Assembly (NCBI GenBank): GCA_965248445.1
Contig: CBDFJG010000001.1
Coordinates: 128,001 to 192,000 of the forward strand
DNA length: 64,000 nt
Direction: 5' to 3'
DNA from: Planctomycetota bacterium
Lineage (GTDB): Bacteria > Planctomycetota > JAJSAM01 > JAJVHW01
This document shows, piece after piece, positions 1 to 64,000 of this stretch; within the stretch, counting starts at the first letter, position 1, and each line of letters starts with the position of its first letter. The position numbers and the translations under genes were made by a program. The notes under the pieces were generated by a model, which saw nothing but the letters and a program-made list of their open reading frames with translations, did not search any database and had not been told where the DNA came from.

Positions 1-1
1 G

Positions 2-1507
2 TCCCTGGTCTTCAGGACCACGGCCGCACTCGGCCTCGGGCTGCTGCTCGCGACCATCGCCCTGCTGCTGCTGTTCCGGCCGTACCTCCGAACCGAATTC
101 CGCGATGAAGCGCGGGCGCTGCTGGACGACCAGGCCTTGCGCACGCGCGCGCTGGCGCGCAAGTCCGCCGAGGACACGCAGCAACTGGTGAGCGAGACCG
201 CAAGGCATGCCCATCGATCGGCGCGCGACGTCGTCGCCGACGCTCCGCTGGAGGTCCTCGCCGGACGGCCGGACGAGGTCAGGAAGCTGCTGGACGAACA
301 ACTCGCGACGATCGAGGGACAGTCGGAGCAGACCGTGAGCGTGCTCTCCGGCGAGATCCGCTCGCGCACCGAGAGCTGGGTGCGCGCGGACGAGGAGCGG
401 GTTGCGGAGCGCGCGGAACAGCGTGCGGACGACTTCGGCAACTCCGTCGCGCGGAGGGCGGCCGCGCTGCTCATCGCGCTGCTTGCGGCGCTGTTCCTCG
501 TGCACGGCGCGATCCTGCTGCGCACCGTCATCGCGCCGATCGCACGGCTGTCGGCGGCGACCAAGGCTGTCTCGCTGGGAGATCTCGACGTCCGGCTGCC
601 GGCGGTGGGTGACGACGAGGTGGCGCGGCTCGCCGGCTCCTTCAACGCGATGACCGGCAGCCTGCAAGAGGCGCGCGCGGACCTCGAGACCGCCAACGCG
701 GGCCTCGAACACCGTGTGCGGGAGAAGACGACGGAGTTGCGCGATGCACTGGCACAGAGTCACGAGGCGAACGAGCGGCTCCAGCAGGCGCTCGAGGACC
801 TCGCCGCGAAGGACGTCGAGTTGCGCCGGGCGGATCGCATGGCGTCTCTCGGCACTCTGGCCGGCGGCGTCGCGCACGAGTTCGGCAACCTGCTCGGCGG
901 AATACTCGGCTGCGCCGAGGATGCGCAGGACGAGGAGGACGCGCAGGACCTGCGCGAGACCCTCGCCATGATCGAGCGGACTGCGCGCCGCGGCACCGCG
1001 ATCACCAGCAATTTGCTGCGATTCGCCCGGCCCGGATCGGGCCAGCGCGAGTTGCTCGACGCGAAGTCCGTCCTCGACGACGTGACGACGCTCATCGCGC
1101 CCGAAGCCGCCCGCCGTGGCGTCACCGTGCGGGCGCGCTGCGACGAGGGACTCACGATGCGCGGCGATCCGTCAGGGTTGCACCAGGTTCTGCTCAACCT
1201 GGCGACGAACGCATTGCACGCGGCAGACGATGGTCGCGGACGACTGGACCTCTTGGCGGAGGGTGCCGGCGGCGACGTCGTGCTGATCGTCCGGGACGAC
1301 GGTCCGGGTATGACGCCCGAGACGAGGGAGCGGCTGTTCGAGCCGTTCTTCACGACGCGCGGGCCGGAAGGCACGGGACTCGGCCTGTCGGTCAGCTACG
1401 GAATCGTCCAGGCGCACGGCGGGAGGATCGACGTGCGCAGCGAGCCGGGCGAGGGCGCGGAGTTCCGTGTCGTGCTCCCCGCATCGCGCGAAGGAGAAGA
1501 AGCATGA
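2..1507 (+). CDS. Membrane sensor histidine kinase (TM-periplasmic-TM-HAMP-HisKA-HATPase_c), 5'-truncated by the window edge
   Basis: Frame is open from base 2 (SLVFRTTAALGLGLLLATIALLLLF = first TM helix). HAMP (PIARLSAATKAVSLGDL...GDDEVARLAGSFNAM), H-box LAGGVAHEFGNLL, N-box QVLLNLATNA, DDGPGM, LFEPFFTT, GTGLGLSVS. Confidence 0.95.
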   Translation, partial: SLVFRTTAALGLGLLLATIALLLLFRPYLRTEFRDEARALLDDQALRTRALARKSAEDTQQLVSETARHAHRSARDVVADAPLEVLAGRPDEVRKLLDEQLATIEGQSEQTVSVLSGEIRSRTESWVRADEERVAERAEQRADDFGNSVARRAAALLIALLAALFLVHGAILLRTVIAPIARLSAATKAVSLGDLDVRLPAVGDDEVARLAGSFNAMTGSLQEARADLETANAGLEHRVREKTTELRDALAQSHEANERLQQALEDLAAKDVELRRADRMASLGTLAGGVAHEFGNLLGGILGCAEDAQDEEDAQDLRETLAMIERTARRGTAITSNLLRFARPGSGQRELLDAKSVLDDVTTLIAPEAARRGVTVRARCDEGLTMRGDPSGLHQVLLNLATNALHAADDGRGRLDLLAEGAGGDVVLIVRDDGPGMTPETRERLFEPFFTTRGPEGTGLGLSVSYGIVQAHGGRIDVRSEPGEGAEFRVVLPASREGEEA

Positions 1508-2265
1508 ATGAGACGAAGGCCATCGTCCTGGTGGTGGACGACGAGGAGAGCATGCGCTACTTCCTCCGCAAGACCCTGCGACGGGAGGGCTACGAAGTGA
1601 TCGAGGCCGCCGACGGCCCCAGCGCGCTGTCCGCCGCTGCGTCGGGGGCCCCCGACGTGGCGCTGCTCGACGTGCGGATGCCCGGAATGGACGGCGTGGC
1701 GCTGATGCGTGCGCTCCGCACCACACACCCCCATCTGCCGGTCGTGCTGATGACCGCGTACGGCTCCGTCGAGAACGCGCTCGCAGCGATGAAGCACGGC
1801 GCGACGGACTACGTCACGAAGCCGTTCCGAGTCGACGAGATCCGCACGACCGTCGCGAAGGCCCTTGCGGAGCGGGCCGCGCTGCCCCGCCCGCCGACAC
1901 TTCGCGACGTGCACGCCGCAGGGGAGCCGGCGGCGCCCGCAGCGGCGGAGAGCGATGCGCCGGACCCCCGCCGCGAGCATGTGCCGGCGCGCAACATCGC
2001 AGCGTTCCTGCGCGAGCGATGCCGGGAACGCAGCTTGCCGCTGACGACGGAGACGGCCTCCGGCGATCTCGGCCTGCGCGACCTCACCCGCCTCGCCGAG
2101 ACCGTCTACGTGGACGAGTTGCTGCGCTTGACCGTCGGCAACGTCAGCCGCGCGGCGGAGATCGCGGGGATCACCCGCCCCAACATGCACCGCAAGATCG
2201 TCGACCTCGGTCTGGCCGCAGACGCTTACCGGCGCGCGAACGGCGCGCGGGGAGGGACATCGTGA
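1504..2265 (+). CDS. Response regulator, REC + Fis-type HTH (no AAA+ domain)
   Basis: VLVVDDE, LLDVRMPGMDG, MTAYG, YVTKPF; C-terminal GNVSRAAEIAGITRPNMHRKI. ATGA overlap with the kinase. Confidence 0.92.
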   Translation: MNETKAIVLVVDDEESMRYFLRKTLRREGYEVIEAADGPSALSAAASGAPDVALLDVRMPGMDGVALMRALRTTHPHLPVVLMTAYGSVENALAAMKHGATDYVTKPFRVDEIRTTVAKALAERAALPRPPTLRDVHAAGEPAAPAAAESDAPDPRREHVPARNIAAFLRERCRERSLPLTTETASGDLGLRDLTRLAETVYVDELLRLTVGNVSRAAEIAGITRPNMHRKIVDLGLAADAYRRANGARGGTS

Positions 2266-3287
2266 AGCCGAAGCTGTTCGTGGGTGCTCTCGTACTGATG
2301 CTCGCCGCGTTCGTCGCGGCTGCGTTCCTGTGGCCGAAGCAGGAGGGAGTCACTCTGTACTGCGCGGTGGACGACGTGCACGCCAGGCCCATTCTCGATG
2401 CGTTCGAGCAGGAGACGGGCATCCACGTCCATCGCAACTTCGACACCGAGGCGAGCAAGACGGTCGGCCTCGTGGCGAAGTTGCGCGAGGAGAGAGGCAG
2501 TCCGCGCGCGGACGTCTTCTGGAACAACGAGATCCTGCACACGCTTCGCCTGTCCAAGGAGGGCGTCATCACGGCGTACGACTCGCCGTCGGCCGCCGAC
2601 ATTCCCGACGCGTTCCGCGACCCGGCGCACCGCTGGAACGGAATCGGTGCCCGCGCTAGGATCCTCATCGTCAACACCGAATTGGTCGGTCCCGACGAAC
2701 GGCCCACGTCGATGCACGACCTCGCCGATCCGAAGTGGAAGGGCCGGACGTCCTTCGTGCGACCGCTGACCGGCACGACTCTCACGCATGCGTCGGTGCT
2801 CTACACGGTCATGGGCGACGACGCCGCGCGGGCCTGGTTCAAGGGACTGCACGACAATGGCTGCCTGTTCCCGAGCGGCAACGGCCCGCTGGCCCGCAGC
2901 GTCGCCACGAGTCAGTCCGCGTTCGGGTTCACCGACACGGACGACTTCGAGAAGGTCCGGGCGGACGGCAAGCCTGTCGCGCGCGTGTTCCCCGACCAAG
3001 GGGACGGCGGGATCGGCACGCTGCTCATCCCCAACACTGTCGCGCTCGTCGCGGGCGGCCCCCGTCCCGACCTGGGCCGAGAGCTGATCGACTTCCTGCT
3101 GTCGAAAAAGGTCGAGGCGATGCTCGCCGCCGGCGACAGCCGCCAGATTCCCGTCCGCGGCGACGTCACCCGCCCGCCGGACGTCGTGGGACCACCTGAG
3201 TACCGCGTCATGGAAGTGGACTGGAACGACGTGGTGGAGAACTTCGACAAGCGGTTGACGGAGTTGGAAGCGCTCTGGCGGGACTAG
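2262..3287 (+). CDS. Extracellular solute-binding protein, AfuA/FutA (Fe3+/phosphorylated solute) family
   Basis: GTG at 2262 overlaps the regulator stop, with GGAGG upstream. N-terminal hydrophobic anchor; motifs PRADVFWNNE, ARILIVNT, DLADPKWKG, FTDTDD, IPNTVALV. Confidence 0.88.
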   Translation: MKPKLFVGALVLMLAAFVAAAFLWPKQEGVTLYCAVDDVHARPILDAFEQETGIHVHRNFDTEASKTVGLVAKLREERGSPRADVFWNNEILHTLRLSKEGVITAYDSPSAADIPDAFRDPAHRWNGIGARARILIVNTELVGPDERPTSMHDLADPKWKGRTSFVRPLTGTTLTHASVLYTVMGDDAARAWFKGLHDNGCLFPSGNGPLARSVATSQSAFGFTDTDDFEKVRADGKPVARVFPDQGDGGIGTLLIPNTVALVAGGPRPDLGRELIDFLLSKKVEAMLAAGDSRQIPVRGDVTRPPDVVGPPEYRVMEVDWNDVVENFDKRLTELEALWRD

Positions 3288-3511
3288 GAACTCATGTAGG
3301 GGCGGGCGGGAAGAGGAGGGGCGCCGCAACACCGACGGGGCGCGCACACCCGCGAGCGAGGAGCGGCGCGTGAGTCGCGAAGCGACTCGCGTGCCGCCCC
3401 GCAGCGAGCCTCCTCCGTAGCGGCCGGAGGGCCGCGTAGGAGGGCATGATGCGCGCAAGGAGCGGCGCGGCGGTTGCGCAGCAAGCGTCGTGAAGCGACG
3501 CAGCAAGCCCG
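3288..3511. repeat. Multi-hairpin intergenic element (REP/MITE-like or structured ncRNA)
   Basis: 16-bp stem GCGGCGCGTGAGTCGC-GAA-GCGACTCGCGTGCCGC (3363-3397, with G-U pairs). Further hairpins GCGGCC-GGAG-GGCCGC and GCGTCG-TGAAG-CGACGC. Direct repeat AGGAGCGGCGCG at 3359 and 3458. Confidence 0.5.
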
Positions 3512-4312
3512 TCAGAACTCGAAATCCAGGTCGTTGCGGAAGTAGTCGGCGGTGTGCATCGCGCTCTCGCGCGCGTTCGTCTGCGGGACGTCGGACACGC
3601 CGATCGCCCACCCGGAGAACCCGGTCATCCGCATCGTGTCGGCAACGGCCTTCAGATCCAGCGTGCCACGGCCGGGGTCCGCGTACGGATCCAACTCCGA
3701 CCGCGGATCCGCCGGGTCGCGAACGTCGCGCAGGTGCACGACACCGATGCGCGCCTTGTGCTGGAGGAGGAAGAACGTCGGGTCCGCACCCATCTTGTCG
3801 AAGCGTGCCGTGTCGACCGAGACTCCGACGTTCGCGGGGTCCGTGTTCCCGATCAACTCGGAGATCGCGTTCAGACCGGCGAACGGACTCCCGAGATCCG
3901 GCTCGTAGAGGAACGAGACTCCTGTCTCCGCTGCGATCTCGCCGATGGCATTCAGCAGCTCGGAGGCGTGTCCCATGTCTGCGACGGGGTCCCCGCTCGG
4001 CTCGCCGCCGTAATAGATCGCGTAGTCGCCGCCGGCCTTCTTCGTCCACTCGAGCAGAACGCGCCAAGCCAAGATCTCGGACGCATGGAAGTCGGGGCTG
4101 GTGAGTGTGCCGCCGGCGTGGACGCCGGCAAGCTGGACCCCGGCGATCTCGGAGAAGACAACGAACTCCTCCGGCTTGTCGGCTAGCACGTGCGACACGT
4201 CGGAGTACGCCTCGATGCCCTGGAATCCGGCCCTCGAGGCCTCGTGCAACGCCAGCAGGACGTGGTCGCTGCCCCAGGCGCTCGCATGGAATCCGCAACG
4301 TGCATTCGCCAC
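3512..4312 (-). CDS. Sugar phosphate isomerase/epimerase (xylose isomerase-like TIM barrel, IolE-like)
   Basis: AGFQGIE, FLYEPD, VSVDTAR, VVHLRD, PGRGTLD, GFSGW; GTG start inferred at 4312. Confidence 0.8.
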   Translation of the reverse strand: MANARCGFHASAWGSDHVLLALHEASRAGFQGIEAYSDVSHVLADKPEEFVVFSEIAGVQLAGVHAGGTLTSPDFHASEILAWRVLLEWTKKAGGDYAIYYGGEPSGDPVADMGHASELLNAIGEIAAETGVSFLYEPDLGSPFAGLNAISELIGNTDPANVGVSVDTARFDKMGADPTFFLLQHKARIGVVHLRDVRDPADPRSELDPYADPGRGTLDLKAVADTMRMTGFSGWAIGVSDVPQTNARESAMHTADYFRNDLDFEF

Positions 4313-4429
4313 TGTGGGAGGTCCCCTCGGCTGTTCTCGCCCGCCACTCTCGCTGCGACCCGGCTGAAACACGCTGCCCGGGACCGCTACAAGAGACTTC
4401 GGCCACCTCGTGGTAGCCCTACAGCCGCG

Positions 4430-5245
4430 CTAGTCGAACTTCTTCTCGTTCGCCTTCAGCCAGGCCTTCCACTCGCGGTGCGTGCGGTACTCCTTGTCCG
4501 TGATCTCCTTGAGCGCCCAGCGGACCCAGCCCTCGCTAACCTGCCACAGCTTGTAGCGGGCCTCCCAGTAGCTGGGGGGGGGGTTCGATCCGCTGTTGAC
4601 GTTCGCCGGGATCGGTTCCTCGACCATGAACACGAAGCGCGGCACCGCCTTCTCCCACTTGTTGGTACCGAGATACAGCACGGCCGACTGCACGAACGAG
4701 TGCGTCCACGCGCCGGGCGCGCCCTTGAGGAAGATCTTGTCGAGCTGATCGAGCACGGCCGCCTCGTGACCCTCGATCGCCAGCACCGCGAAGTAGTGGA
4801 CGCACGCGACCATCACGGTGCGCGAGTTCGCCGGGTTCTCGTCGTCCTTCTTCTTCTTCTTCTTCTTCTTGACCTTCTTCTTCTTCATCGACGAGTAGAG
4901 CTTGCTGATCGTCTTCTCTTCGTCAGCGAGTTCGTGCGACGCAGCAGCGTGCACGGCCTGGGCCAGCACGCCCGCGTCCTTCGACTTGAGGCCCTCCTTG
5001 ATCCAGGGGACGAAGTCCTCGTGGTGCCGCTCGCGCATCGAGTAGAGCGCGTTCATCATCAGCTCGGTGTCCTTGTCGGCTTTCGCCTTCTCGACCGCCG
5101 CCATGATCTTGTCGTGCTCTTCGTCCGTCGCCGGGATCACGGCGGGGACTTCCGGCTTGGACGGTTCCACACCTCCTCGCGCCGGCGGCGCGAGCGCCAC
5201 GAGGGCTAGGAGGACCATCGCCAGAGGTCGGATTGCGATGCGCAT
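4430..5245 (-). CDS. Secreted helical-repeat (HEAT-like) hypothetical protein with poly-Lys tract
   Basis: Signal peptide MRIAIRPLAMVLLALVALAPPARG; KKKKVKKKKKKKK; C-terminal ALKEITDKEYRTHREWKAWL. Confidence 0.7.
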   Translation of the reverse strand: MRIAIRPLAMVLLALVALAPPARGGVEPSKPEVPAVIPATDEEHDKIMAAVEKAKADKDTELMMNALYSMRERHHEDFVPWIKEGLKSKDAGVLAQAVHAAASHELADEEKTISKLYSSMKKKKVKKKKKKKKDDENPANSRTVMVACVHYFAVLAIEGHEAAVLDQLDKIFLKGAPGAWTHSFVQSAVLYLGTNKWEKAVPRFVFMVEEPIPANVNSGSNPPPSYWEARYKLWQVSEGWVRWALKEITDKEYRTHREWKAWLKANEKKFD

Positions 5246-5322
5246 GACGCGCCTAGTCTATCCGCCCGCACCGCGTCAGATCACGCCTCGCGGGCCTGGC
5301 GACGCCGCCCGCGACGGAGACA

Positions 5323-6072
5323 TCAGCTTCTGAGCTTGGCGGTCCGTCGCTGGCGGATCTCGGCGGCGACCCTGCGGCCACGGAGCCAGATGATCGCCAC
5401 GAGGGCGGCCACGACCGCGGCGCCGGCCGCCTGGAACTCCCACGAGCGCGCGAGATCCTCGGTGAGCACGCCCTTCAAGCGGTCCGCGAAGTAGGCCATC
5501 CCATAGGCCCCGACCGCGGCACCGAACGCGATCGCCGCGAGCGTGCGCAGAGCCGGCAGACCGAGAAGGCGCCCAAAGATGGAGCCGCCGATGGCTCCGG
5601 TACCAGTGAGAGGGAACATCACGAACATCACGACGCCGAGGAAGGTCACGCGGCCCAGCCAACGGCGCCGTTGCAGCATGTAGAGGCCGTGCTCCGCGAG
5701 TTCCTCGACCAGCGGCCCCACCCGCTTCAGGCGATAGACACGCGGGAGGTTCAGGACCAGGAGCGTGGCGATCGTGACGTCCATGTAGACCACGATCGTG
5801 GCGAGTTCGTAGGGGCTGAAGGGGCTGTCGCCGCCGATCCCGAAGAGCACAGCGAACTTGCCGGCGATGAAGAAGATGAGCACCGCCGTGACGACGAGCT
5901 GGCTCGCCAGCGCAACGCCGCCCATCACGGCAGCCACCACCAGGATGGCCACCGTCACGGCGACCGGCCCCCAGAACGTGATGGCACGCAGGCGCTGGCC
6001 GTCGGCGCCGGCTGTCCGCTGTTCCTCCTCCTCGAGGAGTGTGCGGATGTCAGGCGGGTCGTTGGTCACCAT
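5323..6072 (-). CDS. Small multidrug export-like membrane protein (COG2426-like)
   Basis: Multiple TM helices; FVMFPLTGTGAIGGSIFGRLLG matches the family PLPxTGAWTG-type motif. Confidence 0.75.
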   Translation of the reverse strand: MVTNDPPDIRTLLEEEEQRTAGADGQRLRAITFWGPVAVTVAILVVAAVMGGVALASQLVVTAVLIFFIAGKFAVLFGIGGDSPFSPYELATIVVYMDVTIATLLVLNLPRVYRLKRVGPLVEELAEHGLYMLQRRRWLGRVTFLGVVMFVMFPLTGTGAIGGSIFGRLLGLPALRTLAAIAFGAAVGAYGMAYFADRLKGVLTEDLARSWEFQAAGAAVVAALVAIIWLRGRRVAAEIRQRRTAKLRS

Positions 6073-6202
6073 TGTGGACGTGCGCGAGGGCCGGGCATTC
6101 TGCCGGAACCGATGGAGGCGCCGAGATTCTCCCGCCGCGTCTGCCTCCGCACACGCGCACCGGAGCCGAGGCGATGGACCGGCTGCTTGCTACGATCCCG
6201 CG

Positions 6203-6676
6203 ATGCCGCCTCCCCCGCTGGTATCGCGCGACCTCTGGAACCTCGAGAGTCCGATCTTCGGGCCGGAGGAGATCCGCGAGGCGAACCCGCAACGGTTCGA
6301 GATGGAGCAACTGGACGCAATCACGTACCTCGACGTCGACAACGCCGCGTGCGTGGGATGGAAGAGCGTCCGTGACGACGAATTCTGGGTCCGCGGCCAC
6401 ATCCCGGGGCGCCCCTTGATGCCGGGGGTCGTGCAGGTCGAGTGCCTCGCCCAGATCTCGAGCTTCCTGACGAAGAAGACCTACGACGTCCCCGGGTTCT
6501 TCGGCTTCGGCGGCATCGACGGCGTGAAGTTCCGTGCCCAGGTCGAACCGAGCGACCGTCTGGTGCTGATCGCCCGCCGCATCGAGATCCGGAAACGCCG
6601 TGCGCTCTACGACACGCAGGGTTGGGTGGGCAACAAGCTGGCCGTCGAGGGCCGGATCACCGGCGTTCTGCTCTAG
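6203..6676 (+). CDS. fabZ: 3-hydroxyacyl-ACP dehydratase (FabA/FabZ hot-dog fold)
   Basis: NPQRFEMEQLD, DEFWVRGHIPGRPLMPGVVQVECLAQ, FGGIDGVKFR. Confidence 0.88.
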   Translation: MPPPPLVSRDLWNLESPIFGPEEIREANPQRFEMEQLDAITYLDVDNAACVGWKSVRDDEFWVRGHIPGRPLMPGVVQVECLAQISSFLTKKTYDVPGFFGFGGIDGVKFRAQVEPSDRLVLIARRIEIRKRRALYDTQGWVGNKLAVEGRITGVLL

Positions 6677-7793
6677 CAGCCGCCTCGACGGGCCGATCCG
6701 GCGCGAAGGCCGAGAGGTCGCGCGCCGTGTCCCCGTCCAGCAGTTCGCGCACGATCCGAGCGGTCACCGGCGCCAGCATGATGCCGCTCCGAAAGTGCCC
6801 GGTGGCGACGAGGAGGCCCGGACGAAGCCACCCGAGCACCGGCAGGTGATCCGGGGTGTCGGGCCGCAGACCCGACCACGTGGCTTCGACCGGTGCGTCC
6901 AGGAGCGCCGGCGCAAGACGACCCAGCGCCCGCGTAATCGTCGCAAGTCCCGCCGCAGTGACGCCCCGCTCGAAACCGACGTACTCGACCGTGCTGCCGA
7001 CGAGCACGCGACCGTCCGCACGCGGGACGAGATACGAACCGTCGCTGCCGAGCAGCATGTGCCGCAAGGAGCCCGGCCGCGTCCGCAGGAGCAACATCTG
7101 GCCCCGCGCGGGAATCGTCCGGGCTGCGCGTGGTGCCGCGTCGCCGAGCAGCGCCCCGGACCACGCGCCTGCGGCGACGACAACCGTTCCCGCGTGCACG
7201 TCGCCTGCGGTGGTGCGCGCGCCGACGACCCGCTCGCCGTGCGTCAACAGCGAGAGCGCCGAGGTCTGCTCGTGCACGACCGCGCCGCGGGCGGCCGCCG
7301 CGGTCGCGAGTGCCGGCGCCGCGCGATGGTTGCGCACCTGCCGCAGATCAGGGAACCGCAGCGCCCCGCGCAGCGCCGGCGAGAGCGTCGGCTCGAATGC
7401 ACGCAGGCCCTCCGGCTCCAGGCGATCCACCGCCTCGCCGCGCTCTCGCTTCCACGCAATGCGCCGCTCGGACTCGGACTCGTCCGCGTCGCTCTCGATC
7501 AACGCGAGGAGCCCGGTGGCGCGGAGCTCGAGGTCCACACCAGTCTCGACGCGCAGCCGCTCGGCCAGCGGCCTCCACAATCCGAGGCTCTCTCTGTCGA
7601 GACGCAGCACCACGTCGGAGTAGTTCCATGGGTGGACCGGCGTGAGCAAGCCCGCCGCTGCGCGGGACGCCTCGCCGCCGACGCTGCCCCGTTCGACGAG
7701 CACGACGCTGCGGCCGTCACGCGCAAGGCGTTCGGTGATCGCCCCGCCGACGATTCCACCGCCGATCACGAGGACGTCCGCTGTCGCGGTCAC
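6657..7793 (-). CDS. thiO: Glycine oxidase ThiO (FAD-dependent D-amino acid oxidase family)
   Basis: VIGGGIVG, EASRAAAGLL, VVAAGAWS, PARGQML, YLVPRADGRVLVGST, WSGLRP, ATGHFRSGIMLAP. Confidence 0.85.
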   Translation of the reverse strand: MTATADVLVIGGGIVGGAITERLARDGRSVVLVERGSVGGEASRAAAGLLTPVHPWNYSDVVLRLDRESLGLWRPLAERLRVETGVDLELRATGLLALIESDADESESERRIAWKRERGEAVDRLEPEGLRAFEPTLSPALRGALRFPDLRQVRNHRAAPALATAAAARGAVVHEQTSALSLLTHGERVVGARTTAGDVHAGTVVVAAGAWSGALLGDAAPRAARTIPARGQMLLLRTRPGSLRHMLLGSDGSYLVPRADGRVLVGSTVEYVGFERGVTAAGLATITRALGRLAPALLDAPVEATWSGLRPDTPDHLPVLGWLRPGLLVATGHFRSGIMLAPVTARIVRELLDGDTARDLSAFAPDRPVEAAARAERR

Positions 7794-7797
7794 TCGC

Positions 7798-9258
7798 TCA
7801 CTCCGTCTTCGACTGCCCCATCGAGTCGCGCGATAGCCGCTGGAGGAACGACCGCTCCGTGCCTTTCGTCGCACCGAACCCGATGGTGTTGATCGCAACC
7901 TTGCGCGTGCGGTTGACGCTGCGCACCGCGTCGCCGACGCGGTTCTTCACGGTGTGGTCGCCGCAACTGGGAGCACCGTCGGAGAGCAGGTACACGGTGT
8001 CGACATCATCCTGTCCGATCGCGAGCAGCAGCCCCTCGAGCAGGTTGCCGCGTTCACCGGGGCTCACGCGCTTCAGGAAGGACGCGATCGCCTTGCGCGA
8101 CTTCTTGCCGATCTCCTGCGGCCGCTCGAACGCGGCCTTCGCCTGCTCCTGGAAGACGACGACGTTCACACGCGTGCCGTCCGCCAGCGCGTCGACGGCC
8201 CGTTCGAGCTCTTCGCGCGCAGACTCCCAGCGGGTCTTCCCGCCCGCCCCGGCAAGCTCATCCTTCATGCTGCCGCTGGCGTCCACCACGAAGACGACCT
8301 GCCCCGAGAGGATCTCCATGCCGTGATACACGGCGCGCGTTCCGCCATCTTCCGAGGGGACGTCACCGCCGGCACGCTTCTTCGGAGTCTCCCACGCCTC
8401 GCGATTCGCGTCCCACCACGCCTTCCAGATGTCCGCATCGCGGCCGAGTTGCTTGCCGGTGATCTCCACGAGTGCGCGGTGTGCAGCCGCGGCGACACGA
8501 AGGCGCGCGTCCCCCACCAGGACGACCAGCGCGTCGAGAGACGGCCCGTCCATCAGCCAGTACGCGTTCTCGACGAGCTGGGCGCGCGTGCGCCAACCCT
8601 CGTCCGCAATCGACGCGGCGAGGTCCTCCGCCGCCCGCGGTTTGTCCACGAAGCGCAGCTCCATGCGCGCGACGGCGCGGACGCCCTCGTCGGCATCGCC
8701 CAGCGCCTTGTGCACGACGGCGACCGCGGCGTCGCCGCGGATCCGCCCGGCGGCCTCGACGGCTGCGGCACGTACCGACTCGTCACGGTCCTCGGCCGCC
8801 TCGGCGCTGATGGCGACGGCGTCCTCGTTGCCGCGGAACCCCCACAGCGCATCGAGGGCAGCGATACGCACGCGCGGTGACTTGTCCTTACGGGCCAGGC
8901 GAGACAGCGTCTCGAGAGCCGCAGGCGACTTGGTCTTGCCGAGAGCCGCCGCGACGTTCGCGCGCAAGAGTTCGTCGCGTCCCTTCGCGGCGGCTGCCAG
9001 GACGCCGACGGCCGCCTCGTCGCTGATCTTGTCACACGCGTTCACGGTGTGATCGCGCACATACGGGTTGTCGTCTGCCAGGAGCTTGCAGAGAATCTTC
9101 GCCGCCGCAGGCGTGCCGTCCTTGGCGAGGGCTCGCGCGGCATCCGAGCGCTTGAACGAATCCGCGTCCTCGGCCAGCTTGCGGAGGTCCGCATCCACGG
9201 CGAAGGCGGTACCCGCAACGGCGACGAGGGCGAGCAGGGTGAGACGGAAGCTACGCAC
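7798..9258 (-). CDS. Secreted HEAT-repeat protein with C-terminal vWA domain
   Basis: Signal peptide; HEAT repeats (DDNPYVRDH, DKSPRVRIAA, DRDESVRAAA); vWA MIDAS FVVDASGSM and YLLSDGAP. Confidence 0.88.
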   Translation of the reverse strand: MRSFRLTLLALVAVAGTAFAVDADLRKLAEDADSFKRSDAARALAKDGTPAAAKILCKLLADDNPYVRDHTVNACDKISDEAAVGVLAAAAKGRDELLRANVAAALGKTKSPAALETLSRLARKDKSPRVRIAALDALWGFRGNEDAVAISAEAAEDRDESVRAAAVEAAGRIRGDAAVAVVHKALGDADEGVRAVARMELRFVDKPRAAEDLAASIADEGWRTRAQLVENAYWLMDGPSLDALVVLVGDARLRVAAAAHRALVEITGKQLGRDADIWKAWWDANREAWETPKKRAGGDVPSEDGGTRAVYHGMEILSGQVVFVVDASGSMKDELAGAGGKTRWESAREELERAVDALADGTRVNVVVFQEQAKAAFERPQEIGKKSRKAIASFLKRVSPGERGNLLEGLLLAIGQDDVDTVYLLSDGAPSCGDHTVKNRVGDAVRSVNRTRKVAINTIGFGATKGTERSFLQRLSRDSMGQSKTE

Positions 9259-10087
9259 CGATCCGCTCCACGATTCCCGTGATCAACCGGAGCAGATCCG
9301 CGCTCCGAGCGCCTGCCACTTCGACAACTTCCTCTTCGGCCGTCTTCCCCGCCGCGACTTCGCCCGCGGGGTTCACGACCAGTGAGAGCACGAGAGTCTG
9401 CAGTCCCATCTGCGCCGCGGCCAAGACCTCCGGCACCGTGGACATGCCGGTCACGTCGACTCCGAGTGCCCGGAGGCGTCGCACCTCGGCGGCCGTCTCG
9501 AAGCTCGGGCCGTGCTGCGCCGCGTAGACGCCCTCTTCTAGCGGCATGCCGAGGTCCGCCGCCGCGTCCGACGCGAGCATCCCGAGCGCCGGGTCGTAGG
9601 CGCGACCGGCCGTCACGGGGAAGCGCGGTCCCCACCGCTCGTCGTGCACTCCCCGCAGCGGATCGAACCCGAGCAAGTTGATGTGATCCGTGACGCGCAC
9701 GATCGTGCCGGCGGGCATCCCCTCGCGCACGCCTCCGCACGAGTTGGTCAGGATCAGGCGGCGCACGCCGAGCAACCCGACCGCCCGCACGAGGCGGATC
9801 ACCTCGGCGGGTTCGTGCCCCTCGTACGCGTGGAGGCGGCCTTCCAGCAAGAGCACGGGAACCCCCGAGAGCAGCCCGTGATGCATGCGCCCGCGGTGTC
9901 CCGGTGCCGTCGCCTCGGCGATCCCAGGCACGTCTCCGAACGAGAGCGACGTCGCGTCGCCGAGTTTCGGCAGGGGGATGCCCGATCCGGTCTGAATCGC
10001 GACCACGGCGGTCCCGTAGCCGGCCTCACGCAGATGGGCAGCGGTCCCTGAGACCAGGTCGTACTCGGCGCGGTGGTCGGGCTTCAC
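9251..10087 (-). CDS. punA: Purine nucleoside phosphorylase (trimeric XapA/PunA type)
   Basis: TGSG, PGHRGRM, GRLHAYEG, LILTNSCGG, DHINL, GPSFETAAE, GMSTVPEV. The longer ORF to 11014 is an off-frame shadow of the neighbouring gene. Confidence 0.9.
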   Translation of the reverse strand: MKPDHRAEYDLVSGTAAHLREAGYGTAVVAIQTGSGIPLPKLGDATSLSFGDVPGIAEATAPGHRGRMHHGLLSGVPVLLLEGRLHAYEGHEPAEVIRLVRAVGLLGVRRLILTNSCGGVREGMPAGTIVRVTDHINLLGFDPLRGVHDERWGPRFPVTAGRAYDPALGMLASDAAADLGMPLEEGVYAAQHGPSFETAAEVRRLRALGVDVTGMSTVPEVLAAAQMGLQTLVLSLVVNPAGEVAAGKTAEEEVVEVAGARSADLLRLITGIVERIGA

Positions 10088-10116
10088 GTCGAGAGTGTAG
10101 GGTCCCGCACGTCGCG

Positions 10117-11289
10117 TTACGGGATCGGGAAGCTCGTCGTCCCGAACTTGTTGCCGTCGAACGTGTTCTGGTCCTCGGCAACCTGGCTGAACAGGTCCGT
10201 TGATGCGCTGCCGCTCACCTTGTTCTTCGTGAACGTGTTGCCGATCGTCTGGACTCGGATGCCCAGGTCCGTTGAGCCCTTCACGACGTTCCTGTCGTAG
10301 AGGCTCCCTCCGGTCGACTCGACTCCGACCTGTACCCGGATGCCCGTGTCGGCCCCGAAGACCTTGTTCCGCGTTATCTCGGACTCGCCGACCCTGGCGC
10401 TGATTCCGATGGTTCCACCGCGAATCGTGTTCCTGGTGATGACGATCGGCTGCGCGATCGGGGTCGTCGAGATCCCGGCGAAGCCAACGTCTTGGACCTT
10501 GTTCCGCGACACCTCGATGCCCCGCGCGGTGAGGCTTATCCCGACTCCCGAAGGCGCCGAGACCTTGTTCCTCGTGATGACGGATCCGGTCATGTCGGTA
10601 CCGACCTCCGTCGAGATCCCGGTGTTGGCGCCGACCACGGTGTTTCGCTCGCACCGCGCATTGACGCCAGCCAGCACCAGCGCGCCCCCGACCGACGCCG
10701 TGAACTTGCTCTTGCGGATCACGACGTCGTTGATGGCGACGCCGCCGCTCATGTTGACGCCTACATTCACCGTGTCGACCGCCGTGCATCGGTCGATCAG
10801 GACTCCGTCCACCGAGGCCGGGAAGAACCCGTTCGAGACGTTGCTTGCGACGCACTTCATGAAGCGATTGCCGGTCCCGAAGGTATCTCGGAATCCGTTC
10901 GCCATGCCGTCGGCCGTGCACTTCTTGAACGTGCACGACACGCTGTTGCTCGTGGTCACGCCGTCGGAGCCGGTGCTGATCAGGCTCAGCCCCTGCACCG
11001 TGGTGTTCGTGCAACCGGTCACGGAGACCACGGAGATCGCCGCGCCTCCGTCCAGAACAGGCCGGCCCTTGCCGATCACCTTCACATCGGTCAGCCCGTC
11101 CAGGATGAGCCGCTCACCATAGGTCCCCTTCTTGATGACCAGCTTGTCGCCGTCCTCGAGCTGTGCAACGCCATCGGCGAGTGGGGTGCCATCGCCCGGC
11201 ACCACGGTCACGGTCTTGGCATAGGCCGTAGTCGCCAGCAACGCCACGGCCGCGACGAGCAGCAGGTTTCTGAGTTGGGTCGTCTGCAT
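10117..11289 (-). CDS. Secreted right-handed parallel beta-helix repeat protein (paralog 1)
   Basis: Signal peptide ending AYA-KTVTV; KKGTYGE; periodic I/V-x-x-N-x-V repeats. Confidence 0.85.
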   Translation of the reverse strand: MQTTQLRNLLLVAAVALLATTAYAKTVTVVPGDGTPLADGVAQLEDGDKLVIKKGTYGERLILDGLTDVKVIGKGRPVLDGGAAISVVSVTGCTNTTVQGLSLISTGSDGVTTSNSVSCTFKKCTADGMANGFRDTFGTGNRFMKCVASNVSNGFFPASVDGVLIDRCTAVDTVNVGVNMSGGVAINDVVIRKSKFTASVGGALVLAGVNARCERNTVVGANTGISTEVGTDMTGSVITRNKVSAPSGVGISLTARGIEVSRNKVQDVGFAGISTTPIAQPIVITRNTIRGGTIGISARVGESEITRNKVFGADTGIRVQVGVESTGGSLYDRNVVKGSTDLGIRVQTIGNTFTKNKVSGSASTDLFSQVAEDQNTFDGNKFGTTSFPIP

Positions 11290-11303
11290 CACGAGACTCC
11301 GGG

Positions 11304-12473
11304 TCAGTTGAATTCGGTCGTGCCGAACTTGTTCTTCACGTACGTGTTCTCGCTCTCGGCCTCGACGCTCAGGAGGTCGGTATCCGTGCTGTCGCTCGCC
11401 TTGTTCCTCGTGAACGTGTTCCCGACGGAGAGCACGAAGAAACCGAACGTCGAGTCCTGCACCTTGTTTCTTGCGAAGATGCTGCCGGGAGTTCCGTCCG
11501 CGCCGGCATCCGCCCGCACGCCGACGCGGCAGCCGTTGACCCTGTTCTTGCGCACCACGGCATCGTCCATGACGATGAACAGGCCGGTGTCGAAACCGCT
11601 CACCTTGTTGCCGGTCACGACGACCGGCTCGGCCTCCGCGGTTGTTCGAATTCCGAACGCGCCGTCACCCGAGACGGTGTTCTTCGAGACGGTGACGCCC
11701 CGGCTCCGCACCTGGATCGCGTACGCGGTGATCTCGACGTTCGAGATCCGGTTTCTGGAAATCACGGAGCCCGTCATGTCCGTGTCGAGCACGGTGATCA
11801 CGCCAAACGAAGCACCGTCGACCGTGTTCCTCTGACAGATCGTCCGGAGACTGGCGAGGTTGAACGCACCGCCCGTCAGGTTCGTCACGCGGTTCCTCTT
11901 GATGACCGCATCGGTCGTCAGCGTCAGGTCATCGCCGACCGTAACACCCGTACGGCAGTCGGAGATCGAGCAGCCGAGAATCGTCGGCCGCTCGACCTCG
12001 GAGATCGAGATTGCGCACAGGCAGTTCGCGATGATGCACTTCACGAGCTTGACGCGCGCCCCCTCGAAGATCCTGACTCCGTTGATTGCAGTGCTCTCCA
12101 CGCGGCAGTCCTTGAGCGTGACGTCGGTGCACCTGAGGATCTGCACGCCGGTGTTGCCACCTTGGTCGAAGATGATCCCCTGAATCGTCACGCGCGCGCA
12201 GTCCGTCACGGCGATCCCGAGCCCGATCGGCGGAGAGAGAACGGGGTCGCCCTTGCCGATCACCTTGACCTTCGAGAGACCGGTCAAGAACACACCCTCG
12301 GTGTACGTGCCGGGCTTCACGATCAGCTTGTCCCCGTCCGCGAGTTGCGCAACCGCGTCAGCGATCGGCGTACCGTCGCCCGGCTCCACGGTCACCGTCT
12401 TCGCGTACGCGGGCGCTGCGAACGCAATCAGCGCGCAGACTGGCAGACAGAATCGCAGCGTCTGGGGCCCCAT
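11304..12473 (-). CDS. Secreted right-handed parallel beta-helix repeat protein (paralog 2)
   Basis: AYAKTVTVEPGDGTPIADAVAQLADGDKLIVKPGTY is nearly identical to paralog 1; beta-helix repeats. Confidence 0.85.
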   Translation of the reverse strand: MGPQTLRFCLPVCALIAFAAPAYAKTVTVEPGDGTPIADAVAQLADGDKLIVKPGTYTEGVFLTGLSKVKVIGKGDPVLSPPIGLGIAVTDCARVTIQGIIFDQGGNTGVQILRCTDVTLKDCRVESTAINGVRIFEGARVKLVKCIIANCLCAISISEVERPTILGCSISDCRTGVTVGDDLTLTTDAVIKRNRVTNLTGGAFNLASLRTICQRNTVDGASFGVITVLDTDMTGSVISRNRISNVEITAYAIQVRSRGVTVSKNTVSGDGAFGIRTTAEAEPVVVTGNKVSGFDTGLFIVMDDAVVRKNRVNGCRVGVRADAGADGTPGSIFARNKVQDSTFGFFVLSVGNTFTRNKASDSTDTDLLSVEAESENTYVKNKFGTTEFN

Positions 12474-12578
12474 CGCACACTCCTTCTTCCCCGGCCATGG
12501 CCGGCGAGGACAAGGAGTATCCCGGAATGACTCCGAACCCGCAACCCGGCAGGCGCACGCGCCCGCGTCGGCCTAGTG

Positions 12579-13319
12579 TCAGCCGACGGGAGCGGAGTGG
12601 CGCAGCGTGTAGCCGTGCTCGCCCCAGAAGCGCAGCCATGTCGACGTGATCAGAGCAGAGCGCCCGAACTTGAGGTCCGTGTCGGCTGGCCCGCCGGGCG
12701 GATGGCCGGGCAGCGCGCCCGCGATGATCGCCTCGACGATTCCCCGCCAGTCCGTCTTCGCCAGCTCGGGGTAGGCCACGCGCAAGTGCTCGCCGACCGC
12801 CTTGTCGAGCTCTTCGGCGAGTTGCGCTCCGTCTTCGGGAGTGATGTTCTTCTGCATGCTGCGCGTGAGTTCCAGTCCGAGCCACGGGATCTCCGGCACC
12901 GGAAACGGTGCGATCGGCCAGTCCATGTCGAGCTGGTGCAGCACCTGGTGCTTCGTCAGTTCCCACACCGGGCGCCCGTGCATTTCCTCGACCATGGCGT
13001 CGGGCTCGAGCGGCCACGCCTCCGTGGAGTCCGCCATGCGCTTCTTGAACCACTTGGTGGCCTTCGGGTCCATGCCGATGCGCGGCGGATCGAGATCCGA
13101 ACCCGGATAGCAGTGACACGCCGCGATCTGCCGGTCCAGCAAATCGAGCTTGTTCTTCAGGTGCCGCCGCCGCTTGCGCTTCGTGGACGACATCAGGATG
13201 GCGCCCACGCCGATCGCCTTCAGCTCGGCCAGAACCTCCTCACGCCCCGCCACGAAGCCCGCGTGATCGTCCACGTGCTCTGCCTTGAGCTTCCGCATCA
13301 GCGTCCATGTCTCGGGCAT
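12579..13319 (-). CDS. Hypothetical protein
   Basis: ATG at 13319 (MPETWTLMRKLK...), typical codon usage, -10-like TACCGT 8 nt upstream; no recognised domain. Confidence 0.6.
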   Translation of the reverse strand: MPETWTLMRKLKAEHVDDHAGFVAGREEVLAELKAIGVGAILMSSTKRKRRRHLKNKLDLLDRQIAACHCYPGSDLDPPRIGMDPKATKWFKKRMADSTEAWPLEPDAMVEEMHGRPVWELTKHQVLHQLDMDWPIAPFPVPEIPWLGLELTRSMQKNITPEDGAQLAEELDKAVGEHLRVAYPELAKTDWRGIVEAIIAGALPGHPPGGPADTDLKFGRSALITSTWLRFWGEHGYTLRHSAPVG

Positions 13320-13371
13320 GGCGGCGGACGGTAGCGATCCGGCGACCGACCGCGAAGAACACGCGGCGCGT

Positions 13372-14053
13372 CTAGGTGGCCGAGTGCCGGAGCGCGGCCT
13401 GCACGAACCCGGCCACGACGGGATGCGGCTGCTCGGGCGAGAACTGGGGCAGGTAGAGCGTCCCCACGAAGAACGGGTGGTCTGTTCGCTCGACGGCCCG
13501 TGCCTCGCCGGTGCCGTCGGTCGCGACCACGCGGAGCCCCGACCCGTCGACCTCGGCCTGCAGCGAAGGATCGAGCCCGTACCTGCACGTGGTGCGCTCC
13601 TGCAAGGCCGCGCGATCGTCGTGCAGGGCGCGTAGCCGGCTCCCCGGGAGCAGCGCGACTTCGATGACGGTGTCGCTGAGATCGCAGGAGAGCGGGGTGA
13701 CGACGGCGCGGGCGCCGGTCTCGCCGTACTCCGCGTGCGCGGCCCCATGGATGCCGAGCACGGTGCGGGCATGTTCCACCAGAACATGCTGGAACCCGCC
13801 TCAAGGTCGCGAGCAACGGGATCTGCTCCTCACGGCAGCGGCGAATCAGCGCGAGCACGGCGTCCAAGTCGGCGTACGGACTGCCGGGCCCGAGCAGCAC
13901 CCCGTCGGGCGTCGAAGAGACGGAGAGCGCATTTGTGTGCACCCAGCGCAGATCCACATCAACCGATGCCGCACGCAGCGCGGCGAACGTCGTCGTGTGA
14001 TACCGCGAATCCGGTCCCAGATCGATCACGACGTCGATGCGGGCGGCGGTCAT
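13372..14053 (-). CDS. CTP synthase C-terminal (class I glutamine amidotransferase)-related putative selenoprotein; one extra base next to the UGA (indel error or pseudogene)
   Basis: N-half DGVLLGPGSPY...IPLLAT; then ACC-T-TGA-GGC-GGG-TTC-CAG-CAT (T-U-G-G-F-Q-H); C-half EHARTVLG...CRYGLDP...HPFFVGTLY. A SECIS-like hairpin follows the UGA. Confidence 0.8.
13765..13803 (-). promoter_or_regulatory. Candidate bacterial SECIS element
   Basis: UGA-GGCGGGUUCCA-GCAUGUUC-UGGUG-GAACAUGC-CCGC: perfect 8-bp upper stem, G-rich loop about 20 nt after UGA, lower GCGG/CCGC pairing. Confidence 0.7.
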
Positions 14054-14931
14054 GCCAGGGGTTTACCGAGTGCGGCCGGCGGGCGCGCCTTTCCAACGAC
14101 GCCGGACAGGACGACGAGCGTGATCACGTAGGGCAGCATGCGCGGGATCTCGTCCGGGATCTTCGCCACCACCTGGAGCTGGTTGGCGAGAGCGGTCAGC
14201 AGCGCGAACCCGATCGCGGCGCACGCGGCGTAGGCCGGACGCCACTTGCCGATCACGACGCACGCCAGCGCCAGGTACCCGCGCCCCCCCGCCATGTGCT
14301 TGCTGAACGAGCCGACGTCGAACGCCAGGTACACGCCTCCGAGCCCGGTCAGGAGGCCCGCGGCGACGACCGCCCACGTGCGCACCGACGCGGCGGACAC
14401 GCCGAGGCTCTCGGCGCAGGCAGGGTTCTCGCCGACGGCGCGCAGTCGTAAGCCGGGCTTGGTGCGGCGGAGTGCGGCCATCACCAAGGGGATCGCGAGC
14501 AGTGACAGCCACGTCAGCGGGGAGAGGCCCGCGATCGCCGCTCCCGACAGCGCCTCCATCTGCGCGTCCGGGAACGGCTCGCTGGCGCCCTTGGCGCTCC
14601 AGATCGAGACGAGCGCCGCGATCGTCGCCGCGTCCACCAGGAGGTTCAGCGCGACACCGGCCACGACGTGGTCCGCCCGCGTGCGCGTGCAGATGACCGC
14701 GTGCAACAGAGCGACCGCGCCCGCCGCCGCCACGCCGACGCCCGCGCCAACCAAGACACTCCCCGTGAGCAGCGCACCCGCCGCGCCGCCGAACGCCCCC
14801 GCCAAGAGGTAGCTCTCGAGGCCGAGGTTGATCACGCCGGACCGCTCGGACAACACGCCACCGAGCGTCGCGAACAGCAGCGGCGTCGCCTCACGGAGCG
14901 TGGCGCCGGCGATGTCGAGGATGCCGCTCAC
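14050..14931 (-). CDS. Nucleoside ABC transporter permease (NupC-like)
   Basis: ATPLLFATLGGVLSERSGVINLGLE, GLRLRAVGENP, AGGRGYLALA, MLPYVITL. Confidence 0.92.
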   Translation of the reverse strand: MSGILDIAGATLREATPLLFATLGGVLSERSGVINLGLESYLLAGAFGGAAGALLTGSVLVGAGVGVAAAGAVALLHAVICTRTRADHVVAGVALNLLVDAATIAALVSIWSAKGASEPFPDAQMEALSGAAIAGLSPLTWLSLLAIPLVMAALRRTKPGLRLRAVGENPACAESLGVSAASVRTWAVVAAGLLTGLGGVYLAFDVGSFSKHMAGGRGYLALACVVIGKWRPAYAACAAIGFALLTALANQLQVVAKIPDEIPRMLPYVITLVVLSGVVGKARPPAALGKPLA

Positions 14932-15941
14932 GAGTCGCCGCCGAGCCGGGCGCCGGCCAGTGCCGCGGCAACGAGGATGACGACGCCCTGCACGATACTG
15001 GCCGCCTCGCGAGGCGCGACGCCGAGTGCGTCCATCGCGAACGCGCCGCTGCGTAGCGCGCCGAGCGCCAATGCCGCGAGAACGACGCCGACTCCGGTCG
15101 ATCGGCCGAGCAGCGCGACCGCGATGGCGGTGAACCCGAATCCCGGCGAGAACCCGTCCACGTAACGGCCGTGCTGGTCGAGCACCTGCTGTGCGCCCGC
15201 GAGCCCGGCCAACGCACCCGCGGCTGTGAGCGACCAGAAGATGCCGCGCGCGACCGGCAGTCCCAGAACCTGCGATGCACGCGGTGCGTGTCCGATGGCC
15301 CGCGCGGTCAGCCCGGTCCGTGTGCGCGAGAGCCACACGTCGAACGCTAACGCCACGAGCACCGCGAATACGAGCGCTGGATAAACGTGCGACAGTGTCG
15401 CGGTCGCGGGCTCGGTCTGCAGGATGGGGCTGTCGGCCCTGGCCCACTGTTGCGAGATGACGAGCCCGGCCAGAGGGACCGCAACGAGGTTCATGAGGAT
15501 CGTCGACAGAACCTCGTGCACACCGAGGTGCGCGCGCAGGACGCCCGGGATCGCGCCCCACACGCCACCGACGAGCAGTCCGACGAGCACGGCCAGCGGG
15601 ATCGCCACCGCGGACGGTACGACTGCCGCGACCAAGCCTGCCGCGAGACCGCCGAGAATCAGCTGGCCCTCCGCGCCGATGTTGAAGAGGCCGAGCCGCA
15701 GAGGCAGCGCGACGGCCAACCCGGCGAACACGAGCGGCACCGTCTCGACCAGTGTGCCGTGGATCGACGGCCCGCTCCCGAACGCGCCGTGCACGACGGC
15801 AGCGAGAGTCCGGAATGGGTCGTACCCGAGCACGGCAACGACGAGGCTCGATGCCAGGATCGCAATGCCGAGCACCTCGAGCGCGGAGAGTACGCGGTCA
15901 AGCGGTCCCGCGCGATGGCCGGTCGCGACGGCGTCGCTCAC
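14928..15941 (-). CDS. Nucleoside ABC transporter permease (NupB-like)
   Basis: GLFNIGAEGQ, GVHEVLSTILMN, GFGFTAIAVALLGR. Confidence 0.92.
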   Translation of the reverse strand: MSDAVATGHRAGPLDRVLSALEVLGIAILASSLVVAVLGYDPFRTLAAVVHGAFGSGPSIHGTLVETVPLVFAGLAVALPLRLGLFNIGAEGQLILGGLAAGLVAAVVPSAVAIPLAVLVGLLVGGVWGAIPGVLRAHLGVHEVLSTILMNLVAVPLAGLVISQQWARADSPILQTEPATATLSHVYPALVFAVLVALAFDVWLSRTRTGLTARAIGHAPRASQVLGLPVARGIFWSLTAAGALAGLAGAQQVLDQHGRYVDGFSPGFGFTAIAVALLGRSTGVGVVLAALALGALRSGAFAMDALGVAPREAASIVQGVVILVAAALAGARLGGDS

Positions 15942-17449
15942 CGGTGCGCTCCGGCCATCAGCAGTCCGATCTCGTCCTCCGTCGTCTCCTTCGGACGGAC
16001 CTCGCCTGCGATGCGGCCCCCGAACATGACGAGGATGCGGTCGCAGGTGTCGAGCAGTTCGCCGAGGTCGGTGCTGACGACGACGACGGCGCCGCCTTCG
16101 TCGCACACGCTGCGCAAGCGGCGATGCACGGCCTCGGTCGCGCGGAAGTCCAGTCCGCGAACGGGTTCAGCTGCGAGGAGCACGCGCGGATTGCGCCGCA
16201 GCTCGCGCGCCATGAGCACCTTCTGCTGATTTCCCCCCGAGAGTGCGTTACAGAGCGCATCGGGGTCCGGCGGCCGCACATCGTGCGTCGTGACGACCTC
16301 GCGCCCCTCGTCGATCACCTTCTCCCGCACGATCCACCCGCCGCGGAAGAAGCCGCGCGCAGCCGCCGTGCCGAGCACGAGGTTCTCGGCGACGGTCATG
16401 TCGCCGACAAGACCGTCGTGCACGCGGTCCTCGGGAACGTAGCCGAGACCCGCGAGGCGGCGTCGTCGCACCGGAAGGCCGAGCAGCGACGATCCGGCGA
16501 GCGTCGCCGTCCCCCCCGCCACGGGACGGATGCCCGCAAGCGCTTCGAGCAGCGCAACTTGACCGCTGCCCGCCACACCGGCGATTCCGACCATCTCGCC
16601 TGCGCGGACAACGAACGACGCGTCCGCCACCGCCGACCGGGCACCCCGTCCGTGAACCGTCAGCCCGTCCACGAACAGAAGAGTCCTCGCCGCGGGGTCG
16701 CGCACCCTCTCCGTCCGCGTATCCAGATCGAGGTCCTCGCCGATCATCAGTCGCGCCAGCTCGCGTTCGTCGCTCGCAGCCGTGTTGCGTTCGCCGGTCA
16801 CGGCGCCGTGCCGCAACACGCTCGCGCGCGAGCAGACCGCGAACACCTCGCGCAATCGATGGGTCACGAGGACGACCCCACAGCCTTCGCTCGCCAGCCG
16901 CTCCATCAGCGTGAACAGCTCCTTCACCCCCTGCGGCGGAAGCAGCCCGGTCGGCTCATCGAGCAGCAGGAACCGCGCGCCGCGCACGAGCACCTTCAGC
17001 AGCTCCACGCGCTGCTGCGCGGACACCCCCAGGTCGCCGACGCGCGCCTCGGGATCGACGTCGAGGCCGAAGCGTTTCCCGCAATCGCGTACCTCGTCCG
17101 CGGCAGCGTCGAGATCGAGCAGCGGTCCCGTACCCGGCTCGCGGCCGAGCACGACGTTCTCCGCCACGGTCAGCTCCGGGATGAGCAGGAAGTGCTGATG
17201 CACCATGCCGACGCCCCGCGCTGCGGCGTCCCGCGGGCCGCGCAGCCGCACGGCGGAACCGTCCACCTGCACGGAACCGGCGTCCGGCTGCAGGAACCCG
17301 GACACCACGCGCAGGAGCGTCGTCTTGCCGGCGCCGTTCTCACCGATCAGCGCGACGATCTCCCCCGGCGCGACGTGGAAATCGACGTCGGACAGCACGG
17401 TTTTCGCACCGAAGCGCTTCGTGAGACCCGCGACTCCGAGACCGCTCAC
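15938..17449 (-). CDS. Nucleoside ABC transporter ATP-binding protein (double ABC, CUT2)
   Basis: Walker A GENGAGKTT, GVGMVHQHF, LLLDEPT, GYVPEDR, LSGGNQQK. Confidence 0.95.
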   Translation of the reverse strand: MSGLGVAGLTKRFGAKTVLSDVDFHVAPGEIVALIGENGAGKTTLLRVVSGFLQPDAGSVQVDGSAVRLRGPRDAAARGVGMVHQHFLLIPELTVAENVVLGREPGTGPLLDLDAAADEVRDCGKRFGLDVDPEARVGDLGVSAQQRVELLKVLVRGARFLLLDEPTGLLPPQGVKELFTLMERLASEGCGVVLVTHRLREVFAVCSRASVLRHGAVTGERNTAASDERELARLMIGEDLDLDTRTERVRDPAARTLLFVDGLTVHGRGARSAVADASFVVRAGEMVGIAGVAGSGQVALLEALAGIRPVAGGTATLAGSSLLGLPVRRRRLAGLGYVPEDRVHDGLVGDMTVAENLVLGTAAARGFFRGGWIVREKVIDEGREVVTTHDVRPPDPDALCNALSGGNQQKVLMARELRRNPRVLLAAEPVRGLDFRATEAVHRRLRSVCDEGGAVVVVSTDLGELLDTCDRILVMFGGRIAGEVRPKETTEDEIGLLMAGAHR

Positions 17450-18492
17450 TCGGTCTCCGGCGGCATGGCCTCGACCGCGAGTTCGCCCGACGAGATGAGG
17501 CGCTCGAGAACGGCGAGGCGCGCCTCGTCCTCGGCGGACACGAGTGGCCGGTTGTGCTCGTCGAGCGCCCAGCCGACGCCGCCTTCGGCGACGCCGAACG
17601 ACTGGAACCCGCCGGTGAGCACGCCGTCCGCGAGACGCTTGCACGTGTCGAACACGGCGACGTCCACGCGCTTGACCATCGACGTGAGCACGGTGCCCGG
17701 TCGCTCGTGGTTCTGATTCGCGTCCACGCCGATCGCGTAGATACCCGCTTCCTTGGCTCCGGCGATCACTCCGTTCCCGGTCTGGCCGGCCGCCTGGTAC
17801 ACGACGTCGGCGCCCTGCTCGACGAGAACCCGCGTCAGTTGTTTGCCCTTCACGGGATCGGCGAAGCTGCCTGCGACGACCGAGATCACACGCACGTCGC
17901 CGGACGCCTCTCCGAGGTGTTTACTCTCGGCGATGAAGCCCTGCCGGTACCCGTGCTCGAACTTCATGAGCAGCGGAACGTCGAGACCCTTCACGATCCC
18001 CGCGATCCCCGTCTTCGTCTTCCGTGCCGCGAGCGCGCCGACCAGGTAGCTCCCCTCGTGCTCCCGGAAGACGAGTGAGGACACGTTCGGCATGTCGAGC
18101 GCGTAGTCGATGATCGCGAACTGCGTGTCCGGATGGTGCGCGGCGACCTTCTCGAGAGCCGAGGCCATCAGGAACCCGACCCCGATGACCAGGTCGAAAC
18201 CCTCGGAGGCGTAGAAATCGAGGTAGCGCTCGTCCTCGCTCATGGCGGCCGGTTCGCCGTATGTCGCGACGATCCCGAGTTCGTCGCGGGCGCGCATCAG
18301 CCCCTCGTAGGCCATGTCGTTGAACGAGCGGTCGCCGCGCCCACCGACCGAGAGCACGACGGCGACCCGGTGCTTGCCCTCCTCGGGAGCCGCCGTCTCC
18401 CCGGGACCGCGCCACACGGCGCCCGCCGCGAGCAACGCCGTGGCCGCGAGGACCACGACCCGCACCGTCCTCGCACGCCTGTTCCTCTCCAT
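17446..18492 (-). CDS. BMP-family (PnrA-like) nucleoside-binding protein
   Basis: GGRGDRSFNDMAYEG, FREHEGSYLVGALAA, GADVVYQAAG, AIGVDANQ, VLTSMVKRVD. Confidence 0.93.
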   Translation of the reverse strand: MERNRRARTVRVVVLAATALLAAGAVWRGPGETAAPEEGKHRVAVVLSVGGRGDRSFNDMAYEGLMRARDELGIVATYGEPAAMSEDERYLDFYASEGFDLVIGVGFLMASALEKVAAHHPDTQFAIIDYALDMPNVSSLVFREHEGSYLVGALAARKTKTGIAGIVKGLDVPLLMKFEHGYRQGFIAESKHLGEASGDVRVISVVAGSFADPVKGKQLTRVLVEQGADVVYQAAGQTGNGVIAGAKEAGIYAIGVDANQNHERPGTVLTSMVKRVDVAVFDTCKRLADGVLTGGFQSFGVAEGGVGWALDEHNRPLVSAEDEARLAVLERLISSGELAVEAMPPETE

Positions 18493-18597
18493 GTCGCGGA
18501 GAGGCTACCGAGAGACCCGCCGCGCCGCGCCTCGCGATCTCGGCGGCTCCGGACGCCCTCTCGGGCGAAACTGAGTGGAGACGGGAGTGGAGGGGGC

Positions 18598-19248
18598 ATG
18601 CCGGGTCACGACCTCGCGGCGTTCATCGATCACTCGGTGCTCGCGCCGAACACGCGCTCCGCGGACATCTCGGCGGCCTGCGCCGCGGCGCTCCAGTTCA
18701 ACTTGCGCTCGATCGTCGTGACCAGCGGGTTCGTCGGGCAGGCGAAGCGTCTGCTGACGGACTCGCAGATCGGCGTGGTGAGCGTCGTCGCCTTCCCCCA
18801 CGGCACGAGCGGACCGGACACGAAGGTGTACGAGGCCACGCGCGCGGTCGAACTCGGCGCGGACGAGATCGACTACGTCATCTCGATCGGTGCCGCACTC
18901 GACGACGACCTGCGCTTTCTGACCGAAGAGGCGCGCGCCATCTGCCGCGCAGTTCCCGGCCACGGTGTGAAGGCGATCCTCGAGACGGGGTACTTCACCG
19001 ACGAGCGGATGTTTGCGGTCGCGGGCGCCGTGCTTGACGGCGGTGTGGCGGTCGTCAAGACGTCGACGGGGTACGGCCCGCGTGGAGCAACCGAAGACGA
19101 CGTGCGCATCCTCGCGCGCGCCGCCGCCAACCGCGGCTTCGTCAAGGCGTCCGGCGGCATCAGCGACCGCGCCCGCGCCATGTCCATGCTCAACGCGGGT
19201 GCCTCGCTGATCGGCACCAGCCACGGACCAGCGATCTGCACGCCGTGA
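18598..19248 (+). CDS. deoC: Deoxyribose-phosphate aldolase
   Basis: IDHSVLAP, VVAFPHG, GADEIDYV, VKAILETG, VKTSTGY, VKASGGI, IGTS; SD GGAGG. Confidence 0.93.
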   Translation: MPGHDLAAFIDHSVLAPNTRSADISAACAAALQFNLRSIVVTSGFVGQAKRLLTDSQIGVVSVVAFPHGTSGPDTKVYEATRAVELGADEIDYVISIGAALDDDLRFLTEEARAICRAVPGHGVKAILETGYFTDERMFAVAGAVLDGGVAVVKTSTGYGPRGATEDDVRILARAAANRGFVKASGGISDRARAMSMLNAGASLIGTSHGPAICTP

Positions 19249-19275
19249 CGAGTCGTCCCGTACTCTGAACGACGC

Positions 19276-21603
19276 ATGCGACAGCTCATCTGCGGCACGT
19301 TCTTGGCCCTGCTCATTGCGTTCACTCCCGCAGTCGCGCAAGACGGCGCAGACGCGGACCTCATCGCCGACCTGGTGGCCGATCTCGGTGCGACGGAGGA
19401 ACACCTACGGAACGAAGCGCGCGAGGCGCTCGTACCGATCGGGGTGCACGCCGTTCCGGCGCTGGTCGCGGCGCTGAAGGGACGCAACGAGGTCGGCCGC
19501 ATCGGCGCGGCGCGAACACTCGGCGAGATGGGCAAGGTTGCGATCGCCGCGGTACCCGCGTTGGTTGCCGCCAAGGCGTCGAAGGATCCGGGACTGCGCG
19601 AGGCAGCCGCGCGTGCGCTGGAGAAGATCGACCCCGCGAAGTTCGCCCCGAAGCCCGCTCCGAAACCCGGTGACCCGCTGGCCGGCGCGTCGATCGATGT
19701 CCTGGTGAAGGCGCTCGCCGACGGAGACAAGGCGAGGCGCCTCTCGGCAGTCAAACACCTGACGCGCGCCGAAGCGCCGTCCGAGCGGATCGTGGACGCG
19801 CTCGCGACTCTGCTCGGCGACGGCGACCCGGACGTCGTTCACGACGCGCTGCGCGGCATCGAGTTCCACGGTACGAAGTCCGCGCATGCCGCCGGGCAGG
19901 TGCTGTCGGTGCTGCACAAGCCCGATCCCCGCCTGCGCGCCGCGGCCTACGACGCGCTCACGCGCATGCGTGCCGGCGCCGTCGCTCCGCTGCTGACTGA
20001 ACTTTCGCGGCTGCACGAGTTGCGGCGCGACGACGACGGCGTGCGGCCGTGGGTCCTGGGCGTGTTGTGGGAGTCCGGTGCGGACGTGACTCCGCTGGCT
20101 ATCGACGCGCTCGGTTCGAAGGACGCTCCCATGCGCGCCGCCGGAGCCGACGCCCTCGGCGCGGTCCGCGCGGACGATCCCCTGGTTCGCGCCGCGCTCT
20201 TCCAGGCGCTCGGCGACAGCGCTTCCGTCGTGCGCCGACAGTCAGCGGAGGCGATCGGTGCCCTCGGGGCGAGTGCGGCGAAGGATGGGTTCGAACCGCT
20301 CATTGCGCTCATGAACGACGCAGAGTCCCGCGCCCAGACCGACGCGGCCCGCGCACTGGGCCAGATCATCGTGGACGTGGTCCGGCAGACGCCGCGCCCG
20401 TCCAGCACGCCTGCGGACGCCAACAAGTCCATCGCGGCCGGGCTGGACTGGCTCGTGCGTCACCAGGGTGGTGACGGACGCTGGAGTTGCGCCTTCTTCG
20501 GCGCGCACTGCCGGGCCGGTGACGAGTGCACCGGTCCCGGGTACGCGCGGAACGACACCGGGCTGACGGGACTCTGCGTCCTGGCGCTCCTGCAGGGCGG
20601 CGCCACCGGAAGGCTGTCGGACGACGACCCGCGCTCGCAGGCCGTACGGATGGGACTGCGCTACCTACTGTCGGTTCAGGACGGCGACGGCGCGTTCGGG
20701 CCGCGCGCGGGGAACGACCAGTGGATCTACGGGCACGGCATCTCCATCCTAGCGTGCTGCGAAGCCTGGTCCCGGACGCGCAACCCGCTGTATCGAGGTC
20801 CCATCCAGAAGGCGCTCGACTTCACGGCGACTGCGCGCAATCCGGATTCCGCGTGGCGCTACGGAGTCCGCCCCGGAGATGACGACACGTCCGTCACAGG
20901 GTGGATGGTGGCGGCTCTCAAGACGGGTCAGCGCGCCGGACTGCACGTGGACCGCACCTGCTTCGACGGCGTGCTCTCGTACCTCGACTCCGTCACGAAC
21001 AAGGAGACCGGCGCGGTGCGTTACTGGACGCAGGGCCCGACGACCGCGGCGCGCATGGGCGAAGTCGCGGAGTCCCATCCGTCGCACATGTCGGACGCGA
21101 TGACGGCATCGGGGCTTCTGCAGCGCCTGCACCTCGGGCACACGCCGAACTCACACGCGTATCTCAAGAAGTCGGTGGAGCGTCTCGGGAAGTTGCGACC
21201 CGAGTGGAACCACGCGAGCGGCGTCATCGACCTCTACTTCTGGTACCCGGCGACCGTCGCACTGCACGAGCTCGGCGGGGAGGCGTGGCGTAAGTGGCGA
21301 GTGGCCCTGCGCAGCACGCTGGTCGGGGCGCAGAACTCGCCGCGCTCCGGGTGCCGCGAGGGATCGTGGGAGCCGGAGGACGCATGGCGCGTCGCAGGCG
21401 GCCGTGTGTACACCACCGCCATGGCCGTGCTCTGCCTCGAGGTCCACAACGACTACGCGCTGCCGATCTCTCGCGCATTCGGATCCAAGGGCCGCGTGCT
21501 GAAGGCGCTACGCGCGCTCACGAAGGTGCGCGACGACGGCGACGCACGCGAGAGCGTCCGCGCCGCCGCCCGCGACGCGCTCGCGACGTACGAGTCGTTC
21601 TGA
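19276..21603 (+). CDS. Secreted HEAT-repeat protein with prenyltransferase/squalene-cyclase-like alpha-alpha toroid domain
   Basis: Signal peptide; about 350 aa of HEAT repeats; QW-like motifs LDWLVRHQGGDGRW, YLLSVQDGDGAF, DDDTSVTGW, GGRVYTTAMAVLCLE. Confidence 0.85.
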   Translation: MRQLICGTFLALLIAFTPAVAQDGADADLIADLVADLGATEEHLRNEAREALVPIGVHAVPALVAALKGRNEVGRIGAARTLGEMGKVAIAAVPALVAAKASKDPGLREAAARALEKIDPAKFAPKPAPKPGDPLAGASIDVLVKALADGDKARRLSAVKHLTRAEAPSERIVDALATLLGDGDPDVVHDALRGIEFHGTKSAHAAGQVLSVLHKPDPRLRAAAYDALTRMRAGAVAPLLTELSRLHELRRDDDGVRPWVLGVLWESGADVTPLAIDALGSKDAPMRAAGADALGAVRADDPLVRAALFQALGDSASVVRRQSAEAIGALGASAAKDGFEPLIALMNDAESRAQTDAARALGQIIVDVVRQTPRPSSTPADANKSIAAGLDWLVRHQGGDGRWSCAFFGAHCRAGDECTGPGYARNDTGLTGLCVLALLQGGATGRLSDDDPRSQAVRMGLRYLLSVQDGDGAFGPRAGNDQWIYGHGISILACCEAWSRTRNPLYRGPIQKALDFTATARNPDSAWRYGVRPGDDDTSVTGWMVAALKTGQRAGLHVDRTCFDGVLSYLDSVTNKETGAVRYWTQGPTTAARMGEVAESHPSHMSDAMTASGLLQRLHLGHTPNSHAYLKKSVERLGKLRPEWNHASGVIDLYFWYPATVALHELGGEAWRKWRVALRSTLVGAQNSPRSGCREGSWEPEDAWRVAGGRVYTTAMAVLCLEVHNDYALPISRAFGSKGRVLKALRALTKVRDDGDARESVRAAARDALATYESF

Positions 21604-21631
21604 GGCGCGACCGCGATCACCGCTCCCGGTA

Positions 21632-22459
21632 TCAGACGTTCACTGCGAAGAACCCGAACTGCAGTGCGTTGAACACGGCATGCGCCACGATCGCGGTGAC
21701 GAGCGAACCGGTGCGGTGGTACAGCCACCCGAGGGCGGCGCCGACGAGCGCCAGAGGAATCGCGAGCACGAGCGTGTCAGCGGAGGACACGTGCATCAGC
21801 CCGAACACGATCGCTTGGATCGTGTTGGCCCGGGTGAACGACATGCGGAACAGCGGCGGGAACCCGGACGCCGGACGCCGCGGCGGGCTGCCGATCGGCG
21901 GGGGGCCCGGGCTGCGGTTGGCGAGCGCAGAGAGCAACGCGCCGCGGTAGACAATCTCCTCGGCCAACGGAGCGCCGGCCGTCGCACAGACCGCGATGAT
22001 GCACCACTCGAGGCCCTCGACCTGGCTGAGGATCTCGACCACCGGCTGCTGCGGGATCGGATGACCGAGCCGCGCGTACGTCCACGCGATCAGCGCTGTC
22101 AGGGCGAGCGTGAAGCCGAAGATCACGACGCCGCCCAGTAGGCCGGTCAGCACGCGCCGGGGAACACGGATGCGGGAGACGAGTCCGCCCCCGGCGACGA
22201 TCGGCCACAGCACCACCGCGATCCCGACGTGCACGGACGTGATGACCAGCAGCCGCGACACCAGGCCCTCGACGGCCGTCGCGGCGAACGTGCCGCCAAT
22301 CACCCACAGCAGAAACGCCGCCGCGAACGCGGGGAACGTGTCCGGGAACGAACCTGCGGGGCGCGGTCCGAGCGCGTCCATGCCGCGCCGGCGCGCGAAG
22401 TACAGGTAGCTCAGCACTGCGGTGACCGCGGCGCCGACCGCGACAAGGAACTCGGTCAC
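21632..22459 (-). CDS. CPBP-family (CAAX/Abi) intramembrane glutamic endopeptidase
   Basis: PLAEEIVYRG, FGLMH, GSLVTAIVAHAVFN. Confidence 0.9.
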   Translation of the reverse strand: MTEFLVAVGAAVTAVLSYLYFARRRGMDALGPRPAGSFPDTFPAFAAAFLLWVIGGTFAATAVEGLVSRLLVITSVHVGIAVVLWPIVAGGGLVSRIRVPRRVLTGLLGGVVIFGFTLALTALIAWTYARLGHPIPQQPVVEILSQVEGLEWCIIAVCATAGAPLAEEIVYRGALLSALANRSPGPPPIGSPPRRPASGFPPLFRMSFTRANTIQAIVFGLMHVSSADTLVLAIPLALVGAALGWLYHRTGSLVTAIVAHAVFNALQFGFFAVNV

Positions 22460-23235
22460 TACTCGATGATGCCGGTAGTCGGCGAAGACGCCGCGCCGCC
22501 GGGCGTCTCGGCCATGCGCCCGGCGAGGTAGCCGTGACGTCCGGCGTCGCAGCCGAGTCGCATGCCGTGCGCCATCGCGACGGGATCGTTCGCCTTGGCC
22601 ACTGCGGTGTTGACGATGACTCCGTCGGCGCCGAGCTCCATGGCCTGCGCCACGTGTGACGGGGCGCCGAGGCCCGCGTCCACGAGCACGGGGACCGTCG
22701 CGTGGTCGATGATCATCGCGATGTGGTGCGGGTTGAGGATGCCCATGCCCGAACCGATGGATGATCCGAGCGGCATCACCGCGTGGGCGCCGCGTTCCTC
22801 GATGCGCTTGGCGAGGACCGGATCGTCGCCGCAGTACACCATCACGGTGAACTCGTCCTTCACGAGCTCATCGAGCGCGACGAGCGTCTCGAGCGGCTCC
22901 GGCAGCAGCGACGCCTGGTCGTACAGCACCTCGAGCTTCACGAGGTCGGTTGCCAGCAACTCGCGCGACAGCCGCGCCGTTCGCACGGCGTCCTCGGCGT
23001 TGAAGCACCCGGCGGTGTTCGGGAGGATCGCGTAGCCGTCGAGGTGGTGGAGGATGTTCTTCCCGGGCTCGTCGAGCGGCACGCGCCTGATGGCGACCGT
23101 GACCAGTGCGGTTCCTGACGCGGACAGTGCCTGTTCCATCACCTCGAACGTCGTGTACTTGCCGGTGCCGAGCACGAGCCGCGACTCGAAGCAGTGCGCC
23201 CCGACGTTCAGATGGTCGTGGTTGTTGTCGCTCAT
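22459..23235 (-). CDS. thiG: Thiazole synthase
   Basis: SRLVLGTGKY, LPNTAGC, VKLEV, VMPLGSSIGSGMG, VLVDAGLG, VIVNTAVA. Confidence 0.96.
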   Translation of the reverse strand: MSDNNHDHLNVGAHCFESRLVLGTGKYTTFEVMEQALSASGTALVTVAIRRVPLDEPGKNILHHLDGYAILPNTAGCFNAEDAVRTARLSRELLATDLVKLEVLYDQASLLPEPLETLVALDELVKDEFTVMVYCGDDPVLAKRIEERGAHAVMPLGSSIGSGMGILNPHHIAMIIDHATVPVLVDAGLGAPSHVAQAMELGADGVIVNTAVAKANDPVAMAHGMRLGCDAGRHGYLAGRMAETPGGAASSPTTGIIE

Positions 23236-23436
23236 CTACCCGCCCCCGACCATGGTCACGATCTCAATGCGGTCACCGTCTTTCAGCGACGTGGCGTCGT
23301 GCTGCGCCCGCGGCACGATCTCCCTGTTGCGCTCGACGGCGATGAACTTCGTGGGCATCTCGAGATGCGTGAGCAGTGCCGCGACCGTGAGGCCGCTCGG
23401 GACGTCACGCTCTTCGCCGTTCACGACGACGAGCAC
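23236..23436 (-). CDS. thiS: Sulfur carrier protein ThiS
   Basis: VVNGEER...AVERNREIVP...GDRIEIVTMVGGG, C-terminal GG. Confidence 0.95.
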   Translation of the reverse strand: MLVVVNGEERDVPSGLTVAALLTHLEMPTKFIAVERNREIVPRAQHDATSLKDGDRIEIVTMVGGG

Positions 23437-24731
23437 TACTGCTTCTCCCACTTGTAGAGCTCGATCACGTCGGCCAGCGTGCGTCCCTCGTGGACGATCT
23501 CGTGGCGCACGCGGTTCTCCTTCTCGAGGCAGTCGAGTGCGCGATTGGCCATCTCGACGGCACGCTCCTTCGGGAGGACGATGACCCCGTCGTCGTCCGC
23601 GACGACCCAATCGCCCGGGCGGATCGTGAAACCGCCGATCCGCAGCGTGACGTCCTCCTCACCGAACCCCTTCGGCTCCCCCGCGTGCGGGACGATGTGC
23701 GTCGCCCACGCGGGGAACGCAACCTTGCGGATCTCCGGCGTGTCGCGAATGGCACCGTGGATCACGACGCCCGCGATCCCTCGCTGAATCGAGCTGTGCG
23801 TCGCGAGTTCCCCCCAGATCGCCGGTGGGACGCCGCCGGTGTCGATCACGATCACGGACCCCGGCGGCGCGTTGTCGATGGCCTCGACGGGCTTCGCCCA
23901 ATCTCCCGGCGCGGCCCTCACCGTGTACGCCGGCCCGACCGCGCGGGCGCCCGGCACCACGGCACGCAGACCCGGCAGCGGGGGATGACGGTGAAAACCG
24001 TCCGAGACGTTCGGCACGCTGACTTGCTCGAGGATCTCCCGGATCTCTCCCTCGCCGCCGCGCTTGAAGAGCGTGGTCGCGGTGCCCTCGCCCGTGTCGA
24101 TCGCCTTGCGGATCTGCCGCGCCGCCTCGGTCGCGTCCTCGGCCTTGTTGATGAAGCCGCCGACAATTACGACGCGGGCGCCCGCGGCCACCGCCGCCGC
24201 CGCCGATTCGCTGTGCAATCCGCCGGCACAGGCGACGGGGATATCCACCGCCGCAGCGACCCGCCGAAGCAGGTCGAACGGGTCGCGGCCGGCCATCTGG
24301 TCGTCGATCGGGCAGTGGACGCCGACCACGTCGGCCCCCCAGGCCGCGGCCTCCTGCGCGCGCTCCTCCGGCGCGGGGTGTCCGAGTAGATCCACGTACA
24401 CCTTGCAGCCGTAGTTGCGGCCGGCCTCGACGCACTCCTTGATCGTCTGATCCGAGGCCACGCCGAGGACCGTGACCATCGTGGCGCCGGCCTTGGCGGC
24501 GATCTCGAACTCGGCCCGTCCGGCGTCCATCGTCTTGCTGTCGCAGACGATCGCCACGCTGCCGAACTCGCGCCGGAGAGCCCGCACGGCCTCGAGGCCC
24601 TCGGCCTTGAGGAGCGGCGTCCCGACCTCGAGGACGTCTGCGCCACCGGCCAGCGCCTCCCGCGCGCACTTCATCGCCCGCGAGAGGTTCACGTAGTCGA
24701 GCGCCACCTGCAGTCGGACCCTGTCCTGCAT
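23436..24731 (-). CDS. 3-hexulose-6-phosphate synthase (HPS/KGPDC) fused to an RraA/HMG-aldolase-like domain
   Basis: N-terminal LQVALD, EVGTPL, DSKTMDAG, VGVHCPID, AGGL; C-terminal VPNVSDG, GPAYTV, AIWGELAT, GAIRD, PGDWVVADDDGVIV. Confidence 0.9.
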   Translation of the reverse strand: MQDRVRLQVALDYVNLSRAMKCAREALAGGADVLEVGTPLLKAEGLEAVRALRREFGSVAIVCDSKTMDAGRAEFEIAAKAGATMVTVLGVASDQTIKECVEAGRNYGCKVYVDLLGHPAPEERAQEAAAWGADVVGVHCPIDDQMAGRDPFDLLRRVAAAVDIPVACAGGLHSESAAAAVAAGARVVIVGGFINKAEDATEAARQIRKAIDTGEGTATTLFKRGGEGEIREILEQVSVPNVSDGFHRHPPLPGLRAVVPGARAVGPAYTVRAAPGDWAKPVEAIDNAPPGSVIVIDTGGVPPAIWGELATHSSIQRGIAGVVIHGAIRDTPEIRKVAFPAWATHIVPHAGEPKGFGEEDVTLRIGGFTIRPGDWVVADDDGVIVLPKERAVEMANRALDCLEKENRVRHEIVHEGRTLADVIELYKWEKQ

Positions 24732-24862
24732 GGCCGACACGTTAGCCGCGGGGTCCGGGGGCCGCGTTGAATCCCACGCGAGCGGTCGGCGTGTCGTGAA
24801 CGGAACAGCCCCGAGCCTCGGCCTCGCCGGGACCCCCTACGGGGGTCTGCTTCGCCCTTTGT

Positions 24863-24891
24863 TTGCCTTCGACTCTGGGAGCGGCTATCAA
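24863..24891 (+). promoter_or_regulatory. Putative sigma70 promoter of the nusA operon
   Basis: TTGCCT-17 nt-TATCAA. Confidence 0.45.
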
Positions 24892-24940
24892 GGCTGGCTT
24901 GGCTCGGCGACGAGCCGCGTCAGCGCCGCGTCAGCGGTTG

Positions 24941-24970
24941 GCGGCGGGTAGCAACCCTGTCGCTTTTTTT
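24941..24970 (+). terminator. Leader terminator/attenuator upstream of nusA (rimP-leader-like)
   Basis: GCGGCGGGT-AGCA-ACCCTGTCGC hairpin followed by T7, 35 nt before the nusA start. Confidence 0.65.
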
Positions 24971-25005
24971 GTCGGTCGAGTTTCGAACACCTGCGGAGGA
25001 CGGAC

Positions 25006-26331
25006 GTGCAAGGCGACGAGCTGCTGCGACTCGTGGACGCGATTCATCGCGACCGCAGCGTGGACAAGGAGGACCTGTTCCAGGCACTGGAGCATGCCCT
25101 TCTGACCGCCGTGCGCAAGAAGTTCGGAGAGTCCGCCCGCATCGCCGCGTTCATCGACCGCGAAACCGGCAACATCCGAATCGTCGGCCCCGAGGGCGAC
25201 ATCGACATGTCGGAGCTCGGACGCATTCCGGCCCAGACCGCCAAACAGGTCTTCGGGCAGATCCTGCGCGAGCGCGAACGCGAGGTCATCTTCAGCGAGT
25301 TCGACCGCTTCCAGCGGGCGCTCGTCAACGGCACCGTGTACCGCCTGGACGGCACGGCAGTGATCGTGAACCTGAACAAGACCGAGGGCTACCTCCCCAA
25401 GCACGAACAGGTTCGGGGTGAGTCGTATCGCGTCGGCGACCGCGTGCTCTGCTACGTGGTCGAGGTGAAGAAGATCGGCAACCGCGTGAAGATCATCCTC
25501 TCGCGGTCGCACCCCGACATGATCCGGCGCCTCTTCGAGCGCGAGATCCCCGAGATCGCCGACGGCGTGGTCGAGATCGTGAAGCTGGTGCGCGAGGCCG
25601 GCTACAAGACCAAGGTCGCGTGCTTGAGCAGCGACCCGAAGGTCGATCCGATCGGCGCGTGTGTCGGCGTGCGCGGCACACGCATCAAGAACGTCACCGA
25701 AGAACTCGGCGGCGAGAAGATCGACATCATCCGGTGGAGCGACTCCCCCGAGGTGTTGATCGTCAACGCGCTGAAGCCCGCGCAGATCAACTCGATCACG
25801 CTCTACGAGGACCACCGCAAGGCGTTGGTCGCCGTGGACGAGGACCAGCTCTCGCTCGCGATCGGCAAGAAGGGCGCCAACGTGCGCCTCGCCTCGAAGC
25901 TCTCCGGCTGGGACATCGACATCCTGTCCGAGCAGGAGGCCCGCGAGCAGGGCATGTTCGACTCGCCCGCCGAGACCGAAGCGGTCGCCGCTGACGCGGC
26001 GGTGATTTCTGGCCCATCCGCGTCTTCTGGCCCATCTGCTGACGCAGATGGCGCGGTTGGTGCGACGGGTGCAGATGGTGCGACCGGCGACGTTGCTGCG
26101 ACGGGTGCCGTTGCTGCTGCGGCGGCGGTTGTGCCGGACGCGGCCGAGACCCCGGCTGCCGAAGAGACGGCCGCGGTAGAGACAGCGCCCGAAGACACCG
26201 CCGCCGCGGAGGCGGCGACCGAGGAGACCGCCGCGGCGACGCCCGACGGCGAACAGGAGGTGGCCGCGGTGGCCGCCGAGACGACCGATGACGCAGAGTC
26301 CGTTGCGCGCGATAGCGAGGGGACCGCCTAG
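25006..26331 (+). CDS. nusA: Transcription termination factor NusA with long Ala/acidic C-terminal tail
   Basis: [69 protein letters not shown]. Confidence 0.97.
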
Positions 26332-26339
26332 CAGCCTCC

Positions 26340-28832
26340 GTGACCGCCACAGCGACAGAACCTGAACGAGAAGAGACCACCCACTTGCGCGTGTACCAGA
26401 TCGCCCGAGAGTTGGAGCGCCCCCACCGGGCGATGCTCCAGCTCCTTCGTGAGCTCGGCCATGACGTCCCAAGCCACATGGCACGTCTCTCCGGCGATCA
26501 GGAAGTGCAACTGCGAGAGGCCATCGAGCGCCAGGAACGGGGCGCACCCGCGGTGCGCCCGGCGCACACGGCCTCGCAGTCCGTCAGCGCCGCCAAGGTC
26601 GCGTCCGTCGTCGGCACGATCGACCTGACCGAGGACACCGAGTGGGACTCGAAGACCGGCGCGCCGCCGCGCCCTGCGGCCACGGGCACATCCCCAGCGC
26701 GTACCGGCCCAGCCCCTGTGCGCCGCCGCGGCCCAGCGCGCGACCGCCGTCCAGGCATCAACCGCGAAGAGCTCGCCGACCGCATCTCCCGTGAGGCCCA
26801 GGAAGAGGGCCTCGAGATGGTGGTGGACGAGGACCTGATCGGTCCTCCGCTCCCGACCGAGGGCCTCGTCGCCGAAACCGGCGTACTCCGGACCGTCGAC
26901 CTCACGGCACTCGAGGACGCGCCGGCCGCGAAGGCCCCGCCGCCCACCGAGCGCCCGCGCCGCGTGCGCACTCCGCGCCGCCACGTGCGCGCGCTGACCC
27001 GCCGCCGCCGCGTCGGCCCGAAGGTCTCGATCCAGGCGTCCCAGAACCTCGCCGTCACCATCCCCATCACGATGAAGGAGCTGTCGCAGGTCTTCGGCGT
27101 GCAGCTCAACGAGATGATGAAGCGGATGTTCGCGACGACTAAAGACTTCAGCATCAACATCAACTCGAAGCTCGACGAGGAGCAGGTGGGGTTCCTCGCC
27201 GAGGAGTTCCAGCGCACCGTCACGCTGACGACGCAGAAGGACGCGGAAGAGAAGCTCGAAGACCTGGTGCTCGAGCGAGAGGTCCAGAACGCCGGTGACG
27301 CGTCGACACGCGCGCCCGTCATCGCGATCCTCGGCCACGTGGACCACGGCAAGACGTCGCTGCTCGACAAGATCCGCGACGCCCACGTCGCCGACAAGGA
27401 GCACGGCGGCATCACGCAGCACATCGGCGCGTTCCAGGTCCAGACCAAGGACGGCCACGCGGTCACGTTCCTGGACACGCCCGGCCACGCGGCATTCACG
27501 TCGATGCGTGCCCGTGGCGCACAGGTCGCGGACATCGTCGTCCTCGTAGTCGCAGCGGACGACGGCGTCATGCCGCAGACCGAAGAGGCGATCAACCACG
27601 CGAAGGTCGCCGAGGTCCCGATCGTGGTCGCGGTGAACAAGATCGACAAGGACAACGCCAAGGTCGAGAAGGTCATCGCCGAGCTCGCCGCGCACGGACT
27701 GCAGGCCGAGGAGTGGGGCGGCGACACCCAGGTCATCAAGGTCAGCGCGCACACCGGCGAGGGCCTCGACACCTTGCTCGAGGCCCTCGCGCTCCAGGCC
27801 GAGATGGGTGAGCTGATGGCACACCCCGAGCTGCCGGCACGAGGTCACGTCATCGAAGCGCGCAAGGACCCGAACCGCGGCGTCATCTGCACACTGCTCG
27901 TGGCGGAAGGCACGCTGCGTCGTGGCGACACGGCCATCGCCGGGCTCGGCATGGGCCGCGTCCGCCGCATGCAGGACGAGAAGGGTCGCCTGGTCAAGGA
28001 GGCGCCGCCGTCCACGCCCGTCGAAGTGTTCGGTCTGGCCGAGCCGCCGGACGCAGGCGAGACGTTCCTCGTCGTGAACGACAAGCTTCTCGCCAAGGAA
28101 ACGCTCGAGGGCCGCCGCCGCCGCGATCGCGACGCGAACGTCCGCGAGCGCCCGCAGGTCACGCTGGCGACGATCTTCGGCGACGGCGCAGAGGATCAGG
28201 CCGCGGAGCTGAAGATCATCCTGAAGGCCGACGTGCGCGGCTCGCTCGAGCCGATCAGGAACGAGTTGCAGAAGCTCGACCACCCCGAGGTCAAGGTCAA
28301 CCTGCTGTACGCGGGCCTCGGCGCGGTCACGCAGAGCGACGTCGATAACGCCATCGTCGCGAACGCGGTGATCATCGGGTTCCACGTCCTGACGGAACCG
28401 GCGGCGAAGAAGGAGGCTGAGCGCCAGAAGGTCGAGATCCGGCCGTACATGATGATCTACGAGGTCGTCGACGACATCAAGGCGGCGATGGAGAACCTGC
28501 TCACGCCCGAGCGGCGCGAGGAGGTCACCGGGCACGCCGAGATCCGCCAGATCTTCAGTTCGAGCAAGCTGGGCAACCTGTCCGGCTGCTACGTCATCGA
28601 CGGCACGATCGGACGCGACGAGTACATCCGCCTCTACCGCGGCGGCAAGCTTCTGTACGGCGACAAGAAGACCGCGCAGGTCGACTCGCTCAAGCGGTTC
28701 AAGGACGACGTCAAGGAGGTCCGCGAGGGCTTCGAGTGCGGTATCCGCATCTCGGCGTATCAGGACGTCAAGGAAGGCGACGTCATCGAGTTCTACGCGC
28801 TGCGCGAGATCAAGCGTTCGCTGGACGGCTAG
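26340..28832 (+). CDS. infB: Translation initiation factor IF-2
   Basis: [59 protein letters not shown]. Confidence 0.98.
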
Positions 28833-29113
28833 TGTTCGTAGGCGTCCTGCAAGTACAGCTCGGCATCCCGGACGCGCACTCGCTCAAGGAGAAGCGCCGC
28901 GTCGTGAAGAGCGTGCTCGACCGCATGCGCCGCACGTTCGAGGTCGCAGCCGCCGAGGTCACCGACCTGGACGTCTGGAACCGCGCGGGCATCGGCATCG
29001 CCGTCGTCAGCAACGACAAGCGTCACGCAGAATCACGTATTCAGAACGTCCTGAACGCCCTCGAGAACGAGTCCGACGCGATGGTCCTCGGCTCGCAAAT
29101 CGAAGTGCTATGA
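28832..29113 (+). CDS. DUF503 (YlxP-like) protein
   Basis: AHSLKEKRRVVKS...VAAAEVTDLDVWNRAGIG; conserved position between infB and rbfA. Confidence 0.9.
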   Translation: MFVGVLQVQLGIPDAHSLKEKRRVVKSVLDRMRRTFEVAAAEVTDLDVWNRAGIGIAVVSNDKRHAESRIQNVLNALENESDAMVLGSQIEVL

Positions 29114-29125
29114 GAGAAGTCTGAC

Positions 29126-29539
29126 ATCAGTTCCAGCGTACGCCTGAAGCGACTCGAGAAGCTGGCCCTGCAGCGGGCCAGTCAGGTCGTGCTGTACGAA
29201 CTCTCCGACCCTCGCCTCACCCTCATCACACTGACGCGCTGCGAGCTCACCGCGGACCTGTCGTACATCACCATCCACTGGTCGGTGATCGGCGACGACG
29301 CTGATCGTTCGAAGGTGAGTCACGCGCTGAACGATTCGCGCCCGGTCGTACAGGGTGCGATCGGCGATGCGTTCCAGACGCGCAAGACGCCGAAGATCCG
29401 CTGGAAGTTCGACGAGTCCGTCGAGGGCGCCATGAAGGTCGGCAGCCTGCTCGACGACCTCAAGCAAGAGCGCATCCAGCGGGGCGACGACGAGGAACTT
29501 CCCGAAGAGCCGCCGGACGACGGCAAGCCGGCCTTCTAG
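29126..29539 (+). CDS. rbfA: Ribosome-binding factor A (start codon uncertain: ATC at 29126, or an indel after ATG 29110)
   Basis: SSSVRLKRLEKLALQRASQVVLYELSDPRL, ITLTRCELTADLS, RKTPKIRWKFDES; located after infB. Confidence 0.9.
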   Translation: MSSSVRLKRLEKLALQRASQVVLYELSDPRLTLITLTRCELTADLSYITIHWSVIGDDADRSKVSHALNDSRPVVQGAIGDAFQTRKTPKIRWKFDESVEGAMKVGSLLDDLKQERIQRGDDEELPEEPPDDGKPAF

Positions 29540-30874
29540 CTAACCGATTGTCGCAAGTACGAACGCGGCGGCACGATCCGGGACGCCCTCGACGTGCAGC
29601 CGCTGCCGCACCGCGGCCAGCGTCGCGACAACTCGGTCCCTCGACGGGCAGCCGGGCAACAGTCCGAGCAGAGCGTTCGCGATGCGCTGTGCGTCGCCAT
29701 CGAGCGCCAGCATCTCCGGTACGACCTCTTCGCCGGCGACCAGATTGGGCAGCGCGATGAACGGCGACACGACAATCGCCGATGCGAGCAGCTGATCGGC
29801 GTGCCCGGACCGGTAGATCACCACGGGCGGCGTCCCGTGCGCAACCAGGTGCAGCGTCGCGGTTCCGGAGACGGTGATCGCGGCGTCCGCCGCGGCCATC
29901 GCGTCGTCAGCGTGTTCCGGATCGACGACGCGTACCTGAACGTCGGCGGCGGTCGCGACGAACTCCTCGACGACCGGCCGCAGCCGCTCCGACGCGAGGG
30001 CCACCACAAAGCGCGCGTCGGATGCGTGACCAACGACGTGACGCGCGGCCTCGAGCATCAACGGCAGGTTGCCGCGGACTTCTTTGCGGCGACTGCCCGG
30101 TAGCAGCGCGATCAGCGGCGATGCGCCGCTCTGCAGCGAGGCCCGCAGTGTCTCGTCGGGGACCCGTTCGGCCAGGTGCTCGATCGTCGGGTGTCCGACG
30201 TACGCGACGTTGGCTCCGCTGGCGCGGAAGATGGGCGCCTCGAACGGGAGGATCGTCAGGAGCCGGTCCACGCGTCGCGCCAACGTCTTGATCCGCCACG
30301 GCGCCCACGCCCAGACCTGCGGTGCAACATACTGCACGAACGGGATGCCGCGGCGCCGAGCGGCGCGCGCCAGCCGCAGGTTGAGTCCCGGGTAGTCCAC
30401 GCCGACGATGACGTCCGGCCGCTCGTCGGACAGCCGGATCAGTAGACGCCGGTACAGCCTGAAGAAGAACGGCAGCTTGCGCAGGACGGGCAGCAGCCCC
30501 ATCACCGGATCGCTCACCAGGTCCTCGATCAGGTCCACGCCCGCCGCGGACATCCGCGGGCCGCCGACACCGGCGATCCGGAGCTCCGGCGCCATCTTGC
30601 GGAGCGCGATCGCGAGGTCGGCGGCGTGCAGATCGCCGGACGGCTCGCCGGCGACGATCAGAACGCGGGGCGACCCCGACACGGACACGGCGGGCGGCTG
30701 GTCCGGACCGGCATCGCGTCCGTCCCGGAGCAGCGCGAGCACGCGCTCGCGCGTGGACCCCGCCGAGAACGCGCCCGCGGCAAGGCGCACGACGAACACG
30801 ACTCCGCCGAACACCCCGCTCACCACGGTGCCGAGGGTCTCGAACGTGGCGGCTAGGGCCGTGCCCGCTGACAT
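29540..30874 (-). CDS. lpxB: Lipid-A-disaccharide synthase
   Basis: IVAGEPSGDLHA, GVGGPRM, VDYPGLN, YVAPQVWAW, ILPFE, YVGHP, LLPGSRRKEV, SGTATL, IALPNL. Confidence 0.95.
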   Translation of the reverse strand: MSAGTALAATFETLGTVVSGVFGGVVFVVRLAAGAFSAGSTRERVLALLRDGRDAGPDQPPAVSVSGSPRVLIVAGEPSGDLHAADLAIALRKMAPELRIAGVGGPRMSAAGVDLIEDLVSDPVMGLLPVLRKLPFFFRLYRRLLIRLSDERPDVIVGVDYPGLNLRLARAARRRGIPFVQYVAPQVWAWAPWRIKTLARRVDRLLTILPFEAPIFRASGANVAYVGHPTIEHLAERVPDETLRASLQSGASPLIALLPGSRRKEVRGNLPLMLEAARHVVGHASDARFVVALASERLRPVVEEFVATAADVQVRVVDPEHADDAMAAADAAITVSGTATLHLVAHGTPPVVIYRSGHADQLLASAIVVSPFIALPNLVAGEEVVPEMLALDGDAQRIANALLGLLPGCPSRDRVVATLAAVRQRLHVEGVPDRAAAFVLATIG

Positions 30875-30978
30875 CGCGGCGAGGATACGGCAGCGGCGTG
30901 ACCGCTCCCCCACAACCCACGGCGAATCCGTCCCTCTCGCGGCCCGTGGAGAGATGATGCGCACACAGGAGGTGCGGC

Positions 30979-31551
30979 GTGCTGAGCACGAGCGATTTCA
31001 AGCGCGGAGTGGTGATCGAGGTGGACGAGAAGCCCTGGCGGATCGTCGACGTCAGCTTCAACTCGCCGTCAGCGAGAAGCTCCGGCCTGATCGTCAAGAC
31101 ACGCCTCAAGAACCTGGTCGACGGGTCCGTCCTCGACAAGACCTTCCGGGGCGGGGATCGCGTGAAGGAACCCGACGTCGAGCGGGTGCCGTGCCAGTAC
31201 CTCTACAGCGACGATCGTTTCGCGCACTTCATGGACACGAACACGTACGACCAGTTCCAGCTCGGTCAGGACGACCTCGGCGACACGGCGAAGTACCTGT
31301 ACGACGGCATCGAGGGAGTGTCGGTCACGCTCTGGAACGGCGGTCCGATCACGATCGACCTGCCCCCGCACGTCGAACTCGAGATAACGGAGACGACGCC
31401 GTCCATCAAGGGCGCCACCGCGCAAGCACAGACGAAGCCCGCGACTCTGTCCACCGGGCTGATCGTGCAGGTGCCCGCGTACATCTCGCAGGGCGAGGTC
31501 GTACGCGTGGACACGCGAACCGGGCAGTTCCTGCAGCGCGTCTCGAAGTAG
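30979..31551 (+). CDS. efp: Elongation factor P family protein (PSAR loop, EfpL/YeiP-like tip)
   Basis: DFKRGVVI, QYLYSD, FMDTNTYDQ, KPATLSTGLIVQVP, VRVDTRTG; SD AGGAGG. Confidence 0.92.
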   Translation: MLSTSDFKRGVVIEVDEKPWRIVDVSFNSPSARSSGLIVKTRLKNLVDGSVLDKTFRGGDRVKEPDVERVPCQYLYSDDRFAHFMDTNTYDQFQLGQDDLGDTAKYLYDGIEGVSVTLWNGGPITIDLPPHVELEITETTPSIKGATAQAQTKPATLSTGLIVQVPAYISQGEVVRVDTRTGQFLQRVSK

Positions 31552-31640
31552 CCACCACGGACGCGCAGCCGGCGATGTAACCAGTTCGGCTCTCCGCGCG
31601 TCCTCCCCTTATGGGCGGGTGGGGGTTTGGGATGGCGCGA

Positions 31641-32396
31641 CTAGCGCGGCCAGAGTCGGTGCACGCCGAACTTCAAGTATCGCCGCGCCGCCGCGGTGCC
31701 GAGCACCGGATGCCTCGCGATCCGCGTGCGGAACGTTCGCGCCGACACGGGCCGCGACAACAGGACCGTCACGCAGTTCTCGTACATCTCAGCAGAGAAG
31801 CGGAACGCGGCGGGGAAGCGCCGGCGAAAGCGCAGGTCCTGACAGAGCGGCGAGGACGTCAGCTCGAGCATCGTCAGGAAGTTCACGACCAGCGCACCGC
31901 CGGGCCGCACGTGGCCTGCGAGCCGACGCCACCATGGACCGTCCAGACCAGCGGGGCGCATCGGTTCGCCGTCCTCGACACCGAACAGGTCGTCGATGAC
32001 GAGATCAAACCGCGCTCGCGGACGCCTCGCCATGTACGTGCGCGCGTCACCCTCGTGAATGTCTGCAGTACACGCATCCAGACCGAAGTGCCGGCGCGCC
32101 AGCCGCAGGATGTCGCCGTCCAGCTCCACTCCCACGAGGCGGTCGGGCGCGGACAGGTCGTCGATCATGCGGAGCGCTGACCCGCCACCGACGCCGAGCA
32201 TCAGAACGTCGCGCGCTCCCCGCTCATCCACGAAGAAGGTCGAGAGCGCCAGGTGGTCCCAGATCGCCCCCGTCACCGGGCGGCCGGGGTTCCAGGCGGT
32301 GTGCAGCACTCCGTCCACGTAGAGCCGCCGCGTCCGGCCGTGTCCGCGGACCTCGACGCGGCGGCCGTCGATCGTCTCCGCGTGCAGGACGCTCAC
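31641..32396 (-). CDS. Spermidine synthase-like class I SAM-dependent methyltransferase-fold protein
   Basis: VLMLGVGGGS, VGVELD, GDARTY, FDLVIDDLF, PGGALVVN. Confidence 0.82.
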   Translation of the reverse strand: MSVLHAETIDGRRVEVRGHGRTRRLYVDGVLHTAWNPGRPVTGAIWDHLALSTFFVDERGARDVLMLGVGGGSALRMIDDLSAPDRLVGVELDGDILRLARRHFGLDACTADIHEGDARTYMARRPRARFDLVIDDLFGVEDGEPMRPAGLDGPWWRRLAGHVRPGGALVVNFLTMLELTSSPLCQDLRFRRRFPAAFRFSAEMYENCVTVLLSRPVSARTFRTRIARHPVLGTAAARRYLKFGVHRLWPR

Positions 32397-33088
32397 GGGC
32401 CGCCCAGCTCTTCCAGCAGCACCTGCAGGTCATTGACCAGGTGTGGTGCGGGCTCGTCGCGCAAGGCGTCCTGCACGCGGGCGGCCAGCCCGTTCCACGA
32501 GGGCACCGCGCGCAGCGCTTCGACCGCCGCACGCCGAACTTCGTGGCGTCCGTCGTCCAGTCCGGCGAGAAGGGCGGCGCGCGCTGCGTCACTCGAGACC
32601 CCGAGCAGCCCCAGCGAACGGAGCGCCTCGCCGCGGACGCGATGCTCGGAGTCCGCCCGCAGCGCGATCAGGACCGGCTCGGCCAGTTCGGCGGGTGCCC
32701 CCACCCGTCCGAGCGCTCCGGCGACGGCATGTCGCACGTCGCGCTCCTGGTCGTTCGCGCAGGCGGCGAGCGCTGCGGCGACGCTCGCGGCGTGATCGCC
32801 CTGCGGGGCCGCCAGCGCCCACGCGCAGCCGACACGCACCGCCGCCCCGTCCGCGCGCAGCCCGGCCACCAGCGCGGGGAGCGCGGCGCTGCCCAACGTC
32901 TGCAACGCGGCGCGAGCGGCGTGCGGGACGTACGACCCCGGATCGGCCAGCACCGGAATCAGCGCCGCGGCTCGCAGCGCGGAATCGCCGTCGCCGTCAC
33001 GGAGCAGGTGCACACCGGCAAGCCGCGACGGCTCGTCGCCGGCCGAGAGCAGCGTCGCGGCCCGTGCGATGGTCCCGGCGCCACTCAT
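32393..33088 (-). CDS. HEAT-repeat protein
   Basis: Repeats DQERDVRHAVAGALG, DSEHRVRGEALRSLG, DGRHEVRRAAVEAL. Confidence 0.8.
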   Translation of the reverse strand: MSGAGTIARAATLLSAGDEPSRLAGVHLLRDGDGDSALRAAALIPVLADPGSYVPHAARAALQTLGSAALPALVAGLRADGAAVRVGCAWALAAPQGDHAASVAAALAACANDQERDVRHAVAGALGRVGAPAELAEPVLIALRADSEHRVRGEALRSLGLLGVSSDAARAALLAGLDDGRHEVRRAAVEALRAVPSWNGLAARVQDALRDEPAPHLVNDLQVLLEELGGP

Positions 33089-33309
33089 CGCTCATCTCTC
33101 GCGGACCGAGACACGAGCAGCGGAGTGCCCAGCACGACGAACACAGGAGGGACGAGCATCCAGAGCAACGGCGGCTCCGCCCGGCCGAACAGCGCCGCAA
33201 CCATCCCGATCAGCGCGGAGGCCGCACATGCCCCCGCTAGCGCCAGCAGAACGCGTGGCACGGCGGCCAGGAGCAAGCGCCGGCGCGGCGCCACAGGGTC
33301 GTCACCCAT
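33085..33309 (-). CDS. Small two-TM membrane protein
   Basis: Two hydrophobic segments; stop overlaps the ATG of the HEAT gene. Confidence 0.55.
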   Translation of the reverse strand: MGDDPVAPRRRLLLAAVPRVLLALAGACAASALIGMVAALFGRAEPPLLWMLVPPVFVVLGTPLLVSRSARDER

Positions 33310-33372
33310 ATCCGTCCTCACGGCCGCGTTCTACCGGACCGGAGCGTGACGCGGGTGTGCCATACTCCCGGC

Positions 33373-33744
33373 ATGCGCCCGGTCGCTCTCGCCACTCTCA
33401 TCTCCACGTCGCTTCTCGCCGTGGTCCTCGCCGCGTGCAGCACGCCGGACCGGCCGTTGCACGGAGGGCGGGCGGTGCTCATCCACGCCGCGTCGCGAAA
33501 CGCGGACGCCGCCGTGGCGGCCGACCGTTTCCGCGAGGCAGGGTTCGACGTGCAGGTCGAGCCGGAGGGACCCGCGGTGCGCGAGAGGTCGAGTGCCATC
33601 GTCTACCGTGTCGGCCGCAATCCGTCGCTGCCCGATCTCGTCGAGTGGCTGCTCGAACCGGTCGGACCGGTGGAGATGCTCCCGTCGGTGCACCCGGGTC
33701 CCGGGACGACTGACGTCGTGGTTTGGCTGATAAACGACGGCTAG
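33373..33744 (+). CDS. Small lipoprotein with LytR C-terminal-like domain
   Basis: Lipobox LAAC; VLIHAAS..AADRFREAGFDV..SAIVY..TDVVVWL resembles the LytR_C pattern. Confidence 0.6.
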   Translation: MRPVALATLISTSLLAVVLAACSTPDRPLHGGRAVLIHAASRNADAAVAADRFREAGFDVQVEPEGPAVRERSSAIVYRVGRNPSLPDLVEWLLEPVGPVEMLPSVHPGPGTTDVVVWLINDG

Positions 33745-33746
33745 AG

Positions 33747-33953
33747 CTAGACCGAGAGCTCGCCCGCGACCTCGAGGAACAGCCCGCACTCCTCCTCGCG
33801 CGCCGCCTGCAGGAGCACGCGGAGCGCATCCCGGTACGCCCCGACGGCTTCGTCACGGGTCCGGTCATCCTCCGGTGTGAGGAGCATGCGCCCGATCGCT
33901 GCGCGCACGGCGCTACACGATTCGGCGAGGTGGATGAGTCGATCCTGGGACAT
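33747..33953 (-). CDS. Small hypothetical protein
   Basis: ATG preceded by AGGAAGAG; helical, fills the gap between genes. Confidence 0.5.
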   Translation of the reverse strand: MSQDRLIHLAESCSAVRAAIGRMLLTPEDDRTRDEAVGAYRDALRVLLQAAREEECGLFLEVAGELSV

Positions 33954-34060
33954 GGGGCTCTTCCTGCGTTATCGGTGCAGCCTGGCCGGCTCTTCCCCAT
34001 CGGCGTGAGCGCGCCTCGGCTGAAGCGGGCCCAGGCTCGGCCGCGCAGTAGCATCGGGGG

Positions 34061-34750
34061 ATGTCCGACATGCTGCCCGGGAGCCCAGCGGCTCCACTGA
34101 CCACTCCACAGGCGATTCTGCGGCGCCGCAGCGTGCGCCACTACCACGACGAACCCGTGGACGAGGCGCTCCTCACGAAGCTGCTCGAGCTCACGGTCGC
34201 CGCTCCCAGCTCGTGGAATCTGCAGCCGTGGCGGATCGTCGTGATTCGCGACGCTGCCAATCGCGAGCGCCTATCGGCGGCCTGCTTCAATCAGCCCCAG
34301 CCACGCGAGGCGGCCGCTGTGTTCGTGTTCGCGATCAGTCATTCCGGCTGGCGCGAGGTCTTCGATGAGGTCATCGAGGAGGCCGAGGGCCGCGGCGCCT
34401 GGCCGGACGCCTACATCGAGATGTTTCGCAACGTGGCGGCCAACTCCCAGGAGGGGCTCGGCGAGCGCTTGCGGGAGTACAACACCAAGGACGCGCTCAT
34501 CGCAGCGACCCACCTCTCCCTGGCCGCCGAGAGCCTGGGGCTCGGCTCCTCCTTCATGAACGGGTACGACGAGGCTCGCGTGAAAGAGGTAATCGGTGCC
34601 GCGGACGACGAGGACGTGGGCGTCGTCCTGGTGATGGCGGTCGGACACCCTGCGCAGCGTGGCCTGAATCCGGGACGACTGCCGCTCTCCCGCACGGTCT
34701 TCGCGGAATCACTGGACCGTCCCTGGCAGGACGGCACGAGCGCGCCGTAG
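34061..34750 (+). CDS. Nitroreductase family protein
   Basis: AILRRRSVRHY, APSSWNLQPWRIVV, LAAESLGLGSSFMNGYD, MAVGHP. Confidence 0.93.
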   Translation: MSDMLPGSPAAPLTTPQAILRRRSVRHYHDEPVDEALLTKLLELTVAAPSSWNLQPWRIVVIRDAANRERLSAACFNQPQPREAAAVFVFAISHSGWREVFDEVIEEAEGRGAWPDAYIEMFRNVAANSQEGLGERLREYNTKDALIAATHLSLAAESLGLGSSFMNGYDEARVKEVIGAADDEDVGVVLVMAVGHPAQRGLNPGRLPLSRTVFAESLDRPWQDGTSAP

Positions 34751-34791
34751 ACTGACGGGTCGCTCCGCTGCAGGAGGCGGAACCACCCACC

Positions 34792-35211
34792 ATGTCACAC
34801 GTACCCTTCGACGGACGCCTCGACCTGCACGTCGCGTGCTTGCTCGTTGCCGAGCGGCACCACGAGCTGGCGAATCGCAGCGTCACGCCCAACGACGTCG
34901 CCGGGCTCGTCCTGGAGTTGATCGACCACCTCGACGTCGACGCGGACGATCTCGGCGACCTCGACGAGTTCCAGGACGCGATCGAAGAGGCGATGGACGA
35001 TCTGGTGAAAGCGAGCTGGCTGTCCCGCCGCCGCTACGGAAGCGTCGTGCGGTTCAGCGGACCGCCGCCGGCCGAGGACGCGATTCGCTGGATCCGCTCG
35101 CGGCTCGCAAGCCGCCCCCGCCGACTGCGCGCGTTCGACAAACTCGCCAACGAGATCACCGAACTCGTGGTGACGCGGCATGGCGCCGGACGGCGCACGC
35201 CCATCGCCTAG
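34792..35211 (+). CDS. Hypothetical protein (possible winged-helix)
   Basis: AGGAGG upstream; typical codon usage; AMDDLVKASWL is wHTH-like but weak. Confidence 0.55.
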   Translation: MSHVPFDGRLDLHVACLLVAERHHELANRSVTPNDVAGLVLELIDHLDVDADDLGDLDEFQDAIEEAMDDLVKASWLSRRRYGSVVRFSGPPPAEDAIRWIRSRLASRPRRLRAFDKLANEITELVVTRHGAGRRTPIA

Positions 35212-35222
35212 CCCGCACGGCG

Positions 35223-37658
35223 TCACTCCCGCGACTCGCCGTCCACGACCGCTTCCTCGCCGAACGTCTTGCACGAGATCAGCAGCGCCGGGAGCAGCAC
35301 GAGGTCGGCCAGGATGCCGGCCACCATCGCGACGCCGACCAGAGCGCCGAAGTAGATCGTCGGGGTGAATTTCGACAGCACGAGCACCAGAAACCCCGCG
35401 ATCACGGTGAGGGCCGCGTAGAGGATTGCGCGGCCGATGGACCGATGGGCGTGGCGGCACGCCGTCGCGAAGTCGCCGCCGTTGCTGCCAACCTCGTGGC
35501 GGAATCGAATCAGGTAGTGGATCGTCGCGTCCGCGGCGATGCCCAGCGAAACACTGGCGATCGTGATCGTCATGATGTCGAGCGTGATCCCGGCGAACCC
35601 CATCGTCCCGAGGACCATCGCAATCGGCAGCATGTTCGGGATCATCGCGATCAGCCCGGCGCGGATGTGACGCAGCAGGACGATCAGCATCAGCGCCACA
35701 GCTACGAAGACGAAGCCGAGGCTTCGCACCTGGCTGCCCACCACCGTCTCGAGCATGCGCGTGAACAGTGGGAACATCCCGGTCACGATCACCTCGTCGG
35801 GCGGGTACTGGTCCGGCTCCGCGAGACGCGCTTCGAGACGCCGCATGAACTCGCTCCGGCGCAGGTCCACGCCGGTCTCGCGCAGCCGCGCCTGCAGCCG
35901 CGAGCGCCATACGTCGTCCGCGGGGTCTCCCGGGTCGGCAGTGTCGAGCGCGAGAACCATCTCGACGGCCGTGTCGAGCTGAGCTGCATCGTCGCCACCG
36001 CCCGTGAGCATCTGCTCGGCCATTGCCCACAGCGTCCGTGGCGGCATGTTCGCGAGGAATGGACTCTGCGCGACGGCGATCCTGCGCCCGTAGCGCTCGA
36101 AGCTCGCAAGCGACATGGTCTTACCCACCTCGGGCTGCGCGTCGAACCAGTCGTGGAGCGCGACGATCCGGTCGAAGTTCTCCGCGTCGAGGTAGGCGAA
36201 CTTGTCCTTCTCGGGCGGCAGGATCACCTCGAGTGTCATCGTGCCGCCGATCTTGTCGACCCACTTGATCCCTTGGTGCACGTCGGTCGACTCGACGAAG
36301 AAGTCGACGAAGCTCGTGTCCACTCGCAGCTTGGAGATGCCGATGCCCGCCGCGACGACCAGAGCGAGAGAGACGGCGTAGATGAGCGCGCGATGACGCA
36401 CCGCCGCGCCGGCGCACGCATCGAGGACCTGCAACCGCGACGTGTCCTCCAGGGGCCGCTCGTCGGTCGGCTTCAGCACGGCGAGCGCGCAGGGCAGGAA
36501 CAACAGCGAGACGACGAATGCGCAAATCGTCCCGCACGCCATCATCACGCCGAAGTGCTTGACCGGCGCGACGTCGGTCACCATCAGTGAGAGAAAACCT
36601 ACGCAGGTGGTGAGAGCGGTGTAGAGGCACGGGCGCCAGATGTGCGCGACAGCCGCCGAGATCGAGTCGTGGTACGAAGCGTCAGGTTCCTTGCCCCGCT
36701 CCTCCCTGTACGCCACGACGATGTGGATCGAGTGCGCCATCCCCACGATGAACAACAGCGAGCTGATGTTCGACGACACGACCGTCGTCTCCACACCGAC
36801 CTGGACCATGAGCCCCAGAATCGTGACCACGGTGATGAGACAGGTGACGACCGGCAGGATCACGAACCGCGGACGCCGGAAGAACACGAACAGGGCCACG
36901 AGCAAGAGCAGCGTGACGGCCCACCCGAACGTCCGGATGTCGTGCTCGATATAGTCGACCATGTCGACCGAGACCGCCGGCAGTCCCGAGGACTGGATGC
37001 GCGCGCCCCGTTCCCTGTGAGTCGCCATCACGTCGCGGATTGCGCCGATGACCGCGCGCTTGTGCGCGCTCTTCCGGTCGCGGTACTCCATCGAGCCCTC
37101 GGCCGGCCGGTCGCTCTCGGCGGGGACGCGCTCTGCCAGCACCTCGTCGAACGGCCGCAGGTACGCGAGCATGTTGAACGTCTCGCCGTCGTCGGAGACG
37201 ACGTTGCGCACGTAGACCTCGGAAGTCGTCAGTTCTTCGCGGGCCTTGGCGGTGTCCACCTCAGGATCGGCGAGCGTCTGGATGCCGATCGTCCCGTCCG
37301 CGCGGGACATCAGCAGTGGCGCGGTCGCGGGCGAGAGCACGCGCGTGATGATCGGCGTCCCATCGAGCGTGAGATCCTCGAGCTGGCGCGTCAGGACCGT
37401 GACCTGCGCCACGCCCTCCGGACTCCACGGCTCCGGCGGCGCGATCGCGATCAGCGCGTACTCGTCGTCGGTGAAGTACCGGCGCGTGTCCGTGTAGACG
37501 TCGAGCGTGTCGTCGCCCTCGAGGCGCAGCGTGTCCTCCCCCGCTCCCAGCCGGAAGTCGGGGAGGTAGACGACCGAGTACAGGGTCGCGATCAGCAGGA
37601 AGCTGACGATCACGATCCAGCGGTACGGCAGCACGACCCGGGCGTAGAACGAGGCCAT
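35223..37658 (-). CDS. MMPL/RND-family transporter
   Basis: Two repeats of TM-periplasmic-5TM; GMAHSIH, YTALTTCVGFLSL, GIAADATIH, AGFLVLVLSKF, ADLVLLPAL. Confidence 0.93.
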   Translation of the reverse strand: MASFYARVVLPYRWIVIVSFLLIATLYSVVYLPDFRLGAGEDTLRLEGDDTLDVYTDTRRYFTDDEYALIAIAPPEPWSPEGVAQVTVLTRQLEDLTLDGTPIITRVLSPATAPLLMSRADGTIGIQTLADPEVDTAKAREELTTSEVYVRNVVSDDGETFNMLAYLRPFDEVLAERVPAESDRPAEGSMEYRDRKSAHKRAVIGAIRDVMATHRERGARIQSSGLPAVSVDMVDYIEHDIRTFGWAVTLLLLVALFVFFRRPRFVILPVVTCLITVVTILGLMVQVGVETTVVSSNISSLLFIVGMAHSIHIVVAYREERGKEPDASYHDSISAAVAHIWRPCLYTALTTCVGFLSLMVTDVAPVKHFGVMMACGTICAFVVSLLFLPCALAVLKPTDERPLEDTSRLQVLDACAGAAVRHRALIYAVSLALVVAAGIGISKLRVDTSFVDFFVESTDVHQGIKWVDKIGGTMTLEVILPPEKDKFAYLDAENFDRIVALHDWFDAQPEVGKTMSLASFERYGRRIAVAQSPFLANMPPRTLWAMAEQMLTGGGDDAAQLDTAVEMVLALDTADPGDPADDVWRSRLQARLRETGVDLRRSEFMRRLEARLAEPDQYPPDEVIVTGMFPLFTRMLETVVGSQVRSLGFVFVAVALMLIVLLRHIRAGLIAMIPNMLPIAMVLGTMGFAGITLDIMTITIASVSLGIAADATIHYLIRFRHEVGSNGGDFATACRHAHRSIGRAILYAALTVIAGFLVLVLSKFTPTIYFGALVGVAMVAGILADLVLLPALLISCKTFGEEAVVDGESRE

Positions 37659-37851
37659 CAGGACGCAATGAGACGCGGCTGCGGGCTCGCGAGCCAGAAC
37701 CGCCTGACTTGCCCTGTCGCTGACTCCGCCGGCAGGCGGCGAGATGCCGCTCGGCGTGCGCTGATCTGCAGCAGCACGAGATAGCGCCCCACCCGCGCCA
37801 AGCTCAGTGAGCACATGGCACGGACGGGGGCGCTCTCTCTACCGCGCGCGG

Positions 37852-38469
37852 CTACTCGTCGTCCTCCAGGTTGTCGTCCTCTGACGGGTCGTCCTCTGAC
37901 GGGTCGTTCTCTGACGGGTCGTCCTCGATCGGTTCGAACGCCTGACCCTCGGCGTTCTCCTGGAGGTCCATCATCTTCTCCATGAACCCGGGGACCGGAG
38001 GCGGTGAGATGCCCGTGCGTTCCTCGAGCGTCTCTGCCGTCGCGAAGTTCTCCTCCCAACGCGACGCCTTGCCCTGGTGCGACTTGCCGCCCTTCGCGCG
38101 CCTGATCGCCTTGCCGACCGCAACACCGCGCAGCGGCATTCCGCCCTCGGCAAAGCTCTCGGCATAGAGCGTCCATCCGGCGTCCTGGAGTCGCTCGATC
38201 TCGGCTGCGTCTTCCGGGACGCTCTTCAGCCCGATCACGAAGACCATCTGATTGGCCTGTGGAGCAAGTTCCCAGACGGCGTCGTCGGCGACAGCCGTCG
38301 CGAAGTTGGCTTCGAGCGCCATGGAGCCCTTGGCCATGTGCTTCGTGAAGTCGATGAAGTCCTTCGACAGGAAGTAGCCGCCGACGCAGCACCCGATTCC
38401 GAGCACCACGACGATCGCCGCGATGATCAGCGCGATCTTCGCGCCACTGCTCTTGCCCTCTTTCGCCAT
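37852..38469 (-). CDS. Membrane-anchored hypothetical protein with acidic C-terminal repeats
   Basis: GGAGG SD; N-terminal TM ending GCCVGG; tail EDDPSENDPSEDDPSEDDNLEDDE. Confidence 0.7.
   Translation of the reverse strand: MAKEGKSSGAKIALIIAAIVVVLGIGCCVGGYFLSKDFIDFTKHMAKGSMALEANFATAVADDAVWELAPQANQMVFVIGLKSVPEDAAEIERLQDAGWTLYAESFAEGGMPLRGVAVGKAIRRAKGGKSHQGKASRWEENFATAETLEERTGISPPPVPGFMEKMMDLQENAEGQAFEPIEDDPSENDPSEDDPSEDDNLEDDE
37858..37926. repeat. 15-bp coding tandem repeat (GTCGTCCTCTGACGG, about 4.5 copies)
   Basis: Units at 37858, 37873, 37888, 37903 and 37918 (partial). Confidence 0.85.
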
Positions 38470-38793
38470 CGTTCCTCCCCGATACCTGCTGTGCGCGGGT
38501 CCCTGTTCTGTCCGGAAAGCCGGACAGCATGCCGGCAGTATGGTGAGGCCCGACGCCGACCGGCGTCCAGCACGATATCGGCGAGACCGATCCGGGCCTC
38601 GGCATCGTCCGAATGTCCAAACCGCCCAATCACGGGGCGGGTTGGGTCGAAGTAGAGAGTACGTCCTCGTTCGAGGCTCCCCGTGCCACCAGTGCTGCCC
38701 AACACCACCCCGCCGACGCTCTCCATCTGCCTGCACGCCGCCGGCGGCGCGCTGTCCTGTCGGCCTGACACGTCCGCCGCCGGCATCTGAACC

Positions 38794-41700
38794 GTGAACG
38801 CCCGAACACCCCGCTGTCCGAGCTGTGGCCGCCGTAACGCCGCCACCGCGAGTGGTTGCGCGCGATGCAACCGCAACCTGGTGTCCGTCTGCGCCTGCGG
38901 TGAGAGCGTCTCGATCCTCGCCGCGAAGTGCGGCTCCTGCGGCGCGGCACGGCGAGCAGCGCGGTTCCCCGTCATGCGGCGCGCTCTCCGGCGGACGGTG
39001 GTCGCCGGCGCCGTACTGCTCGTTCTCGGTTCGATCGCGTTGCTCGCACGTCACCGCGCGCGCCACGGCGACAAGTCCGCCCGAGCGGATCGCCGTGCGG
39101 CTGCCGCCGAGGCATTCGAAGCAGAGAACTACGAGCTCGCACGCGCGGGCGCGCGCACCCTGGTGGAGGAGGACGCGCGCGACGCACGGGCATGGCAGAT
39201 CCTCGCCATGGCGAGCAAGGCTCTTGGTGAACCGAGGGCGAAGTACCTCTCTCAGTCAGAGCGTGCGCTCGAGCTGAAGCCTCGGCTCATCACGGCCCTC
39301 GAGTTCCTCACGCGCGAGCACTTCCGCGTCGGCGAGTACGACGACGCGGCGCGATACGCACTGCGCGCGGCGGAGACTTCACCGGCCACGGCCGGTGCGT
39401 GGGCGCTCGTCGCAGACTGCGAGATGAGCCGCATCGCGCCCGACATGGGCCGCGCGGTGTACGCGCTCGGTCAGGCGCGGCGCCTCGGCGGGCCGGACCT
39501 CGAGATCCGAGCGCGCATCGCGGAGTTGCGTGTGCGCATGCTGGGAGCGACGCCCCCGGAAACGATGCCCTCGGAGATCCAGCTCGAACTCCTGGACGTC
39601 GATGTCGCGCTCGCCGCGGACAGAGAGAGCGTGAACCCGCGCATCGCGCCCACGACGTCGGCCTGGTTGCGCGCGACGATCCTCGTCGCCGCGGGGCAGC
39701 CCGCACTGGCGCTGCGGGAAATCGAGCGATGTGAGGACGCCCTCGCGGCCGACGCGCCGGCAGAGGAACGGGCGCATGTCGCTCTGCTGCGCGCCCGTGC
39801 GCGGGGTCTCGAGCGCAACTACGAGGCGGAATCTCGCGAGCTGTCGCGCGCACTCGCGCTGGCACCCTCCGGCGCCGTGCCGTCCGAGGTGGCGGTGCAT
39901 CTGGGGGCCGGCGGCCGCGGTGAGGAAGCCGTGGACCTTCTTTCGGAGGCGGCCGCGAGCACCCCCACCGCGGCGGTGGTCCGTGCGCTCGCGCGACTGC
40001 ACCTCGGTGTCGCGCGGACGTCCGAAGCGCAGGCCGCGCTGGACCTGCACGACCTCGACGACCCGTCCCTGCTTCTCGTTCGCGCCGACGTGCTCCGTGC
40101 CGAGGGCGACGTGGTCGCCGCCCGCAACGCCTATGCGCTCGCGGCGTCAGGAGCCGTCGACCCGCTGCCCGCGCGTGTGGGCGAAGCGCTGACGGCGCTG
40201 GTCGAGAGCGGCCCCTCCCGCGAGACAGCGCTGATCGAAGCCGAAGCGGCGCTCGCCGGCATGGGGGACGTCGCCATGCCGCGCGTCGAGGTCATGTTCG
40301 CGCTCGGCAGAGTGCGACTCGCCCGCGGTGATTTGGCCGGCGCGAGCACGGCGCTCAACCAGGCCGCCGCGGTGGATCCGTGGAACGCCATACTGCAACT
40401 CGTGCGAGCCGAGACATGGGCGCGCACGACCGAGCGCGGGGCACACGAGGCGGCCACAGACGCCGCTCTCATGGTGCTGGACATGCGACCCTACGACGCA
40501 CGCGTCGCCGCACCGGCAATGCGGGTCCTCCTGACGACGGGCCGTGTGCACGACGCGCTGTTCCGGCAACGACGTTCCTCGATCGCGCGCCCGACACGCC
40601 GGCGGTGCTGCGTGAGCGTGCGATCGCAGCGCTGCGCCTCGGCCGGCCGGCGCTCGCCGCGAGCGATCTGGGGCGGGCGGTCGCACTCGGCGACGACGAC
40701 GCCCTCACGTACGCGTCCCTCGTCGAGGCACTCCACCGCGCGGAGCGGCCCGGAGACGCGGCGCGCGCCGTCTCTGCCGCAGAGTCGAGACACGGGCGGA
40801 AGGGGGCCGCGGCGGCACGCATCGCACACGCCGTGCATACGGCCGACCGCGCTGAGACCGGCATGCCGGAAGATCCGCGTACGGCGCTGGACGCCGCCGT
40901 CTTGGCCGCGGGTGGCCGCCACGACGAGGCGCGCGTGCTTCTGCGCCAGATGCACGAGCGGGACCCGAGTGACGCAGATGCCGCGAGAGTCCTCGTTTTC
41001 TCGCTGCTGGTCGGAGAGACGGACGCGGAAGAGCTCGCAGAAGCACGGCGGGTGACCGAGCGGCTCGTCGCGAGCGGACATGACGGGATCGTCGAGTTGC
41101 TGCGGGGCGCGACCACACTGGCCTCCGGCGACCCCGCGGCGGCCCGTGCGCCGCTACGACTCGCAGCCGTACGCCGGCCCCACGACCCGCGAGCGCAGTA
41201 CTTGCACGGTGTCGCGCTGCACGACCTGGGAGACGTGGACGGTGCCCTCGTGCGATTCCGTCTCGCCCTCGCGCTTCCCGGTGCGGGTTGGACAGTGGGA
41301 CCCGAGATCGCCAAGCGCTTGCGCGCCGCCTCGCAAGACGAGGGCGACAGCGCACGGCGTCAGGAGCTCCTCTCCGCGGCAGTGCAGGCGAACCCCCGCG
41401 ACGCGGACGCCGCCGAGGCGCTGCACACGCTGCTCCGCAGCTCCGGTGAAGACGCCGCCGCCGCGCGTGTCCTCGCGCAGCTGCTGCGACGATCGTCACT
41501 CCCCTCCGAGCGCCGGCGCCGGATGCGGCTTCTCACGTTCGAGGCGCACATGTCAGCGGGCGACTTGCACGGCATGACAGATCACCTTCAGTCGCTCATG
41601 CGGGACGAGGAGCAGGACGCGGTGCTCTCGCTGACGCTGCAGGGCGTACTGCGCATCCAAATCGGAGACCCGCACGGTGCCGAATCGTTGCTGCGGGACG

Positions 41701-42758
41701 CCGTCGCCCGCGAGCCCGAGACGCTCTTGCCCACTCTTGCCCTCGTCGAGGCGCTGATTGCGCAGAGGGACTTCGCTGAGGCGCGAACCGCTGTCGGAGC
41801 GTGGAGTGATCTCCACCCAGGAGACCACCGCCTCAGGGACATGCTCACCCGCGTGCTCGCCCGGCACGGCGCGCTCGATGAGGCGCACGACGAGGTAGCG
41901 GAGCTGATCGGCCGAGCGGGTGCAGACCTCGTCAGGCTGCGCCAGTACGTGTGGATCGAGGTGCTGCGGGGACGTCCCGAGTCTGCGCTCGAGATCGTGG
42001 ACAACGCGGTGGCGGCCGGCACCGGCGAGGCGCAGACGGGCGCGGTCCTTCTGCGCGGCGAGGTGCTGCTGCAGGCGCTCGGCCGCGTGGACGACGCCGC
42101 GTCCGTCGCGCGTGGTGTCTTGAACGCCGAGGGCGCGTCGCCGCTGAACGAGCGGCGCGCACTCATGCTGTCGGTGGAAGCCCGGTTGCACACCGCGGGC
42201 GAGCAGGCGACTTCTGCTGCGGCCGTTCTGCTGCGTCGCCTCAAGCGCGGCGGGACCTCGGCGGGCGAGCGGAGCTTGACGGCCCGAATCGCGTTCGCCG
42301 ACGGCCTGGTTGCGTATCGCCGGGAACGCCTGACCACCGCCCGGGACCGCTTCCGCGCCTGCCTCGAAGCAGATCCATCCCACGCGGGCGCAGCGAACAA
42401 CCTGGCGTGGCTTCTCGCAAAGACGCCCGGACGGCAGAGCGAGGCGGTCCAGCTCGCCGAGCTGGCGACGCGCCTCGCGCCACGCAACGCCGAGCACTGG
42501 CAGACGCTCGGAGCGTGCCTCTCGGCGATGTCGCGTCACCGCGACGCCGTCGCGGCCCTGACCCGCACGCTCGGACTCCTCGAGGACGCACCGGCGGCGC
42601 GCGAGGACGCCGTGGCCGAGACGCTCGTCCTGCGAGCCGAGGCTCATCTGCTCTGGGACCACGGGTCCGCCGCGCGGGCGGACGCCGAGCGCGCCTTGAC
42701 GCTCGCCAAGCGTGCGGATCTGCTCTCGCGCGCCCGCCGGGTCCTCGAAGCCGACTGA
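38794..42758 (+). CDS. Large TPR protein with N-terminal double zinc ribbon and TM anchor; one-base frameshift near 40560
   Basis: CPSC..CARC..CAC..CGSC, TM helix, TPRs. The frame switches at GCG CTG|TTCCGGCAACG (DAL to VPATTFLD). C-terminal AANNLAWLLA...HWQTLG. Confidence 0.8.
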
Positions 42759-43099
42759 TCCGTCCGCCGCCGCTCGTTCTGAGTCTCAATTCGAGAATCG
42801 GCTCAACCCGCGGTCGCTCCCCTCTCGATGCCACCAGTGAGGCATCGGTGGCACCAGGCTCACGCGCAGCGCGCGGGGTGTCGTCGCAGTCTCGGTAGAG
42901 ACCGAACGCGATGCCAGCCCAAGACCACACCCTGCCGTCCCCGGCAGGCGGCCTCCCGTGCCGTCTGCGGCGGATTCTCCGCGATTGCCCGTCAAGTAGT
43001 GGGGGTGGCGCTCCCGATCTTGTGGCGGGGAGGACGGTTCTCGGTCGATGCGCCTGGCGGGCGCGCGAAAGGGAGATCCGTGAGGTACCGAGCTACCTC

Positions 43100-43849
43100 A
43101 TGCGTACCACCCTCCTCGCCGTCCTCACCGTGCTAGCCCTCGTCGCGTTCGCGGCGACACCGGCGCACGCCGCAATCACCGCGAGCGGTTCCGTGATCAG
43201 CGTGCAGGCCGCGCCGACCGGCACGCTCAACGGGAACACCGTCGCGAGCAACACCAGTATCTTCGTCTGGTTCGAGAGGACCACGACCCTCGGCTCGGGG
43301 TTCGGCGCTGATCACGACGGCTCGACGGGCACGTTCACGACTACCGGTAGTCTCACCGCCGGGACCATCGCGGCGGGGACGCGTGTTTCGAGCTACTACG
43401 TACACTTCGACCAGGCGAACACGACCGGCTCGACAGTCTTGTCGAACGCCGCGCAACAGTTCATCACGTTCGACCAACAGATCCTCGGCATCGAGTTGCT
43501 CACCGGCACGTTCAACGGCGGAGCCGGTGACACGGCGTTCTCGCCAGCCGGCCTGACGTACGGAACTCTGCAGGCGCGTGGACTGGAACTGGGCGGCGGC
43601 GGCAACGGCGATCGCTTCGCGATCGCCAGCGGGGGGGGATCCTGGACGCTCACCCTCACGCGCCTGCGTGTCGTGAACGGCGGCGTGGACAGCATTCGCA
43701 TCATCACGGCCGCCCCACTCGCCACGCCCGAGCCCGGCACCTGGGCGCTGTTCGGGCTGGGCGCGCTCGGTCTCGGAGCGTACGTCCTGCGACGCCGTAA
43801 GCGGTGCCTCCCGGCCGAGACGGAAGACGCGGACGCCACCACAACGTAG
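43100..43849 (+). CDS. PEP-CTERM sorting domain protein
   Basis: Signal peptide ending AHA; Thr/Gly-rich body; TPEPGTWALFGLGALGLGAYVLRRRKR. Confidence 0.92.
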   Translation: MRTTLLAVLTVLALVAFAATPAHAAITASGSVISVQAAPTGTLNGNTVASNTSIFVWFERTTTLGSGFGADHDGSTGTFTTTGSLTAGTIAAGTRVSSYYVHFDQANTTGSTVLSNAAQQFITFDQQILGIELLTGTFNGGAGDTAFSPAGLTYGTLQARGLELGGGGNGDRFAIASGGGSWTLTLTRLRVVNGGVDSIRIITAAPLATPEPGTWALFGLGALGLGAYVLRRRKRCLPAETEDADATTT

Positions 43850-43861
43850 AGTCCGGGCCCT

Positions 43862-44665
43862 GTGAAGGTCCTCGCGAACTCCGTCCAGAAGTCAGGCACT
43901 CATCTGTTGCTCCGCCTGCTCGGCGAACTCGGTGTCCCCCGCTTCCTACGGTGGCGCATCGACCCCGAGTGGACGCTCGAGCGGTCGCGCTGGAAGCGCA
44001 TGAGCGTCCAGATGCCGTTCGGAGAGCGGGTGCCTGTCGGCATGGGTGTCGAGATCAGCGCTCGCTGGGTCCGCCGGCTGCTGGGCCGCATGCCGGACGA
44101 GAGTGCGCTCCTGGCGCACTGTGCTCACTCGCCGCAGATGTCGGCGATTCTAAAGAGTGAGCGTGCCCGGATGATCTGCATCGTCCGCGATCCGCGGGAC
44201 GTCGCGGTTTCGCACGCGCACTTCCTGATGAAGATCGGCAAGGACAAGATCACCCGGCGGCCCGAGCATCGCGCGCTCGTCGCGCTGCCCGATCACGCCG
44301 CCCGCATCACGGCACTCTTGCGCGGGCACGGCGCCACCCGGTCCGTGGCGCAGCGCTTCCGGGAGCTACTGCCCTGGCGCAGCGAGCCCGGCTGCCTGTT
44401 CGTCCGCTTCGAGGATCTGATCGGAGCCCGTGGGGGCGGCGACGAGTCTCGTCAGCTGGCCGCGGTCCGCAACGTGGCGGCACACGTCGGCCACGCCGAG
44501 CTGGGCGACGCCGCAGCGCGGCGCATCGCCGGGGGGCTGTTCGGCGGGACGGCGACGTTCCGAAAGGGCCTCATCGGTCAGTGGCGGGAGGAGTTCACGG
44601 ACGAACACGGGGCGCTCGCGCGCGACACACTGGCGGACGTGCTGTCCGCGTTCGGATACGACTGA
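43862..44665 (+). CDS. Sulfotransferase domain protein
   Basis: 5'-PSB QKSGTHLL, VRDPRDVAVS, VRFEDL, FRKGLIGQW. Confidence 0.9.
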   Translation: MKVLANSVQKSGTHLLLRLLGELGVPRFLRWRIDPEWTLERSRWKRMSVQMPFGERVPVGMGVEISARWVRRLLGRMPDESALLAHCAHSPQMSAILKSERARMICIVRDPRDVAVSHAHFLMKIGKDKITRRPEHRALVALPDHAARITALLRGHGATRSVAQRFRELLPWRSEPGCLFVRFEDLIGARGGGDESRQLAAVRNVAAHVGHAELGDAAARRIAGGLFGGTATFRKGLIGQWREEFTDEHGALARDTLADVLSAFGYD

Positions 44666-45280
44666 CTACTCGCTGTCGATGTCGTCGAGCGAAGCCTCGA
44701 TCTCGAAGTAGCTGTCCATCTCCTCGAGGACGGCTGCGACCTTCTCGTCGGGTGTCGAACCCCGCTTCAGCGGTGGGAGCGTGTTCATGATGTCGCCTGC
44801 GGCGTCGACGAAGTGCACGGTCGGGATGCCGCGAATGTTGTGTTCGCGCGCCCACTTCGATTCCTCGTCGCGGTTCGCGAGCACCGGCACGAAGTCCTTG
44901 GTCAGCCGCGCCAGCACGCGCTCGTCGGACATGGCCCCACGGGCCAACTTCTCGCAGGCGCCTCAATTGAGCGCGGAATAGAAGAGCATCGCGGGCTTGC
45001 CCTCGGCCTTCGCCTTCGCGAGTCCGGCATCGATGCCCCACGTGAACGGCACTTTCTCGAAGTACGGGGCGAAGTGCGGGTCCACTCCGTCCGGCAGATT
45101 GCCCTTCATCTCCGTGGGTGTGCGCGTGTCGGGGCCCACCTCGCCGGCGGGTCCGTCAGCCTTCGGCTCCACAACGGGAGCGGGGGCCTTCGCGGTGTCC
45201 GTCTCGGCCGACGGCTTCTCGCCGCATGCCACGGCCAGGAGGCCGCAGAGCGCCGCAGTGGTCAGGATCGTTCGATGCAT
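44666..45280 (-). CDS. Thioredoxin-like lipoprotein, putative selenoprotein (UxxC)
   Basis: ORFs 44963-45280 and 44666-44947 are in one frame, separated by a single TGA: GKPAMLFYSALN-U-GAC-EKL. Lipobox AVAC; cis-Pro motif IRGIPTVHF. Confidence 0.88.
44932..44965 (-). promoter_or_regulatory. Candidate bacterial SECIS element
   Basis: UGA, then 16 nt, then UGGCCC-GUG-GGGCCA; the GU-starting loop begins after 22 nt from the UGA. Confidence 0.6.
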
Positions 45281-45352
45281 CGGTGTGTCTCCACAGTCTG
45301 TCCTGGGGGAGCTCCGGGGCTGTCGTAGGGCCGCCCCATGGGACGGTCCCCG

Positions 45353-47119
45353 TCACAGCGGAATACCGTACTCGTCCCAGCGCCGGTCCACGAGGTCCCG
45401 CGTGGCGTCGTCGACCTCCATGACCTCGGGGTACCACGGCTTCACACGGCAGTCCCAGACGACCGGCGCCTCGAGACCGACGTGGAAGCGAGCCACCCGC
45501 TCGCTCCGACCGTGAATGTCGCCCGCGGGTTCCATCCGCGTGAAGGTGGTCCAGAGGAAGAGCTCGGACGATGCCGTCGCCTCGTCGACGTCGTCGACCA
45601 GCACCACGAGAGGCCAGTCTGCGAACACGTCCTCGCGCGCGATCCGCGCGGCCTGCCCCTCTTCCTCGGCATACGGTCTCCCGCCGACGACCAGGCATCC
45701 GCGGCAGTACGGGCGCGCCGCGACGACGCCGCCGGGCAGTGTCCCGTCGAAACGCCGAGGCAACTCCCGAACCACCTCGCCGAGGCCGAGGAGCATGCCC
45801 TTGCTCCCGTGATTCACACGCGGGCCGGTGTAGTCGAGTGTGTCCTGTGCCGTCTGGCTCACGACGATGAGGTCCCGGCCCCAGTCCACGCGCTCGAGGA
45901 TCGTCTCGAGCACAGTGACGAAGTCGGTGAGATCGATCTCTTGATCCGTCAGGAACACGAACTTCTGCAGTGACAACTGGCCCTCGCCCAGGATCCGGAA
46001 GCCCGAGACGATCGCCTCCCGCGGGTAGCGGTCGCGCACCACGGCCGCGGCCAGGCTGTGAAAGCCGGTCTCGCCGTAGCTCCAGAGTTTGCGCACGCTC
46101 GGCATCACCAGCGGGAAGAGCGGCGAAAGCAGGTCCTGCAGGAAGTCCCCGATGTGGAAGTCCTCCTGCCGCGGCCGCCCCACCACGGTCGCCGGGAACA
46201 CGGCGTCCCTGCGGCGGTGCACGCGATCCACGCGGAACACGGGATAGTCGTGCGCGAGGCTGTTGTAGCCGTAGTGATCGCCGAACGGCCCCTCGGTGCG
46301 GCGCTGTCCCGCGAGGACACGTCCCGCGAAAGCGAACTCGCAGTCGGCAACGAGCGGATGAGGGGCCTTGCCGCGTACACGGCGCAGACGCTCTCCGAGC
46401 AGGAGACTCGCGAGAAGCAGTTCCGGCACGTCCTCCGGTAGCGGCGCGATCGCCGAGAGGATCAGCGCAGGCGGTCCGCCGAGGAACACGGTCGCGTGCA
46501 AGTCCTCGCCGCGTTCCTCCGCCGCCGCGTAGTGGAACCCGCCTCCCTTGTGGATCTGGAAGTGCATGCCTGTCTCGGCCGGGCCGTGCACGTGCATGCG
46601 GTACATACCGAGGTTGTGCTTCCCGGTCTGCGGATGCTCGGTGTACACGAGCGGCAGCGTGAGGAACGGACCGCCGTCGCTGTGCCACGACGTCAGCGCC
46701 GGCAGGCGGTCGAGCCGCGGCTCCTCCTCGATCTCCGTCACCGGCCCGCTGGACACGTCCTTCATGCCGACGCGCAGTCCGCCGAACAGCACGTCCCGGA
46801 AACCCCACAACTTCCCGGCCGTCGGCGGCACGAGTTGCTCCGCCATCTCGACGACGCGTTCGATGAACTTGCGCGGTCTCTCCCCGAACGCGAGGGCGGC
46901 GCGCTCCGAAGTGCCGAACAGGTTGGTCGCGACGGGCGTGTCGGCGCCCCGTGGATTGCGGAACAGCAGAGCCGGACCACCCTCATGGATCACGCGGCGG
47001 TGGATCTCCGCGATCTCGAGACGCGGGTCCACCTCAGCGGTGATCTCGAGCAGCTCTCCGCGGGGCCGCAGGAGGTCGAGATAGGCGTGGAGGTCGCGCA
47101 CGGGCGCCGGCGTGTTCAT
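45353..47119 (-). CDS. ubiD: UbiD-family prFMN-dependent decarboxylase (long form, possibly menaquinone/futalosine pathway)
   Basis: EVDPRLEIAEI, GGPALLF, DGGPFLT, NLGMYRM, EGPFGDHYGY, VVGRPRQED, DTLDYTG. Confidence 0.9.
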   Translation of the reverse strand: MNTPAPVRDLHAYLDLLRPRGELLEITAEVDPRLEIAEIHRRVIHEGGPALLFRNPRGADTPVATNLFGTSERAALAFGERPRKFIERVVEMAEQLVPPTAGKLWGFRDVLFGGLRVGMKDVSSGPVTEIEEEPRLDRLPALTSWHSDGGPFLTLPLVYTEHPQTGKHNLGMYRMHVHGPAETGMHFQIHKGGGFHYAAAEERGEDLHATVFLGGPPALILSAIAPLPEDVPELLLASLLLGERLRRVRGKAPHPLVADCEFAFAGRVLAGQRRTEGPFGDHYGYNSLAHDYPVFRVDRVHRRRDAVFPATVVGRPRQEDFHIGDFLQDLLSPLFPLVMPSVRKLWSYGETGFHSLAAAVVRDRYPREAIVSGFRILGEGQLSLQKFVFLTDQEIDLTDFVTVLETILERVDWGRDLIVVSQTAQDTLDYTGPRVNHGSKGMLLGLGEVVRELPRRFDGTLPGGVVAARPYCRGCLVVGGRPYAEEEGQAARIAREDVFADWPLVVLVDDVDEATASSELFLWTTFTRMEPAGDIHGRSERVARFHVGLEAPVVWDCRVKPWYPEVMEVDDATRDLVDRRWDEYGIPL

Positions 47120-47232
47120 CCATCGAGTCTCGCGCCTTCGGCTCACGGAGGCCAAACGTGCCTGGCGGGAGACTGCTGCCCGGTTTCGGCGTTCGGTTGC
47201 TTCCGGGCCTGAGGTGGGTCGATAATGCCCTC

Positions 47233-48147
47233 GTGGGAGAAGAACGGGTCTGCGCGCTCTGTCAGACGGTCAACGTGGCCGGTACGCAGCTCTGCATCGC
47301 CTGCGGATCGTCGTTCGCAGCCTCGCCGCCGTCGGTGGAGACCGCCGGCGAGGAGGACCTCGACAGCGCGGCCCGCCAGGCAACCGTGATCGAGGGCGCT
47401 GTGCCGGGAGGCGGGGTCGCGAAGCGAGCGGCCGCGGTCGTGGCGACCGCGGCCGAGGCCGCGCGACCGCAGTCACCGCCGGAGACCGAGCACGACCCCG
47501 TCGGTGCGCCAACGACGACCAAGTTCACAGCGCGGCTGCTGCTCCCGGACGGGGACCGGCGCAGTCTCGAACTCACCGACGCGACCCAGCTCCTCGGCTC
47601 CGGTCTCGACGACCTCGGCGTGACGGGCGACCCGCGCATCGGTTCCGGAGAAGCGACGCTCACGGTCGAGGACGGCGATCTGTACCTGACGCCGAAGCCG
47701 GATGCGCGCGGCATCTACCGACGGCTGCGCGGCGAAGAGACGCTATCGCCCGGAGACGTCGTTCTGATGGGTGACATCGCGGCCCGTTACGAGCCGCTCG
47801 AACCCTTGGCTCCCATCGACGACGGGCAGCAAGTGCTCGGCGGCGGCGCGAACTCGCCCGTCGGCCGGCTCGTGTTCCTGCGTCGGGACGGCACCGACGG
47901 ACCGGTGCACGACTTGCCCGCGGGCAAGACGATCATCGGAAGGACCGACGGCCATCTCAACTTCCCACACGACGGACGGCTCTCGCGCCGGCACGCGCGC
48001 TTCTTCGGGTCGGAGCGCGGAGTCACGATCGAGGACCTGGGGAGTCGCAACGGCACGTACTTGCGGCTATGGAGACGAGAGCGCCTGGACATCGGGGACG
48101 CGCTCCGCGTCGGGTCGGCCGGCCTGCAGGTGAAGTCCCGCAGCTGA
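47233..48147 (+). CDS. Zinc-ribbon + tandem FHA domain protein
   Basis: CALC...CIAC; degenerate first FHA; canonical second FHA IIGRT..LSRRHA..DLGSRNGTY. Confidence 0.85.
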   Translation: MGEERVCALCQTVNVAGTQLCIACGSSFAASPPSVETAGEEDLDSAARQATVIEGAVPGGGVAKRAAAVVATAAEAARPQSPPETEHDPVGAPTTTKFTARLLLPDGDRRSLELTDATQLLGSGLDDLGVTGDPRIGSGEATLTVEDGDLYLTPKPDARGIYRRLRGEETLSPGDVVLMGDIAARYEPLEPLAPIDDGQQVLGGGANSPVGRLVFLRRDGTDGPVHDLPAGKTIIGRTDGHLNFPHDGRLSRRHARFFGSERGVTIEDLGSRNGTYLRLWRRERLDIGDALRVGSAGLQVKSRS

Positions 48148-48188
48148 TCCGCCGACTGGCGGCTCGCCGCGGAGGGGGGAGAAAGCGC

Positions 48189-49970
48189 ATGCAAGCGACG
48201 CGGATGACGCGTTCGCGGTGCGTGGCGCTCGCAACGCTCGCACTCGTGCTGGGCTCCCTCGTGCTCCCCGTCACGGATCGCGAGGCGGCGGCCGTTGGAC
48301 CGCCGCTCACGACCGCCGACGTGGAGACACTGGTCTCGCGCTGTGTGACGTTCGCGCGACGCGCATCCAAGCGGCCTCTCTCGATCGCGGTCGTGGACAC
48401 CGAGGGCAACTCGCTCGGCGTGTTCCACATGACCGGGAGCAGCGGCTGCCGCGCCATCGCGCTGTCCAAGGCCGGCACGGGCGCGTACTTCAGCAGCGAC
48501 TTCGGGTCATTCACGACCCGCACGGCGGCGTTCATCATCCAGGACCACTTCCCGCCGGGGCTGCGATTCGCTCCGGGCGGGCCCCTCTATGGGGTGCAGT
48601 TCTCGAGCCTCGCCGCGAGTGACACGAACGCGATCTACTACCCGACGCCGCAGTCGCTGCCGTTGATGGAGGACTGCGACGGACTGCCGGAGATCGCGCA
48701 GGCGCGTGTGCGCGGAGACCTGGGCGGGATCGGCATCTACAAGGACGGCAAGCGAGTCGGTGGGCTCGGCGTCGACGACGGCAGCCGGAACCGCACCGTG
48801 ACGATTCCGCCGATCGCGATCACGGACCCGACGAAGGGGCATCGGATCACGTATCGCAAGCTCGAACGCGGCCGTCCGCTCGAGCGCGTCGTCATGGCCG
48901 CCGGCCGCGGCTTCCTTCCTGACCGCAAGCGACGGGCGACTCGAATCACGGTCGACGGCTTCCGGCTCACCTACAGAAAGCCGGCGAACCTCAAGAAGAA
49001 CGTCACGGCCCCGACGATCGTGCCCGGAGTCGATGGTGTCTGGGACACCGACTACCCGTTGCGCGACGCGGCGGTGCTGCCGTCGCGGTTCGTTCCGCTC
49101 ACCTTGGATCCCCCTGTCGGGTCCAGCGCGGAAGCGCAGCGCTTCCGCGGATCGCGTCCGGCCGCGTTCCCGATCCGCGCCAGCACCGACGGACTGCTCT
49201 CCGAGGCGGACGTGCGCCGCATCCTCTGGCAGGGAGCGCAGCGGGCGAACATCACGCGCGCCGCGATCCGCCGTCCGATCGGTCTCGCGATGCAGTGCTG
49301 GATCTCCGTCGTCGACACGAACGGCGAGGTGCTCGGCGTGTACCGCTCGCCGGACGCGACGCTGTTCTCCTACGACGTCAGCGTGCAGAAGGCGCGCACG
49401 ACCGTGCTCTTCTCGGACGAGAAGGTCGCGTGGAGCTGCCGGGCTCTTGGACAGCACGCCCAGCGCTTCTACCCCGCGGGTCAGCAGCAATCGGGCACCG
49501 GACCGATCTACCAGCTCCAGGACGGCCTGTCCGTAGGGCTCCTCACCGGATCGCTCGCCGTGGGCGGAAGCACGGACGCGCTGCTACGCAACGGCATCAC
49601 GATCTTCCCGGGCGGTGTACCGCTCTACCGCAACGGACAGGTGGTCGGCGGCGTCGGCGTCTCCGGCGACGGCGTGGATCAGGACGACCTCGTGGCGGAT
49701 TTCGCGTCCATCGGCCTGAGAGCGGCGCCGCCGATCCGCTGCGACCGAGCGGGTCCCCAAGCACTGAAGAACTCGCTGCTGCGCGCGCTGACACGGATCG
49801 AGGGCATCGTTCCCGCGGGTCCGCTGGCCGATCCTGTCGCAGAGACGGGCCTCCGGTTCTTGAAGGCGCGCATCCGCAACTCGCGCGGCCGCCTCGGGCG
49901 CATTCGGCTCACCGTCGGACCACCGTACGTGAAGCACCCCAGGCATCCGGGGCCCGTCACGATCCGATGA
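48189..49970 (+). CDS. Secreted heme-binding protein with two GlcG/HbpS-like domains
   Basis: Signal peptide; SIAVVDTEGNSLG..IALSKAGT..GGIGIYKDGKRVGGLGV and ISVVDTNGEVLG..VSVQKART..PGGVPLYRNGQVVGGVGVSG. Confidence 0.85.
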   Translation: MQATRMTRSRCVALATLALVLGSLVLPVTDREAAAVGPPLTTADVETLVSRCVTFARRASKRPLSIAVVDTEGNSLGVFHMTGSSGCRAIALSKAGTGAYFSSDFGSFTTRTAAFIIQDHFPPGLRFAPGGPLYGVQFSSLAASDTNAIYYPTPQSLPLMEDCDGLPEIAQARVRGDLGGIGIYKDGKRVGGLGVDDGSRNRTVTIPPIAITDPTKGHRITYRKLERGRPLERVVMAAGRGFLPDRKRRATRITVDGFRLTYRKPANLKKNVTAPTIVPGVDGVWDTDYPLRDAAVLPSRFVPLTLDPPVGSSAEAQRFRGSRPAAFPIRASTDGLLSEADVRRILWQGAQRANITRAAIRRPIGLAMQCWISVVDTNGEVLGVYRSPDATLFSYDVSVQKARTTVLFSDEKVAWSCRALGQHAQRFYPAGQQQSGTGPIYQLQDGLSVGLLTGSLAVGGSTDALLRNGITIFPGGVPLYRNGQVVGGVGVSGDGVDQDDLVADFASIGLRAAPPIRCDRAGPQALKNSLLRALTRIEGIVPAGPLADPVAETGLRFLKARIRNSRGRLGRIRLTVGPPYVKHPRHPGPVTIR

Positions 49971-51901
49971 GAACGCGGTGCGCCGCCTCCACTGTCGTCG
50001 TGGGGCTCGCTCTCGCCGCCTGCAGGGTCGTGCCGGTGGACGACAACCGCGCGCCGATGCCGTTCCGCATCGAGAGCGTGCTCGACGACTACGCCCGCCA
50101 GAACCCGGACGGCGCGGCGCCGCTCGCTCCCCCTACCCCCACAACCGCCCGGGCGACAACCCCGGACGGCCGCGCGGACGCGGACACGGCGCAGCGCCCC
50201 GCGGTGCGAGAGCAACTCGAATACGGACCGCTCGGGTACGCACGACCCGGCGATGCACCCGCGACGCGAACGCCCCGCGATCTCTTCGAGAACGAGTCGA
50301 CGCGGCCCGATCGGTGGCGGGTCGGCATGCCCGCATGGGAGCGCGGCTCGAAGTCCGACTCGCCGTACGACCAGGGTTCGTGGTGGGACCCCTACCACCA
50401 GAACGTCCTGAAGGGCGACTACCCGCTGCCGGGTACGCAGAACACGTTCATGCTGCTCGAGGCCACGTCGCTCAGCCTCGCCGAGTCGCGCAAGGTGCCG
50501 ACGCCGACGAGCGTGTTCCCGCGCGGCGCGAACGATGCTGCGTTCTTCGGGAAGCCACACCAGACGCTCCTCGCGGAGACGGTTCAGGTGACGCTCGACC
50601 TGTTCCAAGGTGAGACGGCCTTCAAGCCCGTCGACTGGCGCCTGCTGGTGCGGGGCGCGTTCAACTGGAACCACGCTACGGCCCGGGAGAACGTGGCGCT
50701 GTTCGCGGATCCGGCGCGCGGCGGACGACGCACGGATCGTCACGCGGCGTTGCAACAGGCCTTCGTGGAGACGACGATCGCCTCCGTCAGCGACAAGTAC
50801 GACGTCATCCAGGCTCGCCTGGGCACGCAGCAGTTCAACAGCGACTTCAAGGGCTTCCTGTTCCGTGACGAAGCGCTCGGGGCGCGTCTGTTCGGCAGCC
50901 TCGATGACAACCGGTGGCTGTGGAACGCCGCGTACTTCCGTCGCTGGGACAAGGACACGAACAGCGGCCTGAACACATTCGACTCGATCAAGCAGGACAT
51001 CTTCCTCGTCAACCTGTACCGCCAGGACGTGCTGCAGATGCTCCTGCCGCGCTCCGAGAGTAAGGAGTGGTCGAAGGGGCTCACCGCCCAGCTCTCGTAC
51101 CACCACTTCAGCGACGACGAGTCCGTGCACTACGACGAGAACGACTTCCTGGTGCGCCCGCGAGCCGTCGGCACCGTCGCGCCGAGCCGGCGCTCGATCG
51201 ACTACGTCGGGTTCAACATGGACGGTCACGTGGACCGCCTGAACATCACGTCTTCGCTGTACCACGCTTCGGGCAACGCGACTCTCGATGAGATCGCCGG
51301 CCGCGAGGTCGATGTCGACGCGATGATGGCTGCACTCGAGCTGTCCGTCGACGTCGACTGGATGCGCTTCCGCGTGTTCGGGTTCTACCAGCAGGGCGAT
51401 GAGGACCCGTTCGACGGCGACGGCGAAGGGTTCGACGCGATCTTCGATGCGCCGGTGTTCGCGGGTGGCGAGTTCTCGTTCTGGAACCGGAACACGATTC
51501 GTCTGACCGGGAGCGGAGTCGGTCTGATGCAGCGGTTCAGCCTGCTCAACTCCCTCCGCAGCAGCAAGGACCAGGGGGCGCCGTCCTACGTCAACCCGGG
51601 GCTGATCCTCGGAGGAGTCGGGTACGACGCTCAGCTGACCCCGCACATCAAGCTGATCACCAACGCGTCCTACCTGCGCTTCGACCACACGAATTCGATC
51701 CAGTACGTCCTGAACCAGGACTCCATCGGCAGTGAGATCGGCTACGACCTCTCTGCCGGTGTGGTCTGGCGTCCCTTGCTCACCGACAACGTGATCGTCA
51801 AGGGCGGCGTCAGTGCGCTCGTCCCCGGTACCGGTTTCCGCGACGTGTTCACGGCGGACACGCTCTACGCCGGCTTCCTGGAGGTCATCCTCACGTGGTG
51901 A
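49967..51901 (+). CDS. Putative outer-membrane beta-barrel protein with lipoprotein-type signal
   Basis: Lipobox LAAC; many alternating amphipathic strands; C-terminal YAGFLEVILTW with terminal aromatic; ATGA overlap with the upstream gene. Confidence 0.72.
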   Translation: MRTRCAASTVVVGLALAACRVVPVDDNRAPMPFRIESVLDDYARQNPDGAAPLAPPTPTTARATTPDGRADADTAQRPAVREQLEYGPLGYARPGDAPATRTPRDLFENESTRPDRWRVGMPAWERGSKSDSPYDQGSWWDPYHQNVLKGDYPLPGTQNTFMLLEATSLSLAESRKVPTPTSVFPRGANDAAFFGKPHQTLLAETVQVTLDLFQGETAFKPVDWRLLVRGAFNWNHATARENVALFADPARGGRRTDRHAALQQAFVETTIASVSDKYDVIQARLGTQQFNSDFKGFLFRDEALGARLFGSLDDNRWLWNAAYFRRWDKDTNSGLNTFDSIKQDIFLVNLYRQDVLQMLLPRSESKEWSKGLTAQLSYHHFSDDESVHYDENDFLVRPRAVGTVAPSRRSIDYVGFNMDGHVDRLNITSSLYHASGNATLDEIAGREVDVDAMMAALELSVDVDWMRFRVFGFYQQGDEDPFDGDGEGFDAIFDAPVFAGGEFSFWNRNTIRLTGSGVGLMQRFSLLNSLRSSKDQGAPSYVNPGLILGGVGYDAQLTPHIKLITNASYLRFDHTNSIQYVLNQDSIGSEIGYDLSAGVVWRPLLTDNVIVKGGVSALVPGTGFRDVFTADTLYAGFLEVILTW

Positions 51902-54900
51902 GCTCACGGATCGCGCTACCGGTCGCCATCGTCGCCCTCGCCGCGACGGGCCTCGGTGCATGCCTCGGCATCGGACGCTTCATCGACGATCTGCCGCCGC
52001 CGCCCGGCACGATCTGGACCTCGCACGCGCAACTCCCCACCACCAACGACGTGGACGCGGGTCTGATGTCGCAAAGCGCGCAGGTAGCGGACGAGAAGAG
52101 CGTCGGCTGCCTCACCTGCCACGATGGCGTCGAGAAGCCGCACGCATCGCAGATCGTGCGGCTCGGCTGCACGGACTGTCATGGCGGCGACGCCGTAGCG
52201 ACGACGAAGGAGCTTGCGCACATCAGTTCCGGTGACCGGCAGCGGGACAACGCGGCGACGACACCGGCGGACGACAACGCGGATTGGCTACGGCAGAGGT
52301 TCGAGTACGTCCGCTTCGTCAACCCCGGCGACCTGCGCGTGGCGGAGTCGACGTGCGGCCACTGCCACGAACAGCACACGTACAACACGCGCAAGAGCAT
52401 GATGGCGCACGGCGCGATGCTCTGGGGCGCAGCGCTCTACAACAACGGCAGCTTCCCACTCAAGCGTCCGCGGTTCGGCGCAGCGTACGACCGCTACGGA
52501 TTCCCGTCGCGCATCCGCACGGTTCCGCCGCCGACTGACGCCGAGGTGGCCCGCGGCGTGCTCGCATACCTGGATCCGTTGCCTCGCTACAACGTCACGC
52601 AGATGGGGAACGTCCTCCGCGTGTTCGAGCGCGGACAGCGGCGCCCCCTCGAGCTGGCCAACCCCAACGCGGAAGAGGAGGCCGGCCTGCCGGCCCGGCG
52701 CTTCAGCCAGCGAGGACTCGGCACGCTGCTGCGCACGGACCCCGTGTGGCTCGGCCTGCTGAAGACACGCTTGCTCGACCCAATGTTGTGGAAGCCGGGG
52801 ACGAACGATCACCCCGGCGACTACCGCCAGTCCGGATGCACTGCCTGCCACATGGTGTACGCCAACGACCGCGACCCCGCGCACTCCGGCCCCTACGCCG
52901 TGCACGGCAACCGCGGCCGCTACGCGGGCGGCGATCCGACCATCTCCAAGGAGGAGAGCGGGCATCCGATCTCGCATCGCATGACCCGCGCGATCCCGAG
53001 CAGCCAGTGCATGGTCTGCCACATGCACCCCGGCACGAACATGCTCACGACGTACTACGGCGACCTGTGGTGGGACAACGAGACGGACGGCGCGCAGCTC
53101 TACCACGGCGCCGGCCGGGAGCCGGATAGCGCGGAAGTCCACACGATCCAGCAGCGTAATCCGGAGGGCGCCGCCCTGCGCGGCCGCTGGAGCGATCCGG
53201 AGTTCCTCGCCGAGATCACCCGGCTGAACTCGGAACTGCGCAACATGCAGCTGTCCGACTACCACGGGCACGGCTGGCTGTACCGCAAGGTGTGGAAGAA
53301 GAGCCGCAAGGGTGACCTGCTGGACGCCGGTGGCAACGTCATCGACCCCACCGACCCGGAGAAGTGGAAGAAGGCGGTCCACCTGAAGGACATCCATCTC
53401 GAACGCGGGATGCACTGCGTCGACTGCCACTTCACGCAGGACGTGCACGGCGACGGGAAGCTCTACGGGGAGCCCCGAGCGGCGACGGAGATCACCTGCA
53501 TCGACTGCCACGGCACGACGCAGGCGCGCACCAACCTCGTGACGTCCGGGCCGGCCGGGGGAAACGACCTGCGCCAATCGCGGGTGGGCTTCGGCAAGCG
53601 GTTTTTCTACCGCGAGGGGCGGCTCTACCAGCGCTCGCAGCTCGACGACGACCTCCTGTGGATCGTCCCGCAGGTGATCGACTCCGTGGACCCGGCGCTG
53701 GCATCGGCGCAGTACACCGTCCCCGGCCGCCCGGCTCGGCAGATCTACAACGAGCGCGCGCGCTACGCCAAGACGGTGCAGAAGGACGGACGCACGTGGG
53801 GCGATGCATCCGCCGCCGGCTCGTTCGCCCACTCCGACGACGCGATGACCTGCCAGGCGTGCCACACGTCATGGACGACGTCGTGCTTCGGTTGCCACCT
53901 CCCCATGCAGGCGAACACGCGCAAGGACAGCCGGCACTTCGAGGGCGACCAGTCGCGAAACTGGGTCGGCTACAACTTCCAGGTGCTGCGCGACGCGGCG
54001 TACATGCTGGCCGTCGACGGATCCGTTACCGGGAACCGGGTCAGCCCGGCGCGATCGGCGTGTGCCGTCGTGGTCGGCTCGCAGAACCAGAACCGTGAGT
54101 GGATCTACTCGCAGCAGCAGACCGTCAGTGCGGAGGGCTTCAGCGGACACGCATTCTCGACGTACGTCCCCCACACGGTGCGCACGCGCGAGACCAAGCA
54201 GTGCACGGACTGCCACGTCTCCGAGGCCGACGACAACAACGCGATCATGGCGCAGTTGCTCTTACAGGGCACGAACTTCACGAACTTCATGGGCCGCTTC
54301 TGCTACGTGGGTTGCGGTGAGGCGGGCTTCTACGCCGTGGTCGTCTCGGAGCGCGACGAGCCGCAAGCCGTGTACGGGAGCACCCTGCACCGCGACGCGT
54401 TCCCGGATCGCTTCGCGCGCTTCGTCGAGCAGAAGGGGAGAAAGCTCGACGAGGCGTACCACCACGGAGGCACCGACACGCAGTCGCTCCAGCTCCGTGG
54501 CGAGTATCTCTACGCGGCCGAGGGCGCAGGCGGGCTGTACCTGTACGACGTCGCCAACGTGGACAACAAGGGGTTCAGCGAGCGCATCACGACTTCGATC
54601 ATCTCGCCGCTCGGCCAGCGCTTCTTCGTGGAGACGAAAGACGCGCGCTCGGTGGCCAGCCCCTCCACGCTCGCGATCGATCCGACCCGTCCGCAACGTC
54701 CCGAGAACGAGGAGCAGAGCGTCCACCCGCTGTACGCCTTCCTATACGTCGCGGACGCGCAGGAGGGGCTGATCATGGTCGGCGCCGCGTCGCTCCTCGA
54801 CGGCGATCCTGCGAACAACTTCGTAGAGCGCGACGTGGTGTTCAACCCGGACGGCCTGCTCGACGGCGCTCGATACGTGACGGTCACCGGGCAGTGGTGC

Positions 54901-55635
54901 TGGGTGGCCTGCGACCGCGGCCTGGTGCTGCTCGACCTCGGCGCGATCTCGCTGGGCGATCCCGCCCCCCGCGTGGCCGCCACGTTCGAGGACCTGAAGG
55001 GCGTGACCTGCGTGCAGGTGCAGTTCCGGTATGCGTTCGTCACGGATGCCGCCGGGCTGAAGATCCTCGACGTCACGTCGCCGGAGCAGTCCGCGGTCGT
55101 GGCGTCCGTCGCCATCGGGCCATGCAACGACGTTTACGTGGCACGAACGTACGCATACGTCTCCGCGCTCGAGAAAGGGCTCGTGATCGTTGACGTCGAG
55201 CGGCCGAGAGAGCCGGCGGTCGATCAGGTGTTCACGGCCGGCGGCGCGCTGAACGACGTCCGCATGTGCCGCATCGCGATGACGAACGCATCGCTGTTTG
55301 CATACGTCGCGGACGGGAAGAACGGCCTCCGCGTGCTCCAGCTCACCGCGCCCGAAACCGTCCCCCAGTTCGCCGGCTTCTCGCCACGGCCGATGCCGAA
55401 GCTGATCGCGACGTTCGAGACCCCCGCGCCCGCGAAGTCGCTCAGTAAGGCGCTCGACCGCGACCGCGCGGTGGACGAGAGCGGACATCAGATCGCGGTC
55501 TTCGGGCGACTCGGCGCCCGACCTCTGAACGCCGAGGAACAGCGGCGGCTCTACCTTCAGCGTGGCCAGATCTTCACCGTGCGCGACACGCCGCCGGAGA
55601 AGCCGCTGCCGAATCGCCGCCCCGACAGGCGATAG
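51898..55635 (+). CDS. Decaheme c-type cytochrome lipoprotein with C-terminal LVIVD-repeat beta-propeller
   Basis: Lipobox LGAC; 10 CxxCH (CLTCH, CTDCH, CGHCH, CTACH, CMVCH, CVDCH, CIDCH, CQACH, CFGCH, CTDCH); repeats YLYAAEG, YVAD, GLKILDV, GLVIVDV. Start at 51895 or 51898. Confidence 0.92.
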   Translation: MSSRIALPVAIVALAATGLGACLGIGRFIDDLPPPPGTIWTSHAQLPTTNDVDAGLMSQSAQVADEKSVGCLTCHDGVEKPHASQIVRLGCTDCHGGDAVATTKELAHISSGDRQRDNAATTPADDNADWLRQRFEYVRFVNPGDLRVAESTCGHCHEQHTYNTRKSMMAHGAMLWGAALYNNGSFPLKRPRFGAAYDRYGFPSRIRTVPPPTDAEVARGVLAYLDPLPRYNVTQMGNVLRVFERGQRRPLELANPNAEEEAGLPARRFSQRGLGTLLRTDPVWLGLLKTRLLDPMLWKPGTNDHPGDYRQSGCTACHMVYANDRDPAHSGPYAVHGNRGRYAGGDPTISKEESGHPISHRMTRAIPSSQCMVCHMHPGTNMLTTYYGDLWWDNETDGAQLYHGAGREPDSAEVHTIQQRNPEGAALRGRWSDPEFLAEITRLNSELRNMQLSDYHGHGWLYRKVWKKSRKGDLLDAGGNVIDPTDPEKWKKAVHLKDIHLERGMHCVDCHFTQDVHGDGKLYGEPRAATEITCIDCHGTTQARTNLVTSGPAGGNDLRQSRVGFGKRFFYREGRLYQRSQLDDDLLWIVPQVIDSVDPALASAQYTVPGRPARQIYNERARYAKTVQKDGRTWGDASAAGSFAHSDDAMTCQACHTSWTTSCFGCHLPMQANTRKDSRHFEGDQSRNWVGYNFQVLRDAAYMLAVDGSVTGNRVSPARSACAVVVGSQNQNREWIYSQQQTVSAEGFSGHAFSTYVPHTVRTRETKQCTDCHVSEADDNNAIMAQLLLQGTNFTNFMGRFCYVGCGEAGFYAVVVSERDEPQAVYGSTLHRDAFPDRFARFVEQKGRKLDEAYHHGGTDTQSLQLRGEYLYAAEGAGGLYLYDVANVDNKGFSERITTSIISPLGQRFFVETKDARSVASPSTLAIDPTRPQRPENEEQSVHPLYAFLYVADAQEGLIMVGAASLLDGDPANNFVERDVVFNPDGLLDGARYVTVTGQWCWVACDRGLVLLDLGAISLGDPAPRVAATFEDLKGVTCVQVQFRYAFVTDAAGLKILDVTSPEQSAVVASVAIGPCNDVYVARTYAYVSALEKGLVIVDVERPREPAVDQVFTAGGALNDVRMCRIAMTNASLFAYVADGKNGLRVLQLTAPETVPQFAGFSPRPMPKLIATFETPAPAKSLSKALDRDRAVDESGHQIAVFGRLGARPLNAEEQRRLYLQRGQIFTVRDTPPEKPLPNRRPDRR

Positions 55636-55745
55636 CTCCTCATCGCACGAGGCTCGCGCATTCCGTCGAGCACGCGGACCAGCGGGGGCCTGAATTCGCC
55701 GGGAACCGTATAGTGACGCTCCGCGTCCCGTACGTGGGAGGAAGC

Positions 55746-57311
55746 ATGCGCACCGCCGTCATCTCCATCGCCCTCTTGTTCGCCGCGGTCCCCGCGACGG
55801 TCGGGTCGCCCCCTGCGGTGTTCGCGGCGCCGGCCGAGCTCGACCGGGCGCGCGCCCTCGTCAAGGAGGCCCAGCCTCACGTTGAGAAGGCGATGAACCC
55901 GGACAACGACGCCGCCACGCGCAAGAAGGGCCGCAAGGCGGCGTACAAGCTGCTCAAGGAAGCGCGCCGCCTCTTCGACACGCATCTCGACTCGAACCCC
56001 GGCCAGACCGGCTCGCTGGACAGCGAGTACTGCTCGATCTCCTCGAACATCTACTGGATCAAGAAGTTCGCGACGCTGAACGAGTTCCGCGGAGCCGACA
56101 AGGACCGTCCGGTCGAGCTTCCCGGCACGAAGAAGGCCGAGGACACCGGCAGCGGGGGCGACGGAATCGGCGGCACGTCCAGCCGGGACGACCCGCCGGC
56201 GAAAAAGCCGCCCGTCGACGATCCCCCGCCGCACGACGACCCGCCACCTCAGCCCCCGACCGAAGACGATCCGCCCGACGAGGGCCCAACCGTCGTGAAG
56301 CCGCCCCCCGAGGATCCGGCAGTGCTGCGCGCACAGGAAGCACGCGACGTCCTCGAGGCAATCGAGGCGGAGGAAGCCAAGCGCCCGGGCGACGTCGCCC
56401 ACGCGCACGCGCTCTACGAGAAGTTCCTGTTCGAGTTCGACGATCCGACTCTTCCGGAGTACCAGAAGGCGGCTCTCAAGCTCGGCGCGCTGACCGATCG
56501 CATGAAGGTCGTGCTCAAAGAGGAGTCCGGCGTCGATCCGGACGACTTCGACGTGAGGGACAGCGCCGAAGTCACGCGCGTCGTCAAGAGTCTCACGAAG
56601 ATGCTGAAGAAGGGCAGCGACGAGGACCGTCGCAAGGCGGCAGAGCTCCTCGGCAAGCTCGGCACCGGCGCCGCCGGCTTCCCCCTCGTGAACGTGCTGC
56701 GGGACAAGGACCCCGAGGTCGCGCGGCTCGCGGCGGACGGGCTCGTCGCCATCGGCGGCCGGCGCGTGGCCGTGAATCTCACGAAGACCTACCGCGGCAA
56801 GAAGCCCGAGGCCGAGATGGCCGCGCTCGACGTGCTACGTCGCATCTGCGCGAAGGGCGACGTCGACGCACGCTCGGTCAGCGAGCAACTCGGCCGCTTC
56901 ATGCTGTCCAACACCTCGAAGGTTGCGGAGGGCGCGCTCGACGCGTTGATCGGACTGGGCGAGGCGGGCGGGCCCGGACTGTTGGAGGCGCTCGAGACGC
57001 GCAACGTCATGAAGCGAGTGGCGATCATGGAGGCACTCGGCCAGATCAAGTACTACAAGTCCGCCACTCAAATGACGCGCTTCCTGCTGCTCGGCGACGC
57101 GCAGAAGACCAGGATGCAGCGCAAGGCCGCGTTCGAGTCAGTGAAGGCCATGGGCAAGCCCGCCATCCCCTACTTGATCCCGGGCCTCAAGGACAAGCGC
57201 ACGAAGGGGTGGACCGCGAGGGCGCTGCGCGAGATCAGCGGCGTGACTCTCTCGTCGCGGCCGCGCGCGTGGCAGAAGTGGTGGGAGGAGAACGGCGGCG
57301 CGGCCGAGTAG
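55746..57311 (+). CDS. Secreted HEAT-repeat protein (paralog A)
   Basis: GGAGG SD; signal peptide; Pro/Asp linker; HEAT repeats; WQKWW terminus. Confidence 0.82.
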   Translation: MRTAVISIALLFAAVPATVGSPPAVFAAPAELDRARALVKEAQPHVEKAMNPDNDAATRKKGRKAAYKLLKEARRLFDTHLDSNPGQTGSLDSEYCSISSNIYWIKKFATLNEFRGADKDRPVELPGTKKAEDTGSGGDGIGGTSSRDDPPAKKPPVDDPPPHDDPPPQPPTEDDPPDEGPTVVKPPPEDPAVLRAQEARDVLEAIEAEEAKRPGDVAHAHALYEKFLFEFDDPTLPEYQKAALKLGALTDRMKVVLKEESGVDPDDFDVRDSAEVTRVVKSLTKMLKKGSDEDRRKAAELLGKLGTGAAGFPLVNVLRDKDPEVARLAADGLVAIGGRRVAVNLTKTYRGKKPEAEMAALDVLRRICAKGDVDARSVSEQLGRFMLSNTSKVAEGALDALIGLGEAGGPGLLEALETRNVMKRVAIMEALGQIKYYKSATQMTRFLLLGDAQKTRMQRKAAFESVKAMGKPAIPYLIPGLKDKRTKGWTARALREISGVTLSSRPRAWQKWWEENGGAAE

Positions 57312-57318
57312 CGAGAGC

Positions 57319-58893
57319 ATGATTCACCGCGCCGCGCTGCTTGCCCTCCTACTGCTTCCGGCAGTCACGCTGACGCAGGCCGTCGCACCGCGCACCGTTC
57401 TCGCCGCGCCCGCAGAACTCGATCAGGCGCGCGCGATGGTGAAGCAGGCGCAGCCCCACCTCGAGCTAGCGATGAACCCGGACAACAGTCCGGCCGACCG
57501 CAAGAAGGGACGGAAGGCGGCATACAAGCTGCTCAAGGAAGCCCGCCGGCTGTTCGACACGTACCTGGACGCAAGCCCGGGCCAGACCGATTCGCTCGAC
57601 AGCGAGTACTGCTCGGTCTCCGCGAACCTCTACTGGATCAAGAAGTTCGCCACTCTGAACGAGTTCAGGGGCGGCTCGGACGACCGCGTCGTCGAACTCC
57701 CTCCCGTCAAGAGCACCGGCGCCGGAGAAGACGACGCCGACGACGACGCGGGGGGAATCGGCGGCGCATCCGACACGCCGACGCCGCCGGTCGAGGACGA
57801 CCCGCCGGGCAAGGACGAACCACCCCCCGTCACCGACGAGCCTCCGCCGGCAACCGAGGACGAAGTCGTCGCTCCAGTGCTCGATGCGGAGGCACTACGC
57901 GCAACGCAAGCGCGCGAGGTGTTCGCGGCGCTCCAGCAAGAAGAGGCGCGGCGGCCCGCGGACGTCGCGCACCTGCACGCGCTGTACGAGAAGTTCCTGT
58001 TCGAGTACGACGATCCGACGCTGCCCGAGTACCAGAAGGCGGCGCTGAAGCTCGGCGCCCTGACGGATCGCATGCGCGTGGTGCTCAAGGAAGAGTCCGG
58101 CGTCGATCCCGACGACTTCGACGCGAAGGACAGCGCCGAGGTCACGCGCGTCGTGAAGCGTCTCTCCGACATGCTGCGGAGCAGGGAACAGGAGGACCGC
58201 CGCCGAGCCTCCGCACTGCTGGGCAAGCTGGGCAGCGGCGCCGCGGGCTTCCCGCTGGCGAAGGTGCTGTTCGACAAGGATGAGGTCGTTGCAAAGAACG
58301 CCGCCGACGGACTCGTTGCGATCGGCGGGAAGCGCGTGGCCGAGAACCTGACCAAGCTCTACCACGGCAAGAGCGCGGAACATCAGGCCGCTGCGGTCGA
58401 TGTGCTGAGCCGCATCTGCGCGAAGGGCGACGTCGACGGGCGCTCGGTCGCGCATTGGCTCGGACGCTTCGTGCTCTCGAACGACGACGCCGTCTCGGGT
58501 GCTGCGCTCACGAGTCTCGGTTCGCTCGGCAGAGCCGGAGTCGACGGGCTGCTCGAGGGACTCAAGACGAAGAGCACCGAAAAGCGGGTCGACGTCATCC
58601 GCGCGCTCGGCGACACGGGTTTCGTCCCGGCCACGCGGAAGATCGCGCTCTATCTGTTGCCGGGCAGCACGGAACGCGCTGGGATGCAACGCAACGCGGC
58701 CTTCGAAGCGCTCGACAAGTTCGGACTGCCGGCCGTGCCCTATCTCATCCCGATGCTGAAGGACGGCAAGCGCAAGGTCGAGATCCGCAATGCGCTCACC
58801 CGCCTGACCGGACAGCGCTTCTCCGCCGCCCGCCCCGGTGACTGGCAGAAGTGGTGGAAGCGCGTCGGCAGCAAGCAGGTCGAGTCGAAGTGA
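57319..58893 (+). CDS. Secreted HEAT-repeat protein (paralog B)
   Basis: Long blocks identical to paralog A (RKKGRKAAYKLLKEARRLFDT, YWIKKFATLNEFRG, DDPTLPEYQKAALKLGALTDRM). Confidence 0.82.
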   Translation: MIHRAALLALLLLPAVTLTQAVAPRTVLAAPAELDQARAMVKQAQPHLELAMNPDNSPADRKKGRKAAYKLLKEARRLFDTYLDASPGQTDSLDSEYCSVSANLYWIKKFATLNEFRGGSDDRVVELPPVKSTGAGEDDADDDAGGIGGASDTPTPPVEDDPPGKDEPPPVTDEPPPATEDEVVAPVLDAEALRATQAREVFAALQQEEARRPADVAHLHALYEKFLFEYDDPTLPEYQKAALKLGALTDRMRVVLKEESGVDPDDFDAKDSAEVTRVVKRLSDMLRSREQEDRRRASALLGKLGSGAAGFPLAKVLFDKDEVVAKNAADGLVAIGGKRVAENLTKLYHGKSAEHQAAAVDVLSRICAKGDVDGRSVAHWLGRFVLSNDDAVSGAALTSLGSLGRAGVDGLLEGLKTKSTEKRVDVIRALGDTGFVPATRKIALYLLPGSTERAGMQRNAAFEALDKFGLPAVPYLIPMLKDGKRKVEIRNALTRLTGQRFSAARPGDWQKWWKRVGSKQVESK

Positions 58894-58933
58894 ACGGCTC
58901 CGCGGACGCGCTCCGTTGCTCCGATCTCGTCTG

Positions 58934-59887
58934 CTAGGGCCTCGTGCACTCCTGGATCTGCACGTTCTCGTTGAGCGGCGCCTCGCAGAAGGCCGAGTAC
59001 CACGCGAGCGCGTGGATCCGCTCCGCCTCGTCGTCGTCGTGCAGCGTCAACACCACGCGCGCGTCGGTGCCATCGACACCGAGCCTGCGGACATGCTCGT
59101 CGCCGTCTCCGAACTCCAGCTGGAATCCCGTCAGCAGGGGAATGCTCCCTCGCCAGATCCGGTTCAAGGGCACGTCGATCCGCGGACCTGGAACGGGCGC
59201 CAGGAAGTCCGTTCCGGCGATCGTCGCGCGTGTCGTCCAGCTCCTCGGGAAGAGGATGTAACTCAACTCGATGTCGAATCGCTCTGCGCCGTCATCGTCC
59301 TGGCACGCGGCCCTGATGACGCGCGTACCAGATGCCGCATGGCGTCCCCACGGCCGGATCCCGATCTTGCGGAGGTTGTTCTCCCCGTCCGGGAAGTTGA
59401 ACCGGAAGCCGGTGATGACGAAGACGCTGTCGGGTTCGTCGCGAATCGTCAGATCGCACGTCGACGTGCAGCTCGTGCCCGACGCGAACTGCTGCACCCC
59501 GTAGGAGCTGTCCTCGGGCAAGCCGAAGAACACGCGGCTGCCTTCGCTCCAGCGGAAGTACCGCGCGCTCCCCGCCATCCGGTCGCCGCCATCGCCGTCC
59601 TTCAGTTCAAGGTGGAAGGCGTCGCTCCCGCCGCGCCGCGCGCCCACGCCGATGGACCACAGGGGGCGGTCTCCGCCGGCGAAGCTCAGGTCGAAGCTCT
59701 GGAGCAGCGGCACGAACCCGCCGAGTTCGTCGGTCTCACTCCCCGTCGGGGAGTCGACCGTGACCGTGCATCCGCCGGCGCAAGCGCGGGACACAGCGCA
59801 CGCGGGGAGCGCCCCGAGCAGAGCCACGGCGGCGAGCGCCGCGATAGCCCGCGGCACACGAATCTTCCGACGTCTCGACGATCCCAT
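58934..59887 (-). CDS. Putative lipoprotein with three internal beta-rich repeats
   Basis: Hydrophobic stretch + LPAC; repeats LLQSFDLSFAGGDRPL, VITGFRFNFPDGENNL, LLTGFQLEFGDGDEHV. Confidence 0.65.
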   Translation of the reverse strand: MGSSRRRKIRVPRAIAALAAVALLGALPACAVSRACAGGCTVTVDSPTGSETDELGGFVPLLQSFDLSFAGGDRPLWSIGVGARRGGSDAFHLELKDGDGGDRMAGSARYFRWSEGSRVFFGLPEDSSYGVQQFASGTSCTSTCDLTIRDEPDSVFVITGFRFNFPDGENNLRKIGIRPWGRHAASGTRVIRAACQDDDGAERFDIELSYILFPRSWTTRATIAGTDFLAPVPGPRIDVPLNRIWRGSIPLLTGFQLEFGDGDEHVRRLGVDGTDARVVLTLHDDDEAERIHALAWYSAFCEAPLNENVQIQECTRP

Positions 59888-59916
59888 GCCCATTCAGTCT
59901 AGCCAGATCGGCTGTC

Positions 59917-60408
59917 TCATGTCGCGCAGCAGACGATCGGGCCGCCGGCAAGCTCCTCGATCAGTTCGCCCACTACGGTTCCGCGGGCCAGGTGATGTGC
60001 GTAGTGCAGGTGTAGGCACTTGACGTTCGCGCGGCTCTGCGTCCCGCCGATGCCGCGGTCCCGGAGCACGTACAGGAAGTTGCTTCCCTCGACGAGCGCG
60101 CGCTCGTCTTCCGACAGCCGCGACCAGCGCTCCGCGACGTACGCGTCGTGGTCGGCACCGAACCGCGCGGCCAGCGCTGGATCATCGCGCAGACGCATCT
60201 CGAGGCGCTCGATCGCGCCGTCCCCCTCGAGCACCGAGAGTGCGCGGTGCGTCTCGTCGCACGCGAGCCAGAAGAGGGTCGGGAACGGCTCCGCACGCGG
60301 ACCGTCCGTGCGGAGCGGATGGCAGATCAGGACACGAGGATGGCCCGCCGCGCAGCGATCTAGCACCTCCGTTCGGATGCCGTCCACCGTGCGCGACGGG
60401 CCACGCAT
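59917..60408 (-). CDS. DUF501 domain protein
   Basis: RCAAGHPRVL, EPFPTLFWLAC, GIGG, VKCLHLHYAHHLA. Confidence 0.88.
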   Translation of the reverse strand: MRGPSRTVDGIRTEVLDRCAAGHPRVLICHPLRTDGPRAEPFPTLFWLACDETHRALSVLEGDGAIERLEMRLRDDPALAARFGADHDAYVAERWSRLSEDERALVEGSNFLYVLRDRGIGGTQSRANVKCLHLHYAHHLARGTVVGELIEELAGGPIVCCAT

Positions 60409-60428
60409 GGGCTCTGTTCGCCCGGCGG

Positions 60429-60740
60429 TTAGTTGGGGCCGCCGTCCTTACCGGGCGCGGTCGACTCGTCGCACTCTTCCCACTCGATCGAGCAATCGCT
60501 CGGCCCGTCACACTCGGCAGCTTCGGAGCACTCGGCCGCTTCGGAGCACTCGGAGGCCGCTTCGCCGATCGCTTCCGCAGCGACGTCGCCGATCACGCCG
60601 TCCGTCGCGACGTCGAGATCGAGAGTGCAGTCGGTGCACTCACTCTGCTTCACCTGCACGGAGACCGTGGGCTTGTCGAACAGCTCACACTCGGTGAGGG
60701 CGAGACACGAGAATACGGCGGCGAGGATGAACGAACGCAT
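60429..60740 (-). CDS. Small secreted Cys/Glu-rich protein with ECSEAA repeats
   Basis: AGGAG SD; signal peptide; ECTDC; SECSEAAECSEAAECDGPSDC. Confidence 0.6.
   Translation of the reverse strand: MRSFILAAVFSCLALTECELFDKPTVSVQVKQSECTDCTLDLDVATDGVIGDVAAEAIGEAASECSEAAECSEAAECDGPSDCSIEWEECDESTAPGKDGGPN
60511..60564. repeat. 18-bp coding tandem repeat (about 3 copies)
   Basis: CACTCGGCAGCTTCGGAG / CACTCGGCCGCTTCGGAG / CACTCGGAGGCCGCTTCG. Confidence 0.75.
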
Positions 60741-60832
60741 GGGCACTCCTGTAGCGGTGGTGGTCTGTTGGCGAGAGGCGCGCCGGTATCCGGGCGCCGC
60801 TCCGCGGGAGCATATCACCCGCGCGCTCGCTG

Positions 60833-61612
60833 TCACCCCTCCTGGCGGGGGTAGCGCTTGCGAGCCTCACGTAGCTGGGAAAGCCCGAACTCCGCGTCGT
60901 CCTTCTTCTCGGCGTCCTCGGACATCCGCTCGAACGCCGAGCAGGCTGCCTCGAAGCGGCTCGCGCTGCCGCCCTCGCCGAGCACGTCCTCGGAGATCCC
61001 CAGATAGCCCTCGCCGAGCGCCGTGGCGAAGTCCTCGTCATTGGGGACCTCTCGCTCCTCCCGCTCGGTCGCGGCCGCGCGGGCCTGCTCCAGCGACAGC
61101 GCGAACGCCTCCCGCGACCCCGAGAGATCCCCCAGAGACAAGCGGTGCATACCGAGCGCCCAGTTCGCCATGCTCTTCGGACCGGGTCCCTTCTCGAGCT
61201 CATCCCTCCAGCGAACGCAGTCCTCGGCCGCGCGCAGTCCCGCCTCGAGGTGGCGGCGCTCGCGCGGGAAGGGATCATCCGGCCAGCAGTCGGCCAGAGA
61301 CGCGGAGAGGTTGTAGGAGAGGACGTTCGCGAAGTCCTTGCGGCGGGCCGCGACCTCGGCATCGACCTCGTCGGACGCCTCGCGCAGTCCCTCGCGGATG
61401 CCGGAGCCGGCGATTGCGATCAGAGCGTCGAGGTTCTTGCCCTCCCACTCGTTGTGGGCGAACGCAGACGCCGCGAACAGGTAGAGCTTGCGGCGCTTGA
61501 GGAGGTCCTCGTGGGCCTCGATGTGCGCGACGACCGTGTCGGTGCCGTCGCTCTCCATCAGTGCCTTGAGCTCGTCCCAGCGGTCGTAGGGAAACTCGGT
61601 CTTGTCGGGCAT
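60833..61612 (-). CDS. TPR-like helical hypothetical protein
   Basis: NVLSYNLSASLADCWP, MANWALGMHRLSLGDLSGSREAF; typical codon usage. Confidence 0.7.
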   Translation of the reverse strand: MPDKTEFPYDRWDELKALMESDGTDTVVAHIEAHEDLLKRRKLYLFAASAFAHNEWEGKNLDALIAIAGSGIREGLREASDEVDAEVAARRKDFANVLSYNLSASLADCWPDDPFPRERRHLEAGLRAAEDCVRWRDELEKGPGPKSMANWALGMHRLSLGDLSGSREAFALSLEQARAAATEREEREVPNDEDFATALGEGYLGISEDVLGEGGSASRFEAACSAFERMSEDAEKKDDAEFGLSQLREARKRYPRQEG

Positions 61613-61635
61613 GGGTGGATTGTCTCAGGGACCGG

Positions 61636-63672
61636 TCATCGATGGAAGCGCCGGAGAGCGTGGCACTGCACGCACGCGGCGTGGTCGTAGGCCGGCCACA
61701 GCACGCTGGTGACCCGATCGGCTTCATCGACCGCCGCCTTGGTGTGGCAGTCTCCGCACGGCACGTCGGCGTGCCCGGCACTCGTGTGTCCGAAGCCCGG
61801 CAGGGCCGCCGTCGTCTTCCGTGCCGCCTTCGACCGTTCGAAGGGGCCCAGCTCGCTGTAGACGAAGAGCAAGCGCCCGTCCTTCCCACGGTTGCCCTCG
61901 AACTCGCGGTCCACGTGGCAGAGCACGCATCTGCCGGCCCCGACGTTCGCGTGGCGGGTGTGACACGCGGTGCAGTCGCGCGTTCCGGGTCGGAACGAGA
62001 CGCGCCCCGTGTCCGCCTCCGGCACGTGGCAGGACAGACAGCCGGACAGCAGCTTCTCGCGCTCGGCGAGCGAGCGTCGCGCGCCGGTCATCGCATCCGT
62101 CGGATCGACCGTGTGCAGGCTGTGGAACATGTCCACCACTGTCCGCGTGCCGTTGCCCGGGAGCGGACGCGGGTCGCCTCCCGAGTGGCACTCGCCGCAC
62201 GACGACGTATCGACGATCTCCACGCCGGCCAACGACTCCGACTTCGCGACAGCGGGGTGGCAGGCGACGCACTGCTCGGAGAAGACGAGACCGGTGCCCG
62301 GCGACGCCACGCCCTTCAGGTGATGGTCGTGGCGGAACGCGAGTTCCACCGGCGTGTCAGTGCGGCGGTCCGGAGTGATGTCGCGCACATGACACGTCCG
62401 ACACTCGTCGTTGCTCATGTCATGCCGTCGCGGCGGCACGGACCACATGCGGCCCGTCGCGGGTAGATCCACGGAGCGCAGATCGACGCCGACGTGATCC
62501 GGCGGCCCGGACCGCGCGTGACAGTCGGCGCACGCCGAGCCGTTGTCATCGCGCCCGTGAACGGGAACGGCCCAGTCAGCGTGACACTCGAGACACCCTT
62601 CGTAGTCAACAATCTTGAAGTCGGACCCCGCGGGGTCGCTGCGTAGATCGATGACCCGCGCCGCGTGACACGCCGAGCATTCGACGGGGAACGCACCGTC
62701 CGGCGCAGCCGCGGGTCCGCGACGTACTCGCGATCGCTGCTCCGCGATGCGGTGTTCCCGGTGGGAGAAGCCGTCCACGACGAGAGCGCGCGTGCGCGGT
62801 TCGCCCGCTCGGTCCCGCGCCGACCGTTCACCGGAGGCGCCTGGCTCGAGGACGCCGTGACAGCCGAGGCAGAACTCGCTCCAGCCGTCTTCGCCAGGGG
62901 CATCGCGTACCGGGATCAGGTCGGCATTCGCGCCGCGGTGGTCCTCGTGGCACTCGTTGCACGGGGTGTCGGCGGCGCGCCCGAACGGATGGAACTGCAC
63001 GTCGTCGTATCCCTCGTGGCAGGCAGCGCACTTGGGCGTGTAGTCGTCGGCGAGGGGATCGTGGCAGTCCGCGCACGATGCGGGCCCCTGCGCGTGCGCG
63101 CCGATCCGATGGTGCCACGCGAGCTCGCCCCGCGACTGCCACTCGGTGTCGATCAGGAACGGGACCGATGCGAATGCGCCGAGACCGAGCGCGCACGCGA
63201 TCAGAACGGAGCAACGGAGCACGGGGGAGCGTCCCCAGCGGTGCTCCTGGGGTCCCGACTCGACCAGGCGGAACGGCCGCGGCGGCTTCGCCTTCCGGAC
63301 AAGGGCATCGACGGCGCTGGATAGGTGCTGCTCGTTCGTCGTGACGGTGCACACGCCCTCTCCGACGTCCACGTCGATCTCGATCAGCGTGTGCCCCACC
63401 TGCACCACGGCGTTCTCCGGGACGCTCGTGCGCCCGTCGACCGCGCGGCCGTCGACGTAGACCCCCGTGAACTCATCGAGCGTCTCGACAGAGACGGAGG
63501 CGCCATCGAACACGAGGGCCGCGGCCTGCTGCGCGACCATGCGATCCGTCACGTAGATGTCGGCGAGCGGACGCGAACCGACGAGCAGCCGTCCACGCTC
63601 GACCGATTCGTCCTGGCGGGCGCGGTTCGGCCGCCCCTTCATCTTCCACTTGAGGACGAAGCGCGGCGTCAC
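61636..63672 (-). CDS. Membrane-anchored 15-heme c-type cytochrome (cytochrome c3-like modules) with N-terminal degenerate FHA domain
   Basis: GTG at 63672 overlaps the upstream stop; FHA-like GRLLVGSRPLADIYVTD...GVYVDG...VQVGHT; TM VLIACALGLGAFASVPFL; 15 CxxCH; FSHREH/FRHDHH/MFHSLH/FGHTSAGH distal-His motifs. Confidence 0.9.
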   Translation of the reverse strand: MTPRFVLKWKMKGRPNRARQDESVERGRLLVGSRPLADIYVTDRMVAQQAAALVFDGASVSVETLDEFTGVYVDGRAVDGRTSVPENAVVQVGHTLIEIDVDVGEGVCTVTTNEQHLSSAVDALVRKAKPPRPFRLVESGPQEHRWGRSPVLRCSVLIACALGLGAFASVPFLIDTEWQSRGELAWHHRIGAHAQGPASCADCHDPLADDYTPKCAACHEGYDDVQFHPFGRAADTPCNECHEDHRGANADLIPVRDAPGEDGWSEFCLGCHGVLEPGASGERSARDRAGEPRTRALVVDGFSHREHRIAEQRSRVRRGPAAAPDGAFPVECSACHAARVIDLRSDPAGSDFKIVDYEGCLECHADWAVPVHGRDDNGSACADCHARSGPPDHVGVDLRSVDLPATGRMWSVPPRRHDMSNDECRTCHVRDITPDRRTDTPVELAFRHDHHLKGVASPGTGLVFSEQCVACHPAVAKSESLAGVEIVDTSSCGECHSGGDPRPLPGNGTRTVVDMFHSLHTVDPTDAMTGARRSLAEREKLLSGCLSCHVPEADTGRVSFRPGTRDCTACHTRHANVGAGRCVLCHVDREFEGNRGKDGRLLFVYSELGPFERSKAARKTTAALPGFGHTSAGHADVPCGDCHTKAAVDEADRVTSVLWPAYDHAACVQCHALRRFHR

Positions 63673-64000
63673 TGCGATCCCAGCAGGTGATCGGGATCGA
63701 TGCGTTCGATCGCGCCGCACGGGCAGTTGTAGATGCACGCCATATCCGCCCGGCCGGCGCACATGTCGCACTTCACCGCGAGAGCCTTCGGCAGCTTCTC
63801 GACCTTGGCTTTCGGTTCCCCCTCGATCTTGCGCGGCTGCGGAGGCGACGCCGGCCGCTTGCGCAATCCGATGGTCCGGATCAGGCTCTCGAACACGGAC
63901 GGTTTCGCGACGGTGGCCGTGACGGCGACGCCAGTCTCGTCGAGTAGCGACTGCATGTGGATCGTGCCGTACGGGCAAGCGGGTTCGCACAGCGTGCATC
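63669..64000 (-). CDS. 4Fe-4S dicluster protein (DmsB/NrfC-like C-terminus), 5'-truncated by the window edge
   Basis: CTLCEPACPYGTIHM and AVKCDMCAGRADMACIYNCPCGAIERIDP. Confidence 0.88.
   Translation of the reverse strand, partial: CTLCEPACPYGTIHMQSLLDETGVAVTATVAKPSVFESLIRTIGLRKRPASPPQPRKIEGEPKAKVEKLPKALAVKCDMCAGRADMACIYNCPCGAIERIDPDHLLGSQ

Follow-up and report, generated by a model that had tools for sequence, protein, structure and literature searches.

The decaheme cytochromes of the MtrA type are short heme rods. In MtrAB, MtoAB and PioAB a barrel gene lies beside the gene for a ten-heme c-type cytochrome and the two proteins form a complex, and the locus described here is alike in both respects, the complex being predicted in its case. 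Strand numbers of 24 to 32 are given for the MtoB and PioB barrels in the cited portion of PMC5566968. In the Geobacter cluster extHIJKLMNOPQS, the porin is dispensable for Fe(III) reduction and has been linked to periplasmic multiheme proteins acting on a small inorganic substrate, going by the available text of PMC5877670 and PMC13510729. By analogy, this Ext cluster is the closest model for how the present locus may work.

In NOX, FRE and MsrQ, a flavoprotein passes electrons to a membrane protein of the di-heme-b kind, and a regulatory domain faces the cytoplasm. The pairing of a flavoprotein with an HX13H membrane protein runs outward in the NOX and FRE systems. An inner chain made up of a di-heme-b membrane protein, a cyclic nucleotide (cNMP)-binding Fe-S protein and an FHA-multiheme protein has been described from bioinformatics only, as PCC4 in the accessible sections of PMC5566968 and as Ptd, ptdABCDEFG (bioRxiv 10.1101/2023.11.21.568154). 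Judged by gene content, PCC4 and Ptd are apparently the same kind of cluster. In those sections of PMC5566968 (He et al. 2017), the HX13H motif ties the membrane protein to ferric-reductase domains and the homologous inner chain is drawn running inward.

The locus analysed here carries a new outer module on this described inner chain and is not a member of Mtr, Pio or PCC4. The reading that we favour, tentatively, is a periplasmic reductase that is coupled to the pore, supplied with electrons by NAD(P)H and controlled by cyclic nucleotides.

The three genes and their distribution

The window is a stretch of 64,000 nucleotides from a Planctomycetota bacterium. The features discussed are the following.

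47158..48147, + strand: FHA-domain protein, 41 bp upstream of the P0001 gene
48189..49970, + strand: P0001, tandem DUF336/HbpS-GlcG-like exported protein, 593 aa (PF03928 matches)
49967..51901, + strand: P0002, outer-membrane barrel, 644 aa, C-terminal W (structure model; no Pfam family)
51898..55635, + strand: P0003, decaheme-propeller lipoprotein, 1245 aa (CxxCH count; PF08309)
52618..52734, + strand: heme-free loop of P0003, residues 241-279 (low confidence alone; predicted into the barrel lumen)
52762..52785, + strand: lost heme site of P0003, K289-T-R-L-x-D-P (CxxCH at this place in 11 of 11 aligned paralogs)
54283..55464, + strand: LVIVD beta-propeller of P0003, about residues 796-1189 (PF08309; fold match)
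61636..63672, - strand: FHA/YscD-like domain, membrane anchor and 15-CxxCH cytochrome, counterpart of the FHA-decaheme (PtdG-like)
63669..64000, - strand: 3' end of a cNMP-binding/4Fe-4S gene (PtdE-like), which runs on to G000:C1:193461

The sequence-only reading had pointed to three overlapping genes, and the overlaps (ATGA at 49967, GTGA at 51898) and the reading frames of 593, 644 and 1245 codons are confirmed. Contigs from two runs of one sample, which may be the source of the DNA, span the three-gene stretch with zero differences. That reading had also assigned two GlcG/HbpS-like domains to the first protein, a barrel-like shape and terminal tryptophan to the second, and ten CxxCH motifs, a propeller and a lipid anchor to the third. 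All of these are borne out: P0001 has two PF03928 stretches (E 1e-23; 84 bits, the cut-off being 25), P0002 is modelled as a barrel of 18 strands (pLDDT 85.7), and P0003 has exactly ten CxxCH motifs, a lipobox-like LGAC22 and a PF08309 (LVIVD) match in a C-terminal part that models as a propeller of the seven-blade type. The signal peptides of the trio were assigned by eye and with regular expressions. A promoter and terminator scan gave a result at chance level. The upstream FHA-domain gene is likely to be in one operon with the trio, in this family only; such a gene also precedes the trio in the four closest loci (L001-L004) of the 41 compared.

The proposal of a complex had hinged on the middle protein folding as a barrel, as the model of P0002 does, and on the genes being conserved together, and the trio is kept linked across several phyla. 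Of 61 relatives, 13 carry the barrel and the same 13 the decaheme; among 81 acidobacterial genomes the two are likewise found in the same 11. The tandem HbpS protein is present in 23 of these 24 genomes. The genome-wide counts cover these two sets, the Sphingomonadales not being sampled genome-wide; cultured sphingomonad carriers include Novosphingobium malaysiense and Sphingobium herbicidovorans MH. Barrel and multiheme genes adjoin in 35 of 36 informative loci. However, at one full-flank locus (L009) the barrel is present and the decaheme is missing downstream, which counts against the favoured reading. At E 1e-10 the barrel profile matches 1615 clusters at 50% identity, and P0003 matches at least 7993 clusters at 90% identity, paralogs counted in. 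No functional study or description of the barrel, decaheme and tandem-HbpS trio was found in the open-access papers searched.

P0001 belongs to the same DUF336 fold family as EfgA, HbpS, PduOC and GlcG. HbpS and EfgA are sensors and the EfgA pocket binds an aldehyde, according to the portion of PMC8153426 available, while the heme ligand of PduOC is H18 in the corresponding portion of PMC4923194. Alignment to 6bws, in which a 20-residue tag offset in the numbering was inferred from the chain length, places the EfgA pocket triad K57/S114/D121 at K401/S492/D499 of P0001 domain 2. These residues are conserved in 42 of 42, 42 of 42 and 40 of 42 sequences respectively. Domain 1 is degenerate. Unlike its relatives, P0001 combines two such domains in a single exported chain that contains large insertions, and domain 2 has A353 at the position of the PduOC heme-ligand histidine. 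The only conserved histidine of P0001 is H120 (27 of 29).

Barrel, cytochrome and their predicted complex

P0002 consists of a lipobox-like sequence (LAAC19), a linker, a conserved periplasmic extension (105-155) and 18 strands (160-643) with a 70-residue loop 7. The 28 closest homologs inspected show a Cys-Lys/Arg start, and 11 Trp/Tyr positions in the barrel are conserved at 80% or more. It matches no Pfam and no NCBIfam family at E 0.01, and a sequence search of solved structures returned nothing useful (best E 0.77). The best fold match is AlgE (4xnk; Z 25.6, rmsd 2.9, 366 aligned; Foldseek E 3.9e-16), with OpdQ at Z 23.9, both of them small-solute channels, and MtrB is absent among the 50 fold matches listed. 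By language-model features, the nearest named family is that of the alginate-export clusters (0.95). P0002 has its strand count, fold and long loop 7 in common with the AlgE/OprD (Occ) channels, but identity is 9-14% (13-14% for AlgE) and, unlike these channels, the P0002 family has a conserved periplasmic extension, a lipid anchor and a cytochrome partner. The alginate export family PF13372 is absent in P0002 and in eight further family members scanned.

The CxxCH cysteines of P0003 are C71, 91, 153, 314, 371, 507, 534, 652, 663 and 769, the motifs spanning residues 71-773. The hemes, which had been called widely spaced, are so in the sequence only; the model of P0003 is one compact unit (pTM 0.89). 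Fourteen non-motif histidines are conserved at 97% or more, and M169, K189, Y181, Y692 and Y737 are invariant, all of these being candidate surplus ligands. Six conserved non-motif histidines (329, 377, 456, 458, 495 and 680) are missing in 11 of 11 paralogs. Fold searches with the 1195-residue model returned propellers only, the best match being the 6-phosphogluconolactonase 6nau (Z 29.9, rmsd 2.7, 295 aligned), which ties with other seven-blade propellers. The best hit among solved structures by sequence (E 0.004) is to one heme pair of an eight-heme nitrite reductase. An NrfA/ONR identity is rejected, because both CxxCK and a full-length match are lacking. The Tenderiales LVIVD protein and the Uet cluster, as far as the portions available describe them, are different things. 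In the orthologs of P0003, the KTRLxDP motif is invariant at the lost heme site, which we infer to be a candidate part of the active site.

The loop at residues 241-279 is the only long low-confidence internal stretch of the monomer model. In 121 of 121 orthologs its equivalent has 39-50 residues; in paralogs it has 5 or 28, with 5 in six paralogs that have no recognised barrel nearby. In the ortholog of genome G045, it is 21 residues; there the barrel is on another contig and the HbpS partner is absent.

A complex of the barrel with P0003 residues 55-505 was modelled without hemes, so that hemes 6-10 and the propeller lie outside the model. The complex score was 0.85, 0.85 and 0.86 in three of three runs, against 0.00 for the best of three controls; 116 of 157 solved pairs reach the same mark, as do 2 of 215 mismatched ones, a benchmark that is rough here, with our own alignments. 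The runs have at least 55% of contacts in common, and the partner pLDDT is at least 68. Barrel contacts are on the short-turn side (217-221, 276-282, 314, 419-428 and 458-467), in the N-terminal extension (106-122) and at lumen residues 289-296 and 495-497. The top contact pairs involve cytochrome residues 254-262, and no CxxCH residue is among the listed contacts. In the model, the cytochrome sits on the periplasmic face of the barrel, and the lumen holds the heme-free loop but none of the heme motifs. The barrel interface is more conserved than the rest of the barrel (0.70 against 0.61), but that of the cytochrome is less so than the rest of the fragment (mean 0.56 against 0.70), which counts against the favoured reading. 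It is unlikely that the model is recall of a similar complex, since neither chain has a solved sequence relative. Barrel and cytochrome are therefore predicted to form an outer-membrane complex, with a periplasmic cytochrome and a pore plugged by a heme-free loop.

The sequence-only reading had proposed a distinct outer-membrane complex, compared it with heme chains that cross the membrane as in MtrAB, and noted that MtrA/MtrB sequences were not recognisable. The distinct complex is upheld by the barrel, the cross-phylum linkage, the predicted barrel-cytochrome binding and the dissimilarity to Mtr and Pio. Neither protein matches the MtrB/PioB or MtrA/DmsE families, TIGR03508 (MtrA/DmsE) is not among the seven NCBIfam matches of P0003, and PF11854 (MtrB/PioB) has no match anywhere in the genome. 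The heme crossing is not upheld: P0002 has 18 strands against 24-32 and a 70-residue loop 7, P0003 is a 1245-aa globule with a propeller unlike the MtrA type, and, for residues 55-505, peptide rather than hemes is predicted in the lumen.

P0003 is partly similar to ExtM (E 4.5e-27), ExtN and ExtO, and a P0003 paralog matches ExtM at E 2e-57, but against the ExtM family NF040943 P0003 scores 94.6 bits, under the cut-off of 800. The trio differs from Geobacter Ext in its barrel, has no rhodanese, Rieske protein or selenocysteine enzyme, and its carriers possess oxygen-reductase-family genes. It also differs from PCC3, which has a very large porin with extracellular and periplasmic cytochromes of many heme repeats, against 18 strands and ten hemes here. 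The barrel-like gene of a locus assigned as PCC3-like by gene content (L085) shows no homology to P0002 (probability 0.2%).

The inner chain and gene neighbourhood

The three-gene scope of the earlier reading proved too narrow. Together the three genes make up the outer half of a larger system, and the inner half, partly within the window from 61636, had been overlooked. Beyond the window, the cNMP-Fe-S gene is followed by genes for a di-heme-b membrane protein, an 18-heme cytochrome, an FHA-GAF-cyclase and a class II-like phosphodiesterase. The inner-membrane di-heme protein occurs in 13 of 13 and 11 of 11 barrel-decaheme carriers (24 of 24), although it is not specific to them: 10 of 48 and 12 of 70 genomes outside this group have it too. 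Two WX3HX13H motifs are found in 20 of 20 aligned members of this PtdF-like protein and SGxxG in 19 of 20, the copy of this genome among them.

Among the 41 loci compared, the cNMP-Fe-S protein is found in 21, the FHA-decaheme in 22, a c554-like 4/5-heme protein in 25, and a cyclase or phosphodiesterase gene nearby in 22; cNMP-Fe-S, FHA-multiheme, cyclase and phosphodiesterase genes are thus frequent neighbours. Input modules of the NAD(P)H type vary, being a TrxR-like FAD domain or NuoEF-like with NuoG-like 2Fe-2S proteins. The homologs scanned from L017, L021 and L094 carry the FAD/NAD(P) oxidoreductase as a fusion with the cNMP-Fe-S protein. The cNMP-Fe-S gene of this genome has a frameshift just outside the window and no FAD domain, and no 4/5-heme homolog was found in the genome, which is 92% complete. 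For these reasons the inner-chain copy here may be idle or differently wired.

The system has in common with PCC4/Ptd the membrane protein and the cNMP-binding Fe-S protein and, at some loci, the FAD/NAD(P) oxidoreductase, the decaheme and the c554-like 4/5-heme cytochrome, whose profile matches the tetraheme position of PCC4-type loci (8e-15 and 1e-25). In both, a porin adjoins a periplasmic multiheme and there is no extracellular cytochrome. The outer modules differ, that of PCC4/Ptd being a pentaheme with a beta-sandwich (PtdA) and its own porin (PtdB). At L083, which is PCC4/Ptd-type by gene order, neither the porin nor the pentaheme has detectable homology to its counterpart here (hhalign probability 0.2% for the porin against P0002, and 16% over 36 columns for the pentaheme against P0003). 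The published descriptions are without a decaheme-propeller or HbpS protein; the distinction is one of descriptions, and the accession lists might include trio members.

The flavoprotein/di-heme-b pairing with a cytoplasmic regulatory domain is shared with NOX, FRE and MsrQ. Unlike these, the trio system runs on via multiheme cytochromes to an outer-membrane complex, and it has cNMP and FHA domains where they have EF-hands.

Candidate function and alternatives

The linked trio, with its predicted plugged pore, ten-heme protein and likely small-molecule binder, is therefore likely to be a reducing enzyme station rather than a wire to minerals. In the pore-coupled reductase, a small molecule would enter through a gated channel, the 18-strand barrel plugged by the cytochrome loop, and be handed to P0003 as the putative periplasmic reductase. 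Electrons would flow outward from cytoplasmic NAD(P)H (or ferredoxin) via the cNMP-binding Fe-S protein and the di-heme-b membrane protein to membrane-anchored multihemes. Cyclic nucleotides and phosphorylation would probably switch the flow, given the cNMP, cyclase, phosphodiesterase and FHA domains, and the tandem HbpS-like protein would probably hold substrate or product in its EfgA-type pocket. Quinone-type shuttles, metal chelates and small carbonyl or N-O compounds are the candidate substrates. This reading builds on observed genes, co-inheritance, motifs and conservation, and on predicted folds and a predicted barrel-cytochrome interface; catalysis, the outward flow, its regulation and the part played by the HbpS-like protein are inferred from these.

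The same complex could work in reverse, a small molecule being oxidised at the periplasmic decaheme and electrons passing inward to the quinone pool or NAD(P)+, as for PCC4. The barrel-cytochrome model agrees equally with this, heme-copper oxidase family genes are present in five of five trio carriers checked, and the aldehyde bound in the EfgA-type pocket is an oxidisable substrate. The accessible sections of PMC5566968 also model the homologous membrane protein as acting on quinones, with electrons coming in from a donor outside. Nevertheless, both HX13H motifs of ferric-reductase/NOX domains occur in 20 of 20 members of the membrane protein family, which is linked to flavoproteins that bind NAD(P)H, and no catabolic genes are conserved near the trio. 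Inward flow is unlikely.

A direct conduit, with the heme chain partly inside the barrel and exchanging electrons with minerals, humics or electrodes, would fit the near-constant adjacency of barrel and multiheme genes (35 of 36). Related clusters with the same inner chain bear very large multihemes with other barrel-like genes, and hemes 6-10 are outside the complex model. The strand count, well below the 24-32 of the MtoB and PioB barrels in the cited portion of PMC5566968, and the 70-residue loop 7 argue against it, as do the heme-free loop that fills the lumen in the model, the compact globular cytochrome with its propeller, and a cassette without a conserved extracellular partner cytochrome. 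Such a conduit is improbable.

We give a similarly low probability to an envelope sensor, in which a ligand in the pore or on the HbpS-like protein would move the plug or alter the redox state of the hemes, a signal to be read inside by cNMP/FHA proteins and a cyclase. CHASE2 or FHA-GAF cyclases, phosphodiesterases and FHA proteins do recur in trio loci, the plug is flexible in the model of P0003 alone, and HbpS and EfgA are sensors in the portion of PMC8153426 available. Yet the outlay is heavy for a signal, with some 25 c-hemes, two b-hemes, Fe-S clusters and one flavoprotein, the cassette has no conserved kinase or regulator, and the PduOC heme-ligand histidine is missing in domain 2. The cNMP-binding domains are located on the redox protein, which is therefore the target of the signal and not its source.

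That the barrel is an AlgE-like exit pore for a polysaccharide or other polymer, oxidised or cross-linked by the decaheme-propeller, is very improbable in spite of the AlgE fold match and the alginate-export neighbours in language-model features (0.95), as there is no PF13372 match, identity is 13-14%, Occ channels come within 2 Z units of AlgE, the model predicts a plugged lumen, and glycosyltransferase and polymerase genes are not conserved across the 41 loci.

For the pore-coupled reductase, a wider interpretation is possible but doubtful. It would be a new porin-cytochrome architecture, in which one heme has been given up, a peptide plug gates a narrow pore and a His-rich active site lies beneath. 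This would be the output of a second-messenger-gated line from NAD(P)H to the outer membrane, a bacterial counterpart of the regulated NADPH oxidases and reductases, in hundreds of soil and water aerobes, with interchangeable outer heads (trio, PCC4/Ptd and PCC3-like). Pairs of porin and multiheme genes in metagenomes are often taken as extracellular electron transfer, and a plugged-pore build would alter that. To the inner chain proposed for PCC4/Ptd, the trio adds another outer head, and the cNMP and FHA domains add a level of regulation. The cultured sphingomonad carriers make the residue-level predictions testable, namely those for loop 241-279, M169, H456/H458 and K401/S492/D499.

The three genes and their distribution

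The three genes are a real and widespread set, and form a new outer head on an inner chain that has been described bioinformatically. All three open reading frames of the sequence-only reading are present, with 4-base overlaps and with ten CxxCH in the last.

48189-49970, + strand: tandem HbpS-like protein (P0001), two PF03928 stretches
49967-51901, + strand: barrel (P0002), Pfam/NCBIfam family none
51898-55635, + strand: decaheme-propeller cytochrome (P0003), LVIVD, weak c3/c7 matches

Searching Pfam and NCBIfam assigned zero families to the barrel, and matches of the cytochrome to Geobacter ExtM, ExtN and ExtO in NCBIfam were below the cut-off. With about 69% GC, the 5.4-Mb genome is 92% complete. 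Contigs of one sample, which may be the source, cover the three genes with zero differences. The closest named relatives of the barrel are Planctomycetota MAGs, and the host is therefore probably a planctomycete.

At least 7993 matches to the cytochrome, paralogs counted in, were found among 7999 candidates scored, and at least 1565 to the barrel among 7996. The barrel profile matched 1615 representatives (50% identity clustering) at E 1e-10. The 41 barrel loci from named genomes belong to planctomycetes, sphingomonads, other proteobacteria, one myxococcal genome, one acidobacterium and others. The decaheme gene is downstream of the barrel in 35 of them, five stop at most 340 bases from the barrel, and a single locus (L009) has the barrel without a downstream decaheme. 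In 33 loci the HbpS gene precedes the barrel on the same strand, in six it is divergent and in two it was not seen.

That the genes travel together is borne out by the full three-gene order in 32 of the 41 loci and by the identical genome sets of barrel and decaheme. These counts are tallies and not tests, because kin are not independent: among 61 relatives the barrel and decaheme ortholog are in the same 13 genomes, 12 of them with the tandem HbpS gene, and among 81 genomes from the phylum of L011 (Thermoanaerobaculia) they are in the same 11, adjacent every time, with HbpS in these 11 and one more. For the relatives, five weak HbpS matches (E 3.5e-7 or weaker) were discounted as single domains and 14 weak cytochrome matches (E 1.5e-24 or weaker) as paralogs.

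Several other features lie nearby. Two tandem paralogous exported HEAT-repeat proteins with Pro/Asp-rich linkers (55746-57311 and 57319-58893, +) come right after the trio, outside the conserved neighbour set. A UbiD-family decarboxylase (45353-47155, -) is divergent from an FHA gene, an arrangement that recurs in L001-L004. A large TPR protein (38794-42758, +) seems to be divided between two frames, 38794-41055 and 40380-42758; next come a PEP-CTERM protein (42911-43849) and a sulfotransferase (43862-44665).

Predicted folds and docking

The barrel model has a pLDDT of 85.7 and 18 long strands, and structure prediction thus agrees with the earlier barrel call. Strand connections are 21, 14, 7, 6, 25, 4, 70, 18 and 12 on one side and 9, 6, 4, 19, 2, 2, 4 and 7 on the opposite side; in outer-membrane barrels the side with the short turns and both termini is generally periplasmic. 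The best fold match is AlgE (E 3.9e-16; Z 25.6, rmsd 2.9, 366 aligned), followed by Occ channels (Z 21.8-23.9). The C-terminal residue is W, F or Y in 116 of 119 homologs, and conservation is concentrated in loop 7, loops 4-5, the periplasmic turns and an extension at 115-156. The family has a lipobox-like Cys at the barrel start, instead of which acidobacterial forms often have a carboxypeptidase-regulatory-like domain.

Cytochrome residues 46-1240 are modelled as a single folded unit (pLDDT 85.0, pTM 0.89), with the propeller spanning roughly 796-1189 and a single long internal stretch of low confidence at about 242-278. Barrel residues 102-644 were folded with cytochrome residues 55-505, fragments picked because each holds conserved low-confidence segments; for these heme-free fragments, which take in about half of the cytochrome, the complex score was 0.85, 0.85 and 0.86 in three runs and 0.00 in controls. 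The score mark is reached by 116 of 157 solved pairs and 2 of 215 mismatched pairs. The runs have at least 55% of contacts in common, with partner pLDDT at least 68. This model supports barrel-cytochrome binding, short of demonstration. Conservation of the interface is higher on the barrel side (0.70 vs 0.61 elsewhere); that on the cytochrome side (0.56 vs 0.70 for the remainder of the fragment) counts against the complex.

Modelled contacts involve the barrel extension at 106-122, short-side turns and lumen residues 289-296 and 495-497, and cytochrome residues 162-166, 186-209, 226-232, 250-264 and 411-415, the closest pairings falling at 254-262. The interface modelled for cytochrome 55-505 contains no heme motif, heme 3 (153-157) being the nearest in sequence. 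The short-side contacts, the lumen residues and the heme-free interface lead to the prediction of a periplasmic cytochrome whose peptide plug enters the pore and reaches up to loops 3 and 7. This docking architecture, taken alone, is probably correct.

The plug loop is 39-50 residues long in 121 of 121 orthologs. It has 21 in one relative (G045), where the barrel is on another contig and the HbpS protein is absent, 28 in five paralogs, four of them beside an unrelated barrel-like gene, and 5 in six paralogs beside DUF1501-like and EF-hand genes with no recognised barrel. Loop length tracks the barrel. The shortened-plug ortholog of G045 (L072, L073), with an unlinked barrel and no tandem HbpS, has also lost H329, H456 and Y737, and is a natural variant for comparison.

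Conserved residues and paralogs

All ten heme motifs are conserved among orthologs, heme 3 being CX4CH in 71 and CX2CH in 50 of the 121. In addition, 14 non-motif His are kept at 97% or more, and M169, K189, Y181, Y692 and Y737 are invariant, a surplus of ligands over the needs of ten bis-His hemes. Eleven paralogs were compared, one from contig C4 of the same genome and ten from relatives. In all 11 a CxxCH replaces K289-T-R-L-x-D-P of the orthologs, and H329, H377, H456, H458, H495 and H680 are absent; six have His at the position of M169. The ortholog lineage is therefore set apart by one heme fewer, by Met against His at one position and by additional His. Together these sites suggest a candidate active site, with M169 as a putative iron ligand.

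The C4 paralog (G000:C4:1366154-1369195; L043 8155-11184, -) has ten hemes and a propeller, and is flanked by a Tat-signal DUF1501-like gene and an EF-hand gene, a threesome also found in five other planctomycete loci. It is nearer to ExtM (E 2e-57), and no nearby barrel was recognised at its locus. This is a second unstudied system. Another paralog group (L062-L066, 11 hemes) is near c3-type multihemes, with a barrel-like gene unrelated to P0002 in four of five loci and the di-heme-b membrane protein on the same contig in four of five genomes, and is a further outer head.

Aligned to EfgA (6bws), K401, S492 and D499 of the HbpS-like protein correspond to K57, S114 and D121, which hold formaldehyde derivatives according to PMC8153426. 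K401 and S492 are present in all 42 sequences and D499 in 40 of them; in domain 1 the Ser is lost, and often the Lys as well. The heme ligand H18 of PduOC, as given in PMC4923194, is A353 here. This favours a putative small-ligand pocket over heme binding, and since the triad is common in the family it does not give the ligand's identity. By eye, most of the alphaproteobacterial members listed start with a lipobox-like Cys and P0001 with a plain signal. In L008 (6579-9608, -) the HbpS-like partner is fused with FG-GAP and dockerin domains (1009-aa frame).

The inner chain and the proposed function

Neighbours in the 41 loci include a c554-like 4/5-heme protein (25), an FHA-anchored decaheme (22), a FAD/NAD(P)-cNMP-4Fe-4S protein (21), a membrane protein (21), a metallophosphoesterase (19), a CHASE2 cyclase (9), a large exoprotein (8) and a TpsB transporter (4). 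Sphingobium herbicidovorans MH has the full set, under generic names only in its RefSeq record. In sphingomonads (L019-L031, L076) a 2,000-aa exoprotein that belongs to no Pfam family, TpsB and CHASE2 are often upstream of the cassette, which suggests surface-sensing input.

The membrane protein is present in 24 of 24 carriers and 22 of 118 non-carriers. Two WX3HX13H motifs, the signature that He et al. give for PCC3/PCC4 (PMC5566968), are found in 20 of 20 members. Without the trio it is often beside other heads, either a pentaheme-porin pair in PCC4/Ptd order or 16-51-heme cytochromes, some also with other barrel-like genes; the heads that were compared with P0002 and P0003 showed no homology. 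L083, from the acidobacterial phylum, is a textbook PCC4/Ptd-order cluster (pentaheme, porin, 8-heme, Fe-S, membrane protein, FHA-decaheme, flavoprotein), and L078, from a planctomycete-phylum genome, a partial one. L084 and L087 have single proteins with 51 heme motifs adjoining the membrane protein and are PCC3-like.

The inner genes of the genome itself start 6 kb downstream of the trio.

From 6 kb downstream, opposite strand: FHA-15-heme, cNMP-Fe-S, membrane protein, 18-heme cytochrome, FHA protein, FHA-GAF-cyclase, phosphodiesterase

No FAD domain is encoded by the cNMP-Fe-S gene, and its ferredoxin part carries a one-base frameshift (G000:C1 about 192050; L042 about 6045, -), just past the window and shared by all four contig sets from a single sample; the copy may therefore be impaired. 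Planctomycete G018 has NuoEF-like and NuoG-like proteins as input, next to a soluble-transhydrogenase-like flavoprotein. All five carriers checked have genes of the heme-copper oxidase family.

The inner chain works like PCC4 (PMC5566968) and Ptd (bioRxiv 2023.11.21.568154), and partly is PCC4/Ptd. The distinctness claimed by the sequence-only reading holds for the trio, which by the features tested falls outside Mtr/Pio, PCC3, PCC4/Ptd, Ext and AlgE. No description of the trio was found in the open-access literature; subscription papers or supplements could hold one. No MtrB/PioB match was found in the genome, despite an exported cytochrome with 14 CxxCH (G000:C3:204353-205705). The nearest functional analogy is the Geobacter Ext cluster, whose porin supports the reduction of a small substrate in the periplasm (PMC5877670, PMC13510729).

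The trio is best read, tentatively, as a pore-coupled periplasmic reductase, a reading in which gene content, linkage and motifs are seen, and folds, periplasmic docking and plug are predicted. Electrons would flow outward from NAD(P)H under gating by cNMP/FHA, the HbpS protein would handle the substrate, and catalysis would be at the putative His-rich site of the cytochrome. Outward is also the electron direction of NOX systems; the same complex with electrons running inward is unlikely. A direct conduit is a little less likely still; MtrA is a short heme rod, and the architecture predicted for the trio is unlike Mtr. A sensor is just as doubtful as a conduit, and a polymer pore is highly improbable.
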